Below are positions 1-55,544 of a DNA stretch of 55,544 bases, one piece after another. A program made the translations under genes and the position numbers. This DNA is from Candidatus Yanofskybacteria bacterium (lineage in GTDB: Bacteria > Patescibacteriota > Minisyncoccia > 2-02-FULL-40-12 > GWA2-44-9). The stretch is taken from the NCBI GenBank assembly GCA_023245235.1, contig JAHFKT010000003.1:1-55544 (forward strand), read 5' to 3'. The notes under the pieces are model-generated. The model ran no database searches, was not told the origin of the DNA, and saw nothing but the letters and a program-made list of their open reading frames with translations. Position 1 is the stretch's first letter. The number at the start of each line of letters is the position of its first letter.

Positions 1-1
1 T

Positions 2-535
2 CAACGAGTTTTAACGCCCCAGATCGCCCGCCTCATGGACAATGTCCTATCAGACAATACAGCCCGCGCCGCCGAGTTCGGTTATAACAGTCCTCTCTAT
101 ATTCCGGGCCACGAGGTCGCAGCAAAAACCGGCACGACGCAGGATAACCGGGACGCTTGGGTGGTCGGTTTTACGCCGGATGTTGCGACTGTCGTCTGGA
201 CCGGCAATAACGATAATGCCTCAATGACCCGGCAGGGCGCCGGCATAAGCGCCTCCGGACCGATGTGGAACGAGTTCATGGTCAAAGCATTGCAGACGCT
301 TCCGAACGACCCGTTCCCCAAACCAAACCCGGTCAGCTCCTCAAAGATCATGCTTGATGGAAATTACGTCTACCGGGCAAGTGACAGTTTCTCCGGCCAA
401 GTCCATGACATCCTGTACTACGTCAACCGGGACGACCCGACCGGAGAATTCCCGCAGGACCCGTCCCAGGATCCCCAGTTTATGAACTGGGATTGGTCCG
501 TACAAAATCTATTCATAGGCTACTCGGCCCAGTGA
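2..535 (+). CDS. Class A penicillin-binding protein, C-terminal transpeptidase fragment (5' end outside window)
   Basis: Frame is open from base 2. KTGTT motif in AAKTGTTQDNRDAWVVGFTPD. TGA stop at 533-535. Confidence 0.85.
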   Translation, partial: QRVLTPQIARLMDNVLSDNTARAAEFGYNSPLYIPGHEVAAKTGTTQDNRDAWVVGFTPDVATVVWTGNNDNASMTRQGAGISASGPMWNEFMVKALQTLPNDPFPKPNPVSSSKIMLDGNYVYRASDSFSGQVHDILYYVNRDDPTGEFPQDPSQDPQFMNWDWSVQNLFIGYSAQ

Positions 536-817
536 TCACCGGATGATCACCTTCTCATAGACGACCTCATGCTTTCTTAGAAAGTCATACAGCGCCCTGC
601 TTTGAAAGATAATTTCATTAGCTACTGTTTTACTCTGCGTCTTAATGAACAGATTCTTGTGGTCAAGGCTCACCTCAATATCAACCCGGGAACCCGCGGG
701 ACCGAGTACACTGATTAAAAATTCCCGCATTACGCGGTTGAGTATTTTTTGTTGATCTGTATTTTTTTGAAGAGATTCCTTACGTTTCGTAAGACTTCCC
801 TGGATACCGCGGAACAT
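536..817 (-). CDS. DUF721/DciA-like small protein downstream of dnaN
   Basis: 93 aa. Its ATG shares one base with the dnaN TGA (TGATG coupling). The C-terminal part (DIEVSLDHKNLFIKTQSKTVANEIIF) resembles the DUF721 pattern, and the position after dnaN is typical. Confidence 0.55.
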   Translation of the reverse strand: MFRGIQGSLTKRKESLQKNTDQQKILNRVMREFLISVLGPAGSRVDIEVSLDHKNLFIKTQSKTVANEIIFQSRALYDFLRKHEVVYEKVIIR

Positions 818-1905
818 CAGCTTCTGAGAGGCATAATAAGATATACCGTCTTATGATCATTACTCGGACGAATTACCAGGGGGCTCCCGGCGCCTGTGAA
901 TTCAATTATCACATCATCAGTAGGCATGTTCTTCAGTCCGTCAAGAAGATAGTGATAGTTAAGAGATACCTCGAAAGGGTCATTTTTTAATACCGCCGGA
1001 ACCACGGTCTCTATCTCGCCTTTATCGGAATTTTTAGCTACGATCTTCAGATTCTGCTCTCCGCACATCAGTTTGATATCAGAGATATGGGAGGAAAATA
1101 AGCCGGCCAGTCTGATGTTTTTTTCGAGTTCTTCTTTTTTGATAAGAGCCCTGGAAAGAAATTTGTCCGGAATGACCTTTTTATAGTCCGGGAATGTGCC
1201 GTCGACCACCCGGGAAACCAGCTCAAAGTCATCATTCGAGAACGATACCTGATTGTCCGAGTATTTTATCTGAAGTTCTCCGCTCAGATCTCCTGAGATT
1301 CGGATCAATTCGGTGATAGTGTTCCGCGGTAAGATCAGAGAAACCGATTCTGAGTTCTTGAACGGAACTACTGTTTCCGTGAGCCGGAATATATCGGTCG
1401 AGGCTAGAGTCGCCTGATTATTTTTAATCTGAACAAATACTCCGGCTAACTCGGGTCTGGTTTCTGAAACAGCGACGGAATCAAGTACTGTGAGAAGTCC
1501 CTTCTTTAAGTTCTTTGCGGGGATTGTAGCAATTACCGGAGTTTTTATCTTAGGGATGATCGGGAAATCTTTCGGGTCAAACCCCAGTATTTGAGTCTTG
1601 TAATGCTCTGAGTTGATAGTGAGGGTATTGTTTTTGGTGGTGAGGGTTATCTTTTCGTCAGTAATGTTTGATATAAAGTCTGAAAAAATACGAGCCGGAA
1701 CTGCGACTTCCCCGACCTCATCTATTTTTACGCCGATCAGCGCAGTGATTCCGACCTCAAGATTTGTAGCGGATAATTTAAGCCTCCCATTCTCTGTTTT
1801 CAGGAGGATATTATTCAAGATCGGAAGCGCGGTATTCCTCGCAACTACCTTCTCGGTGAGATTTATCGCCTGCTTTAGATTTTTTTGGTTGATAGTTATT
1901 TTCAT
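817..1905 (-). CDS. dnaN: DNA polymerase III beta sliding clamp
   Basis: 362 aa. N-terminus MKITINQKNLKQAINLTEKVVARNTALPILNNILL is typical, three-domain length, directly downstream of dnaA. Confidence 0.95.
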   Translation of the reverse strand: MKITINQKNLKQAINLTEKVVARNTALPILNNILLKTENGRLKLSATNLEVGITALIGVKIDEVGEVAVPARIFSDFISNITDEKITLTTKNNTLTINSEHYKTQILGFDPKDFPIIPKIKTPVIATIPAKNLKKGLLTVLDSVAVSETRPELAGVFVQIKNNQATLASTDIFRLTETVVPFKNSESVSLILPRNTITELIRISGDLSGELQIKYSDNQVSFSNDDFELVSRVVDGTFPDYKKVIPDKFLSRALIKKEELEKNIRLAGLFSSHISDIKLMCGEQNLKIVAKNSDKGEIETVVPAVLKNDPFEVSLNYHYLLDGLKNMPTDDVIIEFTGAGSPLVIRPSNDHKTVYLIMPLRS

Positions 1906-2118
1906 AATTAGTAATAGATAATCAAGTTATCTTTATTATTATCGCTGTGTGTATGTGGAGATAATTCTTTAAGGTTCCCATAATCGGGCTTTTTCTTTGA
2001 TAAACTGCGGGCCCGCTGCCGGGAGGCTTCTGTGAATAAGTCTCCTGGAAACACATCGGTAGCCCGGCACAACTCACCCCCGCGGACAACTTTCATTTTA
2101 TTATCCACATAAAAACCC
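1906..2118. promoter_or_regulatory. dnaA-dnaN intergenic region with DnaA boxes (candidate oriC element)
   Basis: Perfect TTATCCACA at 2101-2109. TGTGAATAA at 2031-2039 has one mismatch to the reverse box TGTGGATAA. A two-mismatch box TGTGGAGAT lies at 1954-1962. Confidence 0.5.
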
Positions 2119-3489
2119 CTACTTATCAAAAGAATTGTAAACACGCTCTTTTATCAAAACCAACTCCTGTTTCAGGGGTTCATTGACCGCGGACTCGGCT
2201 TTAATCTTCTCGCAGGCGTGGATCACGGTCGAGTGATCCCGGCCGCCGAGTTTCTGACCGATCTCAGGGAACGAAAGCTTTGTTTCATCCCGGAGAAGGA
2301 ACATGGCTATTTGCCGGGGTCTGACGATCTCTTTCTTTCTGCTGCGCTTGATAAGATCAGCCGCAGAAATGTTGTAAAAGTCGGCCACTGCCTTAAGGAT
2401 CGACTGCGGTGAGGTCTTTCGATACGGCGCGTTCAGGTACGTGTTGAGAATGTTTTTTACTTCTTTGACGTCGGGGACCTTGTTGTAGATCTGACTGAAC
2501 GCGACGACCCTGTTCAGCGCCCCTTCAAGCTCCCGGACATTCTTCTGGATATGAGTTGCTATGTATACCAGGACATCATCACCGAGCTCGGCGTTCTTGC
2601 CCGCCAGTTTTTGCTTCAGGATAGCCAGCCGGGTTTCGAAGTCGGGTGGTTTAATGTCGGCGATCATACCGCCCTCGAACCGGGAGCGGAGCCGCTCCTC
2701 AAGCGCGGGGATAGCTCCCGGAGGCCTGTCGGATGAAAGAATGATCTGCTTGTTCTTGCCGTATAGTTCATTGAAGGTTGAGAAGATAATATCCTGGGTT
2801 TTTTCTTTCCCGGCGATAAATTGAATATCGTCGATGATCAAAAGGTCCAGCCGGGCATATTGGTTTTTAAGGTCCTCTATTGTTCTGTTGCGGATCGCTT
2901 CAACAATATTAGCAGTGAACCGCTCTGCTGGGACGTAGAGCACCTTGCGTTCTTTATTCTCGGAAACCTTATTACCCACCGCCTGAAGCAGATGAGTTTT
3001 CCCTAAACCCACGCCCCCGAAAAGAAAGAGCGGGTTGTAGAGTTTCCCGATATTTTTTGTCACCGCCAGACATGCCGCATTCGCCAGTTCGTTATCAGAG
3101 CCGACAACATAGGAGTCGAACGAGTATCTCTTGTTAAGGTTGGTGAGCTTATCGATATCGAGGTCTACCGGAATCTCGGTCTTCTCTTCAAGCTCTCTGT
3201 CCAGGATGATCTTAGACAGGTCCTGTTTAGCGAACTCAAGCTTGGGTCTCCCTATTGAGTACTTGATCTCCCGTATCTCGGGGGAGAGATTGTGGATTGA
3301 CTGGAGTATCTTCTTGTTGAATTTGTTTTCGAGCCACTCTTTTATAAACCCGTTCGGTACGCTGACCACGATGTAGCCCTTATCCCGTGCGACAACGGAG
3401 GTGTTTTTAAACCAGGTGATGAAATTTGCCCGCGAAAGCGTCAGCTCCATCTCACCAAGCACTGCCTTCCATAATTCTTCATTGGTCAT
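2119..3489 (-). CDS. dnaA: Chromosomal replication initiator DnaA
   Basis: 456 aa. Walker A GGVGLGKTHL, LLIIDDIQF box, C-terminal DNA-binding helix (IGQKLGGRDHSTVIHA). Confidence 0.97.
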   Translation of the reverse strand: MTNEELWKAVLGEMELTLSRANFITWFKNTSVVARDKGYIVVSVPNGFIKEWLENKFNKKILQSIHNLSPEIREIKYSIGRPKLEFAKQDLSKIILDRELEEKTEIPVDLDIDKLTNLNKRYSFDSYVVGSDNELANAACLAVTKNIGKLYNPLFLFGGVGLGKTHLLQAVGNKVSENKERKVLYVPAERFTANIVEAIRNRTIEDLKNQYARLDLLIIDDIQFIAGKEKTQDIIFSTFNELYGKNKQIILSSDRPPGAIPALEERLRSRFEGGMIADIKPPDFETRLAILKQKLAGKNAELGDDVLVYIATHIQKNVRELEGALNRVVAFSQIYNKVPDVKEVKNILNTYLNAPYRKTSPQSILKAVADFYNISAADLIKRSRKKEIVRPRQIAMFLLRDETKLSFPEIGQKLGGRDHSTVIHACEKIKAESAVNEPLKQELVLIKERVYNSFDK

Positions 3490-3724
3490 AGGTGTTCGGT
3501 TCGTTTAGCTGGCTCCATTATACTGAATCGTAGATCTGATCGGCCGGAATTCAGTTGATATGCTGTTCATAACTCATCGTAACTTTTTCAGAATCACGCC
3601 TGATACAACTTATATAACAAGCCGAGGGAAATAGTAAATATTGACCCCGGCCCCGAAGTGTTTTCTGATGATGAAAAACCGGCCCGAATATTCCAAGCAG
3701 GCCCGGGGTCAGCAAAAAGAAGCA

Positions 3725-3753
3725 TTGACCAAAACAAAAAGAAACGATATATT
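3725..3753 (+). promoter_or_regulatory. Sigma70-like promoter for rpmH-rnpA
   Basis: TTGACC (3725-3730), 17 nt spacer, TATATT (3748-3753), about 30 nt upstream of the rpmH ATG. Confidence 0.45.
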
Positions 3754-3785
3754 GGCTCTATACCAACCCCGTAACGCCACTCACC

Positions 3786-3932
3786 ATGAGGAGAATATTA
3801 GCCGCAACGTGGAGACCCAAAAAGAAGAAAAGAAAGCGCAAGCACGGCTTTCTTTCCCGTATGAGCTCGAAGACCGGCCGGGACGTGTTAGCTCGGCGCA
3901 GACAGAAGGGTCGCAAAAGAACTACCGTCTAG
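3786..3932 (+). CDS. rpmH: 50S ribosomal protein L34 (below the ORF-track size cutoff)
   Basis: Hand translation gives [48 protein letters not shown]. The HGF..RM....GR.VLARRR.KGRKR signature is present, and it sits directly upstream of rnpA. Confidence 0.9.
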
Positions 3933-3942
3933 CAGTTCTGCC

Positions 3943-4278
3943 GTGGCACTTCCTAAAAACAACCGGCTAAAGAAGAAGCGCGACTTTGAGGCGGTTTTCA
4001 AGACGGGCAAGGCCGTAAATGGCACTTTTTTATTCGCTAAATTTAAAAAATCACCGTCGAATGTCTCGCGGTTCGGATTTGTCGTCAGCTCTAAGGTCGC
4101 CAAAAAAGCCGTTGTACGGAACAGGATAAGGAGAGCCCTCACCGCGACAGTTCAGTCCGGTCTCTTGCCTAGGCGTCAGGCATACGATACGGTGGTGGTG
4201 GTCACCAGAAAAGCCGACAGCCCGGATCTGCTTCGCAAGGATCTTGCCGAGGTCATAAAACGGTCGGGAATATTATGA
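3943..4278 (+). CDS. rnpA: RNase P protein component
   Basis: 111 aa, GTG start, LPKNNRLKKKRDFEAVFKTGK motif. Conserved rpmH-rnpA-yidD-yidC order. Confidence 0.9.
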   Translation: MALPKNNRLKKKRDFEAVFKTGKAVNGTFLFAKFKKSPSNVSRFGFVVSSKVAKKAVVRNRIRRALTATVQSGLLPRRQAYDTVVVVTRKADSPDLLRKDLAEVIKRSGIL

Positions 4279-4502
4279 ACACTACACTCTTCCTAATACG
4301 GATATATCAAAAGTTCTCTAACTGGCTCAGGCAGGCCCAGGTTCCCGTAGCCGCCTACTCGACATGCAAATTTTACCCGCCCTGTTCAGAATATGCCGAA
4401 CTCGCGATCAAGCGGCACGGGTTGGCAAAAGGCATGAGGAAATCAATCGTCCGCGTTTGGCGTTGTAATCCGCTTTCTTCCGGAGGCGTCGACTATCCAT
4501 AA
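4275..4502 (+). CDS. yidD: Membrane protein insertion efficiency factor YidD
   Basis: 75 aa with the CKFYPPCSEYA...RCNPLSSGGVDYP signature. Overlaps rnpA by 4 nt. Confidence 0.9.
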   Translation: MNTTLFLIRIYQKFSNWLRQAQVPVAAYSTCKFYPPCSEYAELAIKRHGLAKGMRKSIVRVWRCNPLSSGGVDYP

Positions 4503-5197
4503 TGGCAAATCTGTTCAATACAATTCTGTATACCCCGCTGTTTAACCTGCTCATTTTTCTGTATGACGTGATTCCCGGGCATGATTTCGGCATTGCGATC
4601 ATCGCCCTCACGGTATTAATCCGTGTCGCCTTCTCTCCCCTTTCGCTCAAAGCTCAGCGATCACAAAAAGCGCTCAACGCCCTTAATCCGAAGATCAAGG
4701 ACATAAAAGAGAAGTTTAAAAATGATCAGACGGCTCAAGGGGCGGAGATCATGAAGTTGTATAAAGAGCACGGAGTTAACCCGATAGCCGGATGTCTGCC
4801 GTTGCTGATCCAACTTCCGATCCTCATCGCTCTGTACCGGGCATTTATTGCCGGCCTGAATCCTCAGAGTCTGGCGATGATATATCCGTTCATCCACAAC
4901 CCGGTATCGATAAGCCCGACATTCATCGGCCTCATTACCATCACCGCGCATAACCGGTATTTAGCCGTTGTGGCGGGCCTTCTCCAGTTCTTCCAGGCCC
5001 GCCAGAGCATGAACTATATGCGTTTGGGCGGCCCTCCGGCCCCCGAAATGGCGGCCCTGAATAATCAGATGCTTTACTTCTTTCCGGTATTTATCGTGAT
5101 CATCGGTTGGAATTTGCCGGCCGGTCTGATACTATACTGGATAACGACAACCTTATTTTCTATTGTCGAACAGCTTTATCTCCGCCGAACATCATGA
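4502..5197 (+). CDS. yidC: Membrane insertase YidC (short form)
   Basis: 231 aa, polytopic, with PIAGCLPLLIQLPILIALY and PAGLILYWITTTLFS motifs. TAATG overlap with yidD. Confidence 0.9.
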   Translation: MANLFNTILYTPLFNLLIFLYDVIPGHDFGIAIIALTVLIRVAFSPLSLKAQRSQKALNALNPKIKDIKEKFKNDQTAQGAEIMKLYKEHGVNPIAGCLPLLIQLPILIALYRAFIAGLNPQSLAMIYPFIHNPVSISPTFIGLITITAHNRYLAVVAGLLQFFQARQSMNYMRLGGPPAPEMAALNNQMLYFFPVFIVIIGWNLPAGLILYWITTTLFSIVEQLYLRRTS

Positions 5198-5676
5198 GCA
5201 TCACATCTGACCAAAAAATCGCCATCGCAGGCGCTATACAGAAGATCGTCCGGGCCATGAACCTTGATTGCCAGGTTGAGATGCGGGAAGATCTGAAAGA
5301 AGGCAAGAATGTCGTGGAGGCCTCCTTGAGCACTCCCGACCAGGCCCGCTTTCTTATCGGCAAAAACGGCCAGAATCTTCAAGCACTCGAGCATGTGCTC
5401 CGGGCGATGTTCCTGAGAGACTCAAGTGCCAGCGGGTACATGATCGCGGTAGACGTCAATGACTACAAGAAATCACGGGCTCTTCACGTCATCGAGCTAG
5501 CCCATCAGGCGGTAGCAAGAGTCCGCAGCACCCGAAAAGCCGAGGCTCTCGCACCGATGTCGGCGTATGAACGCCGGGTTGTTCATACAGAGCTGGCCTC
5601 GATGCCTGACATCGTGACAGAAAGCATCGGCCAGGAACCTCAACGAAGGATTATCGTCAAACCGCATAATCCATAA
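5194..5676 (+). CDS. jag: Jag/KhpB-type KH-R3H RNA-binding protein
   Basis: I chose the internal ATG at 5194 (ATGA overlap with the yidC stop). KNGQNLQALEHVL (KH-like) and ERRVVHTEL (R3H) motifs. Confidence 0.85.
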   Translation: MSITSDQKIAIAGAIQKIVRAMNLDCQVEMREDLKEGKNVVEASLSTPDQARFLIGKNGQNLQALEHVLRAMFLRDSSASGYMIAVDVNDYKKSRALHVIELAHQAVARVRSTRKAEALAPMSAYERRVVHTELASMPDIVTESIGQEPQRRIIVKPHNP

Positions 5677-5681
5677 CCCAT

Positions 5682-5717
5682 AACAAAAACGTCCACCGTG
5701 GGGTGGACGTTTTTGTT
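5682..5717. terminator. Bidirectional intrinsic terminator hairpin
   Basis: Perfect 16-bp stem AACAAAAACGTCCACC / GGTGGACGTTTTTGTT with loop GTGG. It has A/T runs on both sides and lies between convergent jag and the beta-propeller gene. Confidence 0.75.
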
Positions 5718-6789
5718 ATTGAGAGAGCGGAGCCGCCCAGATGCTATGGTCGGCCCGATTGGTCAGTACAAGGAAATCCTGCAGATGCGAGATAAAGACA
5801 TCGTCCGGACTGAACACGAGATCCGCGGCCAGTGTCTTTAAAGACAGATCCGACACCAGGACGCGGACGATTGAGGAGCTGGCGTTTTCTTCGGCCACGC
5901 AGACAAAGGAACGGCCATCCAGATGCCACGAACAGTGATCTGCCGTAGCCATAACCCCGACGGCCTGGTCCGTTCCGGATATCATATCGTGGATCCTAAG
6001 ACCCGGCCGATCGTCGACCGTGCTCGAGTAAAGTAATTCCGTTGCATCCGGCGACCAGCGTATCTTAAGATCGGGCATGCTGTCCAGGATTTTAACCAGG
6101 GCTCCGTCCGTACCCAGGGTATAAAGAGTCGAGGCCGTACTCGAAACGCCAGCCATGAGCGACAGCAGTTCATCCGATTGCCAGGATAGAGAAAGGTCTC
6201 TGAGGCGGGTCTTTAAAATTGTCCGAGGATCGCTACCGTCCGGCCGGGCGACAATAATGTCAGTCTCATCGCCGGATATCTTTGCCAGTGCGACGGAAGA
6301 ACTGTCCGGAGAGAATGCCGCCGCGGCGATATCACTGCCCAGCTCCGCGGTTTTATGGGTTTCATAATCAAAGTATTTATATAGCGTACCGCTGGCCGAA
6401 GAATAGAGTCCGAGCACTTTTTTGACATCGGGAGACCAGATGACTCCGATGAGATGAGGCAGTCCGACATCGGATACAAGTGTGCTTTTTTGGTCGGCTA
6501 TACTGATCCGCGAAACAAAGCCGGTCTCGCGATGGTAGTATAAGACGCCGTCGCTGGAGCCGTCGTTAGTGGCGGAAAGCGAATCGTCCGCGGAGATTTT
6601 AAAAAGGCCATCTGGCGCCGCGGAGCCTTCCGGGGGTTTTATGCCGGTGAAGCGGGAAAGCAGGGCTCCTTGCTGCTGGCCGGCGCCGCTCGTTTGTCCG
6701 GATGGATGAGTAAGCAAATATCCGGTAAGGAATGAACCCAGTGATGCGGTGATGACGATCAGGATAATTAGTTGTTTTCGGGTGTCCAT
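5716..6789 (-). CDS. Membrane-anchored TolB-like (PD40/WD40-like) beta-propeller protein
   Basis: 357 aa. N-terminal TM (LIILIVITASLGSFLTGYLL). Repeated WSPD/FSPD motifs (WSPDVKKV, FSPDSSSVA, WSPDATELLY). Last gene of the T4SS-like operon. Confidence 0.6.
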   Translation of the reverse strand: MDTRKQLIILIVITASLGSFLTGYLLTHPSGQTSGAGQQQGALLSRFTGIKPPEGSAAPDGLFKISADDSLSATNDGSSDGVLYYHRETGFVSRISIADQKSTLVSDVGLPHLIGVIWSPDVKKVLGLYSSASGTLYKYFDYETHKTAELGSDIAAAAFSPDSSSVALAKISGDETDIIVARPDGSDPRTILKTRLRDLSLSWQSDELLSLMAGVSSTASTLYTLGTDGALVKILDSMPDLKIRWSPDATELLYSSTVDDRPGLRIHDMISGTDQAVGVMATADHCSWHLDGRSFVCVAEENASSSIVRVLVSDLSLKTLAADLVFSPDDVFISHLQDFLVLTNRADHSIWAAPLSQ

Positions 6790-6797
6790 CGGGATCT

Positions 6798-7211
6798 TTA
6801 TGACGATTCTGCGGTCTGGCCCTCTACTTTCTGTAACAGTTTACTCCGGGATTTTACGAACGTAAATACGAGCGCGACGATATCAATGGGGATGAGGTCA
6901 ATGACCGGGATGGCGTCGATGACCAGGGAGGAGTTCATAAAAAACTTTGCGCGCTTGAGGGATTTGGTATATGGCCGGAGCATGACAAACAATAGGATGC
7001 TTATCAGAACTCCGACGAACCAGCCGATAGTACCGGCGGTCAGCCACTCAACTCCGGTCTGGAGTAACATCAGAAAAAGAGAGATCAGGAATATCAGTAT
7101 GCCCATCCGCTTTTGTTGCGGAGGAGGAGATTCCTGACCGGCCTCAGTTTCCATCCGCTCAGCGGCCCGTTCGATCTCGAGTTCATTTTTAATCTCCAAT
7201 TCATCATCCAT
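6798..7211 (-). CDS. Small integral membrane protein (unknown function), T4SS-like operon
   Basis: 137 aa. Acidic N-terminus followed by 3-4 hydrophobic helices. Starts 2 nt after the VirB4 stop. Confidence 0.5.
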   Translation of the reverse strand: MDDELEIKNELEIERAAERMETEAGQESPPPQQKRMGILIFLISLFLMLLQTGVEWLTAGTIGWFVGVLISILLFVMLRPYTKSLKRAKFFMNSSLVIDAIPVIDLIPIDIVALVFTFVKSRSKLLQKVEGQTAESS

Positions 7212-7212
7212 A

Positions 7213-8964
7213 TTATTGCTGCAATTTAGCCCACTCGTCTTTCGCCTTCTCTATCTCGACGATCTGGCGGGGATCGGAGGTGATGATCTGGTCCTCCGCA
7301 TATGACGCCACCACCCGGATACCGATATGGTTCTGTCCGAGGAAGAATAACCCGAATCCGACCCGGGCCTCCAGGAGGTAGAATTTCTCGGCATCCGTCA
7401 GGTTGAACGTCTGCTGGACGATATCGATCGCAGCCGGAGATTGCTTCATCAGGATCTGGATCGAAGAGTTGGTGAGGATGGTTTTACCCTGAGGACTTGC
7501 CAGAAAGTCCGGAATGTCCTGGGAGATCGTTGTCAGGCCGGCGTAGTATTTACGGGCCCGCTTGGCGATATTGGAAAGGAAGTTAGCGCCGACCTCATAT
7601 TTCATGAGCCACCAGGCCTCGTCAACGATGAGAACCCGCTTCTTGAGCGTGCGCCTGATCGTGACCCAGATAAAATTCAAGATCAGATACATGGCTATCG
7701 GACGCAACTCTTCCTCCATGTCCCGGATACTGAATACGATCATCTGATTATTCAGCGGCACATTGGTCGGCTTATTCAGAAATCCTGAGAATGTCCCCTG
7801 GGTGTATTTTTTCAGCCGGATGGCCATTGATTCCGCACCGGTGAGGCCCTCGAGGATATTTTGGAGGTCAGACAGGACCGGAGGCGGTAACTTGGTGAAA
7901 TCAGTATCGGGCGTGATATCTTTTATCGCGTAGGTCTGGATGAGAGCCTCGTCAAGAACGGCCCCTTCCTCGGGTGTCAGGTTGCCAAGGATCAGTTTTA
8001 ACAGCCCGGTCAGGTCGAGGATGTGGGACTTGAATACATCGGCCGACGACTCCCCTTCTTTCGGGATCGGCAGGTCGAACGGGTTGATGTGCTGATCAGA
8101 GTTGATGGAGATCTTAACGGTTGATCCTCCGACAGTATCGGAGAGATATTTGTACTCATCTTCGGGGTCGATGATCAGAACTTGGGTCCCGAAGATAAGA
8201 CTGCGGAGTATCTCAAGCTTTACGGTATAACTCTTACCGCCGCCGGACTTGCCGAATACAACTGCGTTCGCATTTTCCAGATTGAACCGGTCAAACAATA
8301 CCAATGAATTATTATGCGTATTGATGCCGTATAAGATACCCGAGTTCGAGGTCAGGTCGAACGAGATGAACGGGAACAATGAAGAGATCGGCTCGGTGTT
8401 GAGGGAGGTATGGATATTCAGCCGGTCATCGTCCATAGGGAGGGTCGAATTGAAACCGTCCATCATCCGGAAGGTCGCACTTTTGGCGAATATCAGCTGA
8501 TACTCCAGGAGGCCTTTTATCTTACCCTCGGTGTCGTCAAGTTCCTTCAGACTGTTCTCATAGAATGTGACATAAACGCCGAGCTCGAAGAATTTATCAG
8601 TTCCCTGCTGGAGCTTGTCCCGGAGCACCTCGATATCCTGGATCGCAGTCTCGATGACCGGGTCGCGCACCCTGCCCTTTGACGACTCTTCCATTGATTG
8701 GGCTTCCAGACGGGCCAGCTGGTCACGGAGCTGCTTTAATACGGTGGCGGTGTTCTTCGGGTGTACGAATATCGAGACATCGAACACACGGTCGAGGTTT
8801 ATGATCGGCGAGAACCAGTTGGTGTTCAGGTACCGCGGATAGGTCGCAAGAAATATCGTTCGGGCGTATTTAGGCCCGAGCTGAATAAAGTTGGACGATA
8901 CCGCCAGTGCAGACGGGGCAAGCAGTTCTTCGGCGTTCCGGGTTGTGGTCGTATCCTCGGGCAT
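7213..8964 (-). CDS. VirB4/TraC/PrgJ-family type IV secretion ATPase (core and ATPase part)
   Basis: 583 aa. Walker A GKSGGGKSYTVK, Walker B VLIVDEAWWL. N-terminal LGPKYARTIFLATYPRYLNTNWFSPII motif is typical of Gram-positive VirB4 homologues. Confidence 0.85.
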   Translation of the reverse strand: MPEDTTTTRNAEELLAPSALAVSSNFIQLGPKYARTIFLATYPRYLNTNWFSPIINLDRVFDVSIFVHPKNTATVLKQLRDQLARLEAQSMEESSKGRVRDPVIETAIQDIEVLRDKLQQGTDKFFELGVYVTFYENSLKELDDTEGKIKGLLEYQLIFAKSATFRMMDGFNSTLPMDDDRLNIHTSLNTEPISSLFPFISFDLTSNSGILYGINTHNNSLVLFDRFNLENANAVVFGKSGGGKSYTVKLEILRSLIFGTQVLIIDPEDEYKYLSDTVGGSTVKISINSDQHINPFDLPIPKEGESSADVFKSHILDLTGLLKLILGNLTPEEGAVLDEALIQTYAIKDITPDTDFTKLPPPVLSDLQNILEGLTGAESMAIRLKKYTQGTFSGFLNKPTNVPLNNQMIVFSIRDMEEELRPIAMYLILNFIWVTIRRTLKKRVLIVDEAWWLMKYEVGANFLSNIAKRARKYYAGLTTISQDIPDFLASPQGKTILTNSSIQILMKQSPAAIDIVQQTFNLTDAEKFYLLEARVGFGLFFLGQNHIGIRVVASYAEDQIITSDPRQIVEIEKAKDEWAKLQQ

Positions 8965-8966
8965 GG

Positions 8967-9614
8967 TTATGGGCGTAATTCTCCGGAAGTCTGAAGCTTT
9001 GTGCTCTCTCCGGGGTTATATAAGTTGAAAAATAAGTTTACCAGCTCTTCCTGGCCGAGCAGGCGCGCCTTCAGGCCCAGACTGATCAGGCCGTCAAGGA
9101 CCAGGTCCGCCCGCTGCATGAGCTGGGTCCGGTATGTTTCTATCTCGGCCTGGTTTATCTTCCTTACCACCCCTGCCGGGCTTAAGACGCTTTTGAAGCT
9201 CTGCACAAGGCCGGTCTTCTCGGGTTTTTCGTATATATAGAATGGAAGCACAATATAGAATTTCTTAGACATTATATGGGACAGCTCGAGCAGTTCTTTG
9301 ATGAACTTAGCGTATTCGACGGCCTGGATCTTCATAAGCTCGCTCTCATTATTGACAGAGACGGTGTCCAGGAGCTTCAGGTATTCGTCCATGTTCAGCT
9401 GGCGGGAACTGACCACGATCTGGAGCGGGAAATCGATCGAGTTCAAAAAACGCTGGAAGTTCTGGAGAATGCCGACCTGCTCCGGCTCTGACCGCAGTTC
9501 AAAATTGATCGACGACACTTCGATCACGGCCCTCAGGGAGCCGTTCTTAAGGAGGACGACGGTATCCTGGATATCCGCCACCTCGACCAGGTCTTTTGTG
9601 GATACGTTTGCCAT
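8967..9614 (-). CDS. VirB4 N-terminal-domain-like protein (separate ORF)
   Basis: 215 aa. DLVEVADIQDTVVLLKNGSLRAVIEVSSINFELRSEPEQ resembles the N-terminus of full-length Firmicute VirB4 proteins. The stop is 2 nt before the next ATG, in a different frame. Confidence 0.55.
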   Translation of the reverse strand: MANVSTKDLVEVADIQDTVVLLKNGSLRAVIEVSSINFELRSEPEQVGILQNFQRFLNSIDFPLQIVVSSRQLNMDEYLKLLDTVSVNNESELMKIQAVEYAKFIKELLELSHIMSKKFYIVLPFYIYEKPEKTGLVQSFKSVLSPAGVVRKINQAEIETYRTQLMQRADLVLDGLISLGLKARLLGQEELVNLFFNLYNPGESTKLQTSGELRP

Positions 9615-9919
9615 CAGCGTTTTGGAATTATCGAACCCTCTTCTTCTTTTCTGAATACGTATTTCTTCGGTCCGAACATGAATGACATCGCCATAGCGAT
9701 GTAGTTTATCAGGGGCATATCATCGATCTTCAGGAATGCCAGCGCGCCGGCTATGGCGACGATCGGGATGGCTACGATGACCGCTGCGACCGGGCGCAGA
9801 ACGCTGAAATCAAGAAAAAGCATGGTGCCCCCGGCCGCTATCCAAAGGAATTGCTTCAGAGTGAACGGACCTACGATATTGATCTCGGTCTCGATGAATT
9901 GTGGCAATTGAAATCTCAT
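9614..9919 (-). CDS. PrgI/VirB3-like small two-TM protein
   Basis: 101 aa. LPQFIETEINIVGPFTLKQFLWIAAGG followed by two TM helices matches the PrgI-family pattern. Lies immediately upstream of the VirB4 ORFs. Confidence 0.55.
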   Translation of the reverse strand: MRFQLPQFIETEINIVGPFTLKQFLWIAAGGTMLFLDFSVLRPVAAVIVAIPIVAIAGALAFLKIDDMPLINYIAMAMSFMFGPKKYVFRKEEEGSIIPKR

Positions 9920-9925
9920 AACCGG

Positions 9926-12193
9926 TTAGCTGTTATTCTCTCCGTTCTTCAGGTCCAGGACATTAGCCGGACTTACGCTGGCTGTCGGCCCCGCCGGGGC
10001 GAATCCGATCGGCCGCTGACCTCCGGTTCCCTGGCCCCTGCCCCCCTGAGGAGGATTGCCCTGTGCGGTCGCACCCTGCCCCCCGCCCTGCCTGTTCCGG
10101 GCTTGATTTTGGAACTTCTCCCTCGGCGCCACTTCATTGAGGACCGCAAGCTTATCAGTATCCCCCTGTTCGATCAGGGTCCGCTCAAGATTATTCCGAA
10201 GATCCCAACTTGCTTTCGCTGATGGCACGGGTGAGCCCGGAATAACTGAACCAAAGAGCTTTTCTTTAAGGGCGGCCTTAAAGGCATCCGATTTCCAGAG
10301 GTCATCGGGCATGGCGGCGATATTCTTGGGCTCAGTATTAAGAGAGCCTGCAATAGCGCCGTACTGAGTCGGCATGGTGGATTTTTTGCCGGTAGCTTCT
10401 TCCCCGGGCTGTTCGAGCATGCCGTTATCTTTGCGATACGTATAAACCAGGTCGGGTCTGACCTTGGCCATATCACCAAGGAAGCTCTTGGCTTCCGGGG
10501 ATTCCTTTCCGCCAAGAATACGTACCGCATTGCCCAGCTGGTCGACGTCCTTAATCCCCGCCGCCAGCTTGGGGTCACTTTTCAAATAGTTAAGTAAGTC
10601 ACGACGGACCGGAACATCAGAGCCGTTCTTACCGAACTGATGATTGAGCGCAATATCAAGCAACTGTCTGTTGCCACCGAATTTGGCCTCTTTCGAAGTC
10701 TTTATAAAGTCCTGAAGCGCATAGGGATTACTCTCCAATTCGCTGAGCGTCCTCTTGAACCGGTTGGGATCACCGTCACCGAGCTGAGCCAGCTTTTTGC
10801 GGTAGGCGAAACCCTGAGGGCTGGTTGCATTGGAGCTGTCGGCCCGCTGTCTGATCGTGGCGATGTCAAGACGACCGGCGCTATAGTCATCTTCGATCTT
10901 GTCGTAGTTCTGCTTAATATTCGCAACGAAATCTTTTTGGTTCTTAAATTCCGCACCCCGCACCCCGAAGCGCTGGGCCCAGCCGGCCTGCTGTCGCTGC
11001 GTAGCCGCTTCTCCGCCGTAGATGCGGTTAAACAAACCACCCTGGGGACCGAGACCCTGTTTCTGGATCTCCTGGAGTTTTTGTTGGGCGGCACCTTGAG
11101 CGGCATAGTATGAACTGAATCCGGGTAGTCGTTTCACGAAATTCTTGGCTACGCCCACGCCGCCCTGGAATCCGCTGCCCATCTTTGAAGTAACCGCTAC
11201 CGCAGCGGCGGTACCACCGGCCATTACAAACGCGGAAAAGAGATAGAAGAACAGCGTATTGAAGGTATACGATCCGGTGCCGTAGATCAGCTTCTCGCTG
11301 CTGTATTGGTTTGCTACCGCGTTGATGATCATGTCCCGCTTACTCAAGAATACCAACCCCAGATAAAGGAAAAAGAGATAAACCGGCAGAAATAGATTCC
11401 AGCCGAAGAACAGACCCCACCATTTCTTAAACCAATGTTGTGTCCCGGAAAAGATATTCGCCATCCAGGCCAGGGGGGAGACGATCAGCAGCGCCCAGAT
11501 CACGAATATTCTGAAAAATGCGAACACCGTCGCAACGAGCAGGCTGAACATGAAGATAGCGCTCAGAATCACTCCGAACACCAAGGAGAGTCCGGCCGAC
11601 GATAGAATGTCCATGGTCTTAAAGCCGGGGTCAGTGGAGGTGGTGGGAGCCGTAAGAAATATCGACGGGTTAAGGAACTGGCCGAGCCGCTCGCCGGGAT
11701 TGCCGATCGATGCCAGAAAGACATTGGTCAGGACCTGGCAGCCGTCGATAACCAGACCGCCGATGACAAGACTGAAGTTTATCAGAACCGCGACGATCAG
11801 GAACCGGAATATCAGGTCCTGAAACCGCTGTTTCGAGACATCGAAGATCGTGGCGAACGCCATCCATATCAATGCGATCACGAACAGCATGTTCGAAAAA
11901 TCGCGCAGGATCTTCCATGTTTCAGTTATGACGGGGATATTGCCATAAGCTCGGACGTAGACGGCGTATGAAAATGCTTTGGCCAACCAGGCGGTGATGT
12001 TTTGAATGATCGCGAAAACCACCCAGAACAGATACGAAATGACGTAGCCGATGGCCGAAGTAGCAATGTCGGTGAGACCAAATATATCGGCGCGAATGAA
12101 GTGGGTCGGCATGATCACCAATGCGAAGACCAGAATCGCGATGATCCATATTTTGGCCCGGGATATGTTCTTAAAAAAATTTAGTACTTTCAT
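9926..12193 (-). CDS. Large polytopic membrane protein, candidate VirB6/TrbL-type channel component with long soluble C-terminal domain
   Basis: 755 aa. About 8 or more hydrophobic helices in the first ~340 aa, then a ~400 aa hydrophilic region ending in a Gly/Gln-rich tail (GGGQGATAQGNPPQGGRGQGTGGQ). Confidence 0.5.
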   Translation of the reverse strand: MKVLNFFKNISRAKIWIIAILVFALVIMPTHFIRADIFGLTDIATSAIGYVISYLFWVVFAIIQNITAWLAKAFSYAVYVRAYGNIPVITETWKILRDFSNMLFVIALIWMAFATIFDVSKQRFQDLIFRFLIVAVLINFSLVIGGLVIDGCQVLTNVFLASIGNPGERLGQFLNPSIFLTAPTTSTDPGFKTMDILSSAGLSLVFGVILSAIFMFSLLVATVFAFFRIFVIWALLIVSPLAWMANIFSGTQHWFKKWWGLFFGWNLFLPVYLFFLYLGLVFLSKRDMIINAVANQYSSEKLIYGTGSYTFNTLFFYLFSAFVMAGGTAAAVAVTSKMGSGFQGGVGVAKNFVKRLPGFSSYYAAQGAAQQKLQEIQKQGLGPQGGLFNRIYGGEAATQRQQAGWAQRFGVRGAEFKNQKDFVANIKQNYDKIEDDYSAGRLDIATIRQRADSSNATSPQGFAYRKKLAQLGDGDPNRFKRTLSELESNPYALQDFIKTSKEAKFGGNRQLLDIALNHQFGKNGSDVPVRRDLLNYLKSDPKLAAGIKDVDQLGNAVRILGGKESPEAKSFLGDMAKVRPDLVYTYRKDNGMLEQPGEEATGKKSTMPTQYGAIAGSLNTEPKNIAAMPDDLWKSDAFKAALKEKLFGSVIPGSPVPSAKASWDLRNNLERTLIEQGDTDKLAVLNEVAPREKFQNQARNRQGGGQGATAQGNPPQGGRGQGTGGQRPIGFAPAGPTASVSPANVLDLKNGENNS

Positions 12194-12235
12194 GAGCTAC
12201 GAATAATTATACCGCAAAAGAAGCTTTGGCATGGT

Positions 12236-13873
12236 CTAGGGTCCCCGATATCGGTCCGGACATGTCCCGTTACCGTCGGCAGGGCCGCATCCGGTCGGAT
12301 TCCAGGCTGGCTCGCTCCCGTCCCCTGTTCCGGCCAATACGTCGTAAATATATCCGTCAGAAAAAGCTATGATATCCACGGCGAATCCGCCGCAATTATT
12401 ACCGCCCGGTTTATCAAGGAATCCCGCCCCTCCACCGATCAATTGAACTGCGCGTTGAACAATTGCGAACCTGAAGCACTCATTGACCGCCCCGGGTTCG
12501 GGGAATTGTTTACCGGCGGCGACCAGCTCTGCCTTTGCGGCTGCCACTTCGGCCTGATGATTGCCGTGTTTAGTGCCGGCATCCGCCGGCGGAGGCGCCC
12601 CCGCCTCTGCGGTCGGCGACGGCAGCAAAGGATAGGGTTGGAACGTAGCCCCCGGCAGGCTTACGGCCGGAGAGGCTTTCAGCGCGTTCGCGCACGATTC
12701 CGTGCATCTGGTGTAGGGATACTCGTTCTTGCTGAACTCCTCCCGGACCTGTTCACAGTAGCTCTTGCCGCAGGCGTCATCATGATGGCCGAACAGGTTG
12801 GTGTGGCCGCTGCAGCTCTGGTGCTCCAGCGGAAATTGGGACCAGGCCTGCGGATAGTTAGTTTTGACCCAGAAACCGGCCTCGGGGCTGATGTTATCTT
12901 CGGCCATGCAGAACTCGTCCTTATACGAATCGCCCGTTCTCTGGGGGGAAGGCACCGAGTAGGTGCTCTCGTTCGTGTCCCCGCCTGAGGCGAATGCCAG
13001 GTCAAAAAATCGGTTCACGACGATGGTGGTCACCGCGGTGATCGCCGCGTTCGCGGCCGAGTCGTCCGACGCGGCAAGAAACTTGTTCACGCTGTCAAAA
13101 GCATTCGCGACATTCTTATCTACCGTAGAACCGGGGGTCTTGATGTTGCCGGGGACCAGACATTGAGTGCCGACACGGACTTTGCAGTCCCCTTCGCCGA
13201 AGCCGAGGAATCCGCCGCCCGCGACGGCTTTCGTGGTTGCCGCCGATTGGGCCAGCGCCCGTTGTCTGGTTATCTCGTCGATCGATTGGAACGCGGCGCC
13301 GTAAGGGTTGTTCTGGGGCTGGAGCATCCGGGACCAGGCATCCCAGCCGCCGTTGCCGGCGAAGTCCTGCTGGTATTTGCCGATGGTGAAACCCGAAGGC
13401 AATGAGCAGTTCGTCCCGAGGCCGAATGTCTGAAGCGAATTGGTCCGGGTATTCAGGCCGGTCAGGTTGACCGAAGCGCCCGGCAACACGCCGAAAGCCT
13501 TTTTGATATCGTTCGCGAAGTAGCTGCAGAGGTGGGAACTCGACAGCATGGCCCGGAAGACGCCCTCACCCGTATACTGGCCCTGCGTTGCGAAGTTCAC
13601 CCAGTTCAGGACGAAGCCGGCCTTGCCGTCGGGACCGCTGCTCCTGACCTTATCGAGCACCCGGTTGGTTAGCCGCTGGATGGCTATGGCGGCCGCCACC
13701 TTGCCGGCGACCTTGAGGGCGTAGACGGCCCAGTTCGATGCGCCATAGTCGCTGCCCGCATTCGCCGAAGGAGCCGTCGAAACCAAATACCCGCTCAGGA
13801 GAGCTATCACCAAGAGGCATGCGATGATCGTTTTACTGTGAGCCATTCTCTTCCATTTTAACAAGAGACCCAC
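12236..13873 (-). CDS. Cys-rich secreted or membrane-anchored protein (unknown function), first gene of the T4SS-like operon
   Basis: 545 aa. Signal/anchor IIACLLVIALLSGYLVSTAPSANA (alternative start M10 at 13846). About 16 Cys. GC-rich coding sequence. Confidence 0.6.
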   Translation of the reverse strand: MGLLLKWKRMAHSKTIIACLLVIALLSGYLVSTAPSANAGSDYGASNWAVYALKVAGKVAAAIAIQRLTNRVLDKVRSSGPDGKAGFVLNWVNFATQGQYTGEGVFRAMLSSSHLCSYFANDIKKAFGVLPGASVNLTGLNTRTNSLQTFGLGTNCSLPSGFTIGKYQQDFAGNGGWDAWSRMLQPQNNPYGAAFQSIDEITRQRALAQSAATTKAVAGGGFLGFGEGDCKVRVGTQCLVPGNIKTPGSTVDKNVANAFDSVNKFLAASDDSAANAAITAVTTIVVNRFFDLAFASGGDTNESTYSVPSPQRTGDSYKDEFCMAEDNISPEAGFWVKTNYPQAWSQFPLEHQSCSGHTNLFGHHDDACGKSYCEQVREEFSKNEYPYTRCTESCANALKASPAVSLPGATFQPYPLLPSPTAEAGAPPPADAGTKHGNHQAEVAAAKAELVAAGKQFPEPGAVNECFRFAIVQRAVQLIGGGAGFLDKPGGNNCGGFAVDIIAFSDGYIYDVLAGTGDGSEPAWNPTGCGPADGNGTCPDRYRGP

Positions 13874-13911
13874 TTGCCGACAATCAAGTTATAAGCTCAG
13901 ATCCAAAACTA

Positions 13912-13939
13912 AAAACAGCCGCCTTGCGGCGGCTGTTTT
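13912..13939 (-). terminator. Intrinsic terminator after the VOC gene
   Basis: 12-bp stem AAAACAGCCGCC / GGCGGCTGTTTT with loop TTGC. Confidence 0.7.
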
Positions 13940-13943
13940 CGGC

Positions 13944-14345
13944 TTACTTTTGTCCGGGATTACCGGGCATGATGGGTTTGATGACACCGATGACGTTGCC
14001 CTCGCAGTCCTCAACGTAGGCGTAGCGGCCCACCATTGGAATATCGAGAATTTCTCCGACGAGCTTGCCGCCGGATTTCTTGACCTTTTCCACGGCCGCA
14101 TCGCAGTCATCGACCGCGATGACGAGCACCGGAGACTTTATCGTTCCCCGCTTCATCATGCCGCCATTGATGAACGCCGGCCGCTCGGGCATCCCCTTCT
14201 CGTCGGTCGGTCCCGTCTGGAGGATGACATAGTTGCCATACTCTCCCGACATCACGTTCATCTTCCAGCCGAAGTTATCGGCATAGAATTTCTTTGCCCG
14301 TTCCACATCTTCCGCCGGTATCTCAAAATGTACTACTGGGTCCAT
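13944..14345 (-). CDS. VOC (glyoxalase/bleomycin-resistance/dioxygenase) family protein
   Basis: 133 aa. VHFEIPAEDVERAKKFYADNFGW and GGKLVGEILDIPMVGRYAYVEDCEGNVIGV are typical of the VOC fold. Confidence 0.85.
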   Translation of the reverse strand: MDPVVHFEIPAEDVERAKKFYADNFGWKMNVMSGEYGNYVILQTGPTDEKGMPERPAFINGGMMKRGTIKSPVLVIAVDDCDAAVEKVKKSGGKLVGEILDIPMVGRYAYVEDCEGNVIGVIKPIMPGNPGQK

Positions 14346-14385
14346 ATGATTTATGTTAGTTGGTTAACCTTAATATTAGTATATT

Positions 14386-14856
14386 TTATGAATTTTGGAT
14401 TGGTTCAGGAAAAAATAAACCGATTTTTAGACTTTCCAGCCGACCTTTTAAATCAGAGTTTAAAATCTCCTCTATTGTTGGCCAAGGAGTATAAGCTCTT
14501 GTTACGTGGCTTATATTATTATGTCGAGCTGCTCTTGCTTTTTTAACCACAGAATGACCCTCGAGCTGATCGATAGCTGGGCCATAGTAATTTCTTTTTA
14601 AAGAATCAATATTTTTTCTTGTATCAAATAAGTTTTGTAATCTAACACAAAGTTGGTCCCGAGTAAGCTCAAGAAGAACCCTTGCTGTCTCAGCTGTTAT
14701 GGGAAGGCCCGCTCTTTCGGAGGCATTCATTTTTCTGATTTTTAATACCCAATTATTCATTTCAGATAAAGCCTTGATTGAATCACAGCACTCGCTAATA
14801 ACAAAATGTATAGATTGAAGTGCGGGTCTTTTTTTAGAATTATTTTTTAAATTCAT
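14386..14856 (-). CDS. Hypothetical protein, AT-rich, possible HEPN-like domain
   Basis: I chose the ATG at 14856 because the longer ORF runs through the tRNA. RHNNISH fits the Rx4-6H HEPN motif. Visibly AT-rich relative to its neighbours. Confidence 0.45.
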   Translation of the reverse strand: MNLKNNSKKRPALQSIHFVISECCDSIKALSEMNNWVLKIRKMNASERAGLPITAETARVLLELTRDQLCVRLQNLFDTRKNIDSLKRNYYGPAIDQLEGHSVVKKARAARHNNISHVTRAYTPWPTIEEILNSDLKGRLESLKIGLFFPEPIQNS

Positions 14857-14859
14857 GTG

Positions 14860-14930
14860 TGGACCTGGGGAGAATCGAACTCCCGACCCGGCAATGCGAA
14901 TGCCGTATAATACCACTTTACGACAGGCCC
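14860..14930 (-). tRNA. tRNA-Ala (anticodon CGC)
   Basis: Hand-folded cloverleaf. Acceptor GGGCCTG/CAGGTCC with a G3:U70 pair, anticodon loop TTCGCAT, T-arm GGGAG-TTCGATT-CTCCC. No encoded CCA. Confidence 0.9.
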
Positions 14931-15328
14931 TTCTTCTTTAGGTATTCGTTAATCAACTTGATATGCTTCTGGTCTTTGGTCCGGCCGTGGAGCTTCTTCC
15001 AGACCAGCACGCTTTCCAATGATACGAATGGCAGGCCGTCGATTGTTTCCGCTTCACGGATGAGCTTGCCGATGTCCCAGATACCGGGCCGCCAGTCCCT
15101 CCAGAGCTCTATCTTAATACCGGCATCCAGGTACGGACTGCCGCTGGGCGCTTTTTTAAGTATCCAGCCCGGCCGCTCCTGGCTTTCCTCGAACACATCC
15201 TTGGTTACGATGATATCAAGGTCGTGGGGCTGGATGACCCCGCGCACCAACAGCGGCCCGCTGCCGAAGATGGCGTACTTGCCCTTCGGAAGGCCCAGGT
15301 CTTTTAATCGGTGAAATAGTGTTTTCAT
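14918..15328 (-). CDS. Minimal nucleotidyltransferase (Pol-beta superfamily, MNT-like)
   Basis: 136 aa. IFGSGPLLVRGVIQPHDLDIIV matches the GS...RG...DxD NTase motif. The last 13 nt, including the stop, overlap the 5' end of tRNA-Ala. Confidence 0.65.
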   Translation of the reverse strand: MKTLFHRLKDLGLPKGKYAIFGSGPLLVRGVIQPHDLDIIVTKDVFEESQERPGWILKKAPSGSPYLDAGIKIELWRDWRPGIWDIGKLIREAETIDGLPFVSLESVLVWKKLHGRTKDQKHIKLINEYLKKKGLS

Positions 15329-15329
15329 G

Positions 15330-16007
15330 TTATTTGACGATGACCCACCGGGCGACGTCAGCGGACTTTTTAATAGTCACCGTATCCCCTTCTCCCAGCT
15401 GGAAGAACTCCTGCTGATTGTCGGCATAGACGACGGCCGGCCCGCGGACGACCTGGAGTCTGATGGCCTTAGCGTCATCGAGCACGACATGGTCGAACTG
15501 CTCGGTGCTGTTGTTGAAGGCTAGGCCGATACCGGTCTCAAAGGAACTGTCGGTGATGCTCCGGTAGTAGGCGGTCGAGCCGAATGGCGTCGCGACCACG
15601 ATGCCGTCGCCGATGACGACTCCGCCGAGCTGCCGTTCGTCCGCCCAGAGATTGTAGCGGATGGCGTGGCGCGGATCGCCGTTGTGAACCGTAATGTCGT
15701 TCATCCCGGTTATCGTTTTGCCGTTGGCCGAACCTTCAAGTTTGATGAGCGTGCGGATGTCATAGCTTCCGGCTTTTACTTTTTTGAGCACCTCTTCGTT
15801 GGGCAGTACCGAGCATACTTTGCAGACGGCGCTGTCTTTGAGGACTATCTTGGGAATGCCGGGGTAGGCATGCTCGGCTTTCATGAACGTGCCGTCTCCG
15901 CCGAAGCTGACCACAAATTCAGGAGCGTCTTGTACGACCTGGAATCCCAATCTCTCAACCAGCTCTACGGCCCGCGCCTCGTTGTGACCGACAATTGCTA
16001 CTTTCAT
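15330..16007 (-). CDS. nadK: NAD kinase
   Basis: 225 aa with GGDGT (VSFGGDGTFM) and GDGIVVATPFGSTAYY motifs. Confidence 0.9.
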   Translation of the reverse strand: MKVAIVGHNEARAVELVERLGFQVVQDAPEFVVSFGGDGTFMKAEHAYPGIPKIVLKDSAVCKVCSVLPNEEVLKKVKAGSYDIRTLIKLEGSANGKTITGMNDITVHNGDPRHAIRYNLWADERQLGGVVIGDGIVVATPFGSTAYYRSITDSSFETGIGLAFNNSTEQFDHVVLDDAKAIRLQVVRGPAVVYADNQQEFFQLGEGDTVTIKKSADVARWVIVK

Positions 16008-16027
16008 GCGTCTGTTTAGCCGCTGTG

Positions 16028-16098
16028 TCGGGCCGCCGGGAATCGAACCCGGTCCCTACGAACCCGAATCGTATGTACTACCGGCATACTCCGGCCCG
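16028..16098 (-). tRNA. tRNA-Pro (anticodon CGG)
   Basis: Acceptor CGGGCCG/CGGCCCG (C1:G72), discriminator A, anticodon loop TTCGGGT, T-arm CCGGG-TTCGATT-CCCGG. No encoded CCA. Confidence 0.9.
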
Positions 16099-16124
16099 AC
16101 ACAACGGCCAATCCTTTTTAAGTT

Positions 16125-17558
16125 TTAAACGTAGAATTTTTCCATCCGTTCCTTGTCTTCTTCCTCTCGGGCTTTCTCGATAGCATCTAATGCTTTTTGC
16201 AGGTCCTGGGCCGTCAGTTTGTCCAGTTCGTGTATCCTCCCGGTCAGATATTCTACCCCATTTTTGGCCGGTTCGTCCAGTACTTCGGCCAGGAGCGTGC
16301 TTAAGATAAGACCGATCTTCGGGCCAGGTTTTATGCCCAATTCCTTCATCACGTCCTGGCCGTTGACCTTGAGCATTTTGACCGAGATGGGGTCGTGGGA
16401 GACCTTGTCGATGATGTACTTCATGTGCCGCAGTTTGTAGGGCACGGCTTTGGGACGGCCGGAGCCGATGCGGTCGGCTTCGCGAACCTTTAACAGGTCT
16501 TCAATGTTATCCGGTCCGACATTGACCAAGAGGCGCCGGACCGAGGACTCGGTCACCTCGCCGACGTTGTAGAAGAACATATGATACCGCACGAGCTTCA
16601 CGACCTGTTCGGTCAGGTCTTTGGAAAAGCGCAGGCGTTCCATGATGCCGGCCGTGATGCGGGCGCCGATGACCTCGTGGCCGTAGAACGTTGAATGCTC
16701 CCCTTCTCCGCGCTTGGACTGGGGCTTGCCGATGTCATGGAACAGCGCCGCCAGACGCACCGCCAGCGAATAATTTTTTTCGGCCGTGTATTTTAACGCG
16801 CGAACGAGATGCTCCCAGACCGAATAGATGTGGTGGAGGTTCTGACTGACGCCGATGCCGACCCGCAGTTCCGGAACGATATGTTCCATGAGCTCCGTTT
16901 CTTCAAGAAGGAGCATGCCCTCGTAGGCATTGTCGGACTCGACGATCTTCACGAACTCATCCCGGATGCGTTCTTTCGAGATGGCCGCCAGCCATTTTGA
17001 GTTTTTCCTGACGGCGGCCAGCGTTCCTTTTTCGATATCAAAACCCAGGACCGTGGCAAAGCGGACCGCCCGCAGAAGGCGCAGAGCGTCTTCGCCAAAG
17101 CGTTCCTCCGGTTTGCCGACCGTGCGGATAAGTTTCTTTTTGAGGTCATTTTCGCCGCCGTAGAGGTCGGTTATTGTTCCGTCGGGGTCCATTGCCATTG
17201 CGTTCACGGTAAAGTCCCGGCGCGACAGGTCGTCCTCGAGTTTATCGGCAAAACGGATCTCGTCCGGATGGCGCTTGTCGGAATACTTAGCCTCGATGCG
17301 ATACGGCGTGACCTGGACTTCTTTCAGGCCCGGGTCCTCGGAGCCGGTCTTGACCGTGACCGTGCCGAAGTTGTTCTCGTAGAAATTCTCCGGGAATAGT
17401 TTCTGGATATCTTCGGGCTTGGCGTTGGTGGTGACGTCCCAGTCCTTGGGCGTTTTGCCGAGCATCAGGTCGCGGACGCATCCGCCGACCGCGTGGGCCT
17501 CAAAGCCCCCTTTGTTCAGGGTTTGGAGAATGGATTGTACTTCGGTTGGTAGTCGCAT
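16125..17558 (-). CDS. cca: CCA-adding tRNA nucleotidyltransferase with HD domain
   Basis: 477 aa. GGCVRDLMLGKTPKDWDVTT head domain, RRDFTVNAMA motif, HD region (LFHDIGKP). Confidence 0.9.
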   Translation of the reverse strand: MRLPTEVQSILQTLNKGGFEAHAVGGCVRDLMLGKTPKDWDVTTNAKPEDIQKLFPENFYENNFGTVTVKTGSEDPGLKEVQVTPYRIEAKYSDKRHPDEIRFADKLEDDLSRRDFTVNAMAMDPDGTITDLYGGENDLKKKLIRTVGKPEERFGEDALRLLRAVRFATVLGFDIEKGTLAAVRKNSKWLAAISKERIRDEFVKIVESDNAYEGMLLLEETELMEHIVPELRVGIGVSQNLHHIYSVWEHLVRALKYTAEKNYSLAVRLAALFHDIGKPQSKRGEGEHSTFYGHEVIGARITAGIMERLRFSKDLTEQVVKLVRYHMFFYNVGEVTESSVRRLLVNVGPDNIEDLLKVREADRIGSGRPKAVPYKLRHMKYIIDKVSHDPISVKMLKVNGQDVMKELGIKPGPKIGLILSTLLAEVLDEPAKNGVEYLTGRIHELDKLTAQDLQKALDAIEKAREEEDKERMEKFYV

Positions 17559-17568
17559 TACCCGGTTA

Positions 17569-17640
17569 TGCCCTCAGTAGGAATCGAACCTACATCTATC
17601 CCTTAGGACGGGACTGTTCTATCCATTGAACTACGAGGGC
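17569..17640 (-). tRNA. tRNA-Arg (anticodon CCT)
   Basis: Acceptor GCCCTCG/TGAGGGC, anticodon stem GTCCC/GGGAT, loop GTCCTAA, T-arm GTAGG-TTCGATT-CCTAC. No encoded CCA. Confidence 0.88.
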
Positions 17641-17664
17641 TATTAAGTGGCTATTTATCTTGTC

Positions 17665-17693
17665 ATAATACCATTTTAGTGTTAATTTTTCAA
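17665..17693 (-). promoter_or_regulatory. Sigma70-like promoter for the tRNA-Arg/cca minus-strand array
   Basis: On the minus strand: TTGAAA (17693-17688), 17 nt spacer, TATTAT (17670-17665), about 25 nt upstream of the tRNA 5' end. Back-to-back with a TTGTCA-17-TAATTT motif facing murA. Confidence 0.4.
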
Positions 17694-17700
17694 ACGTTTC

Positions 17701-18963
17701 ATGGCTCAACTCATCATCAACGGCGGCAGAAAATTAAAAGGCATCTGGCGCCCTTCGGGTAACAAAAACGAGGCATTACCGCTCATCGCCGCCTCGCTCC
17801 TTTTTCGGAAGGGACTGACCCTGACAAATGTGCCGGATATCGAGGATACTCGGGTGATGCTCGACATCGCACGTTCTCTGGGCGTCAGGGTCCGGCGGAA
17901 CAACGGCAGCATACGTTTTTCATCGCCCAAAAAGCCGATGCGGGAACTTTCTTTGGAGCTTTCCTCGAGGGTCAGGGGTTCCGTACTGTTCATCGCCCCC
18001 CTGCTCATCAATGGCACGGTCAACATTCCCGCAACCGGCGGTGACAGGATCGGTATACGCCCCATCGATACGCACCTCGAAATGTTCAAAGCCTTCGGCG
18101 CAAAAGTTTCCGGCAGTTCCATAACACTTAAGAAAAAAGAACTCTATCGCAGAAGCCCGGTATTGATCTGGCTTTCCGAGCCGAGCGTGACCGCCACCGA
18201 GAACGCGCTGATGCTGGCCTCGGCCCGGCCGTTCAAGACCATTATCAAGAATGCCGCCTGCGAGCCGCACATTATCGGGCTCGGTCGGGCATTGGAACAA
18301 GCCGGTGTCACGGTCACCGGCCTCGGTACGAACCTCATTGAGATGACCGGTACGAGGATATTCAAACGGGTCAGTCATCGCGTGAGCGAGGATTTCATGG
18401 AAGCCGGCAGCGCCTTGGTCATGTCAGCTGTATCCGGCGGCGCGGTCAAAGTTGCCATTGAAGACCCGGCGGAGTATCAGCTGATATTCAATACGTTCAG
18501 GAAGTTCGGCAAAAAAGTCGTGCGGTCGGGAGAATTGTATTCGGTCGTCGACGGGCCCAAAACCAAAGACGGCATCCGGACGCTGAATGATGACCCGTGG
18601 CCGAACTTTCCTTCCGATCTGATGAGCGTGATGATCGTGCTGGCCAGCCAGTGCTCCGGCCAGTTCCTGTTCCATGAGAAGATGTTCGAGTCACGGCTGT
18701 ATTTTACCGACCAGCTTAATATGCTCGGCGCCCAAGTGGTTCTGTGCGACCCGCACCGTGTCCTGGTCACCGGGCCGAGCCGGCTCCATGGCACGACCCT
18801 GGTCAGTCCCGATATCCGGGCCGGCATGGCCCTGGTCATCGCTGCGCTTATTGCCCGGGGTCAGAGCGTCATTAACAACAGCCAGCAACTAGACCGGGGT
18901 TACGAGGGCATTATGAAGAAGCTCAAAGCCGTCAGGGCCAGAGCGGTCCTCCAAGTCCAATGA
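17701..18963 (+). CDS. murA: UDP-N-acetylglucosamine 1-carboxyvinyltransferase
   Basis: 420 aa. PSGNKNEALPLIAASLL N-terminus, EPSP-synthase-like fold length, followed by murB. Confidence 0.95.
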   Translation: MAQLIINGGRKLKGIWRPSGNKNEALPLIAASLLFRKGLTLTNVPDIEDTRVMLDIARSLGVRVRRNNGSIRFSSPKKPMRELSLELSSRVRGSVLFIAPLLINGTVNIPATGGDRIGIRPIDTHLEMFKAFGAKVSGSSITLKKKELYRRSPVLIWLSEPSVTATENALMLASARPFKTIIKNAACEPHIIGLGRALEQAGVTVTGLGTNLIEMTGTRIFKRVSHRVSEDFMEAGSALVMSAVSGGAVKVAIEDPAEYQLIFNTFRKFGKKVVRSGELYSVVDGPKTKDGIRTLNDDPWPNFPSDLMSVMIVLASQCSGQFLFHEKMFESRLYFTDQLNMLGAQVVLCDPHRVLVTGPSRLHGTTLVSPDIRAGMALVIAALIARGQSVINNSQQLDRGYEGIMKKLKAVRARAVLQVQ

Positions 18964-19883
18964 AGATCAGGCGGAACTACTCTCTCAAGAAGCTTTCGAC
19001 CATCAAGGTCGGGGGCAATGCGGAATATTTTATAAGCGCCGGATCGGAATCCGAGATTTCGGAAGCTATAGCGACGGCCCGCACGCTCAAGGTCAAATGG
19101 ACGCTCATCGGCGCCGGTTCGAATATCGTGCCGTCGGACAATGGCTTTGCCGGACTGGTCATCAGAAATGTTATCAGATCATTCGGTGTCAGAAAGAATA
19201 CCGCTACGGTCGGTGCGGGCAATGACCTTCTGACGTTCATCAGAACAATAAATAGTTTCGGCTTGGCGGGCATGGAGCACATGGCCGGAATTCCCGGCAC
19301 GATCGGCGGTGCGATATACGGCTGCGCCGGCGCATACGGCCAGGAAATAAAAGATACCTTGAAACGGGTCAGAATCTTCGACGGAAAGGAATTCCGGTGG
19401 CTGTCGAACAAACAGTGCCTGTTCTCATACCGCGACAGTATCTTTAAGCGGAAGAAAGATTGGGTCATCATCGCCGCCGAATTCTCATTCCGGAGAGGCG
19501 AAGCGAAACAACTCCGGAAAATATCGGCGGATACTATCGCGATACGGAATGAGAAGTTCCCTCCCCTCCTCAATTGCCCCGGCAGCTTTTTTAAGAACAT
19601 CGTTCTGGCTGATCTGAAGCCGGCCAACAGGAAGCGCTTAACGGCAAAGATAGATGCGGCAAAGATACGGGGCGGCAAAGTTCCGGCCGGATATCTGTTG
19701 AAGCTGGCCGGCGCGCCCGGCATGCGGTCGGGCGGGATACGGGTCGCTTCATATCATGGAAACATCATATACAATCCCGGCGGAGGCACGTCCCGGGATA
19801 TCAGGCGGCTGACGGAGCTTTTGAAGAGGCGCGTCAAACAACGCTTCGGCATTGAATTAGAGGAGGAAATACAGTATATTTAG
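18960..19883 (+). CDS. murB: UDP-N-acetylenolpyruvoylglucosamine reductase
   Basis: 307 aa. KVGGNAEYF, GAGSNIV and AGIPGTIGGAIYGCAGAYG motifs. 4-nt overlap with murA. Confidence 0.9.
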   Translation: MKIRRNYSLKKLSTIKVGGNAEYFISAGSESEISEAIATARTLKVKWTLIGAGSNIVPSDNGFAGLVIRNVIRSFGVRKNTATVGAGNDLLTFIRTINSFGLAGMEHMAGIPGTIGGAIYGCAGAYGQEIKDTLKRVRIFDGKEFRWLSNKQCLFSYRDSIFKRKKDWVIIAAEFSFRRGEAKQLRKISADTIAIRNEKFPPLLNCPGSFFKNIVLADLKPANRKRLTAKIDAAKIRGGKVPAGYLLKLAGAPGMRSGGIRVASYHGNIIYNPGGGTSRDIRRLTELLKRRVKQRFGIELEEEIQYI

Positions 19884-19895
19884 GGCGGTTTTTAA

Positions 19896-19966
19896 GGGCC
19901 TGTAGTAAAACGGTATTACACATCCATGGCATGGATGGGGTCGGGGTTCGATTCCCCGCAGGTCCA
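19896..19966 (+). tRNA. tRNA-Ala (anticodon GGC)
   Basis: Acceptor GGGCCTG/CAGGTCC with G3:U70, anticodon loop ATGGCAT, T-arm CGGGG-TTCGATT-CCCCG. No encoded CCA. Confidence 0.9.
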
Positions 19967-19968
19967 CA
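19955..19968 (+). repeat. Direct repeat copy 1 (3' end of tRNA-Ala)
   Basis: CCCGCAGGTCCACA, identical to 20104-20117. Confidence 0.7.
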
Positions 19969-20103
19969 ATAGTTAATACCGGGTAATCGAACGATCCTGC
20001 TTCGCAGGATATGTTCTCCGAATTTCTTAACGCTTGCTATGCGCCCGGCGCAATAGACGCAAGCTAAAATTCGTGGTTGAAATAAAGCAGTTTATTTCAA
20101 CCG

Positions 20104-20117
20104 CCCGCAGGTCCACA
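20104..20117 (+). repeat. Direct repeat copy 2 (ends at the A of the epimerase ATG)
   Basis: CCCGCAGGTCCACA, identical to 19955-19968, 149 nt downstream. Confidence 0.7.
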
Positions 20118-21088
20118 TGATTTCCACTCCCCGAGCAGTTCTCGTGACCGGCTGCGCCGGCTTCATCGGCAGTAACTTCGTCCGTCAGTTCAGGCGAAAG
20201 TTTCCCAAAACAGCGATCATCGGCATCGATGATTTTTCGACCGGCAGAAAAGATGCGCTCGATAGGGCCATAAAGTTCTATCAGGGCTCGATCCTGAACG
20301 ACAAACTTCTGAACAAAATATTTTCCAAACACCGGCCGGAATATATCTTTCATTTTGCCGCGCTTCCCCGCGTCTCCTATTCGGTGGAGCAGCCGGTCCA
20401 TACCAGTGAAGTCAACATTCTCGGCACCGTGAAGCTTCTGACCAAGGCCAAAGACTATCGCGCGAAACGGTTCATCTATTCCTCGTCATCTTCGGTCTAC
20501 GGCGGCGCCAAGAAACTGCCGACCAAAGAATCTGAGAATGCCCCGGATCCGAAGTCTCCATATGCGGTCCAAAAGTTAGCCGGTGAGCCGTTCTGTAAAA
20601 TTTTCAGTGAACTCTACGGCCTCGACACCGTATGTCTCAGGTACTTTAATGTTTTCGGACCCGGCCAGTATGGTGACTCACCCTACTCCACCGTCGTATC
20701 GGCATGGCTCGAATCATTGTACTTTCCGAAAAAGAAAATGGCGTTCATCGAAGGCAACGGCAATCAGTCGCGGGACTTCTGTTACGTGGACAATGTCGTG
20801 GCGGCTAATATTCTGGCAATGAATTCGAAAAAACCGCTCGGCGGAGAGATGTTCAATGTTGCCTGCGGAAGCCGGACAACCCTGAAAGAAGTAAAACAGC
20901 TGATCGAGCAGTATTCAGGCCGCGTGCTGGAACTTCAAAAAAGGCCTCCCCGTATCGGCGACGTGCTCCACACTCATGCCGATATCTCCAAGGCACGGAA
21001 GCGGTTCGGTTATAGCCCGGCTGTAGATTTCAAAAAAGGACTCAAACTCACCGTGGCCTGGTTCGAAACAAGGATCTCCAAGGATTGA
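20117..21088 (+). CDS. NAD-dependent sugar-nucleotide epimerase (WbpP/TviC-like extended SDR)
   Basis: 323 aa. GCAGFIGSN Rossmann motif, YAVQK (YxxxK), SRDFCYVDNVVAANILA. Confidence 0.85.
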   Translation: MISTPRAVLVTGCAGFIGSNFVRQFRRKFPKTAIIGIDDFSTGRKDALDRAIKFYQGSILNDKLLNKIFSKHRPEYIFHFAALPRVSYSVEQPVHTSEVNILGTVKLLTKAKDYRAKRFIYSSSSSVYGGAKKLPTKESENAPDPKSPYAVQKLAGEPFCKIFSELYGLDTVCLRYFNVFGPGQYGDSPYSTVVSAWLESLYFPKKKMAFIEGNGNQSRDFCYVDNVVAANILAMNSKKPLGGEMFNVACGSRTTLKEVKQLIEQYSGRVLELQKRPPRIGDVLHTHADISKARKRFGYSPAVDFKKGLKLTVAWFETRISKD

Positions 21089-21133
21089 TTTTCTGCGTTT
21101 ATTCGGTATAATTCCGGCACTTGTAGCTTAACA

Positions 21134-22240
21134 ATGCATCGCCAGAAAATATCGAAGATCGTCATCACCGGCGGGCCGTGTGCCGGCAAGACAACGACTC
21201 TTGCCTACCTCACCCGGAGGCTCTCCGATTTCGGATTCAAGGTCATCCTCGTCAACGAGATGGCGACCGATCTCATTAATGCCGGTATCGGACCGAAAGA
21301 GCTCGGTCCGGACTTCCAGCACCTTGTTTTGAAGGGCAGTATCGAGCGCGAAGACCTCCTTTATAACGGAGCGCTCGCGATGCCCGAACAAAGAGTGGTC
21401 ATGCTGTGCGACCGGGGACTGATGGACGGCAGGGCCTATATTGCCGGGGCCGAGTTCGTCAAAATACTCCGGCGGTTCAAGCTGACCGAGGTCACTGCCC
21501 GGGACGAACGTTACGAAGGTGTAGTTCATCTCGTCACTGCCGCGGACGGGGCCAAAAAGTTCTATACGCTCGCCAATAACACCGCCCGGAGCGAAACCCC
21601 TGACCAGGCCCGGAGGCTCGATACGGCCACCATGAACGCCTGGAACGGCCACCCCCATCTCCGGATCATCGATAACAGTACTGATTTTGAAAAAAAGAAG
21701 CAGCGGACCCTGGAAGCGGTCTGTCATATCCTGGGAGTACCGCAGCCGATCGAGATCGAGAACAAATATCTTGTCCGTGTCCCTGACCTAGGATCACTCC
21801 CGGTCCACTGTCAGGCCATCGACATCCACCAGATCTATCTGAGGAACGGCGGCCGCATCCGCGAACGGGGCCAGAACGGTTCATTCACGTATTTCTGGAC
21901 CATGAAGAAAAAGATCGGCCCGAAGTCGCGTATCGAGGTCGAGAGGATAATTACCGCCCAGCAGTTCAGCGCGCTCTTCCGGGAACAGCGAAGCGAGGAC
22001 CATGTCCCGGTCCGGAAGAACAGAATATGCTTCGTCTGGAAGAATCAGTACTTTGAGCTCGATATCTTCCAGCGTCCGCACCGTCCGAACATAATTCCGA
22101 GCGGAGAAAAAAAGCTCTCTCTGCTGGAAATCGAGCTGACCGAGGAACAGGACCGCGTGAGCCTGCCGCCGTTCATCGATATTGTCGAAGATGTGACCAT
22201 GGACAAGCGATACCGCAACTCGGCGATCGCCAGGATCTGA
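21134..22240 (+). CDS. AAA_28-like P-loop NTPase fused to a C-terminal CYTH domain
   Basis: 368 aa. Walker A GGPCAGKTT. C-terminal half starts with the ExExK CYTH signature EIENKYLV and also has LLEIELTEE. Confidence 0.7.
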   Translation: MHRQKISKIVITGGPCAGKTTTLAYLTRRLSDFGFKVILVNEMATDLINAGIGPKELGPDFQHLVLKGSIEREDLLYNGALAMPEQRVVMLCDRGLMDGRAYIAGAEFVKILRRFKLTEVTARDERYEGVVHLVTAADGAKKFYTLANNTARSETPDQARRLDTATMNAWNGHPHLRIIDNSTDFEKKKQRTLEAVCHILGVPQPIEIENKYLVRVPDLGSLPVHCQAIDIHQIYLRNGGRIRERGQNGSFTYFWTMKKKIGPKSRIEVERIITAQQFSALFREQRSEDHVPVRKNRICFVWKNQYFELDIFQRPHRPNIIPSGEKKLSLLEIELTEEQDRVSLPPFIDIVEDVTMDKRYRNSAIARI

Positions 22241-22242
22241 TA

Positions 22243-22269
22243 AGCCCGCTAGAGCGGGCTCTTTTATTT
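22243..22269 (+). terminator. Intrinsic terminator after the AAA-CYTH gene
   Basis: Stem AGCCCGC / GCGGGCT, loop TAGA, followed by CTTTTATTT. Confidence 0.7.
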
Positions 22270-22854
22270 GATGACCTCGAGTTCTTTGAGCGTCTGTTCG
22301 TACAAACGTATCGCCCGGAGCGCCTCGGCATGGCGGAGGAAATAGTTCATGTCGTGAGCCAGGCGGTTGCGGACCTTGTGGGCCTCCCAGAGCCCGTCGA
22401 TGGACAGGAGTTTGGTCTTGTCGATGTTCATGAGCCGCTCGCCCATCGTCTCACCGGGGAAGTGGTTCTTCAGCTGATCATCCACCAGCTTGTCGGCCTC
22501 AATGATGGCGAATTTCCATTCAGCTTCCCGTATCGAATCAACATGGCGCATGATCTCTTCCCAGCGGTTCTGGAGCGGTCCGCCCTCAGCCGGCTCGGAC
22601 GGCGCGGGGCTCTGAAGTACCGCCAGCGTGTGGTTCATCTCGTGGGTTTTGTTGAACAGTATGACCGCAATGACGCTCATCACTACCGTTATGGCCAAGG
22701 CGATGATCTTCAGAACGAATACGGTCTCCGAACTCAAAACCCAATCCTGGATATTAAGGCTGATCTGGGCAAGGTCAACATTGCCGACCTTCAGTGAGGT
22801 CATATGGTAGAACGCGACCAGCATTTGAGTTACGGTAAGAGTGATGAAGTTCAT
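22264..22854 (-). CDS. Hypothetical membrane protein
   Basis: 196 aa. [18 protein letters not shown] followed by a helical soluble domain. 4-nt overlap with the gatA stop. Confidence 0.55.
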
Positions 22855-24251
22855 GTTATCTGTTCGAGTTGGTGGGCTACGCGCAGCACCGTAGCTTCAT
22901 CAAATGATCTTCCGGTTATTTGAAATCCGACCGGCATTCCTGAATCCTCGCCGTTTCCGCACGGGATGGAGATACCCGGCAATCCCGCCAAGTTCAGCGG
23001 AACCGTGTAGATATCCTCGAGGTAGAGAGCAAGCGGGTCGGAGGCCTTCTCCCCTATCTTGAAGGCGGTATTGGGAGATGTCGGGCCGACGATGACATCG
23101 ACTTTTTGAAATGCGTCATCAAAATCTTTTTTAATTAGGGCGCGTACTTTCTGGGCTTTCAGATAATACGCATCGTAATATCCTGACGACAACGCATAGG
23201 CGCCGAGCATGATGCGGCGCTTGGGTTCCGGACCGAAACCTTCGGAGCGCGATTCCAGGTAGGTATCCAGAAGCGTCGCCGCTTTCTTTGAGGAATGGCC
23301 GTAGCGGATGCCGTCGAAGCGGGCCAGGTTCGCAGAAATTTCACTCGGTACGGCGATGTAATACGCCGCCAGCGCGTATTCAAAGTTCGGGAGCGATATA
23401 TCGCTGACCTGGCAGCCCATGTCTTCAAGTTTTTTGATAGTCGCCCTGATCCGCTCCTCTACTTCTTTTGCCAGTCCGGCTCTGAAAAATTCTTTCGGTA
23501 CGCCAACTCTTAACCCCTTTATGGACCGGTCCAGGTTGGCGGTAAAATCAGGGATCTCCCGGTCGACGGTCGTTGAATCGAATACATCATGCCCGCAGAG
23601 CTCATTGAGCACGAGCGCGGCATCGTAGACCGTCTTGGTCAGCGGACCGATCTGATCGAACGACGAAGCCATGGCAATAAGGCCATGGCGGGATATGCGT
23701 CCGTAGGTGGGCTTCAATCCGACGATCCCGCACATCGCAGCCGGCTGGCGGATAGAACCGCCGGTATCGGAACCGAGCGCGAATACGGCCAGATCGGCGG
23801 CGATCGCGGCGGCCGACCCGCCCGAAGACCCGCCCGGTACGCGGTCCGTGTCGAGAGGATTTCTGGTCGGTCCGAATGCCGAATTTTCGGTCGAAGTGCC
23901 CATCGCGAACTCATCAAGGTTCGTCTTTCCCAGGAATACAGCTCCGGCTGAACGGAGCTTTTTGATGACGGTTGCATCATAGGCCGCTGTGTAATTATCC
24001 AGGATCTTCGATGCCGCCGTCGTGCGGGTTCCTTCAATAAGCATATTGTCTTTGATGGCGCAGGGCACTCCGGCCAGGGTTCCTTCCGTATCGAATTCTT
24101 CGGGCGCATCGAAAACAGTAAGAAATGCATTCAACTCGCCGTTCTGTGCGCGGATCCTTTTGTTATAGTGTTCGAAGAGTTCCGGCGCCGAAAAATCGCC
24201 TCGTGCGAGGCCTTCTCTGGCCGATCTGATTGTCAGCTTTTCGGGGATCAT
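22851..24251 (-). CDS. gatA: Glu-tRNA(Gln)/Asp-tRNA(Asn) amidotransferase subunit A
   Basis: 466 aa. Amidase signature [13 protein letters not shown], with gatC directly upstream. Confidence 0.95.
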
Positions 24252-24553
24252 TTCTTATTGAGTACCGGCCTGACTTTAATGAAGTGGTCATGTTTGGCAG
24301 GTGCTTGGCCGATGAGAAGCTCATTGAGCTTCTCGGTCATGGGAAATTCCTTGCGAGGTTCATCGCTCCGGGTCGAATTGACCAGCCCGGTTGTCTGATA
24401 CAGCGGTTGGACCGAGCTCGTGTCGGCTTCATTGAGCTTCCCGATGTAATCCAAGATCGAGGAGAGATCCTTTTTGAGCCCGTCTTTCTCAGCCGGCTTG
24501 AGTTCGATTCTCGCTAACTTGGCGATATGAGCTACTTCTTTGTCGCTTAACAT
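24248..24553 (-). CDS. gatC: Amidotransferase subunit C
   Basis: 101 aa. [36 protein letters not shown]. 4-nt overlap with gatA. Confidence 0.9.
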
Positions 24554-24571
24554 GAGATTAGATTACCATGA

Positions 24572-26985
<2,414 letters not shown>

Positions 26986-26986
26986 A

Positions 26987-27538
26987 TTATCGGGTAAATT
27001 CACTTTCCAGGTTGCGCGAGGTAACCGCTGTTTCCAGGTTAAATGTCAGGATATCCTTACCGGTCTTATTGCGTACTGATGCCAGAATAGCGACCCGGAC
27101 CTGCTTTTGATCGGTCGGATCCGAGCCCAGGAGGCAGAAGTTCAATCGTGAGAATGATACCGTAGACGAGGTCAGATCAGAAGTAAAACCTCCAGCCGTC
27201 CGCTGGAGAACGCCGGTGCTGCCGTTGAGCGAATAGGTTACCGTGCCGTTGACCGGGTGGTCTATGGTCAGCGAAGTCAGAGTGCAGCCCGGCGAATCTC
27301 CCGGAGGATTTTGGTCGGCTGCCCGTATTTGGCTGACCCGTATCTCGCGCGACATCAGCTCCATGATGAATAACCCGTTTTCCTGGATAGCCTGCGCGGC
27401 GAACGCCCGCCGTTCATTGGCCAGGATGCTTATAAACAGCCCGCTCACTGAAAGCATGATTATCGAAAAAATAAATGACGTGATCAACACTTCCACCAGA
27501 GTGAAGCCCGATTGATTGTTATGTCGCAGTTGGTTCAT
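26987..27538 (-). CDS. Type IV minor pilin (prepilin-type N-terminal cleavage/methylation domain)
   Basis: Start chosen to give the leader MNQLRHNNQSG|FTLVEVLITS, the canonical G-FTLxE prepilin site. Confidence 0.7.
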   Translation of the reverse strand: MNQLRHNNQSGFTLVEVLITSFIFSIIMLSVSGLFISILANERRAFAAQAIQENGLFIMELMSREIRVSQIRAADQNPPGDSPGCTLTSLTIDHPVNGTVTYSLNGSTGVLQRTAGGFTSDLTSSTVSFSRLNFCLLGSDPTDQKQVRVAILASVRNKTGKDILTFNLETAVTSRNLESEFTR

Positions 27539-27539
27539 G

Positions 27540-28013
27540 TTATTTCCAGTTGAACAGATGTTCTTCGGCCGAAGTCGTTTTAGCATCGTTGGTCCTGGTC
27601 TGCCACGTTATCCGGCTGACCACCTTCAGTTCCCCGTCATTAACCTTGGTGATGATGATATCCCTCGTGAAGGGACTCGCCGTACCGGATGAATAGTTAT
27701 ACAGGCCGTTATCGACCTTCAGCGGGCCGCCCGAAAATGTCGACAGGGATGTTGAGTCCCACTCGAGCTGGTAGTCGCCATCGCTCAACCCAGTATCGAA
27801 CGGCCGGTTGTTCAACCAGTTGTCGTCGCGGATGGCCTGTACGACTTCGATCCCTTCTTGAGCGAGGCCTGCCGCTATGAGGTCGTCCCGTATGACGAAT
27901 GCAACGCTGACCGCGTTGTTCGACAGGGCCAAAGCCGGAATAATGCCCATGGTCAATACGGCCATTGAGACAAGAGTCTCGACCAAAGTGAATCCCCGCT
28001 CCCTATTGTGCAT
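27540..28013 (-). CDS. Type IV minor pilin
   Basis: Start chosen to give MHNRERG|FTLVETLVSMAVL. Confidence 0.7.
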   Translation of the reverse strand: MHNRERGFTLVETLVSMAVLTMGIIPALALSNNAVSVAFVIRDDLIAAGLAQEGIEVVQAIRDDNWLNNRPFDTGLSDGDYQLEWDSTSLSTFSGGPLKVDNGLYNYSSGTASPFTRDIIITKVNDGELKVVSRITWQTRTNDAKTTSAEEHLFNWK

Positions 28014-28560
28014 CGATTTTTCCGGAAGAATAGACATAGACGGTTTTACACCCTTCGCTGCAGGTCGTCCCGGCACTGATAATAATGGCGATGGGGGCAT
28101 GGTTCAGTGAAGCATCGTTGTCGAGGTATGTTTTCGGATCGGGCGGTTCGAAATAGAAATCACTGAACGAGGCGCCGAACCGGACATGAGTATCTCCGAA
28201 CGACTGCGGGGCCAGGAGAACCATACCCTCCTCGGGCTGATAGTTCCTGTTTATGGATGTGCAGTCCGCAGTTGACGCGTCAGGGCCGATATACATCGCC
28301 CAATGCGTCGGGTCGATGTAATGGATGCCGTAGCCGCATGGGATATATCCGTTAAACTTGGAGCTTGAAACGGAGTCCGACTGTGCAATGCGGATACTCG
28401 ATTCGAATACGCCGACACTTTGCGAGAGGTCCAGCCGGGTTCTTGAAAAATTGAGGATGATCGAGGTACTGAGTATGCCGATGATGGCGATAACTACGGT
28501 CATCTCTACGAGGGTGAACCCCCGCTCATCTGAAAAATTGTTGAAAATAGGTAGCTTCAT
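28003..28560 (-). CDS. Type IV minor pilin
   Basis: Start chosen to give MKLPIFNNFSDERG|FTLVEMTVVIAIIGIL. Confidence 0.7.
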   Translation of the reverse strand: MKLPIFNNFSDERGFTLVEMTVVIAIIGILSTSIILNFSRTRLDLSQSVGVFESSIRIAQSDSVSSSKFNGYIPCGYGIHYIDPTHWAMYIGPDASTADCTSINRNYQPEEGMVLLAPQSFGDTHVRFGASFSDFYFEPPDPKTYLDNDASLNHAPIAIIISAGTTCSEGCKTVYVYSSGKIDAQ

Positions 28561-29287
28561 GCTGGAATATAGTGAAAAATATCGCTGCAGCCGACAGAAA
28601 TGCTCCGAACGGCAGTGCGTATCCCCTGCCCGCGCGGCCCGAGATAAGGAGCGCAACTCCGATGGCGGCTCCGATCCAGATGCCGAGTACCACTACCAGT
28701 AACCCGACCGGATAGCCGAACACGAGCCCGATCAATGCCGCAAATTTTACATCACCGAAACCAAGCCATCTTCCGCGGGATACCGTATACAGTATAGCAA
28801 AAAAGCCGGCCAGAAGTAATGCCGAAATAAAGAATGCCCGCGGGTCGGCAACAAAGACCAGGTCATATAAGCCGACAATGCCGATGGCCGGAATGACCAA
28901 CGCATCCGGCAGGATCATATATAAACTGTCGAAGAAGAAGAGGCTGATAAAGACGAGTAATACATATATCGACACGATCATTGTTCCCGGGTCAGCCGGC
29001 GGCTGAGCAAATACAAACGAGAGTGCCAGCACGGTGCCGGTTACGGCTTCAACTACGGGATAGCGGGGGCTTATGGGCTTACGGCAGTATCGGCATTTTC
29101 CGGAGAGTATCAGGAAGCTTGCGATCGGAACCAGATCGTACCAGGCCAGCGTGTGGCCGCAGGAACGGCACATCGACCGTCCGCCGATGCCTTTACCCTC
29201 GGGGAGCCGCCATAATAGAACGTTCAGGAAGCTGCCGAATATGGTCCCGAATACGAAGGCGAACAGTGTTGAAATGGAAGATGGCAT
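28526..29287 (-). CDS. pilD: Prepilin peptidase (A24 family)
   Basis: 253 aa. FGSFLNVLLWRLP, Cys cluster CRSCGH...CRYCRKPI, catalytic GFGDVKF region. Confidence 0.9.
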   Translation of the reverse strand: MPSSISTLFAFVFGTIFGSFLNVLLWRLPEGKGIGGRSMCRSCGHTLAWYDLVPIASFLILSGKCRYCRKPISPRYPVVEAVTGTVLALSFVFAQPPADPGTMIVSIYVLLVFISLFFFDSLYMILPDALVIPAIGIVGLYDLVFVADPRAFFISALLLAGFFAILYTVSRGRWLGFGDVKFAALIGLVFGYPVGLLVVVLGIWIGAAIGVALLISGRAGRGYALPFGAFLSAAAIFFTIFQHEATYFQQFFR

Positions 29288-29330
29288 ATGGCCATTATAC
29301 TACAACCGGGGCCGTGGGGAGGGATAAAAC

Positions 29331-29361
29331 AAAATCCCGCCTCTTGAGGAGGCGGGATTTT
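29331..29361 (-). terminator. Strong intrinsic terminator after the major pilin gene
   Basis: 13-bp stem AAAATCCCGCCTC / GAGGCGGGATTTT with a 5-nt loop. Confidence 0.7.
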
Positions 29362-29373
29362 GTGAGGGGCAGA

Positions 29374-29934
29374 TTAGGGCTGACCCTGGTCATAGACACA
29401 GACTTCGACGGCGCTTGTAGCGGCAGTGGAACAATCACCCTTACTGTTTGGACCGGACGAGGTGGTTTTATCGTCTTTGGCACCATCGATAAGGTCGCCC
29501 TGCCAGCCGGCGAGTGAACCATTAGCTGAGTTGATGTCGGCATCCGAGGCCAAGGCCTGAGTCCAGCCTTCCAACTCGGCCCATACCTGGTAGTGACGGG
29601 AGGGAGAACCGTTGTAAGCATAATGATATTTGAACGGGGTACTGTTCAAGGGGTCTTGCGGCCAGTTGACCAGATACTTAGGAACAAACAGCGGCTGCAG
29701 AGCCTGGTCGTAGGTGGCTGCTTCGGGATATCCTCCGTTGTCGTCGTAGTAGAGCTCAGAGGCGGTGCGGAGCTGGTTCACGTCTGCGATACGCCTGACG
29801 TCCCTGGCGCGCTGACGGGCTACTCCCAGCTGAAGGAGCAGTAAAGTGGCCAAGACACCGATAATGGCGATAACAACCAACAATTCGACCAACGTGAAAC
29901 CTCGAGAGAGCTTAAAATGGTTTTTGATAGACAC
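29374..29934 (-). CDS. Major type IV pilin (PilA-like)
   Basis: 186 aa. GTG start, leader MSIKNHFKLSRG|FTLVELLVVIAIIGVLA. Has its own promoter and terminator. Confidence 0.85.
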   Translation of the reverse strand: MSIKNHFKLSRGFTLVELLVVIAIIGVLATLLLLQLGVARQRARDVRRIADVNQLRTASELYYDDNGGYPEAATYDQALQPLFVPKYLVNWPQDPLNSTPFKYHYAYNGSPSRHYQVWAELEGWTQALASDADINSANGSLAGWQGDLIDGAKDDKTTSSGPNSKGDCSTAATSAVEVCVYDQGQP

Positions 29935-30023
29935 GGCTTGCGTAGTTCTGGCCTTAGTTTGTGCCCCGGAGGACTACCGAGTCAAAAACAAACGCCAAGA
30001 AGTTATTTAGCTGATTTGTTTAA

Positions 30024-30052
30024 ATTATAAGGGTATCGCGCAATCAATACAA
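30024..30052 (-). promoter_or_regulatory. Sigma70-like promoter of the major pilin gene
   Basis: Minus strand: TTGTAT (30052-30047), 17 nt spacer, TATAAT (30029-30024). Implies a 5' UTR of roughly 80 nt. Confidence 0.45.
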
Positions 30053-30082
30053 TCCAGGATATCAACAGAGTTCCCCGGCCGT

Positions 30083-31297
30083 CTAACTGCCACCCACTAA
30101 GCTGTAGATCGGCAGCAGGATACTTGATACCAGAATGGCCACCCCTGCCCCCAGGATCAGCACGAGGACCGGCTCGATCAATGTGGTGATGCTATTAATG
30201 GCGCTCTCAGATTCGGCCTTATAGTATTTGGAGATATGCTCAAGCATATAATCGAGCTTGCCGGTCCGTTCCCCTATCGAAACCATCGAGGTGAACAACG
30301 GGGGCATTTCCTGATGTCGCGCCATAACCTCCGAGATGCTGCCGCCGCTCCGCACATTATCCTCGGCCGCGAGCAGGATCTGATGGTAATTTTCATTTCC
30401 GACCAGTTCGGCCGATATATGCAGGGCATCCAGGATGGGGATACTCGATTTGATCAAAGTGGAAAGACTTTCAGAGATACGGGCCAAATATAAATTCCTG
30501 ACCACGATTCCTACCGAAGGAGCCTTGATCATGGCGTTATCGAGCCAAATCTTGCCGTTCGGCGAACGGATGAATCTGACCGCAATAACGATCCCGCCGA
30601 TCACCAGCGCGAGAATATAGTAAAGGTAAGCGTTGAAAAAATTGGTCGTGACGATAAGCATTCTCGTCGTGATCGGCAGATCCGCATAGGCGATGCCGGA
30701 GTCTTTGAACACCGACAATAGCTGCGGCAGTACGTAGATGGTCATGATGAAGGTGACCACGACCATTGCTGAAATAACAAAGGCCGGATAGACCAATGCC
30801 CCCGTGATCTTTGAGGTGATGCCCTGGCTTCGCTCAAGATAATCCGCCAGGTACATCAATGAGCTCTGGAGTTTGCCGGAAACTTCGCCGGCCTGGACCA
30901 GCTTGATGTAGAACGATCCGAACATCTGGGGATGGGCGGCCAGAGCCGCCGACAGCGATGAACCGCCCTCGACCGCAGAAGCCACCTCGATGAGGATCTT
31001 TCTCAGGGCCGCCTTCTCGACCTGCTGGCCAAGGGTGCGCAGCCCTTCGGCCAGGGGCATGTCGGCTTCGATGAGCGTTGACAGCTGGCGTGTGAATACG
31101 ACGATATCTTTTGTACTGACGCGCGAGAATGCCTGATTAATATCAACCGAGAACAGGTCCTTTTTGATGATCGTAAGCGAAAGGACTACGAAACCCTTGT
31201 CGTGGAGGATAGATACCGCCGAGTTCTCATTGGGGGCATCAATCGTGCCCTCGCTGATCTCGCCCGCCTGATTTTTTGCTTGATAATTGAATTCCAT
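30083..31297 (-). CDS. pilC: Type IV pilus platform protein (GspF/PilC family)
   Basis: 404 aa with duplicated GspF domains and polytopic topology. Confidence 0.9.
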   Translation of the reverse strand: MEFNYQAKNQAGEISEGTIDAPNENSAVSILHDKGFVVLSLTIIKKDLFSVDINQAFSRVSTKDIVVFTRQLSTLIEADMPLAEGLRTLGQQVEKAALRKILIEVASAVEGGSSLSAALAAHPQMFGSFYIKLVQAGEVSGKLQSSLMYLADYLERSQGITSKITGALVYPAFVISAMVVVTFIMTIYVLPQLLSVFKDSGIAYADLPITTRMLIVTTNFFNAYLYYILALVIGGIVIAVRFIRSPNGKIWLDNAMIKAPSVGIVVRNLYLARISESLSTLIKSSIPILDALHISAELVGNENYHQILLAAEDNVRSGGSISEVMARHQEMPPLFTSMVSIGERTGKLDYMLEHISKYYKAESESAINSITTLIEPVLVLILGAGVAILVSSILLPIYSLVGGS

Positions 31298-32358
31298 CAG
31301 TAGTTACGTAAGCTTTGAGGATTTGCAGAGTAGAACTCAGCCCGCTCGATGCTGATCTCCTTTCGGCGTACCAGGTCAGCCAGAGATCTGTCCAGGGAGA
31401 TCATACCGATATCCTGTCCGGTCTCGATCACCAGATCCAGCTGTCGGGGCCGGTTATCACGGATCAATGTTCGTACAGCGGCCGTGGCGATCATGACCTC
31501 AACCGCGGGAACGAGACCTCCCTGTATACGCGGAATGAGACGCTGGGATATTACCCCGGAGATAGTATTGGCCAGTTGATTTCTGATCTGGGACTGCTGG
31601 GTCGGCGGGAAACTGTCGATAATGCGCTCGATGGTCTGGGCCGCACTATTGGTATGAAGCGATGCGAATACGAGGTGGCCGGTTTCTGCAGCCGACACCG
31701 CCGCGCTCATCGTCTCGTAATCGCGCAGTTCCCCTATCATGAGCACATTCACATTCTCGCGGAACGCGGAACGGAGGGCTTTATTGAATGACAGGGTGTC
31801 CTGATAGACTTCGCGCTGGTCGATGATGCTTTTTTCCGGCGAGAACAGATATTCGATCGGGTCCTCGATAGTGATGATCTTCTCTCCCCGCTCACGGTTG
31901 ATAAGATCTACGAGCGCCGCCAATGTCGTTGACTTACCGTGGCCGTTCGGGCCGACCACCAATACGAATCCCTGGGACAGCTTCGTAAATATCTTCAGGA
32001 TCGGAGGCAAGTTCAGCTCCTCCAGATTTCTGACCTTATCGGGAATGAGGCGAAGGGTGGCCGCATAACCGCTTTTGGTCTGATAAGTATTCACACGAAA
32101 ACGGTTGCCACCTGCGGTCTCTATTGAAAAATCCACTTCTTTTTCGGAAAGAAAACGGGCTTTGCGCTCTTCTCCCAGGATTGCGAAAATTAATCCTTCG
32201 AGGGACTCTTTACTGAGGATCTCCTCATTGGTCAGCGCTATCAGCCTGCCGTCAACGCGGAGGGTCGGATAGTTCCCCGGTGAAAGATGAAGATCCGAAG
32301 CAGAGTTCTGTGCCGCCGTTGCGAGCAGTTGGTCCAAGTATCTTTTGGGATCGTCCAT
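31297..32358 (-). CDS. pilT: Type IV pilus retraction ATPase PilT
   Basis: Walker A GPNGHGKST, Asp box, AAVSAAETGHLVFASLHTNSA. I chose the internal ATG at 32358 to avoid overlapping pilB. Confidence 0.9.
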   Translation of the reverse strand: MDDPKRYLDQLLATAAQNSASDLHLSPGNYPTLRVDGRLIALTNEEILSKESLEGLIFAILGEERKARFLSEKEVDFSIETAGGNRFRVNTYQTKSGYAATLRLIPDKVRNLEELNLPPILKIFTKLSQGFVLVVGPNGHGKSTTLAALVDLINRERGEKIITIEDPIEYLFSPEKSIIDQREVYQDTLSFNKALRSAFRENVNVLMIGELRDYETMSAAVSAAETGHLVFASLHTNSAAQTIERIIDSFPPTQQSQIRNQLANTISGVISQRLIPRIQGGLVPAVEVMIATAAVRTLIRDNRPRQLDLVIETGQDIGMISLDRSLADLVRRKEISIERAEFYSANPQSLRNY

Positions 32359-32362
32359 AGAT

Positions 32363-34135
32363 TTATGCGCTATCTCCCGCTTGAGCGACCTCAAGCAGTT
32401 CTTCTAATGATACACCACCACGCAGTACTTTTAAAATTCCATCCTGATACATCGTGATCATTCCCTGGCGCCTTGCTTCGGCGCGCATAGCCGTTTCCGA
32501 GATCGTTCCCAGAATGATCTTTTCGAACTCCGGCGTCATCTCCATCGTTTCAAAGATACCGATCCGGCCCTTGAATGCCTTGCCTCCGCACTCTTTGCAG
32601 GGATTCTCGAGGTTGGGTTTGTAAATAGTATAGCCGTTCTTTGACAGGAGTTCCTTCTGATATGTCGCCGGCATGTCCAGGAGAGCAGTTTCGATGATCT
32701 TCACTTCGGCGGTATTCGCCTTGGTCTCAACTTTGCACGTTTCGCACAGGCGCCGGAGCAATCGTTGGGCCGCAGCGACATTGAGCGTGGAGGGAATAAG
32801 GTATCTTTCAACGTCCATATCGACCAAACGCGGTACGACGCCGATAGCATCATTGGTGTGTAGGGTTGATATGACAACATGGCCGGTCAACGCGGCCTGG
32901 GTCGCCAGTCCCGCGGTCTCCTTGTCGCGAATCTCGCCGACCATGATCACATCAGGGTCTTGCCGTAAAATATGGCGCAACCCGTCAGCGAACGTATAGC
33001 CGATCTCCTCGTGTATTTGCGATTGGTTCACGCCGTCCACAAAGTACTCGATCGGGTCTTCAAGGGTTACGATATTGATGTCTTCGGTGTTCATGCGCTT
33101 CAGCATTCCGGCCAATGTGGTCGATTTACCGGAACCGGTCGGACCGGTCATGAGGATGGAACCGAACGGTTTGGCCATCCCCCGCTCCACAACCTCGAGA
33201 TTACGGCCGTCCAGCCCGAGTTGGGGCAAGTCGATGTTACCGCTCAAGGGATCCAAGATACGCATCACTACCTTCTCGCCGTTCTTGGTCGGGAATGTCG
33301 AAACGCGAAAATCGATCTTCCGGTCATTGAGCCGGGTGGAAAAACGTCCGTCTTGAGCCAGCCGTGTCTCGTCTATCTTCAGGTCCGAAAGGATCTTAAT
33401 GCGGGTTACGACCGCGGAATGCAGGTCTTTGGGAAGCGTCAGGGCCGTGGTCAGGACGCCATCGATACGAAATCTTGTGCGCACCCGGTCCTCGAACGGC
33501 TCGATGTGGATATCGGATGCCCGCGAATCTACGGCATGGCGGATGATGACCGCGACGATCCTGGTAACCGGGGCTTCGGCAGTGATCTCCTCAAGGCTCT
33601 GGCCCGGAGCCGCCTTTACCTCCCTTTTTCCTATTTCTTCACCCAGTGATTTAAGGGCTTTGCCGACTTCGCCGGACAGGGTGCTGTAATTCTTCGTGAT
33701 AGAGTCGTAGTCCTTATAGGTGAGAACGTACTTTTCAAGCTTCAGGCTCTTACCGGAGGCGATGAATTTCAGTGCCTCAAGGGCTTCAACATCTTCGGGG
33801 TTTATCATGCCCACCTTGAGCGTGTCCTCAGTTTTTGCGAACGGTGTGACCTTGTAGAAGTTCATCACGTCCTGCGAGATCTCCCGCAGAACTTCCCGGT
33901 CAAGGTCGATATCAGCCAAGTGGAAGACCGGCAGACGGTATAGTTTCGATTTGAGCTCTGTCAGATCCTCATCAGAAATGATCCCCTGCTCGATCAGAAC
34001 CTGGCCGAGATCCTTATTCTCCGCTTTAACGGTCTCCTGGAGGGAGGCGAGCTGCTCCTCGGTTATATAGTTGCTCTTGATCAGCTCCTGAACGAGGGTT
34101 GTCGGAATTTGTTGAGGCATAAATAATGAAAGCAC
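32363..34135 (-). CDS. pilB: Type IV pilus assembly ATPase PilB/GspE
   Basis: 590 aa. Walker A GPTGSGKST, tetracysteine region CETC...CKECGG, N-terminal GSPII-like domain. Confidence 0.9.
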   Translation of the reverse strand: MLSLFMPQQIPTTLVQELIKSNYITEEQLASLQETVKAENKDLGQVLIEQGIISDEDLTELKSKLYRLPVFHLADIDLDREVLREISQDVMNFYKVTPFAKTEDTLKVGMINPEDVEALEALKFIASGKSLKLEKYVLTYKDYDSITKNYSTLSGEVGKALKSLGEEIGKREVKAAPGQSLEEITAEAPVTRIVAVIIRHAVDSRASDIHIEPFEDRVRTRFRIDGVLTTALTLPKDLHSAVVTRIKILSDLKIDETRLAQDGRFSTRLNDRKIDFRVSTFPTKNGEKVVMRILDPLSGNIDLPQLGLDGRNLEVVERGMAKPFGSILMTGPTGSGKSTTLAGMLKRMNTEDINIVTLEDPIEYFVDGVNQSQIHEEIGYTFADGLRHILRQDPDVIMVGEIRDKETAGLATQAALTGHVVISTLHTNDAIGVVPRLVDMDVERYLIPSTLNVAAAQRLLRRLCETCKVETKANTAEVKIIETALLDMPATYQKELLSKNGYTIYKPNLENPCKECGGKAFKGRIGIFETMEMTPEFEKIILGTISETAMRAEARRQGMITMYQDGILKVLRGGVSLEELLEVAQAGDSA

Positions 34136-34179
34136 AAGCTTTTCTGTGCTTTGCGGCTATCAGTAAGAATTAAGGATTA

Positions 34180-34455
34180 TTACGGAGCAAAAAGATCTTT
34201 CTTGCCGGTAATCCCCGGATTGACCGGCGCTTCTCCGAATACGCTGAGAGACTTATATACGGTATCGTTGAGAATGGAGAAGTCGAGCTTCAGGTCCTGG
34301 AATGCCCTCAGGTCGTCATTAGCAGCGACCGGTGCCGGCGGCGTGGTCGCTTCGCTCGGTTTGATGGTCTGGGAGTAATAAAGGTATCCGCCGACGATGC
34401 CGACGAGAACAATGAGGAATCCGAATAATTTTGCGTTACTGGTTGGATTGGCCAT
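34180..34455 (-). CDS. Small single-TM protein in the pilMNO operon (unknown function)
   Basis: 91 aa. TM LFGFLIVLVGIVGGYLYY. Start overlaps the pilO stop. Confidence 0.5.
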   Translation of the reverse strand: MANPTSNAKLFGFLIVLVGIVGGYLYYSQTIKPSEATTPPAPVAANDDLRAFQDLKLDFSILNDTVYKSLSVFGEAPVNPGITGKKDLFAP

Positions 34456-34982
34456 TATTTTAAGAAATAAGCATTTGCTCTGATATGAAAGCTGATCACG
34501 GTGTCGCTTCCGCCTACCGGGGCGGCATCAAGGGTCAGGATGTCGATGATACGGATATTACGGTTCAAGGCGGACAAGAACGAGCGGAATGCCGGATAGG
34601 AGCCGGAGACGTTCATATCCATGATCTGGTTGTAATAGGGCGCAGAGGTCTGGGACTGGCCTCCGGGCATATTCAGCGTGTTCAATACCACTCCATTCTG
34701 GCTGGCAAGCGCTTGAAGGGCTGAAACCAGTTCGGCCGCACTTCGCTTGGCGGGCAGCACATTCGAGAACCGCTGGAGATCTGCCGCCCGGTCGGCGAGC
34801 TGCTTTGAGAGGGCGTTGATCTTGGCGATGGTTGCGGCACGGTTCACCAGAATGGCACTGCGGTCGGCTAAAGCCGCGCGCATATCCGCGATCTCATCGT
34901 AGGTCGGCACGGCCAAGACCCAGAATAGCAGTCCGGCCAGAGCAACCAATATTGTTCCGAAATATATTTTGGCCTGGTTCAT
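34455..34982 (-). CDS. pilO: PilO-like pilus assembly protein
   Basis: 175 aa with N-terminal TM, coiled-coil and C-terminal ferredoxin-like region. Sits downstream of pilN. Confidence 0.6.
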   Translation of the reverse strand: MNQAKIYFGTILVALAGLLFWVLAVPTYDEIADMRAALADRSAILVNRAATIAKINALSKQLADRAADLQRFSNVLPAKRSAAELVSALQALASQNGVVLNTLNMPGGQSQTSAPYYNQIMDMNVSGSYPAFRSFLSALNRNIRIIDILTLDAAPVGGSDTVISFHIRANAYFLK

Positions 34983-35539
34983 TGGGAATTTTTGACGAAC
35001 TTCGCCGGATCAAAAGTTATTTTTGCACTGAAATCAAGCTTGCCGCTGGTCAGTGAGGTTACGCTGTCGAGACTGATGTCTTTCACGGCATCGTCGGCAA
35101 CATATGCTGCGATCTGCTGAGCGATCGTCGCATAGTTATCGGTCCAGGCGTGGATATGGAAACTTCCGTCACTGACGATGCCGGAGAAGGACTTGAACTG
35201 TACATTGGATTTCGTTGCCGCTTCGATCTTCGACAGACCGATCGACCAGTCCGTGTGGTTCCTTAGTATCTGAGAAGTGGTCGCGACTTGCTTTGAAACC
35301 GTCAGAAGGGCCGCTTCGGATTTTTTGTTGCGCTGTTTCTCCAGAGCCGCCAGCTGATTGTCGGCATCGCTGATACTGACCTGAAGGCTGCTTCGGTACA
35401 TATAGAGACCGGCATATGCAAGCAAAACCAGCACCAGTAGGGCGCTTCCGATATAGACCATCCTATTTTCTCCCGGGACTTTAACCTCTATCCTCTTGCG
35501 GGTCTCCGGAAGGAGTTGTAATCCCCCTTTGTCTGCCAT
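34979..35539 (-). CDS. pilN: PilN-like pilus assembly protein
   Basis: 186 aa. LQLLPE N-terminal motif, single TM, coiled coil. Confidence 0.6.
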   Translation of the reverse strand: MADKGGLQLLPETRKRIEVKVPGENRMVYIGSALLVLVLLAYAGLYMYRSSLQVSISDADNQLAALEKQRNKKSEAALLTVSKQVATTSQILRNHTDWSIGLSKIEAATKSNVQFKSFSGIVSDGSFHIHAWTDNYATIAQQIAAYVADDAVKDISLDSVTSLTSGKLDFSAKITFDPAKFVKNSQ

Positions 35540-35621
35540 CAGGAATTAAATAAAGATTACTCCTCCATTATATCTCAACCAGACGACTCGGCCATCATTT
35601 GTTATCAACATTGATATTATC

Positions 35622-36395
35622 TTAACTGACCGGAGGGCCGCTCAGTGGTTCTTGAGGCCCGGCCGGCGGAGCAGCGGGCGGCATCCCGCCGCTGTTCTTC
35701 TTGTGGCGCATAAAGAGCCACAGGACGAGCACAATGACCGCAAGAATTAACAACCCAAGCATCAGATAGACGGATAGATTACCGGTCGAACTCGTGCTTC
35801 CCGCATAGGGCTGGATACCGGGACCCCCGGTATTTAAGGGACTGGCTGAAAGTTGTGCCGGGGAACCAGCCACCTGACCACAGGCGTATTCAGCTGCGCC
35901 TACAAGAGCCGCCACCGTCAGCTTCGCTTCAGAGGACGCCGCGATCAAAAAGAAATATGTCCCCTTCTGGGCAAATATGCTCACGCTGCCGTTGTCTTGT
36001 TTCACAGAATAGTACCGGTCGCATTGAACCCCCGTTGATATAGATGATGCACCGGGATAACTTTTCTGTATCCCGTTAAAACCATTTGTGAAGATCAGGT
36101 CAGCGGCTGATCGGTCTACGTAACTATCCATATTTCCGGTGACATCCGCATACGGCGTGGTGCTTCCATGGAATACGCACATTCCCGCAGAGGCCGAACT
36201 GCTTCCGGAGAAAACACCCGTAGCGTATACGGGTTGTCCCAGGAGCTGCTCCATCTGTCCGGCGGGATAATATTTCAATACTTCTGCCGGACAAGGAGGA
36301 AGCACCGGCGTTGTGGGAGCGGTTGCAGCCAGCCCTATTGAGGGCAAGGCCAAAGCAAGCAACAACAGTAAAGTCTGAAAAGAATTTTTCCTCAT
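35622..36395 (-). CDS. Secreted, C-terminally anchored protein with Pro-rich cytoplasmic tail (unknown function)
   Basis: ATG chosen at 36395 (MRKNSFQTLLLLLALALPSIGLA signal peptide). C-terminal TM LMLGLLILAVIVLVLWLF followed by PPAAPPAGPQEPLSGPP. Confidence 0.55.
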   Translation of the reverse strand: MRKNSFQTLLLLLALALPSIGLAATAPTTPVLPPCPAEVLKYYPAGQMEQLLGQPVYATGVFSGSSSASAGMCVFHGSTTPYADVTGNMDSYVDRSAADLIFTNGFNGIQKSYPGASSISTGVQCDRYYSVKQDNGSVSIFAQKGTYFFLIAASSEAKLTVAALVGAAEYACGQVAGSPAQLSASPLNTGGPGIQPYAGSTSSTGNLSVYLMLGLLILAVIVLVLWLFMRHKKNSGGMPPAAPPAGPQEPLSGPPVS

Positions 36396-36426
36396 GAAGC
36401 GGTGAGTTGTGCGGGAGATGACTATT

Positions 36427-36837
36427 TCAGAAAGTAAACTTACTGCCCAGTCCTCCGATAAGAGGAAGAGGGGCCATCTTACCGGTGGCTGCATTCACTA
36501 AACCCAGGATATCAATAATAAAGAGACCCAAAGATACGAGAGAGAAGAGCAAGGTCAAGAATCCGAGACCAAGTGTGGCAAGAATAATTCCGAGCGTAGA
36601 AGCCACGAAACCCCAGATGATGGCCACGATAATAAGGGCCAATCCCTGCTTGATGTGGAACTTAACGAACGGATCCTTCGATGCCCCGGTCAAGAACGGT
36701 ACAATAATAAGAATGCCCAGGTATGCCAAGACGGCCATTACTTTATTGCCCGAGAGATCTATCTGGCCCGCCGGCGGGGCTGAGGGTGCTACTGGTGTTG
36801 TCGGAGCCGCCTGTGGAGCTTGCATTTCTTCCGCCAT
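36427..36837 (-). CDS. DUF4870-family membrane protein
   Basis: AVLAYLGILIIVPFLTGASKDPFVKFHIKQGLALIIV is the DUF4870 signature. ATG at 36837 is preferred over the GTG at 36852. Confidence 0.6.
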   Translation of the reverse strand: MAEEMQAPQAAPTTPVAPSAPPAGQIDLSGNKVMAVLAYLGILIIVPFLTGASKDPFVKFHIKQGLALIIVAIIWGFVASTLGIILATLGLGFLTLLFSLVSLGLFIIDILGLVNAATGKMAPLPLIGGLGSKFTF

Positions 36838-36907
36838 AATTTTGAGCCCCACTCGCTCCCCTTTTCGGACGGAAAGCGATTAAGAGCGATTAATGACCGC
36901 GTAGTTA

Positions 36908-37960
36908 CTAGATGTCCCGCATCGCCAAACCGGCTGCGACTGCGAAGGTGCTTGAAAGTTCCTGGATAACCGGCTGAAGTCCCGGTGGGTACGTTACCCG
37001 GGCAAACGCATTGCCGAGAAAAACATCGCGTCCGAGCTTTTCCTTAAAATAGTTCAGGAAGTTCGGCATATTGACCATACCGCCGACAAGCAACACCCGG
37101 GCCACCTGCTTATTTTTAGATTGTTCGTAGGATGAGATGGTCTTTTTCGTTTCGAACGCCATCATGTCGATCAACGAAAGCATGGCCTGGTTGATGATGT
37201 TCTCGTCCAGGTCCTTTAGTCCAAGGCGTTTCTTAAGGTCATCGGCCTTCTCAAGGCTCACGTTCAGTGAGCGGGCGATGGATTTTGTGATCTCAAAGCC
37301 GCCCACTTCGTAGTTGTGCGATAGCCGCTCGTACCCTTTATCGACAATCAGGATCGAAGTGCTGCGCCCGCCGATATTGATCACTGCCGTTGTAGAGAGG
37401 TCATTACCCAAGAGTCCTCGTATCAATGCCGAGTTCTCAAGTTCAAGTGCTTTGAGGTTCAGTCCCGCGCCGCTCATGATGCCCTGATAACGTACGGTTT
37501 CGTCTTTCGGAACCGCGGCCAGGAACACCTCCACGGTCGGTTTCGGTCCGGTGCCTGTGATTCCGATGATGGACCAGTCCAGGATGACCTCGTCCAGCGG
37601 TATCGGCACGTACTTCCGGGCTTCGAAGGGAATCGCCTTCGCCAGCTCTTGCTCCGAGAGATACGGAAGTTCGATGACAGTGGCGAATGTCGAGAAGGAA
37701 GGGATCGAAGCAATGACGTCCTTGGCGTTAATCTTCGAGCTCTTCAGAACTTCCTTGATGCCCCAGATTATCTCTTCATCGGGCAGCTTGAGGATGCTTT
37801 GGTCGACCGAAGTTGGAATTTTGACGTTCTTAAGCTCAAAGATACCGTAGTTATCGAGGACAAAACGGCCGCTCTTCTTCTCGAGCTCTACGATCTTGAT
37901 TGATGCCGTTCCGATATCGATACCGAGTTTGCTTTTTGGAGCGAAAAGATTCAATGCCAT
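36908..37960 (-). CDS. pilM: Type IV pilus assembly ATPase-like protein PilM (actin fold)
   Basis: 350 aa. LGIDIGTASIKIVEL phosphate-1 motif, VINIGGRSTSI, LLVGGMVNMP. Confidence 0.9.
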   Translation of the reverse strand: MALNLFAPKSKLGIDIGTASIKIVELEKKSGRFVLDNYGIFELKNVKIPTSVDQSILKLPDEEIIWGIKEVLKSSKINAKDVIASIPSFSTFATVIELPYLSEQELAKAIPFEARKYVPIPLDEVILDWSIIGITGTGPKPTVEVFLAAVPKDETVRYQGIMSGAGLNLKALELENSALIRGLLGNDLSTTAVINIGGRSTSILIVDKGYERLSHNYEVGGFEITKSIARSLNVSLEKADDLKKRLGLKDLDENIINQAMLSLIDMMAFETKKTISSYEQSKNKQVARVLLVGGMVNMPNFLNYFKEKLGRDVFLGNAFARVTYPPGLQPVIQELSSTFAVAAGLAMRDI

Positions 37961-38025
37961 GATCCGAACTAGTTATTGACCCGACACATTAATTTAAGTA
38001 TAGCATAAGCAATATTATTCAATAT

Positions 38026-38748
38026 ATGGCTTATCCCCACACAATCTTCGGATGGTTTCTGGAGCTGTTATTCCCCTACCGGTGCCTGTCGTGCAGGCGG
38101 TACCTGGACCGGGAGTATATCTGTCGGCCCTGTTTTAACCGGTTGCCGATAAAGGGGCAGGGTGAATGCGTCGGCTGCAGCCGTCCATCGCCCGATGGCA
38201 TGACATGCATCTTATGCAAAGACGGGTATCAGCTTGACCAGCTTATGGTCGTGAGCGATTTTAACGATCCGGCCGTCGCAATGCTCATCAGGAGAATGAA
38301 ATACGGGTTCATCCGGGACCTTGTGGAACCGCTCCATAGGCTCTCCCGAAAATATCTGTTGTACCGTGCAAAGAAAGGCCGCTCGTTCATTCAGGATAAT
38401 CCCCTGCTCGTTCCGGTACCGCTCCACATAGTAAGGGAGCAATGGCGGGGGTTCAATCAGGCGGCTCTTTTGGGAGAAAGCATTGCCGGCACGTATCAAC
38501 TTGAACTTGTCCACGCACTCGAATGTACTCGGCACAAAACCCATCAGGCCGAAATTCTTGAACGTAACCGGCGTATCGAGAATGTCCGCGGGTTGTATCA
38601 ATGTATCGACCCGAATTTGATAAGAGGAAGAAAAGTCATGCTCATTGACGATGTATGCACCACCGGAGCCACCCTCAATGAATGTGCGGCAGTCCTGAAA
38701 GCCTCGGGAGCATGCTCCGTCAGCGCACTGGTGATCGCCAGAGGTTAG
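38026..38748 (+). CDS. comFC: ComF-family phosphoribosyltransferase-like competence protein
   Basis: 240 aa. N-terminal Zn-finger Cys pairs (CLSCRR...CRPC...CVGC) and PRT motif VMLIDDVCTTGATL. Confidence 0.85.
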   Translation: MAYPHTIFGWFLELLFPYRCLSCRRYLDREYICRPCFNRLPIKGQGECVGCSRPSPDGMTCILCKDGYQLDQLMVVSDFNDPAVAMLIRRMKYGFIRDLVEPLHRLSRKYLLYRAKKGRSFIQDNPLLVPVPLHIVREQWRGFNQAALLGESIAGTYQLELVHALECTRHKTHQAEILERNRRIENVRGLYQCIDPNLIRGRKVMLIDDVCTTGATLNECAAVLKASGACSVSALVIARG

Positions 38749-38759
38749 GAGATCGTTTT

Positions 38760-39335
38760 TCAGGATAGTACGTAACCTGAGAGGAGAATTGCAATCAGGC
38801 TCAGTGCAATGGCGAGATCGGTTGAATGAGCATTCCACCAGGAGACGGCCGTCAGGTCATTGAAAACCGATGTTTCTGAATATGGGCCGGAGTCATTAAC
38901 GGCGTCATCCGATTGAGATTTATTCGGATCCTGATCCCACGATACTACCGTGCCGTCCTGGTAGATCTGGTACGCCCTCCATTGCAATGTCGTCGGTTGG
39001 GAAGGAACCTGGGCGCCGAACACGAAGTCATCGCGCTCGTCCGGCGGAATGTATCCTCCGGTCCAGTCGATCTCCGAGACGGCATCGCCATTTTTCTTGA
39101 CAGTGATGTGCCAGCCAGGTTTTACGTTCGGCAGAACTTCCTCTAATCCGGAGGGGATCAAAAGGCGCAGTCCGACCGTGGCCACCTCTTTTTCAACCGG
39201 TACGCTCACGCTGAAGATCTGGAATGTCCCGATGCCGGCGGTATTGGGGTGCACGGCCACATGAGCAAACGCAGTTTGAACTGCAGCTGTTATTGCCGCA
39301 AGAATGAGGCAGGAGATTATGAGAATTCGTTTCAT
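38760..39335 (-). CDS. YcnI-family (DUF1775) copper-binding protein
   Basis: 191 aa. Signal peptide ending AFA|HVAVHPN (mature N-terminal His), KPGWHITV, C-terminal TM. Confidence 0.8.
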   Translation of the reverse strand: MKRILIISCLILAAITAAVQTAFAHVAVHPNTAGIGTFQIFSVSVPVEKEVATVGLRLLIPSGLEEVLPNVKPGWHITVKKNGDAVSEIDWTGGYIPPDERDDFVFGAQVPSQPTTLQWRAYQIYQDGTVVSWDQDPNKSQSDDAVNDSGPYSETSVFNDLTAVSWWNAHSTDLAIALSLIAILLSGYVLS

Positions 39336-39338
39336 GGT

Positions 39339-39860
39339 TTATATTGCTCTGCGTCTAAAATATATCACAGTTAAGCAGACACCTACTGCCAGCGCAACGC
39401 CGCCGGCAGTAGGTGTCTCTATGTAACTGAAAATCGGAGGTCTGGGCGGTTCCCGGTCAACCCGCAGATCATATTGGACTTTGAACGACTGAAATGCCTT
39501 AGCGATTTTTGGGTTTCCCACGACCGCAATGCCGTAAACTGCCGTCTCGGGAAAAGTAAACGGTACATGAAAGGAATATACGCTCAACCCCTCGATGGGC
39601 TGGGGTTGTCCATTGAACAGATCGTGACCCCGGAGCGCGATCGTCACGGTGCAATCGCATCTGGCCAGTGTGAACCCATCGGTATCGTCGGTCACGAAGA
39701 AGAGGAGGTCGGCCGGACGGGTAATGATCGGGTCATCGGCCGGACTTGTGTGGAGCATAATGCTGATCGTGCCGTCAGTTTTAATAATATGTGCCATAGC
39801 CGGCTGAACAAAGCCCGACAGAAGAGCGAGGATCAAAGAAACAAAAATATAGTTCCTCAT
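39339..39860 (-). CDS. Secreted, C-terminally anchored protein with predicted mature N-terminal His (unknown function)
   Basis: 173 aa. Signal peptide ending AMA|HIIKTDG, beta-rich middle, C-terminal TM GGVALAVGVCLTVIYF. Confidence 0.55.
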   Translation of the reverse strand: MRNYIFVSLILALLSGFVQPAMAHIIKTDGTISIMLHTSPADDPIITRPADLLFFVTDDTDGFTLARCDCTVTIALRGHDLFNGQPQPIEGLSVYSFHVPFTFPETAVYGIAVVGNPKIAKAFQSFKVQYDLRVDREPPRPPIFSYIETPTAGGVALAVGVCLTVIYFRRRAI

Positions 39861-39868
39861 GGTATGGG

Positions 39869-39957
39869 CGGAGGCGGGAGGATTCGAACCTCCGGTCCGG
39901 TTTTACCCGAACACCTCTTTAGCAAAGAGGTACATTAGACCACTCTGACACGCCTCC
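39869..39957 (-). tRNA. tRNA-Ser (anticodon GCT)
   Basis: Acceptor GGAGGCG/CGCCTCC, discriminator G, anticodon loop TTGCTAA, long variable arm, T-arm GGAGG-TTCGAAT-CCTCC. No encoded CCA. Confidence 0.9.
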
Positions 39958-40053
39958 AAATTCAAGCAAATTTTATCATAAAAATCGGCCTCTGGCAATC
40001 GCGAAAGTTCGAGAGAATCCTCCCGTAGTCACCTTTATGCTATACTTTCCGAT

Positions 40054-40455
40054 ATGTTGCTTAATTGGTTCAAAAAAAATTCTGTTCTCGCCGCTCGGAT
40101 CGCCCTCTTTATTATTTACTTCTGGTTCGGCTTTTTGAAGGTGATCGGCTTCAGTCCGGCCGGTCCGCTTGTAGGGGCATTATTTGACCGCACTATTTCA
40201 TTTGTCCCGTTTCAGATGTTTTACATCAGTTTTGCCATATTTGAGTGCCTCATCGGTATTCTGTTCTTATTTCCTAAATTAACCAGAGTTGCCCTCGTAT
40301 TATTTTTCCTTCATATGATCACCGCATTCCTGCCCCTGATTTGTTTACCGGACATGATCTGGCAAACAATACTCATACCAACGCTCGAGGGCCAATACAT
40401 TATCAAGAATATTGCCCTCATCGCACTTGCAATGGAAATCGGGGGGTCGATATAA
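40054..40455 (+). CDS. Small four-TM membrane protein (unknown function)
   Basis: 133 aa and strongly hydrophobic (IALFIIYFWFGFLKVIGF...). Confidence 0.55.
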   Translation: MLLNWFKKNSVLAARIALFIIYFWFGFLKVIGFSPAGPLVGALFDRTISFVPFQMFYISFAIFECLIGILFLFPKLTRVALVLFFLHMITAFLPLICLPDMIWQTILIPTLEGQYIIKNIALIALAMEIGGSI

Positions 40456-40463
40456 TCTCGTCC

Positions 40464-40553
40464 GGAGAGATGGCTGAGTGGTTGAAAGCAGCGGTTTACT
40501 AAACCGCCAAGCTCGCAAGAGCTTCGTGGGTTCGAATCCCACTCTCTCCGCCA
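40464..40553 (+). tRNA. Class II Ser-type tRNA with anticodon ACT (unusual A34); CCA encoded
   Basis: Acceptor GGAGAGA/TCTCTCC, discriminator G plus CCA. Anticodon stem GCGGT/ACCGC with loop TTACTAA. Variable arm AGCTC-GCAA-GAGCT. T-arm GTGGG-TTCGAAT-CCCAC. Confidence 0.8.
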
Positions 40554-40555
40554 AT

Positions 40556-40846
40556 ATGAACTCACTGCTGAAAAAACCCAGCGCCTGGTTTCCAATAGCG
40601 GTTTCACTTGCCATTCTGGCGGTAATGCTCATCGGCATTGCAATGTCCGGTGTCCCCGCCCATCAGGCCGATGAAGGAACGGGCGCACATATCTTTCAGA
40701 TCTGGTTGGTTTTGGAAATACTGATGATGGCATTCTTCGCGATCAGGTGGGTGCCGCAGGCACCAAAGCAGGCGCTTACGGTTCTGACGATTCAAATTGT
40801 TGCCGTGCTTGCGGCATGCGCCCCCGTTTTCTTTCTCAAGCTTTAG
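40556..40846 (+). CDS. Small membrane protein (unknown function)
   Basis: The ATG at 40556 is 2 nt after the tRNA CCA, and the longer ORF would run through the tRNA. 96 aa with three hydrophobic helices. Confidence 0.5.
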   Translation: MNSLLKKPSAWFPIAVSLAILAVMLIGIAMSGVPAHQADEGTGAHIFQIWLVLEILMMAFFAIRWVPQAPKQALTVLTIQIVAVLAACAPVFFLKL

Positions 40847-40936
40847 CATCACCACCGATAAGCATCAAAAAAGTCACCCGGCGGGGGCTTTTTTCTTTGA
40901 CCTAGGCCCCCCTTCGTGGTAAAATGATAAGCACAA

Positions 40937-42466
40937 ATGGCCAACAATAGTCCACAACAAGGCGTAGGAATCCGACCCCCGATCGTTGTCGTTCTCGGGC
41001 ATGTTGACCATGGCAAGACATCGCTGCTGGATGTTATCCGGAAGTCGAATGTTGCGGGCGGGGAATCGGGCGGCATCACCCAGCACATCGGCGCCTATCA
41101 GGTGGTCAGTAATGGCAAGATGATCACCTTTCTTGATACGCCCGGCCACGAAGCATTTTCGGCTATCCGTTCCCGGGGCGCCAAGGTAGCCGATGTGGCC
41201 ATCCTCGTTGTTGCGGCCGATGAAAGCGTCAAGCCCCAGACCGCCGAGGCGATCAAGATAATTAAAGAAGCCGGCATCCCATTTGTCGTCGCGCTCAACA
41301 AGATCGATAAACCCGGAGCAAATGTCCAGAAGGTAAAGCAGGACCTCGCCGGCAATGACGTGCTGGTCGAGGATTGGGGCGGTACGGTGCCGGTTATTGA
41401 AGTATCCGCCAAAGAAAAACGCAATATTCCCGAACTTCTGGACATGGTCCTTCTTGTAGCAGAGTTGGAAGACCTTAAAGAAGACCTCTCGTTGCCCGCC
41501 GAAGGTATCATCATTGAATCGAATCTGGATAAACAACGGGGTTACGTGGCGACAGCGTTGGTCCAGAAGGGCATTCTGTCCGTCGGTGACTGGATTATCG
41601 CCGGTACGACCGTCGGAAAGGTAAAGTCCATGGAGGATTTCACCGGCACGGCGCTGACAGCGGCCCGTCCTTCTCAGCCGGTTCTCATAACGGGATGGAC
41701 GAACGGACCGGAGATCGGCCGGGAATTCAGGACCGCCCACTCAAAAGATGAGGCCCAGAACATTGCTAACGAGAACGTAGACCTTACTCCCCTCTTCTCG
41801 TTCTTGAGGACGAGCCAGACGGAGCTCGATCCCAATAAAAAATATCTCAAGCTTATCATCAAGACTGATGTGTCGAGCTCGCTTGAAGCGATTGACGTTG
41901 CCCTGAAGCAGATCAAGTCGGACGAGGTTGGTTATACGGTCATCAGTTATGACATCGGAGCCGTTTCCGAAGCCGATGTGAAGACGGCTATTGCCGGTGG
42001 CGGACATGTTATCGGGTTCCGCGTTCCGGTGGAGACATCGGCCCGAAAGCTGGCCGAGAAAGAACACGTCGGCCTGGCGACATTTGACGTCATTTACGAA
42101 CTGATCGAATACATCAGAAAAGAAATGGGCAGCCTGTTGTCGCTGGAGGTCCGGAACATTCCTCTCGGCAAGATCAAGGTATTGGCCACATTCAAGAAAG
42201 ACGCGAGGGCTCAGGTTGTAGGCGGGCGCGTCACTTCGGGCAAGGTCGTTCGCGGTGCTTTTTGTGATGTCACCCGCGACGGCAAGTCCGTCATGATCGC
42301 AAAGATCGGACAGGTTCAGCAGAGTAAAGAAGATGTGCCTGAAGTGAATGAGGGATTTGAAACCGGTGTCCGGGTGGATATACTTGATCCCAAGACCGCC
42401 GTAGATATAAAAGTCGGTGATATACTGGAGATATATCAGGAAGAACGGATTTCAAGGAGCTTGTAA
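40937..42466 (+). CDS. infB: Translation initiation factor IF-2 (short form starting at the G domain)
   Basis: 509 aa. [12 protein letters not shown] (G1), DTPGH (G3), NKID (G4). Only about 13 residues precede the G domain. Confidence 0.95.
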
Positions 42467-42532
42467 GGGTCGGCTTCGAGTTCGTCCGGAAATCGTCGGA
42501 CAAACCTTTTTGAAAGGTTTGTCCCAAAGAAG

Positions 42533-42607
42533 GGCCAGGTAGCCAAGTGGTAAGGCGGAGGTCTGCAAAACCTCTATTCAGGGGTTCGATTCCCCTCCTG
42601 GCCTCCA
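42533..42607 (+). tRNA. tRNA-Cys (anticodon GCA), CCA encoded
   Basis: Acceptor GGCCAGG/CCTGGCC, discriminator U73, anticodon loop CTGCAAA, T-arm AGGGG-TTCGATT-CCCCT. Confidence 0.9.
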
Positions 42608-42627
42608 GTTCACGGCAAGCAAATTTT

Positions 42628-43635
42628 ATGAACTATAAAAGAGTTCTTGTTACCGGCGGCTGCGGATTCATCGGCAGCCATTTCATAAAGTATCTCCTGA
42701 AGAAATATAAGAATATCAGCGTTGTTAACGTCGATATTCTTAACTATGCCGCCAATCCGGAGAATGTGCGTGAAGCGGCAAGGGACAAGAGGTATCGCTT
42801 TTATAAAGCCGACATATCCGATTACGGGACGATGGCGGCTATCATGAAAAAGCACCGGATCTAAGCCGTAGTTAATTTTGCCGCGGAGTCCAATAATAAT
42901 AAAGCGGTCGTCTCGCCGCTCGATTTTGCCAGGACCAATGCTTTGGGGGTAGCCGTTCTCCTTGAGGCGGCCCGGCAGAACAAGGTAGAACGTTTCCACC
43001 ACATCTCAACATGCGAGGTCTACGGCCAGTTGCCGCTGCGCAGCAGGGCGGCATTCAAGGAGACCTCTCCCCTGCGGCCCAGGACGCCGTACAATGCTTC
43101 AAAAGCAGCCGCGGAACATATCGTTCACGGCTACTACCACACATTCGGGATGCCGGTGACCATCAGCAACTGCGGCAATAATTACGGCAGTCATCAATTC
43201 CCCGAGAACATCATTCCGGTATTTACGATCAAAGCACTTCTCAATCAGCCCTTGCCGCTGTTTGCATCGAAACATAATAAGCGGGAATGGATCCATGTTT
43301 CGGATCACTGCCGGGCCATCGACGCCATTTTAACCCGGGGCAGGATCGGAGAGTCTTACAATGTCGGCAGCGGTCTTGAGCGCAGCGTTGTCCAGATAGC
43401 CGACAGCATCCTCGATATATTGAATAAACCGCACAGTTTAAAGAAAATAGTTCCTGACCGGGCCGGCCATGATACCCGGTATCTCTTGGACTCGAGCAAG
43501 ATAAAAAAGGAGCTCGGCTGGAAGCCGAAAACGGACTGGGACCGGGGACTTAAAGAGACGGTCCTGTGGTATGCCGATAATCCCGGGTGGTGGAAGCCCT
43601 TGTTGAAAAAATCCCACGCATGGCATAGAACATAA
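42628..43635 (+). pseudogene. rfbB: dTDP-glucose 4,6-dehydratase-like extended SDR interrupted by a single in-frame TAA (42862-42864)
   Basis: The same frame is open on both sides of the stop: ...MAAIMKKHRI-TAA-AVVNFAAES...LLEAAR...ISTCEVYG...YNASKAAAEH. GGCGFIGSH Rossmann motif at the N-terminus. The track splits it into 42547-42864 and 42943-43635. Confidence 0.8.
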
Positions 43636-43637
43636 GC

Positions 43638-44342
43638 ATGAAAGGAATCATTCTGGCCGGCGGTACCGGCAGCCGTCTGCGCCCGCTTACCCAAATAACT
43701 AATAAGCACCTCATCCCGGTCTATGACCGGCCGATGATCTCGTATCCCCTCCAGACCCTGATCAAGGGCGGCATTACCGAGATCCTTATCGTCTCGGGCC
43801 GTGAGCATGCCGGCCATTTCATAGAGTTCCTTGGTTCGGGCAAGGATCATGGCGTAAAGCTGACCTATAGGGTCCAGGATGAAGCCGGCGGTATTGCCCA
43901 GGCATTACTGTTGGCCGAAGACTTTGCGGACAGGAGACCGGTCACGGTGATCCTGGGGGACAATATCTTTGAAGACAACTTCAAGCGGGCCGTCAGTTCG
44001 TTTCGAAAGGGCGCCCGCGTATTCTTGAAAAAGGTTCCGGACCCTCAACGGTTCGGCGTGCCCGAACTCAAGGGCAGGACAATCACAAAGATCATAGAAA
44101 AACCGGACAAGCCGCCGACCCAATACGCGGTGACCGGTCTGTATCAGTACGACGCCGAGGTGTTCAGGATCATCAGAAAACTGAAACCTTCAGCCCGCGG
44201 TGAGCTTGAAATAACCGACGTCAATAACGCGTATGTCCGGCGCGGTAAGCTCCAGGCGGAATTCGTGCGTGGATTCTGGTCTGATGCGGGCACGTTCGAT
44301 TCTCTGGCCCGGACCACTCAATGGGCTATCAAGCGTAAGTAA
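43638..44342 (+). CDS. rfbA: Glucose-1-phosphate thymidylyltransferase-like sugar nucleotidyltransferase (short form)
   Basis: 234 aa. MKGIILAGGTGSRLRPLT signature and LGDNIF motif. Confidence 0.8.
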   Translation: MKGIILAGGTGSRLRPLTQITNKHLIPVYDRPMISYPLQTLIKGGITEILIVSGREHAGHFIEFLGSGKDHGVKLTYRVQDEAGGIAQALLLAEDFADRRPVTVILGDNIFEDNFKRAVSSFRKGARVFLKKVPDPQRFGVPELKGRTITKIIEKPDKPPTQYAVTGLYQYDAEVFRIIRKLKPSARGELEITDVNNAYVRRGKLQAEFVRGFWSDAGTFDSLARTTQWAIKRK

Positions 44343-44348
44343 AATCTC

Positions 44349-44377
44349 TTGAGAAAAGCCTCTCATTAAGCTATAAT
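44349..44377 (+). promoter_or_regulatory. Sigma70-like promoter of the tRNA-Leu/tRNA-Arg pair
   Basis: TTGAGA (44349-44354), 17 nt spacer, TATAAT (44372-44377), 11 nt before the tRNA 5' end. Confidence 0.5.
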
Positions 44378-44388
44378 CGAGCAATAAA

Positions 44389-44472
44389 GCCCGGGTGGTG
44401 GAATGGTATACACGCACGACTTAAAATCGTGTGCCGCAAGGCATGTGGGTCCGAGTCCCACCCCGGGCACCA
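44389..44472 (+). tRNA. tRNA-Leu (anticodon TAA), CCA encoded
   Basis: Acceptor GCCCGGG/CCCGGGC, discriminator A, anticodon loop CTTAAAA, long variable arm, T-arm GTGGG-TCCGAGT-CCCAC. Confidence 0.9.
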
Positions 44473-44482
44473 GTGATAATTT

Positions 44483-44557
44483 GCCCTCATCGTTCAACGG
44501 ATAGGACATAGCCCTCCGAAGGCTGAAATGCAGGTTCGATTCCTGCTGAGGGCACCA
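44483..44557 (+). tRNA. tRNA-Arg (anticodon CCG), CCA encoded
   Basis: Acceptor GCCCTCA/TGAGGGC, discriminator A, anticodon loop CTCCGAA, T-arm GCAGG-TTCGATT-CCTGC. Confidence 0.9.
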
Positions 44558-44597
44558 GAAATTAAAGCACCGACCCTTGGTCGGTGCTTTAATTTCT
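44557..44597. terminator. Bidirectional terminator hairpin
   Basis: Perfect 18-bp stem AGAAATTAAAGCACCGAC / GTCGGTGCTTTAATTTCT between the tRNA pair (+) and the response regulator (-). Confidence 0.75.
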
Positions 44598-44620
44598 GAC
44601 TCTTGGGAATCGAACCCGAT

Positions 44621-45019
44621 TTATACCTTTCCCGCGAGGCGTTCTTTTATTTTCTCCACTACGCCGCTTAAATTCCAATCGGACTTCACCAAATAATATG
44701 CAGGCTCGTTTTTTATAACAGCCTTCATGACCTCATCCTCGCTTGCGGACAAGTTGGTCAGAAGTATTATCGGGACATTTTTTCCGTACAGATCTTTTTG
44801 ACGCAACTGGTCCATCATCGTCAATCCATCCATCACCGGCATCAGAATATCGAGCAAAATGAGATCCGGTTTCTCACGAAGCGCAAGCTCCAGGCCGATC
44901 TGGCCGTTTTTTGCCGTAAGGACCGCAAAGCCCTCGTCCCGTAATTCATCCGCGTATGCTTTACAAATTACTTCTTCGTCCTCAACGATCAAAATTTTTA
45001 TCTTTTTATCTTCGGCCAT
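44621..45019 (-). CDS. Stand-alone response-regulator receiver (CheY-like, no output domain)
   Basis: 132 aa. ILIVEDEE, phospho-acceptor LILLDILMP, conserved T and K region (ILLTNLS...K). Confidence 0.85.
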   Translation of the reverse strand: MAEDKKIKILIVEDEEVICKAYADELRDEGFAVLTAKNGQIGLELALREKPDLILLDILMPVMDGLTMMDQLRQKDLYGKNVPIILLTNLSASEDEVMKAVIKNEPAYYLVKSDWNLSGVVEKIKERLAGKV

Positions 45020-45024
45020 AGTGC

Positions 45025-46725
45025 TTATATCATAGCATGTTCTTTTGCCTTCATTCCAGTCATCGGAATGGCTACGTAGAATGTACTTCCTTTATTTACC
45101 TCCGAAGTGAACCATATTGAGCCCCCGGAATTATCAAGTATAGATTTAACAATGTAAAGGCCGAGGCCAGTACCGTCCGAGTGCTTCTCCCTCGCGTTGT
45201 CTGCTCTGAAGAATTTGGTAAACAGCCTATCCTGCTGCTGTTTCGGGATTCCGCAGCCCGTGTCGGAGATAATAACTACAAAGGAACTATCTTCCAGGAA
45301 TTTCTCACCGAGAGCTTCTTTTTTATCCACCTTCCGGCATTCAACACGTATCGTGCCGCCATCGTCAGTGTAGTTCATCGCATTCATAACCAGATTACTT
45401 ATGACCATACGGAACAGCGGTTCATCTATCGACACCACGGTATTCCCTTCAGGGTATACTTCTTCAAGCTTCAACCGCTTTTTGTCAAAGGCGGATTGCA
45501 GCTCATAAAGAACACCATGCACAACAGTGCAGATATTTTTTTCACCGGACTGAACAATAAATGCCCCCATTTCAATGCGCGATACATCCAATAGAGCACT
45601 TACAAGCTCTATGGAGCGTTGATTTTCAGAGCGTATATCATTCAGGTATTCTTTTTGCTTTTCCGTCAGTTCGCCGGTTTTACCGGAGAGCATTCTTTCC
45701 GTGAGCAGCTTAATGGCGGTCGGCGGGGTTTTGAGCTGATGTGAAGCAAGTGACACGAACTCACTTTTTGCTTTATCGATCTCTTTTTCGTGGGTGATGT
45801 CGCGAATGACCGTCATGGCGCCGATTATCTTTCCATCAAGAATAACCGGAGTTACCGTCATCGCCACGGGAAACTTTGTTTTATCTTGCCGCACATAATA
45901 GTAGGCCGGCTCCGCAGTAGTATGGGCCGTAGTCGTAGTAGTAGTGCCGCTCGTCAAAGCCATGCTTTCAGGGCGTTTTTCCAGCGGGACAGTTTCCCCC
46001 TTCTCGTTCTCTATAAGAATGACGTCAAAAAAATTTTTCCCCACAACTTCCTTACTTTTCTGGCCAAGCAGCTTCTCGGCCGTTTTGTTCATAAGCGTAA
46101 TGTGCCCCCCTTCATCAGTGGCAAAGATCCCGTCACCAACTGAAAGCAAAATCGCCTCCTCTTTTACTCTGGCCAGCCCCACTTTTGCTTTTTCAACATT
46201 GAAGTCCTCAAGGACATTCCGGGCAGCCCTCAGAGCATCTTTCAGGTCCTTCTCCGCTCGTTTTTGGTCGGTAATATTGTGAAATACGGCCACAAAGAAC
46301 TTCTTTCTCGGACTATAGACCGAAACCAAAAACCATCTTAAGAGCGGCTCGACGTACGTTTCAAAAGTTTCCGGATTGCCGGTCAAAGAAACCCTGCCGT
46401 AGATCTCAAGCAATTCCGGATTAGACGTGCTGACCCCCGGTATAACTTCAGTAACCTGCTTTCCTATGACATTTTTTAATCCCGTCAACGATTCGAAGTT
46501 ATTGCTGACCTCTATATAAATAAAATCGACCGGCTTTCCTTGCGCGTCAAAAATCATCTGGCAGTAAGCCAGCCCATCAAGCATGTTATTGAAAAGTGAC
46601 TCGTAAAAGGTGTTGCGGGTCCTAAGAGGTGGGAGCTTCATTTTTATCGGCCGTTTTTGGACTAATTTCTTTAAGTTCGCGAGCTCTTTTTTGAGTTCTG
46701 CCATGGATTCATTATAAAATATCAT
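45025..46725 (-). CDS. Cytoplasmic PAS-PAS sensor histidine kinase
   Basis: I chose the start at 46725 because the 126-aa upstream extension is antisense to the M23 gene. H-box EFVSLASHQLKTP, HATPase_c motifs DTGCGIP and GTGLGLYIV. No TM segment. Confidence 0.8.
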   Translation of the reverse strand: MIFYNESMAELKKELANLKKLVQKRPIKMKLPPLRTRNTFYESLFNNMLDGLAYCQMIFDAQGKPVDFIYIEVSNNFESLTGLKNVIGKQVTEVIPGVSTSNPELLEIYGRVSLTGNPETFETYVEPLLRWFLVSVYSPRKKFFVAVFHNITDQKRAEKDLKDALRAARNVLEDFNVEKAKVGLARVKEEAILLSVGDGIFATDEGGHITLMNKTAEKLLGQKSKEVVGKNFFDVILIENEKGETVPLEKRPESMALTSGTTTTTTAHTTAEPAYYYVRQDKTKFPVAMTVTPVILDGKIIGAMTVIRDITHEKEIDKAKSEFVSLASHQLKTPPTAIKLLTERMLSGKTGELTEKQKEYLNDIRSENQRSIELVSALLDVSRIEMGAFIVQSGEKNICTVVHGVLYELQSAFDKKRLKLEEVYPEGNTVVSIDEPLFRMVISNLVMNAMNYTDDGGTIRVECRKVDKKEALGEKFLEDSSFVVIISDTGCGIPKQQQDRLFTKFFRADNAREKHSDGTGLGLYIVKSILDNSGGSIWFTSEVNKGSTFYVAIPMTGMKAKEHAMI

Positions 46726-46767
46726 ATCATAATACTCTATGCCGCGCGTCCACCCGATATCACCGCA

Positions 46768-47613
46768 TTGAAAAACCGCCGGAAACGGTTTTTCAATCTC
46801 ATCGCAAAGTGGTATAACAAGCCCAACTGTAATCGCACTTTGAAAACACTTCTCCTGGCCTTGGCATTGGGCTCGCAGCTTGGTGCGGTCCCGCTCTCCG
46901 TATCGCAGGGCGGCCTGGTCGTTTTGCAGCGGAACGGCAATGAAGAGTCCGTCCGGGTATTCGATCGGACCTACTACTTCGATAATCATGGCCGGGCCTA
47001 TATCGGCATTGATGTCGGGCAAGAGCCTGGAAGTTATCTGGTCGACGGCTATCAGATCGATGTAATGGCCGGGGAATTTCCTATCGAACGCTGGCGGATG
47101 CATCCATACGCGCCGCCTTCGAAGAAGCGCCAGGTCGAGATTGCGCTGTTCCGACAGACATTCCAGTCACCGGTGAATCTTCGGACGGATCTTATGCATG
47201 GCAGCCCCTTCGTTTCGCCACTCGCTGTCCCTATCGGCCTGCTGCAGTTGACGGAGCAGTTCGCTCCGATCCACAGAGGTATCGATATACAGACGAAAGA
47301 ATTCCGTCTTGACCGGGGTCTTCGACCGGTTCGGGCCGTCAATAATGGCGTTGTCGCATTGAAGGGAAGGTTCAGCCTTGAGGGCAATATGGTCATCGTT
47401 GATCATGGCATGGGCATTTTCTCTGTTTACATGCACCTTTCGAAGATACTCGTTGTCCAAGGTCAAACAATCAGCGCCAATCAGCAGATAGGTATTGCCG
47501 GCGCGACCGGCCGGGTAACCGGACCGCACTTGCATTTCGCGATGAACATCCAGGATGTTTACGTTGATCCGGTCAATTTCATCAAAGAAGCCAACAGGTA
47601 TTCGGGCTGGTAA
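46768..47613 (+). CDS. M23-family metallopeptidase
   Basis: HRGIDI, GNMVIVDHGMGIFSVYMHLS and TGRVTGPHLHF motifs. The start is uncertain: TTG at 46768, or TTG at 46840 giving the signal peptide MKTLLLALALGSQLGA. Confidence 0.8.
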   Translation: MKNRRKRFFNLIAKWYNKPNCNRTLKTLLLALALGSQLGAVPLSVSQGGLVVLQRNGNEESVRVFDRTYYFDNHGRAYIGIDVGQEPGSYLVDGYQIDVMAGEFPIERWRMHPYAPPSKKRQVEIALFRQTFQSPVNLRTDLMHGSPFVSPLAVPIGLLQLTEQFAPIHRGIDIQTKEFRLDRGLRPVRAVNNGVVALKGRFSLEGNMVIVDHGMGIFSVYMHLSKILVVQGQTISANQQIGIAGATGRVTGPHLHFAMNIQDVYVDPVNFIKEANRYSGW

Positions 47614-47628
47614 TCCAGCCCTTTTTTT
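47604..47628 (+). terminator. Intrinsic terminator after the M23 gene
   Basis: Stem GGGCTGG / CCAGCCC, loop TAAT (contains the stop codon), then TTTTTTT. Confidence 0.7.
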
Positions 47629-47656
47629 GTATCATTGATGACGCCATAAGAAGGCC

Positions 47657-48040
47657 TTGAAACAAGTTACTCACGTTATCAGGCGATACCAGTGCGAGGT
47701 TTGCCGTACTGAATATACCCGCGCCGAGCAGGCCAAGAGATGCGAAGAAGGCGGTGTCGAACCGGTTCTTTTCAAAAAAGGCGCCCGCGTCAAAATCAAA
47801 ACCATGATGTTTTGCGGCCACAGCATTGGAACCTTCAACAAAAAGAAGCTGGGGATCGTCGGTCATATCACAGCTGTTAGCCGGCTCATCCCCGCTGATG
47901 ACGATTCTATAAATAAAAGACTTTCGGGATCCAATTCAACCTGGTACGGTCACAGGAGATACTATACCGTCTCATTCCCATGCCCGTGCAAAAAGTTCAG
48001 ACAGGCACAGTTTCTTGGGCCGGAGATAAAAAGAGCCTAA
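47657..48040 (+). CDS. Hypothetical protein with an N-terminal CxxC motif
   Basis: 127 aa. TTG start preceded by AGAAGG. YQCEVCRTEYTRAEQAKRCE. Has its own downstream terminator. Preferred over the antisense ORF 47582-47866. Confidence 0.5.
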   Translation: MKQVTHVIRRYQCEVCRTEYTRAEQAKRCEEGGVEPVLFKKGARVKIKTMMFCGHSIGTFNKKKLGIVGHITAVSRLIPADDDSINKRLSGSNSTWYGHRRYYTVSFPCPCKKFRQAQFLGPEIKRA

Positions 48041-48044
48041 CCCG

Positions 48045-48065
48045 CCGCGCAGATGCGCGGTTTTT
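48045..48065 (+). terminator. Intrinsic terminator
   Basis: Stem CCGCGC / GCGCGG, loop AGAT, then TTTTT. Confidence 0.7.
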
Positions 48066-48975
48066 ACTTTTTATCGTGGAACTTTTTATGTACTTCCCGG
48101 AGCTGGGTGTCGGTGACGTGCGTGTATATCTGAGTGGTGGTGACCGATGAATGGCCGAGCATGGCCTGGACCGAACGGATATCGGCGCCGTTACGCAAGA
48201 GGTCGGTGGCGTAGCTGTGGCGCAAGGTATGCGGGCTCACCTGCTTGCCCATAATGCCGGCCTTAACGGCGTACTTTCTGACCATTCTCTGGACCGAGCG
48301 CGGCGTCAGGCGGAGGTCTGATTCTTTGGAAAAGTTCTTGTTCTTGGGAATTCTGATAAAGAGAGCCTCATCAACATCGCTTCGCTGGGCAAGATATCGC
48401 GCGATATGCTCCCTGGCGTCATCAGAGAGAAATACCAACCGGATCTTTCGTCCCTTTCCCAATACCGAAAGCTCTCCACGCTTCAGGTCAATCTTATTAC
48501 GGTCCATTGAACAGAGCTCTGATACGCGCATTCCGGTCGAGAAGAGCATCTGGAGCATCGCCCGGTCCCGCAGAGCGTCCAGCCCGGTGCCTTCGGGCGC
48601 TTCCAGGAGCCGGTCCAATTCATTTCGCTCCAGGAACGTCACGTGCCGGTCCTCTTGTTTTCCAAGCTCGACCTTTTCGGCCGAGACCGTTCGTACTCCC
48701 CTCTTGGCGAGGTACTTCAGGAAACTCCGGAGGGCGATAATATGATAATTCTGCGTAACTTTTTTCAAGGACTGGCCATCCGTGTCCGTGAGCCGGTTCA
48801 AATATAAGCGGTACTGCCGGATGCGTTCTTCATCCAAGTCTTCGGCTTTGGCGACTTTGGCAAATCCAAGAAACCGGTCGAGATAGCGGCCATAGTTCTC
48901 GAGGGTCTTTGGCGAACGGTTCTTCTCGATCTCCAGGTGTTCGAGGTACTGGATTTTGAGCGTTTTTAAGTCCAT
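48064..48975 (-). CDS. XerC/XerD-family tyrosine recombinase
   Basis: 303 aa. N-terminal SAM-like domain (SPKTLENYGRYLDRFLGF). Catalytic region HTLRHSYATDLLRNGADIRSVQAMLGHSSVTTTQIYTHV. Confidence 0.85.
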   Translation of the reverse strand: MDLKTLKIQYLEHLEIEKNRSPKTLENYGRYLDRFLGFAKVAKAEDLDEERIRQYRLYLNRLTDTDGQSLKKVTQNYHIIALRSFLKYLAKRGVRTVSAEKVELGKQEDRHVTFLERNELDRLLEAPEGTGLDALRDRAMLQMLFSTGMRVSELCSMDRNKIDLKRGELSVLGKGRKIRLVFLSDDAREHIARYLAQRSDVDEALFIRIPKNKNFSKESDLRLTPRSVQRMVRKYAVKAGIMGKQVSPHTLRHSYATDLLRNGADIRSVQAMLGHSSVTTTQIYTHVTDTQLREVHKKFHDKK

Positions 48976-49069
48976 TAACCATATTATATCCCAAGCGTCG
49001 CAAAATGTAATTCACTATTGCCAAGCAGGTTGCTTTTTGAGATAGTCCTGCCGAGTTCATTAATGACAA

Positions 49070-49537
49070 ATGAGATTCCATCAGGCGGTTTGGTCAGCAC
49101 TTTTCGTTCTTCTGTGCAGCTCCCACGCTTTCGGCCAGGAGAAGATCAGGATCTTCAACCAAACCCACCTTTCGATCACGCTTGCCCCGCTACAGTCGGA
49201 AGTTCGCTATCGGGTGTTCCTGAATCCTCTGGGACTTCGGGCACCGTCGAGGGACCGCCTGATGTCCTATCGGTGCACGGGTACGGATATCGAGATTACC
49301 CTCACGCGTGTTGCCGTCAGACGCTATGAGCTTGCGATACTCATCAGGAGTGCGTTCGATCTGTCGGTCGGATTTTCCGGCCTGGCCCCGACACCCCTGG
49401 TCCATACGCTGCTTGAACCCCGCTATGCCGAGTATCCCCAGTATGCCGTGCACGCAGAACTTACCAAGTTCGAGCGCCCCCCATCTCCGACAACGCAGAA
49501 CCTAGACTGTTCCAAGTCTTGGTCGGTCGGCCGCTAA
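49070..49537 (+). CDS. Hypothetical secreted protein
   Basis: 155 aa. Signal peptide AVWSALFVLLCSSHAFG. Followed by a terminator. Confidence 0.5.
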   Translation: MRFHQAVWSALFVLLCSSHAFGQEKIRIFNQTHLSITLAPLQSEVRYRVFLNPLGLRAPSRDRLMSYRCTGTDIEITLTRVAVRRYELAILIRSAFDLSVGFSGLAPTPLVHTLLEPRYAEYPQYAVHAELTKFERPPSPTTQNLDCSKSWSVGR

Positions 49538-49541
49538 AAAC

Positions 49542-49563
49542 TGGCGCAATAAGCGCCATTTTT
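49542..49563 (+). terminator. Intrinsic terminator
   Basis: Stem TGGCGC / GCGCCA, loop AATAA, then TTTTT. Confidence 0.7.
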
Positions 49564-49646
49564 CTTGGATAAAAATGAATTTGCAAAATAATCAAAGTCA
49601 TGATAAAATACATCCAGATTTAACTTCTAGCTATTCAAATAGAGAC

Positions 49647-49910
49647 ATGGCGCTTACCACACAGCAAAAATCAAAAGTTTTGGAAAAGGTACGGATCCAC
49701 GACAAAGATACCGGTTCTGCCGAGGCGCAGATCGCTTTGTTCACCACGGAAATCGAATTCCTGGCCAGGCATTTAAAAAAGCACCAGAAAGATAACAGTT
49801 CCCGTCTGGGCCTCCTCAAAATGGTTGCCAAGCGGAAGCGGCTCCTGGACTATTTAAAGCGCGAAGATCCCAAGCGCCACTCCTCGCTGGTTAAGAAGTT
49901 GGATCTGTAA
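49647..49910 (+). CDS. rpsO: 30S ribosomal protein S15
   Basis: I chose the internal ATG at 49647. 87 aa with TGSAEAQIALFTTEIEFLARHLKKHQKDNSSRLGLLKMVAKRKRLLDYL. Confidence 0.95.
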   Translation: MALTTQQKSKVLEKVRIHDKDTGSAEAQIALFTTEIEFLARHLKKHQKDNSSRLGLLKMVAKRKRLLDYLKREDPKRHSSLVKKLDL

Positions 49911-49957
49911 TTTTAACAGAGGTCCTTCAGTCATTTTAATAATCAAGCAAGCGAGCT

Positions 49958-49979
49958 GATCCCGAACTAGTTCGGGATC
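49958..49979. promoter_or_regulatory. Perfect 22-bp palindrome in the rpsO-NYN spacer, flanked by a 10-nt direct repeat
   Basis: GATCCCGAAC-TA-GTTCGGGATC. GCAAGCGAGC occurs at 49947-49956 and again at 49984-49993. Confidence 0.5.
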
Positions 49980-50047
49980 CAATGCAAGCGAGCGATGATT
50001 ATATGGGAGAATATCTCCCCTATAACGACCGCAGTATCTCATTTTGT

Positions 50048-50560
50048 ATGAATAAACTCACCGTTCCTCAACGGAAGACCCATCGCGTCGGGGTATTTGT
50101 CGACGTTTCGAACATGTATCACTCGGCCAAGAACCTCTATAAGGCCCGCGTGAACTTTAAAGAATTGCTTCGTTTAACGGCCGGCAACCGCGAATTGGTT
50201 CGTGCGGTCGCGTATGTTGTTAAATCTGACACTGAAGAAGAAAAAGCATTCTTCGGGGCTTTGGAAAAAGCCGGGTTTGAATTGAAGTCCAAAGACCTCC
50301 AGATCTTTCCGGGCGGCATGAAAAAGGGCGATTGGGACGTGGGCATTGCGATAGACGCCATCACTCTTTCCAGACAGCTTGACGTGGTGGTCATTATCTC
50401 CGGCGACGGCGATTATGAGCCGCTCGTCGATTATTTGAAATTCAGCGGTCTCGTTGTCGAAGTGGCCGGCTTTAACCGCAGTACAAGCGCCCGGCTCATC
50501 GATGCGGCCAACAACTTCCTCGATCTTGAAGCGGTCAAAGACAGGGTTCTTCTAAGGTAA
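50048..50560 (+). CDS. NYN-domain (LabA-like) protein
   Basis: ATG at 50048. VGVFVDVSNMYHSAKN and VVVIISGDGDYEPLV motifs. Confidence 0.8.
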   Translation: MNKLTVPQRKTHRVGVFVDVSNMYHSAKNLYKARVNFKELLRLTAGNRELVRAVAYVVKSDTEEEKAFFGALEKAGFELKSKDLQIFPGGMKKGDWDVGIAIDAITLSRQLDVVVIISGDGDYEPLVDYLKFSGLVVEVAGFNRSTSARLIDAANNFLDLEAVKDRVLLR

Positions 50561-50600
50561 GGAAACAAAAAGCCGGACGTGAGTCTGGCTTTTTGTTTCC
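50561..50600 (+). terminator. Long hairpin after the NYN gene (terminator or processing site)
   Basis: GGAAACAAAAAGCC...GGCTTTTTGTTTCC arms around an inner stem GGAC/GTCT. Confidence 0.55.
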
Positions 50601-50759
50601 TACCGTGCTATATTCCAACCAAGTTAATTTAACAACCAACGAAAAGCAGTTGAAAAACCAATACGAATGGGGCTTTGGCCAAATTTCTTGATCCGCTGAC
50701 CGGCGGACTCGAGGCATCCGGCCAGAATTGTTTCTCACTCTTTTGTTGGTATTTGTCCT

Positions 50760-52874
50760 ATGGCAGTAAAAAGATATACGTCGGAGTTTGCCGGTAAGCC
50801 GTTAATGGTGGAGCTCGGCCGTTTAGGCGGTCAGGCGAACGGCGTTTGTTTGGTTCAGTATGGCGAAACGAGCGTGATGATAAACGCCACCATGTCTTCG
50901 CAAGTGAAGAGCGTCGACTATATGCCGCTTCAGGTTGAGTACGAGGAAAAGTACTATGCGGCGGGTAAGATCAAGGGTTCCAAATGGATAAAGCGCGAGG
51001 GCCGTCCGTCGGACGAAGCCGTTTTATCCGGCCGTTTGATCGACCGCGCGCTCCGGCCCCGCTTTGATCATAATATCCGTAACGAGATCCAGGTTGTAGC
51101 GACAGTGCTCTCATTTGACGGGGTGAACGACCCTGACATTCCGGCGCTGTTCGGTGCATCGCTTGCCCTTCTGATATCCGATATTCCCTGGAACGGTCCG
51201 GTTGCCGGTATCCGTATCGGCCGGGTCGAGGGGAAACTGGTCCTTAACCCGACCTATAAAGAGCGTATTACGAGCGATTTCGACATCGTCGTCGCCGGCA
51301 CGGCCAATAAGATCAATATGATCGAGGCCGGAGCGAAGATCGTTCCCGAACAAGACATGGCCCAGGCTATTGCCGCCGGGTTTACGGCCCTTGGAGAATT
51401 GATCGAATTTCAGAATAAAATTGCGGCCGAATCAGGTAAAAAGAAGAAAGAACTGGCGACGGTAAGCCAGGATGAGTCACTGACCGTATTGGTCAGAGAT
51501 TTTGCCGATCAGAAGCTGGAAGCAGCGCTCTATGCTCCCGGGAAAAATAAAACTGAATTCTACGAAGGGCTTGGTCAGATCAAAGCCGAAACAGAAGAAT
51601 ATATTAAAGCTCAATTTGCAGGTAATGCCGAGTTGCCCAAGAAGCTTGTCGAGGTATCGGTCATTTTCGAAGATGAGATAGACCGCATCGTCCATAGAAA
51701 TATCCTGGAGGGTGAAAAGCGACCGGACGGTCGGAAGATCGATGAATTGCGGGCGCTGTCGGCTGATGTCGGCATACTCCCCCACACTCATGGCACAGGA
51801 CTGTTTAATCGCGGTACAACTCAGGCATTATCGATACTGACCCTTGCCGCGCCCGGCATGGAGCAATGGCTCGAGACAATGGAGATAGACCTTACAAAGA
51901 AACGGTTCATGCACCACTATGCATTTCCGCCCTATAGCGTTGGCGAAGTAAAACGGCTGGGCGGTCTCAGCCGACGCGATATCGGGCATGGCTATCTTGC
52001 CGAACGGTCTCTGGAGCCGATCATTCCCAATAAAGACGAATTCCCGTATACCATCCGCGTCGTTTCGGAGATATTGTCTTCGAACGGCTCGTCTTCAATG
52101 GCGTCGGTCTGCGGTTCGACTCTGGCATTAATGGACGGTGGCGTGCCGATCAAATCCCCTGCCGCCGGTATCGCTATGGGCCTGATGTTCGATGAAAAGG
52201 GAGAAAAATACAAGATTCTGACCGACATCCAGGGCCCGGAAGATCACCACGGCGATATGGACCTGAAAGTTGCCGGCACAAAGGACGGCGTTACCGGCAT
52301 GCAGATGGATGTGAAGATCGAGGGCATTACTCCGAAGATCGTTGAAGAGACATTGGCCCAGGCCCGCAAGGCCCGCCTGGAGATCCTTGATGTGATCACG
52401 AAGACTATCGCAACCTCCCGTAGCGAGCTTTCACCCCATGCGCCGCGGGTTCAGACAATTAAGATCAATCCGGCTAAAATCGGCGCTCTTATCGGCCCGG
52501 GTGGCAAGATGATCAATGAAATTATCGAGAAAACCGGTGCCGAGATCGATATTGAAGATGACGGCTCAGTATTCGTGACATCAAATAGCGCTGAGGGCAT
52601 GGCCAAAGCCATGGAGTTGATCAAAGAGGTTACCTATGACCCGAAGCCCGGAGACGAATTCGACGGCCGGGTTGTGAAGCTCATGGATTTCGGCGCATTC
52701 GTTGAGATCATGCCCGGTCGGGACGGCATGGTCCATGTTTCCGAGATCAGCAAAGAACGCATCGCCCATCCCAGCGATGTACTCAAGACCGGACAGACGA
52801 TACACGTCTGGGTCAAGAGCGTGGATAGCGATTCGGGCAAGATCAGCCTGACCATGAAGGGACTCCACCAGTAG
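50760..52874 (+). CDS. pnp: Polyribonucleotide nucleotidyltransferase (PNPase)
   Basis: 704 aa. Two RNase PH domains, a KH domain (IGPGGKMINEI) and a C-terminal S1 domain (GRVVKLMDFGAFVEI). Confidence 0.97.
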   Translation: MAVKRYTSEFAGKPLMVELGRLGGQANGVCLVQYGETSVMINATMSSQVKSVDYMPLQVEYEEKYYAAGKIKGSKWIKREGRPSDEAVLSGRLIDRALRPRFDHNIRNEIQVVATVLSFDGVNDPDIPALFGASLALLISDIPWNGPVAGIRIGRVEGKLVLNPTYKERITSDFDIVVAGTANKINMIEAGAKIVPEQDMAQAIAAGFTALGELIEFQNKIAAESGKKKKELATVSQDESLTVLVRDFADQKLEAALYAPGKNKTEFYEGLGQIKAETEEYIKAQFAGNAELPKKLVEVSVIFEDEIDRIVHRNILEGEKRPDGRKIDELRALSADVGILPHTHGTGLFNRGTTQALSILTLAAPGMEQWLETMEIDLTKKRFMHHYAFPPYSVGEVKRLGGLSRRDIGHGYLAERSLEPIIPNKDEFPYTIRVVSEILSSNGSSSMASVCGSTLALMDGGVPIKSPAAGIAMGLMFDEKGEKYKILTDIQGPEDHHGDMDLKVAGTKDGVTGMQMDVKIEGITPKIVEETLAQARKARLEILDVITKTIATSRSELSPHAPRVQTIKINPAKIGALIGPGGKMINEIIEKTGAEIDIEDDGSVFVTSNSAEGMAKAMELIKEVTYDPKPGDEFDGRVVKLMDFGAFVEIMPGRDGMVHVSEISKERIAHPSDVLKTGQTIHVWVKSVDSDSGKISLTMKGLHQ

Positions 52875-53029
52875 TCAGACAAAAACAAAGACTGCCCACT
52901 CTCGGGCGGTTTTTGTTTTGTGCACAACAATATATTTACGTGTGCTACAATGAAAATAATATTCCTAAAGGAGGTTTTAGTATGACCAGAGAGTACAACT
53001 CTCGCGAACTCTAGAATCTTTCAATACCT

Positions 53030-54421
53030 ATGGACGATACAAGTCCAAAGCAGAGCCCTACTCAGGCCAATATCGACGATCTGGTCAAAGAACTGTCGAG
53101 GCCCCAGAATATTGGGCGCCCGTCGGCTCCAGCCCCGGCCCCAGTGGCTTCTAGGCCCGTAGTCCAACCGGTGATGCCGAAACCTCCGGTATCTGCGGTC
53201 ATGCCACCACAAACTGCTTCAAACCAGCCCAAGCCCATATCACCGGCCCCTGCTCCGGTCATGCCGCCGGCGCCGATATTGCCCAAATCGCCTCTTTCAG
53301 CTCCGGCCCCCGCCGCCCCTACCCCCGCTCCAGCGCCCAAGCCGGCAGCTCCAAAAGAATACCAGTCCAATATCCGGACTATGACCGATGACCTGAGCAA
53401 GTTGAGATCCGGCCAGCAACTTCAGGGAGTGACGATACCCCGAACCATAGAAGATCAGTCAAAAGCTCCGACTTTAGCGCCAAAGCCAGCCGTCCCGGCT
53501 CCGGTAAAGGCCCCGACTGTTCAAGTAAACCTAGGTCAAGGCCAGAAAGCCGCGCCTCTTGCCCCGACAGCGCCCAAGCCGGCAGTTCCAAAAGGTTCCG
53601 CCGAACAGAAAAATCAATTCTACGTCCCTGAAGAACCCGCCCCGGCGGCCGGTGGCATGAATCGAAACCTTCTCTTTATCGGCATCGGCGGAGCGGTAGT
53701 GGTACTGGCGGCAGCGTATTGGTATTTTATGATCCGCCAGCCAAGCGTCCAGGTTGTTGAATCTCCTACGCCCACTATCACCGAGAGTCCAAGCCCAAGC
53801 CCGACTCCCGTTGCTCTCGAGTCTATTTTTGCCAATCAAGGGGGGACAATTGCCCTACCGATTACCGGAGATCCGGGCAAGGCCTTTGCCACCGCCCTGG
53901 CCGCTCAAGCCGTTAATCCGGGCCAACTCGTTGTTCTGACCGTTTCCGGTTCAGCTGCTTCCGGAAGCACCCAAATACTGGGGACATTCGACCTCCTCGA
54001 CCGCTTCCTGATCTCATATCCCGCGAACTGGAAATCGGCAGCTCAACGCTCCATTTCCTTGGCGTACGGTCAGCAAGAAAAATTTGACGCCAAAGGTCAT
54101 CCCATCTCCAATCCTCCTCCCTCGGATAGGTTGGTCCTGGTCACGGAACTCACGGGTGCCACCATGGATGTTCTTAGGACTTGGGAACCCAGCATGACCG
54201 GTGCATTAGCGGGATTATTCGGGTTCGACAAATCGAAGAATGCCGGACCGTTCCAGGATAATAGCTATCAGGGGGTCCCCATCAGGTATAAGAACTTTCC
54301 AAACCCGGACCATTCAATAGACTATGCGATCGTTACATATCAGGGGAAGACCTATTGGGTTCTGGCCGCATCAAGAGAATCTATGTTTGCAGTAGTTAAC
54401 GCCTTCAACGCCCCAAGGTAG
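53030..54421 (+). CDS. Pro/Ala-rich single-pass membrane protein with a C-terminal globular domain (unknown function)
   Basis: 463 aa. About 200 aa of PAPAP-type low complexity, TM LLFIGIGGAVVVLAAAYWYFMI, then a ~220 aa ordered region. Confidence 0.6.
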   Translation: MDDTSPKQSPTQANIDDLVKELSRPQNIGRPSAPAPAPVASRPVVQPVMPKPPVSAVMPPQTASNQPKPISPAPAPVMPPAPILPKSPLSAPAPAAPTPAPAPKPAAPKEYQSNIRTMTDDLSKLRSGQQLQGVTIPRTIEDQSKAPTLAPKPAVPAPVKAPTVQVNLGQGQKAAPLAPTAPKPAVPKGSAEQKNQFYVPEEPAPAAGGMNRNLLFIGIGGAVVVLAAAYWYFMIRQPSVQVVESPTPTITESPSPSPTPVALESIFANQGGTIALPITGDPGKAFATALAAQAVNPGQLVVLTVSGSAASGSTQILGTFDLLDRFLISYPANWKSAAQRSISLAYGQQEKFDAKGHPISNPPPSDRLVLVTELTGATMDVLRTWEPSMTGALAGLFGFDKSKNAGPFQDNSYQGVPIRYKNFPNPDHSIDYAIVTYQGKTYWVLAASRESMFAVVNAFNAPR

Positions 54422-54430
54422 CGTGATGTG

Positions 54431-54464
54431 ATCATAAAGGCCCCCAACTGGGGGCCTTTATGAT
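54431..54464 (+). terminator. Hairpin after the Pro/Ala-rich gene
   Basis: Perfect 15-bp stem ATCATAAAGGCCCCC / GGGGGCCTTTATGAT with loop AACT. No clean U-tract. Confidence 0.5.
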
Positions 54465-54522
54465 CTTAGGAGAGAATACCGAACCATTCTGATCCCAACT
54501 CAATGATAAGAGCCGGGAAAAA

Positions 54523-54567
54523 TGTCACCTGGATTGGTGACAAGATGTCACCAAAAGATGGGTGACA
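54523..54567. promoter_or_regulatory. Tandem operator-like inverted repeats
   Basis: TGTCACC-N6-GGTGACA (54523-54542) and TGTCACC-N8-GGTGACA (54546-54567). Confidence 0.45.
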
Positions 54568-54569
54568 AA

Positions 54570-54578
54570 TTATCCACA
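54570..54578 (+). promoter_or_regulatory. Perfect DnaA box
   Basis: TTATCCACA, 2 nt after the second inverted repeat and 8 nt before a -35-like TTGACG. Confidence 0.5.
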
Positions 54579-54586
54579 GTTTTTAT

Positions 54587-54614
54587 TTGACGGGATAATC
54601 AGAAGAGTTAAAAT
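54587..54614 (+). promoter_or_regulatory. Sigma70-like promoter with no protein gene behind it
   Basis: TTGACG (54587-54592), 16 nt spacer, TAAAAT (54609-54614). Confidence 0.4.
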
Positions 54615-54619
54615 GATGG

Positions 54620-54748
54620 AGTAGTTCCTTCGGTTAGTCAGCTGGTGGTTACACAATAGTTTGTGGATTGCCGGCAATACACAATTCAAGGCGCGGATGT
54701 CACACCCGCATTCTTAAAACAGGACGCTTCCGCGCCTGTTTGCTTTTT
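54620..54748 (+). ncRNA. Candidate small RNA or leader (unclassified)
   Basis: Bounded by the promoter above and a U-tract (GCTTTTT ending at 54748). The U-tract is preceded by two mutually exclusive stems: 54689-97/54729-37 and 54717-23/54735-41. Contains the 12-bp palindrome ATTGCCGGCAAT and two copies of TACACAAT. No ORF of 60 aa or more. Confidence 0.25.
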
Positions 54749-54813
54749 ATGGTTGCATCGGGCAGTATTTTTCTATAGAATTGACTCATTCTTAATCTAG
54801 TAATAACATCACC

Positions 54814-55185
54814 ATGACTCAAGCTGAACTTAACAAGCTGTACGAATCGCTTACAAAAGAAGAGGCCCTTATCCGCAAAGAGCTTGCCGATGTTACGGTC
54901 AAAAATCCATCAGCAAAAGGAACTCTTCAGCCAAAACGAGTCGAATACGGAGATCCGGATGACGAGGATTCATATGCCCACGAAGTTACCGATATAGATC
55001 TCAATGTCGCGATGGAAAAAGAGTTGAAGACACGCCTGGACGAGGTCGTAAGGGCCAAAGAGAGAATAAAGGCCGGCCAATACGGCAAATGCGAGAACTG
55101 CGCACAGGATATAAAGCCCGAACGGCTGAAAGTGATGCCGATTGCCGCACTATGTATGGACTGTACTCGTAAATTAAAGTCATAA
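54814..55185 (+). CDS. DksA/TraR-family C4 zinc-finger protein
   Basis: 123 aa. CENCAQDI...ALCMDCT four-Cys finger after a coiled-coil region. TTGCAT-17-TAGAAT promoter-like motif at 54752-54780. Confidence 0.8.
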   Translation: MTQAELNKLYESLTKEEALIRKELADVTVKNPSAKGTLQPKRVEYGDPDDEDSYAHEVTDIDLNVAMEKELKTRLDEVVRAKERIKAGQYGKCENCAQDIKPERLKVMPIAALCMDCTRKLKS

Positions 55186-55214
55186 CCGATCGTGGAGGGT
55201 CGATTATCAATTTA

Positions 55215-55544
55215 TTGTCGGTACGTATTTTCTCGGCGTCGATAACCGGTATCGATGCCCAATTGATAGATGTAGAAGTGGACTCAACCCCAGGGCTCCA
55301 CTCTTTTAATATTGTCGGATTGCCCGATAAGGCAGTAGAGGAATCAAAGGAGCGCATCGCTTCGGCGATCCGTAATAATAACTTGATGCCGCCGAGCGCC
55401 AAGCATAAGAAGATAATCATCAATCTGGCGCCGGCTGATATCCGCAAAGAAGGTCCGGCTTACGACCTGCCTATTGCGGTCGGATATCTTCTCGAGACCG
55501 AACAGATCAAGTTCGATTCGGCGGGCAAGATGTTTATGGGGGAA
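55215..55544 (+). CDS. comM: YifB/ComM-family Mg-chelatase-like ATPase, N-terminal fragment (3' end outside window)
   Basis: Hand translation gives (M)SVRIFSASITGIDAQLIDVEVDSTPGLHSFNIVGLPDKAVEESKERIASAI...PADIRKEGPAYDLPIAVGYL. The start is uncertain: TTG at 55215, with a GGAGGG motif at 55194-55199. Confidence 0.75.
   Translation, partial: MSVRIFSASITGIDAQLIDVEVDSTPGLHSFNIVGLPDKAVEESKERIASAIRNNNLMPPSAKHKKIIINLAPADIRKEGPAYDLPIAVGYLLETEQIKFDSAGKMFMGE

Follow-up and report, generated by a model that had tools for sequence, protein, structure and literature searches.

An ORF and translation check of a 55,544-nt stretch of DNA (the window) placed seven ORFs, all on the minus strand, at the following coordinates, with a terminator-like hairpin forming the 5′ border of the block:

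13911-13940, minus strand: terminator-like hairpin, 13-bp stem and T run, which ends the upstream glyoxalase gene
12236-13873, minus strand: secreted or anchored Cys-rich protein, 545 aa (no family match)
12239-12604, minus strand: 122-aa C-terminal module of the Cys-rich protein (AF2 domain model)
9926-12193, minus strand: extended VirB6-like polytopic membrane protein, 755 aa (orthologue PF04610 and TrwI profile matches)
9947-9964, minus strand: NVLDLK tail motif at the VirB6 C-terminus (comparison with relatives)
9614-9919, minus strand: PrgI/VirB3-like small membrane protein, 101 aa (PF12666)
8967-9614, minus strand: TrsD-like protein, homologue of the VirB4 N-terminal domain, 215 aa (NF041427, PF26593)
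7213-8964, minus strand: VirB4 ATPase, MPF-FATA/CD1110 type, 583 aa (NF045971)
6798-7211, minus strand: small membrane protein, 137 aa (hydropathy, position)
5716-6789, minus strand: membrane-anchored TolB-like beta-propeller, 357 aa (TIGR02800, TolB structures)

Read in this order, the gaps between the seven genes are 42, 6, −1 (a 1-nt overlap), 2, 1 and 8 nt. Gaps this short give an operon-like arrangement, in agreement with the original prediction of seven co-directional, tightly packed genes, and the VirB4, TrsD, PrgI, VirB6-like, three-TM, propeller and Cys-rich proteins are encoded by one predicted operon. A promoter scan found four promoter-like sites, fewer than the mean of 8.3 in shuffled sequence, and was therefore uninformative. 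The profile HMM searches that the prediction had proposed matched VirB4, a separate TrsD-like gene and PrgI, and reached VirB6 through its orthologues.

In the HMM search, the 583-aa ATPase matched NF045971 (conju_CD1110) at 3e-105, scoring 353 bits against a cutoff of 325, and it was also matched by PF19044, PF12846 and PF01935; its translation contains the Walker A (GKSGGGKS) and Walker B (LIVDEAWW) motifs by which it had been called a VirB4 ATPase. The CD1110/FATA model (353 bits) ranked above those for the mycoplasma ICE VirB4 (263), TraC-F (181) and VirB4_CagE (119). From 577 VirB4 relatives confirmed in GTDB genomes we took the best 80 (loci L001-L080) for comparison, nearly all of which are labelled Patescibacteria, Parcubacteria or Yanofskybacteria MAGs, with a few generic titles; VirB4 identity to these 80 Patescibacteria MAGs is 56-88%. 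The HMM ranking and these nearest genome matches point to a VirB4 of the Patescibacteria clade. The contig belongs to a Paceibacteria (Parcubacteria) bacterium close to Candidatus Yanofskybacteria. VirB4 conservation exceeds that of DnaA in 56 of 59 loci, suggesting purifying selection, and the envelope and extracellular parts of the operon are only 25-32% identical among relatives. The adjoining 215-aa protein had been described as a VirB4 N-domain ORF, and that homology stood: it matched NF041427 (TrsD) at 2.1e-6 in the HMM search and positions 103-233 (the N-part) of VirB4_plasma at 2.1e-10, and carries a precomputed PF26593 TraC-like match. A reading of the pair as a frameshifted or broken VirB4 did not stand, since the junction reads TAA, 2 nt, ATG and a TrsD match lies immediately upstream of VirB4 in 79 of the 80 related loci. 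TrsD is a separate ORF in most loci with inspected ORFs, and is apparently merged with VirB4 in L017, L020 and L022.

The PrgI/VirB3-like gene overlaps the start of the TrsD-like gene by 1 nt. Its product matched PF12666 (PrgI) at 8.2e-10, with 39.5 bits against a cutoff of 27, a score above the gathering threshold that upholds the original assignment, and it has a counterpart in 76 of 80 related loci. The 755-aa protein, predicted as a VirB6-like polytopic protein with a soluble tail, had no direct Pfam match itself, and its assignment was borne out indirectly. Six of 40 orthologues matched PF04610 (TrbL/VirB6; best 3.5e-10), and the top match of the family profile against the PDB was TrwI, the VirB6 of R388 (7o3v_F), although this match is weak (E=0.044). 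Hydropathy places about seven hydrophobic segments within residues 1-335 and, after them, a hydrophilic tail of ~420 aa that is probably cytoplasmic; residues N101, N139, S141, R228 and W258 are invariant, and 67 of the 80 loci have a counterpart. The orthologues, family profile and polytopic topology together suggest, by transitive evidence, a VirB6-like protein, so that the Gram-positive-type VirB3/B4/B6 core originally proposed is supported by HMMs for VirB3 and VirB4 and indirectly for VirB6. Relatives carry a separate ORF of 130-420 aa between VirB6 and PrgI, without an N-terminal hydrophobic segment in the examples read; its C-terminal end is N-[VI]-[VI]-D-L-R-[NK] for the near clade and DPYREP for the far clade. 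The window and L001 retain just the terminal tail of this ORF, fused to VirB6. We rejected a full fusion of VirB6 with the downstream ~165-aa protein, as only the terminal ~15-55 residues are common. The fused conserved tail motif, N-V/I-x-D-L-R/K, is a modest new detail of this locus.

The 137-aa protein, with a charged N-terminus and three hydrophobic segments, is the small membrane protein that had been predicted, and it has no family match in Pfam or NCBIfam. A positional counterpart with two or three TM segments directly follows VirB4 in most related loci that have the propeller gene, and sequence similarity is detectable in only 11 of 80 loci. The propeller gene is the last before jag in 63 of 80 loci. 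Its product has one N-terminal TM segment and matched TIGR02800 (TolB propeller) at 1.2e-9, its homologues carry beta-propeller Pfam families including PF07676, and its family profile matched TolB structures at 2.5e-13, which suggests PD40/TolB-type blades and agrees with the predicted membrane-anchored TolB-like beta-propeller. We rejected a Tol-Pal component, because the TolB N-domain is absent and the host is reported to be monoderm (PMC12102498).

The first gene of the operon encodes 545 aa from a GTG start, and the NCBI model begins at the ATG at 13846 to give 536 aa. Its 15 Cys and single N-terminal hydrophobic segment fit the Cys-rich secreted protein of the original prediction. Residues ~60-290 form a conserved N-terminal domain, which a variable middle separates from the 122-aa C-terminal module, and the protein had no Pfam, NCBIfam or PDB-sequence match. 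By tblastn it occupies the same position upstream of VirB6 in 41 of 80 related loci, and the protein database yielded 18-25 homologues, all of them lacking Pfam domains. The full-length AF2 model was poor (pLDDT 59.7, pTM 0.31) and retrieved nothing from the PDB with Foldseek; PDB sequences searched with profiles of the family and of the C-terminal domain gave no match either. The module, with the signature PPPADAxTKHGNH ... GNNCxGFAVDIIAFxDGYIYDVL ... CPDRYRxP, was modelled alone at pLDDT 93 and pTM 0.87. Foldseek of this model against the PDB gave no significant match, the best being an NlpC/P60 autolysin (E=0.9) and papain-like folds (E=0.9-4), and we therefore did not adopt an NlpC/P60 or LAS peptidase assignment; a viral structure library gave one uncharacterised phage protein (E=0.016). 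Disulfides would fit the conserved Cys of the module better than catalysis. At E<=1e-3 the module has 345 cluster representatives. Two PF18895 T4SS pilins (P0037/P0038) carry it at their C-terminus, as do other surface proteins that have Ig-like or FG-GAP domains. We rejected a module specific to T4SS pilins, since PF18895 occurs in only 2 of 137 scanned proteins and the others have Ig-like or FG-GAP domains or none. That the Cys-rich protein ends in a module shared with two T4SS pilins and other surface proteins is a new detail. CD419-like matches linked to virB4 have been reported in Paceibacteria (PMC12102498), and the Cys-rich protein could therefore be such a match. Neither it nor the propeller matches any T4SS family, in line with the original view of both as non-standard T4SS parts; it is operon position and conserved synteny that suggest membership of these two and of the three-TM protein in the machine.

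A pilin HMM built from 23 cluster-linked pilins of distant relatives had matches in L040-L080 and none in L001-L039 or the window, where the best E was 0.44. The distant relatives have their pilin gene between the gene for the three-TM-like protein and the propeller gene. Clusters of more distant Paceibacteria include a VirB2-like pilin gene and a gene for a ~330-aa membrane-anchored protein; the lack of both in this lineage is another modest new detail. In Patescibacteria-clade T4SSs a VirB2-like (PF18895) pilin gene or array near virB4 is frequent, not universal, having been reported in 1135 of the assemblies. No operon protein had a Pfam or NCBIfam match to a VirB1-like hydrolase (PrgK/TrsG/CD419) or a VirB8-like protein (PrgL/TraM).

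The operon runs toward a set of origin-proximal genes:

817-1905, minus strand: dnaN (Pfam)
2119-3489, minus strand: dnaA (Pfam)
3786-3932, plus strand: rpmH (L34-like translation)
3943-4278, plus strand: rnpA (Pfam)
4275-4502, plus strand: yidD (Pfam)
4502-5197, plus strand: yidC (Pfam)
5107-5676, plus strand: jag (Pfam)

The operon had been placed ~2 kb from jag and ~10 kb from dnaA, and both distances need correction: its 3′ end lies 40 nt from the jag stop codon, and VirB4 is ~3.7 kb from dnaA (median across related loci, 5.1 kb). The comparison of synteny that the prediction had also proposed found the block conserved. Among the 80 related genomes VirB6-PrgI-TrsD-VirB4-propeller is colinear in 55 of 55 loci, and the T4SS block is colinear with jag(−)-yidC-dnaA(+) in 49 of 49, the flank being jag-yidC-yidD-rnpA-rpmH/dnaA-dnaN, in genomes that span Yanofsky-, Giovannoni-, Sung-, Azam- and Nomurabacteria. 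Relatives do not share the gene content upstream of the hairpin, and the TSP3-repeat and small secreted proteins that they have there are absent from the window. oriC was not located by a DnaA-box scan, which showed no enrichment overall and just two boxes between dnaA and dnaN. The predicted absence of relaxase and VirD4 held in the 41 window ORFs scanned outside the cluster (the principal non-overlapping ORFs with 150 aa or more, along with a few shorter ones). No relaxase, VirD4 or mobile-element integrase was present among genes called in the 10 kb on either side of the window, the flanks to which the prediction had looked for contrary evidence, bringing the stretch inspected for mobility genes to ~75 kb. 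The claim that the window lacks an integrase held for element integrases, but there is one tyrosine recombinase, of Xer type (48064-48975; XerC/XerD 1e-72), 34 kb away. No direct repeat of 15 nt or longer occurs in 3000-17000, as the predicted lack of flanking repeats would have it. VirD4-like homologues lie far from virB4 in most Patescibacteria genomes (PMC12102498).

The colinearity in 55 of 55 and 49 of 49 loci, together with the absence of relaxase, VirD4 and element integrase nearby, argues that the cluster is a vertically inherited chromosomal machine and not an ICE, the block having been inherited beside dnaA, dnaN, rnpA, yidC and jag; the proposal of a domesticated machine is thereby supported. 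A decayed or cryptic ICE, or a conjugative plasmid remnant landed by chance near the origin, is exceedingly improbable and already largely refuted. Such an element might account for a VirB4 of CD1110/CTn2 conjugative type, for the tRNA-Ala gene ~1 kb upstream of the block and for upstream gene content that differs from relatives. However, it sits poorly with colinearity across several lineages, with VirB4 being conserved more strongly than DnaA, with ~75 kb free of relaxase, T4CP and element integrase and a block free of direct repeats, and with a GC content similar to that of the flanks. We consider it probable (roughly 85%) that the locus encodes a relaxase-free Patescibacteria T4SS, vertically inherited beside the origin, which serves the host-cell interface and not conjugative DNA transfer. 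Judging from the protein families, VirB3 and VirB6 would be the docking site of VirB4/TrsD at the cytoplasmic membrane, with VirB4/TrsD powering a VirB6-based channel or assembly platform, the cytoplasmic VirB6 tail with its N-V-L-D-L-K end would probably contact the ATPase module, and the propeller and Cys-rich protein may form the extra-membrane part of the machine. By analogy with Southlakia, we infer a host-cell interface role that could involve protein export, surface display or contact-dependent exchange.

Two further alternatives bear on what the machine does and on which proteins belong to it. A competence-type T4SS like Helicobacter ComB or archaeal Ced, importing DNA or nucleotides, could feed a nucleotide-auxotrophic bacterium, as Patescibacteria are (PMC10633639); no relaxase or T4CP was found with the system, there is weak P-loop similarity to CedB and CedD, and in class ABY1 T4SS genes co-localise with comF, recG and radA (PMC12102498). 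We nevertheless find this very unlikely. The CedB and CedD scores are far under cutoff, a type IV pilus cluster and a comF-like gene are present in the window itself, and Southlakia competence needs type IV pili and ComEC; there, comEC deletion is viable and the T4SS is essential, so that ComEC-linked DNA uptake is not what makes it essential (PMC12857230). It is also unlikely, though less so, that VirB6, PrgI, TrsD and VirB4 are the whole machine and that the Cys-rich, three-TM and propeller genes are unrelated envelope genes sharing the operon. None of the three matches a T4SS family, the Southlakia neighbours differ (lysozyme/peptidase proteins, a pilin array and no propeller), and the 122-aa module is mostly on proteins without a T4SS link, a pilin domain occurring in 2 of 137 scanned. 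Against this, the genes are just 1-42 nt apart on one strand, the propeller is present in 63 of 80 loci, the Cys-rich protein in at least 41 and a three-TM-like protein in most, though upstream genes vary, and in distant relatives a pilin gene lies between the three-TM-like and propeller genes.

Within the preferred reading of a host-cell interface T4SS, we also entertain, as an unlikely elaboration, a stripped-down, pilus-less machine of the Yanofskybacteria-like lineage in which a VirB3/VirB4(+TrsD)/VirB6 platform has had its extracellular face rebuilt from the propeller and Cys-rich protein, the tail motif coupling VirB6 to the ATPase. If this were true, only the membrane platform would have been kept, with no VirB8-like protein and no recognised hydrolase; the fast-evolving Cys-rich protein would bear a module displayed on T4SS pilins in other lineages, and the C-terminal motif would have been kept even where the rest of its gene was lost. 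Such a form might be an adaptation to another kind of host envelope, given that the cultivated Yanofskyibacterium parasitises the archaeon Methanothrix.

The system is already published, and only a few accessory details are new here. The novelty implied by the original prediction did not survive comparison with the literature, in which the same system, including its lack of relaxase and proximity to dnaA, is described (PMC10633639, PMC12102498 and the review PMC12857230, which also covers Patescibacteria T4SS). Wang et al. 2023, Cell (PMC10633639) reported the cluster SEML1_0006-0019 of Southlakia epibionticum (Saccharibacteria), adjacent to dnaA/dnaN and essential for epibiotic growth by Tn-seq. 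Quinonero-Coronel et al. 2025, Microb Genom (PMC12102498) described the same architecture (VirB4, TrsD, PrgI and VirB6) near dnaA without a relaxase, and found Patescibacteria VirB4 nested inside MPF-FATA. Patescibacteria are a very large, mostly uncultivated group, and few of their machines besides the T4SS have been demonstrated to be essential for epibiotic life. Our locus adds nothing to that essentiality headline; it is a compact seven-gene Paceibacteria example showing accessory genes travelling with the core, and its main value lies in being cleanly classified, as a real chromosomal system that is no ICE and has been published before. For structural or co-culture work it offers three handles, namely the VirB6 tail motif, the TolB-like propeller and the 122-aa module, the last of which was modelled with confidence.

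Among better-known systems, Bordetella Ptl and Brucella VirB are effector T4SSs that operate with no VirD4-type coupling protein and whose cargo is protein, not DNA, and they are the nearest functional parallel to a system lacking a relaxase; they differ in being diderm MPF-T machines with a full VirB1-B11 set, an outer-membrane core and a VirB4 from an unrelated clade. Helicobacter ComB and archaeal Ced are likewise VirB4-family ATPase machines without a relaxase, but the window VirB4 matches the Ced models only weakly (CedB, 28 bits with a cutoff of 700; CedD, 23 bits with a cutoff of 600), and Saccharibacteria genetics argue against DNA uptake as the essential role. With MPF-FATA systems (CTn2 of C. 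difficile, pCF10 Prg/Pcf, pGO1 Trs) the operon has in common the best VirB4 model, CD1110, as well as PrgI and TrsD homologues and the absence of outer-membrane core genes. Unlike them, the system has no relaxase, T4CP (PcfC/VirD4) or PrgB-type adhesin and is not on a mobile element, and no PrgK/TrsG/CD419-type hydrolase or PrgL/VirB8-like protein was recognised in the operon by Pfam or NCBIfam. In contrast to the described Patescibacteria T4SSs, the window and its closest 39 loci are without a VirB2-like pilin gene or array, no VirB1-like hydrolase or NTF2/VirB8-like protein was recognised in the window operon, and a TolB-like propeller, a three-TM protein, a Cys-rich protein and a fused VirB6 tail motif are present, accessory features that receive no mention in the main text of PMC12102498. 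With these same Patescibacteria-clade systems the locus shares VirB4 with an adjacent TrsD-like gene, PrgI/VirB3 and VirB6, a chromosomal position by dnaA, dnaN, rnpA and rpmH with no relaxase or coupling protein nearby, and an ultra-small monoderm CPR host that also has type IV pili.

We found seven co-directional open reading frames on the minus strand, each exactly where the original prediction had placed it. From g1 to g7 the intergenic gaps are 42, 6, −1, 2, 1 and 8 nt. At the 5′ border, a terminator with a 13-bp stem (13940–13911) ends the upstream glyoxalase gene just ahead of g1, and at the 3′ border 40 nt separate the end of g7 from the convergent jag gene. The short gaps, the terminator on the 5′ side and convergent jag on the 3′ side therefore make the seven-gene block look like a single operon of ~8.2 kb, with the following features:

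12236–13873, minus strand: g1, Cys-rich protein (15 Cys) whose N-terminus carries a hydrophobic segment
12239–12604, minus strand: C-terminal module of g1, its last 122 residues, Cys-containing, modelled confidently by AF2 (pLDDT 93)
9926–12193, minus strand: g2, VirB6-like protein, from orthologue Pfam matches, a PDB profile match and topology
9947–9964, minus strand: C-terminal tail motif of VirB6, shared with the end of the relatives' intervening protein
9614–9919, minus strand: g3, PrgI/VirB3 (PF12666, above threshold)
8967–9614, minus strand: g4, TrsD, matching TrsD, the N-terminal ~130 residues of VirB4 models and PF26593 (TraC-like)
7213–8964, minus strand: g5, VirB4 ATPase (NCBIfam conju_CD1110, 3e-105, 353 bits vs a cutoff of 325)
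6798–7211, minus strand: g6, protein with three transmembrane (TM) segments and a charged N-terminus
5716–6789, minus strand: g7, TolB-type propeller with one N-terminal TM segment (family profile vs TolB structures, 2.5e-13)

The core of a type IV secretion system (T4SS) is encoded by g2 through g5. Besides its best match, g5 had weaker NCBIfam matches to mycoplasma ICE VirB4, TraC-F and VirB4_CagE, and Pfam matches to P-loop_TraG, AAA_10 and DUF87; its translation contains Walker A (GKSGGGKS) and Walker B (LIVDEAWW) motifs. That g4 is a broken VirB4 was ruled out by its junction with g5, which consists of TAA, 2 nt and ATG, and by the TrsD match, mostly a separate ORF, that directly precedes VirB4 in 79 of 80 relatives. 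A TrsD gene has already been described for Patescibacteria, and g4 is that gene. No direct family match was obtained for g2 itself; 6 of 40 g2 orthologues matched Pfam TrbL/VirB6 (best 3.5e-10), and among PDB entries the family profile matched TrwI, the VirB6 of R388, best (E = 0.044). In g2, ~7 hydrophobic segments precede a hydrophilic tail of ~420 aa, an arrangement that matches the 'extended VirB6' type.

We examined this tail against the related loci, picked by VirB4 similarity. Between VirB6 and PrgI, relatives, among them the near loci L001–L039, carry a separate gene for a poorly conserved protein of 130–420 aa; the examples read show no hydrophobic segment at its N-terminus. This intervening protein ends in N-[VI]-[VI]-D-L-R-[NK] in the near clade, and the more distant Paceibacteria have DPYREP-[IVM]-E at its end. 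Both the window and L001, one of the near loci, have lost its body and retain only its tail, fused to VirB6 (..PANVLDLKNGENNS), which suggests that the VirB6 tail is cytoplasmic and the terminal motif the functional element.

The remaining proteins are accessory. Family searches gave no match for g6, and none in Pfam or NCBIfam for g1; the 122-aa module of g1 likewise had no significant structural or Pfam match. This module is present in 345 cluster representatives of the protein library, many of them stand-alone proteins of ~200 aa. Mostly it has no recognizable partner domain; in some proteins it is fused C-terminally to T4SS pilins (two, P0037 and P0038) or to Ig-like or FG-GAP surface proteins, and P0015 and P0039–P0041 are further proteins with the module. 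It is a general extracellular module, not one specific to T4SS. In the distant Paceibacteria (L040–L080), the propeller is separated from the g6-like gene by two extra genes, encoding a ~330-aa N-anchored protein and a PF18895-like VirB2 pilin. An HMM built from these distant pilins matched nothing in the window or the 39 closest loci. This absence is consistent with a report in which the highly expressed genes of Minisyncoccus and Microsyncoccus include T4SS pilins, and none is listed for Yanofskyibacterium, studied in culture with Methanothrix (Kuroda et al., PMC10936435).

The window is the entire 55,544-bp NCBI contig and also lies within ENA assemblies from ERZ27297709. Apart from the operon it is housekeeping sequence, with dnaN, dnaA, rpmH, rnpA, yidD, yidC and jag, and further NAD kinase, CCA-adding enzyme, murA, murB, gatA and ligA; it also holds a type IV pilus cluster, a comF-like gene, IF-2, a histidine kinase, a Xer-type recombinase and PNPase. 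Genes called up to 10 kb past either end are housekeeping too. Searching GTDB genomes with VirB4 gave 577 confirmed relatives; the best 80 share 56–88% identity, and almost all carry Patescibacteria MAG labels. The nearest of these 80 whose label is informative are Candidatus Yanofskybacteria and Paceibacterota. The order VirB6-PrgI-TrsD-VirB4-propeller on one strand was kept in all 55 loci (of 80) in which the five genes were all found, and VirB4-propeller-jag(−)-yidC-dnaA(+) in 49 of 49, with a median VirB4-to-dnaA distance of 5.1 kb. A g1 gene precedes VirB6 in at least 41 of the 80 loci, and most have a g6-like gene with 2–3 TM segments after VirB4. VirB4 was more conserved than DnaA in 56 of 59 loci (median 65% vs 64%; top 88% vs 82%), with the caveat that VirB4 similarity was the basis for picking these loci, and identity of VirB6, g1 and the propeller is only 25–32%. 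Together, synteny and conservation show a strongly constrained, vertically inherited block whose surface parts evolve fast, not the pattern of a mobile element. No direct repeats were found around the block. The original prediction had read the feature as a domesticated chromosomal machine rather than an ICE, and this reading was right: gene content and vertical synteny bear it out, and neither relaxase, VirD4 nor element integrase was found among the window ORFs scanned or the genes called up to 10 kb past each end.

Other features of the window were also noted. Upstream of g1, close relatives (L001–L039) have uvrD/pcrA, ksgA, a small secreted Cys protein and a ~300-aa anchored TSP3-repeat protein; in their place, window positions 13944–15328 hold the glyoxalase-family gene, two unassigned ORFs and tRNA-Ala(CGC), with nadK also upstream. 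The rearrangement breakpoint sits exactly at the 5′ border of the operon, and L002, another near locus, carries the glyoxalase gene upstream of uvrD. The type IV pilus cluster (26987–37960, minus strand), 13 kb from the T4SS operon, encodes four N_methyl prepilin-like proteins, the prepilin peptidase PilD, PilC, PilT-like and PilB-like ATPases, PilO, PilM and two unassigned ORFs; the comF-like gene follows at 38026–38748 (+), and a second PilB-like ATPase lies just beyond the left window end. ARAGORN called a tRNA-Ser with anticodon ACT, hence A at position 34, at 40464–40553 (+); an ordinary tRNA-Ser(GCT) lies 500 nt away, at 39865–39958. In bacteria, a serine tRNA with A34 would be unusual; a miscall or a pseudogene may account for it. 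The 303-aa tyrosine recombinase (48064–48975, minus strand) scores alike with XerC, XerD and archaeal XerA-type models (~1e-70 each), exceeds the cutoff only with XerA, and is probably the single Xer of a reduced genome, not an element integrase. IF-2 (40937–42466, plus strand) lacks its usual long N-terminal region and so measures only 509 aa, which fits a reduced genome. Two DnaA boxes, one perfect and the other mismatched at one position (TTATCCACA), lie at 2031–2109 in the dnaA-dnaN spacer; no clear box cluster was seen upstream of dnaA.

Beside the observed gene content, operon structure, conservation and absence of nearby mobility genes, the protein families suggest how the machine might work. 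VirB4/TrsD, anchored by VirB3 and VirB6, would energize a VirB6-based channel or assembly platform, and the propeller, g6 and g1 would supply its extracytoplasmic part. By analogy, the machine may act at the site of host contact, exporting or displaying proteins without DNA conjugation. That it instead imports DNA is a weaker alternative: the epibiont Southlakia relies for competence on type IV pili together with ComEC, and deletion of comEC is viable, whereas the T4SS is essential (PMC12857230).

By Tn-seq, Wang et al. (2023) demonstrated that epibiotic growth of Southlakia requires the homologous cluster, SEML1_0006-0019 (PMC10633639). That cluster comprises VirB4, a TrsD-like gene, PrgI, VirB6-like proteins, a pilin array and lysozyme/peptidase proteins, adjoins dnaA/dnaN, and is without a recognizable coupling protein or relaxase (PMC10633639). 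Surveying 3,035 Patescibacteria genomes, Quinonero-Coronel et al. (2025) found VirB4 in 2,417, forming a monophyletic clade within MPF-FATA, with TrsD, VirB3/PrgI, VirB6 and VirB2-like pilins near virB4 and relaxases almost absent; the cluster lies near dnaA, dnaN, rnpA, rpmH and ksgA, notably in Paceibacteria (PMC12102498). A 2025 review makes these points again (PMC12857230). Of the operon's parts, only the tail motif and the accessory set of this lineage are absent from the literature searched. The central claims of the original prediction are already published, and the operon is a further member of the already described Patescibacteria T4SS.

Follow-up and report, generated by a model that had tools for sequence, protein, structure and literature searches.

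A conserved serine tRNA with an ACU anticodon in a family of Patescibacteriota, a possible auxiliary reader of AGU

The tRNA-Ser(ACU) gene and its surroundings

The window analyzed here is a stretch of 55,544 nucleotides from a Candidatus Yanofskybacteria genome (contig JAHFKT010000003.1 of assembly GCA_023245235.1), in which positions 40464-40553 of the forward strand, with the full sequence GGAGAGATGGCTGAGTGGTTGAAAGCAGCGGTTTACTAAACCGCCAAGCTCGCAAGAGCTTCGTGGGTTCGAATCCCACTCTCTCCGCCA, are called as tRNA-Ser(act) by ARAGORN (Table 1). The Rfam model RF00005 concurs with this call and scores the locus at 60.7 bits (E = 9.7e-11), where the gathering score is 29. As judged from the ARAGORN drawing and the sequence, the acceptor stem is formed by seven Watson-Crick pairs and is followed by G73, the D arm has a 3-bp stem with G18-G19 in its loop, the anticodon stem (GCGGU/ACCGC) closes a loop of 7 nt, the variable arm comprises 6 bp with a GCAA closing loop, and the T arm reads GUGGG-UUCGAAU-CCCAC. 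The anticodon loop is U32-U33-A34-C35-U36-A37-A38, where A34, C35 and U36 correspond to positions 40498, 40499 and 40500. The long variable arm, G73, the G1-C72 and G2-C71 pairs and C11-G24 are all of the serine type, while the D loop (GG) and the T loop (UUCGAAU) have the canonical elongator form. The cloverleaf, the ACU anticodon and the class II serine type that had been proposed in the first-pass annotation hold in all their elements. That annotation was also correct in recognizing a true tRNA of the Ser type, in considering A34 unusual for bacteria in a split box such as AGN, and in taking as the key question whether this A34 becomes deaminated.

Table 1. Features of the window around the tRNA-Ser(ACU) gene.
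Feature	Position	Strand	Evidence
comF-like phosphoribosyltransferase gene, upstream synteny anchor	38026..38748	+	tblastn synteny, carriers and non-carriers
Canonical tRNA-Ser(GCU), standard AGY reader	39865..39958 (ARAGORN) / 39869-39957 (Rfam)	-	ARAGORN, Rfam
YkgB/DoxX-like (DUF417-type) small membrane protein gene	40054..40455	+	ORF, weak Pfam DoxX match, homologues
Promoter-like TTGCAA-18-TATAAT	40427..40456	+	Consensus scan, 10/12 matches; pattern match alone
tRNA-Ser(ACU), class II, CCA encoded (40551-40553)	40464..40553	+	ARAGORN, Rfam RF00005, covariation
Anticodon loop UUACUAA; A34-C35-U36 at 40498-40500	40496..40502	+	Sequence
96-aa hypothetical membrane protein gene	40556..40846	+	ORF, 73 homologues of ~96 aa
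infB (IF-2), downstream synteny anchor	40937..42466	+	tblastn and genome search

The tRNA-Ser(GCU) gene lies 0.5 kb upstream of tRNA-Ser(ACU) and on the opposite strand, and the latter is separated by only 8 nt from the upstream ORF (which ends at 40455) and by 2 nt from the downstream ORF (which starts at 40556). Both flanking ORFs are real conserved genes: the YkgB/DoxX-like protein, for which the Pfam DoxX match is weak, has 1278 homologues, some of them named YkgB/YphA or carrying PF04224, and the 96-aa protein has 73 homologues of the same length, which are found in other gene contexts elsewhere. The embedding of the tRNA between two membrane-protein genes, to which the earlier annotation had drawn attention, thus stands as regards the narrow gaps and the reality of both ORFs, but the arrangement is peculiar to this genome. 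A conserved unit made up of the YkgB-like gene, the tRNA and the 96-aa gene was considered and rejected, as both protein genes sit elsewhere in relatives.

The -10 box of the promoter-like sequence, a consensus match, ends 7 nt before base 1 of tRNA-Ser(ACU), and similar promoter-like sites, likewise consensus matches, are found at the GCU gene and at infB. The consensus scan revealed no terminator-like site between tRNA-Ser(ACU) and the 96-aa ORF and, with the ATG of this ORF positioned 2 nt past the CCA, an mRNA released by tRNA processing would be essentially leaderless. No integrase-sized ORF is present in the ORF list of the 38.5-42.7 kb region. The 826-kb genome also contains two tRNA-Cys(GCA) genes, located at 42533-42607 of the window and at C14:8699-8772.

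Conservation within the family

The family was sampled as 62 species genomes, which were examined by BLAST and pattern searches. The strict pattern TTACTAA...GGTTCGAATCC identified 14 carriers among the 62 and left aside G047 (which has C32), G076, G051 and G046; once the pattern had been relaxed and the orthologous site inspected, carriers amounted to 18 of the 62 genomes, distributed over 9 of 23 genera. The ACU anticodon is consequently present in 17 family genomes besides the one analyzed here. The anticodon loop is invariant among the family orthologues, save for C32 in G047, and A34-C35-U36 never changes among the 12 distinct family sequences. Across these 12 sequences compensatory changes were detected in 13 of 26 stem pairs, including three of the six base pairs of the variable stem, and 99.4% of the cells are paired. 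None of 500 shuffles reached the observed covariation value, and slid controls were 33-54% paired.

The genomic position of the gene is equally well preserved. The usual order in family carriers, as established by tblastn, is comF, Ser(GCU), Ser(ACU), infB across genera, with the two serine tRNA genes in tandem, and the present genome has extra small genes inside the comF-infB interval. Non-carriers exhibit a clean comF, Ser(GCU), infB arrangement, and no remnants of a lost ACU gene were found in their comF-infB spacers. On a tree of 12 concatenated tuf/ribosomal-protein segments carriage is clustered (0 of 500 label shuffles were as low), and nine of the twelve genomes in the clade of this genome are carriers; the same tree requires at least 9-10 gains or losses of Ser(ACU) among 59 family genomes. 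The Ser(ACU) gene is, in conclusion, real, structurally constrained and conserved; it is kept by selection where present, and yet is dispensable.

Of the family copies, that of G046 (G046:C144:276-320) stands well apart in its variable arm and is located on a very small contig. It may be separate in origin from the syntenic copy of the family, possibly representing a phage or a contaminant.

Distribution beyond the family and a separate ACU lineage

At the level of the order approximately 23 of 105 genomes, in three of four families, carry Ser(ACU). In the phylum, approximately 21 of 401 evenly sampled genomes contain a tRNA-like match when counted by inspection, which gives a lower bound of ~5%, given that the pattern employed needs a particular T loop and that about one third of its raw matches are due to chance, with control columns being similarly populated. 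A scan of 185,579 species genomes, from which 120 loci were listed, confirmed Ser(ACU) in at least 118 loci of other species genomes (118 of 120 among the matches listed), representing 109 distinct sequences. Among the matches listed, 65 of the 118 loci also contain Ser(GCU) in the 8 kb examined. The titles of the listed matches refer mostly to Patescibacteria groups, together with some Planctomycetota, Verrucomicrobiota and 'Gammaproteobacteria/Pseudomonadales'. Two MAGs bearing the last of these labels (G081 and G082) were checked and found to be 1.0-1.5 Mb in size and without TadA, for which reason the label is doubtful, and many of the Ser(ACU) MAGs labelled 'uncultured Gammaproteobacteria/Pseudomonadales' (e.g., L052, L056, L063 and L133) are probably mislabelled.

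Ser(ACU) is also encoded by viruses, with at least 119 viral loci in IMG/VR (119 of 120 among the matches listed), mostly within tRNA clusters that hold a median of seven tRNAs per locus among the matches listed. Its companions in these phage clusters are Thr-UGU, Asn-GUU, Gln-UUG, Arg-UCU and Lys-UUU, with readers of A- or U-ending codons dominating, and Ser(GCU) occurs in just two of the 120 viral loci among the matches listed. The association of phage Ser(ACU) with readers of A/U-ending codons, combined with the near absence of Ser(GCU), fits a role as supplier of AGU decoding. Other supposedly missing A34 anticodons are encountered in viral loci as well, i.e., tRNA-Gly(ACC) in at least four and tRNA-Ser(AGA) in at least one; tRNA-Arg(ACG) is present in at least ten (L176-L295).

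The relationships of these tRNAs were assessed by a nearest-neighbour test, with the anticodon loop masked, on the 118 cellular and 119 viral ACU tRNAs among the matches listed. The nearest neighbour of an ACU tRNA was found to be another ACU tRNA for 114 of the 118 cellular and for all 119 viral sequences among the matches listed, it being noted that U31/A39 and three pairs of the T stem were preset by the pattern used for sampling, which inflated ACU-ACU similarity by a few percent. The mean identity of an ACU tRNA to its co-resident GCU tRNA is 0.59 among the matches listed, and 0.53 outside the loop for the pair in this genome, the ACU member of which shares 85-88% identity with ACU tRNAs from other MAGs. 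The consensus of the ACU anticodon arm over the 118 cellular sequences listed is YUACUAA on G27-C28-N-G30-U31/A39-C40-N-G42-C43, and the G27-C28-N-G30-U31 stem, which is also found in viral copies, is unlike that of the neighbouring GCU genes. No viral and cellular ACU sequences are identical among the matches listed. The ACU-ACU nearest neighbours, the low ACU/GCU identity and the possession of a stem of their own show that these genes are not serial recent G34-to-A mutants, and instead define a distinct isoacceptor lineage. The tRNA of the window has the loop and stem consensus of this lineage, has other ACU tRNAs as its nearest relatives and adjoins a Ser(GCU) gene.

The decoding set of the genome and the state of A34

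The genome is 826 kb in length, is distributed over 42 contigs, has a G+C content of 52.5% and is estimated to be 95% complete; ARAGORN identified 48 tRNAs. Its RpoB is most similar to proteins labelled Paceibacterota, Yanofskybacteria and Zambryskibacteria, which places the bacterium in the CPR/Patescibacteria. The set of serine tRNAs is complete and normal (UGA, CGA, GGA and GCU), with ACU constituting a fifth serine species. The arginine anticodons are GCG, UCG, CCG, UCU and CCU, with no ACG detected by ARAGORN in the whole genome. The occurrence of tRNA-Arg(GCG) in place of ACG and of a tRNA-Ile(UAU), the two at C4:15942-16014 and C35:19138-19211, represents a typical CPR set-up without wobble inosine. 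CPR bacteria have previously been described as being without tRNA-Arg(ACG) (PMC8629427), which matches the absence of TadA and the use of Arg(GCG) in the present genome. A seryl-tRNA synthetase is encoded at C2:103106-104320 (TIGR00414, 433.9 bits, above cut-off), as is TsaD (403 bits), which serves the t6A37 modification adjoining U36.

The first-pass annotation had left two branches open for A34, namely that it is unmodified and favours AGU, or that it is deaminated to inosine and allows AGA to be read as well. In a profile search for TadA, for which the cut-off is 150, the best match in this genome scored 36.8-39.5 bits, and no match in any of the 62 family genomes exceeded the threshold. 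The sole deaminase found in the genome is ComEB-like, with 146 bits for TIGR02571 (ComEB), and the deaminase search of this genome and of the 62 family genomes yielded no candidate A34-modifying enzyme. The absence of TadA and the reading of arginine codons through GCG rather than ACG favour the first branch, i.e., unmodified A34. This argument does not extend across phyla: TadA scores 158-177 bits, above cut-off, in Ser(ACU)-bearing MAGs of Planctomycetota and Verrucomicrobiales, and the rule 'no TadA, hence A34 safe' is consequently not general. Ser(ACU) and a TadA above cut-off occur together in L048/G080, L152/G079 and L153/G078 (labelled Verrucomicrobiales, Kuenenia and Singulisphaera), the TadA match of G079 containing one in-frame TGA.

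Assignment of AGA and AGG

The meaning of the AGN codons was evaluated in a codon alignment in which all proteins of the genome were compared by tblastn with ~1 Mb of foreign loci. AGA codons of this genome align with foreign CGN codons in 20% of cases, with AGR in 10%, with AAR in 18%, with TCN in 3% and with AGY in 2%, while AGU codons align with TCN in 15%, with AGY in 10% and with CGN in 1%. The profile of AGG resembles that of AGA, and both are like the profile of the genome's own CGN codons, with alignment to serine at ~5%. Furthermore, both AGA codons of rpoB are situated at arginine columns, the UCU and CCU tRNAs share an Arg-type body with A20 and A73, and AGA and AGG together make up 21% of the arginine codons genome-wide.

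A reassignment of AGA to serine was rejected on the grounds of this alignment, the arginine columns of rpoB and the Arg-type UCU and CCU tRNAs. With respect to conservation at serine and arginine positions, AGA and AGG behave as arginine and AGU as serine, and the branch of the earlier annotation in which inosine would also permit reading of AGA runs counter to both the alignment and the Arg-type bodies of the UCU and CCU tRNAs. These comparisons indicate that AGA and AGG specify arginine and that the code is standard; they exclude bulk reassignment or strong ambiguity of AGA/AGG, and would be compatible with rare misreading.

Codon usage and carriage of the gene

AGU accounts for 1601 of the 4778 AGY codons of the genome (33.5%) and for 19 of 62 (31%) in its tuf and ribosomal-protein cluster; this genome does not favour AGU. 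For a comparison by carriage, the same ~14-kb tuf/ribosomal-protein cluster was taken from each of 59 family genomes. Measured against the remaining two-fold codons that end in U, AGU has GC3-adjusted odds of 0.80 among carriers as opposed to 0.53 among non-carriers, which signifies that AGU is under-used in non-carriers and less so in carriers, with a naive Mann-Whitney p of 0.003-0.04. When relatedness is respected, seven of nine sister contrasts are positive (Wilcoxon p = 0.30), and a binary independent-pairs test for the AGU-carriage link returned nothing. The analysis of AGU, AGC and AGA usage therefore provides no AGU preference in the genome itself, but a weak trend towards AGU among carriers.

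A second relationship concerns the arginine codons of the split box. The AGR share of arginine codons is 16% in carriers versus 46% in non-carriers (naive p = 0.008), and carriers make up 15 of 32 low-AGR genomes versus 3 of 27 high-AGR genomes. In sister contrasts the direction is negative in five of nine (p = 1.0), and G021 is a Ser(ACU) carrier with 82% AGR. Avoidance of AGR by carriers was consequently rejected as a clade effect. The family displays two arginine-codon regimes at similar GC3, with AGA+AGG at 0-21% or at 44-84%, that follow its clades; this comparison was based on the tuf/ribosomal-protein clusters L296-L354, with C9:7396-20998 representing the present genome. In the latter (str/S10) cluster, runs of N (assembly gaps) at C9:~9640 and C9:~14670 split fusA and rplB into two ORFs each.

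It is conceivable, if doubtful, that a plain-A34 tRNA acts as a dedicated AGU adaptor, with AGU and AGC decoded separately from each other, and that its patchy retention is set by the risk of misreading AGA and AGG. Such a risk would explain the concentration of carriers among low-AGR genomes, but the AGR link behind this proposal vanishes in sister contrasts. If it were true, the family would offer a natural experiment on the exclusion of ANN anticodons from split codon boxes throughout life.

Probable role of tRNA-Ser(ACU)

The explanation that we favour, with a probability of roughly 0.55, is that tRNA-Ser(ACU) is a functional, auxiliary fifth serine isoacceptor with a plain A34 that reads AGU alone and leaves the code unchanged. 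Since serine identity does not depend on the anticodon, the seryl-tRNA synthetase of the genome would be expected to charge this tRNA with serine. On the ribosome A34 would stay a plain adenosine and pair with AGU through a Watson-Crick A:U pair, tRNA-Ser(GCU) would go on reading AGC as well as AGU by G:U wobble, and AGA and AGG would stay arginine by virtue of the Arg-type UCU and CCU tRNAs. From the genomic evidence we infer that the gene is expressed, that its product is charged with serine, that A34 is unmodified and that decoding is restricted to AGU. Independent experimental backing is available from E. coli, where an orthogonal tRNA whose ACU anticodon was unmodified gave 9.4% at AGU and 0.36% at AGG, with AGC and AGA below detection (PMC11066159). 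What speaks against our explanation is the lack of an AGU preference in this genome, an AGU trend that loses significance in sister contrasts, the dispensability of the gene, and the co-occurrence of Ser(ACU) with TadA in MAGs of other phyla.

Among the competing explanations, the one that survives best, although we consider it unlikely, is that A34 is modified by a route other than TadA, or that AGC is read too, which would render the tRNA a redundant second AGY reader. This would agree with the lack of an AGU preference in the present genome and with the repeated loss of the gene in the family without an obvious shift in codon use, and it has a precedent in the Mycoplasma Thr-AGU and Gly-ACC tRNAs, which, in the account cited in PMC11066159, read C-ending and even all four codons in vitro by means of A34. 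It is difficult to reconcile with the strong in vivo discrimination of the ACU anticodon against AGC (PMC11066159), with the fact that no candidate A34-modifying enzyme was found, and with the strict conservation of A34 in the presence of a G34 paralogue, since two tRNAs with identical reading would give no reason to keep it.

A slightly poorer prospect is attached to the gene being a nearly neutral passenger, either as a phage-derived or mobile tRNA gene that settled next to Ser(GCU) or through a non-decoding role, such as the donation of seryl groups or the signalling of processing at the downstream ORF. Its occurrence in at least 119 viral loci, its patchiness (a minimum of 9-10 gains or losses among family genomes), the fact that the sequences nearest to it, at 85-88% identity, come from MAGs whose labels name other classes, and an ORF that starts 2 nt past the CCA with no terminator in between would all be expected of such a passenger. 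They are opposed by the strong covariation and invariant anticodon within the family, by a chromosomal site between comF and infB that is kept across genera, by the lack of any viral ACU sequence identical to a cellular one among the matches listed, by the absence of an integrase-sized ORF from the ORF list of 38.5-42.7 kb, and by D and T loops that are canonical for an elongator tRNA. The neighbouring ORFs, moreover, vary between genomes, so that a leader role for a downstream gene cannot explain the conservation.

Deamination of A34 to inosine, by which AGU, AGC and AGA would be read and AGA would be ambiguous or serine as in invertebrate mitochondria, is very improbable. The A34 is genomically encoded, I34 would indeed read U, C and A, and the genome does encode a ComEB-type deaminase, which shares its superfamily with TadA, but none of the 62 family genomes encodes TadA, the loop contains UACU and not the UACG of a TadA substrate, AGA and AGG align with arginine rather than serine and amount to 21% of arginine codons genome-wide, and Arg-type UCU and CCU tRNAs are at hand to read them. 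Finally, although a single base separates the ACU and GCU loops, we dismiss the possibilities that the gene is a pseudogene, that it stems from faulty assembly or sequencing, or that it arose recently from the local GCU gene by a G34-to-A mutation. It is 53% identical to the genome's own GCU tRNA outside the loop, its fold is full and shows covariation, and its anticodon recurs in hundreds of records beyond the 18 genomes of the family; with 17 other family genomes and those further records sharing it, a read-level error is likewise excluded.

Significance and comparison with known systems

The usual reason given for the lack of ANN anticodons in split boxes is that A34 is either deaminated or too loose, which is harmful where a box is shared by two amino acids. 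According to a 2021 review, all split-box ANN anticodons, Ser-ACU among them, are absent throughout life and 'prohibited', phages included (PMC8007984). The printed accounts of tRNA-Ser(ACU) that the literature search recovered are two passing mentions: it features incidentally among the tRNA arrays of Acidithiobacillus (PMC4758250) and as a table entry for chlorovirus ATCV-1 (PMC4810235). The gene described here is a real and functional-looking member of an under-described tRNA lineage, and it is not unique to this genome.

A conserved and constrained Ser(ACU), in genomes without an A34 deaminase and with a standard code, makes plain-A34 decoding, and the avoidance of it, testable in nature. 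For annotation, this means that neither pseudogene status nor recoding should be read into the presence of a Ser(ACU) gene. The lineage also has a bearing on phage tRNA biology and on the engineering of sense-codon reassignment where AGU-specific decoding is wanted. For the present genome the code is standard, and tRNA-Ser(ACU) is an optional extra to it.

Several known systems invite comparison. In metazoan mitochondrial codes AGA and AGG are read as serine, which is an outcome that would be conceivable for an I34-containing or promiscuous ACU tRNA, whereas the codons of the present genome align as arginine. The bacterial I34 tRNAs, i.e., tRNA-Arg(ACG) and the tRNA-Leu(AAG) of Lactobacillales, resemble tRNA-Ser(ACU) in having a genome-encoded A34, and they acquire I34 through TadA and serve four-codon boxes; the present tRNA, in contrast, occurs in a genome without TadA, has the loop UACU and belongs to a box in which AGA is not serine.

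Another parallel is tRNA-Thr(AGU) of Mycoplasma capricolum, the A34 of which is unmodified and believed to be plain A (Andachi 1987, as cited in PMC11066159). On the basis of that citation, the two share an encoded A34, a reduced genome and the lack of wobble deamination for the tRNA concerned, but the threonine tRNA serves a four-codon box in which promiscuity is harmless, whereas Ser(ACU) operates in a split Ser/Arg box and has a G34 isoacceptor retained 0.5 kb away. The copies of Acidithiobacillus, ATCV-1 and the IMG/VR phages have the same anticodon and amino-acid type, and the viral ones also share the anticodon arm; the Acidithiobacillus and viral genes reside in mobile arrays or viral genomes, whereas the gene described here is chromosomal, syntenic and under purifying selection in a CPR family.

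The standard AGY reader, tRNA-Ser(GCU) of the E. coli serV type, is likewise of class II with G73, has SerRS-type identity and belongs to the same codon box. Its loop is UUGCUAA as compared with UUACUAA here, position 34 being the sole difference, and the two genes usually adjoin. They differ, apart from G34 versus A34, in their bodies, which are 53-59% identical outside the loop, and in the G27-C28-N-G30-U31 stem that is particular to the ACU tRNA, which is auxiliary to its GCU counterpart and often absent.
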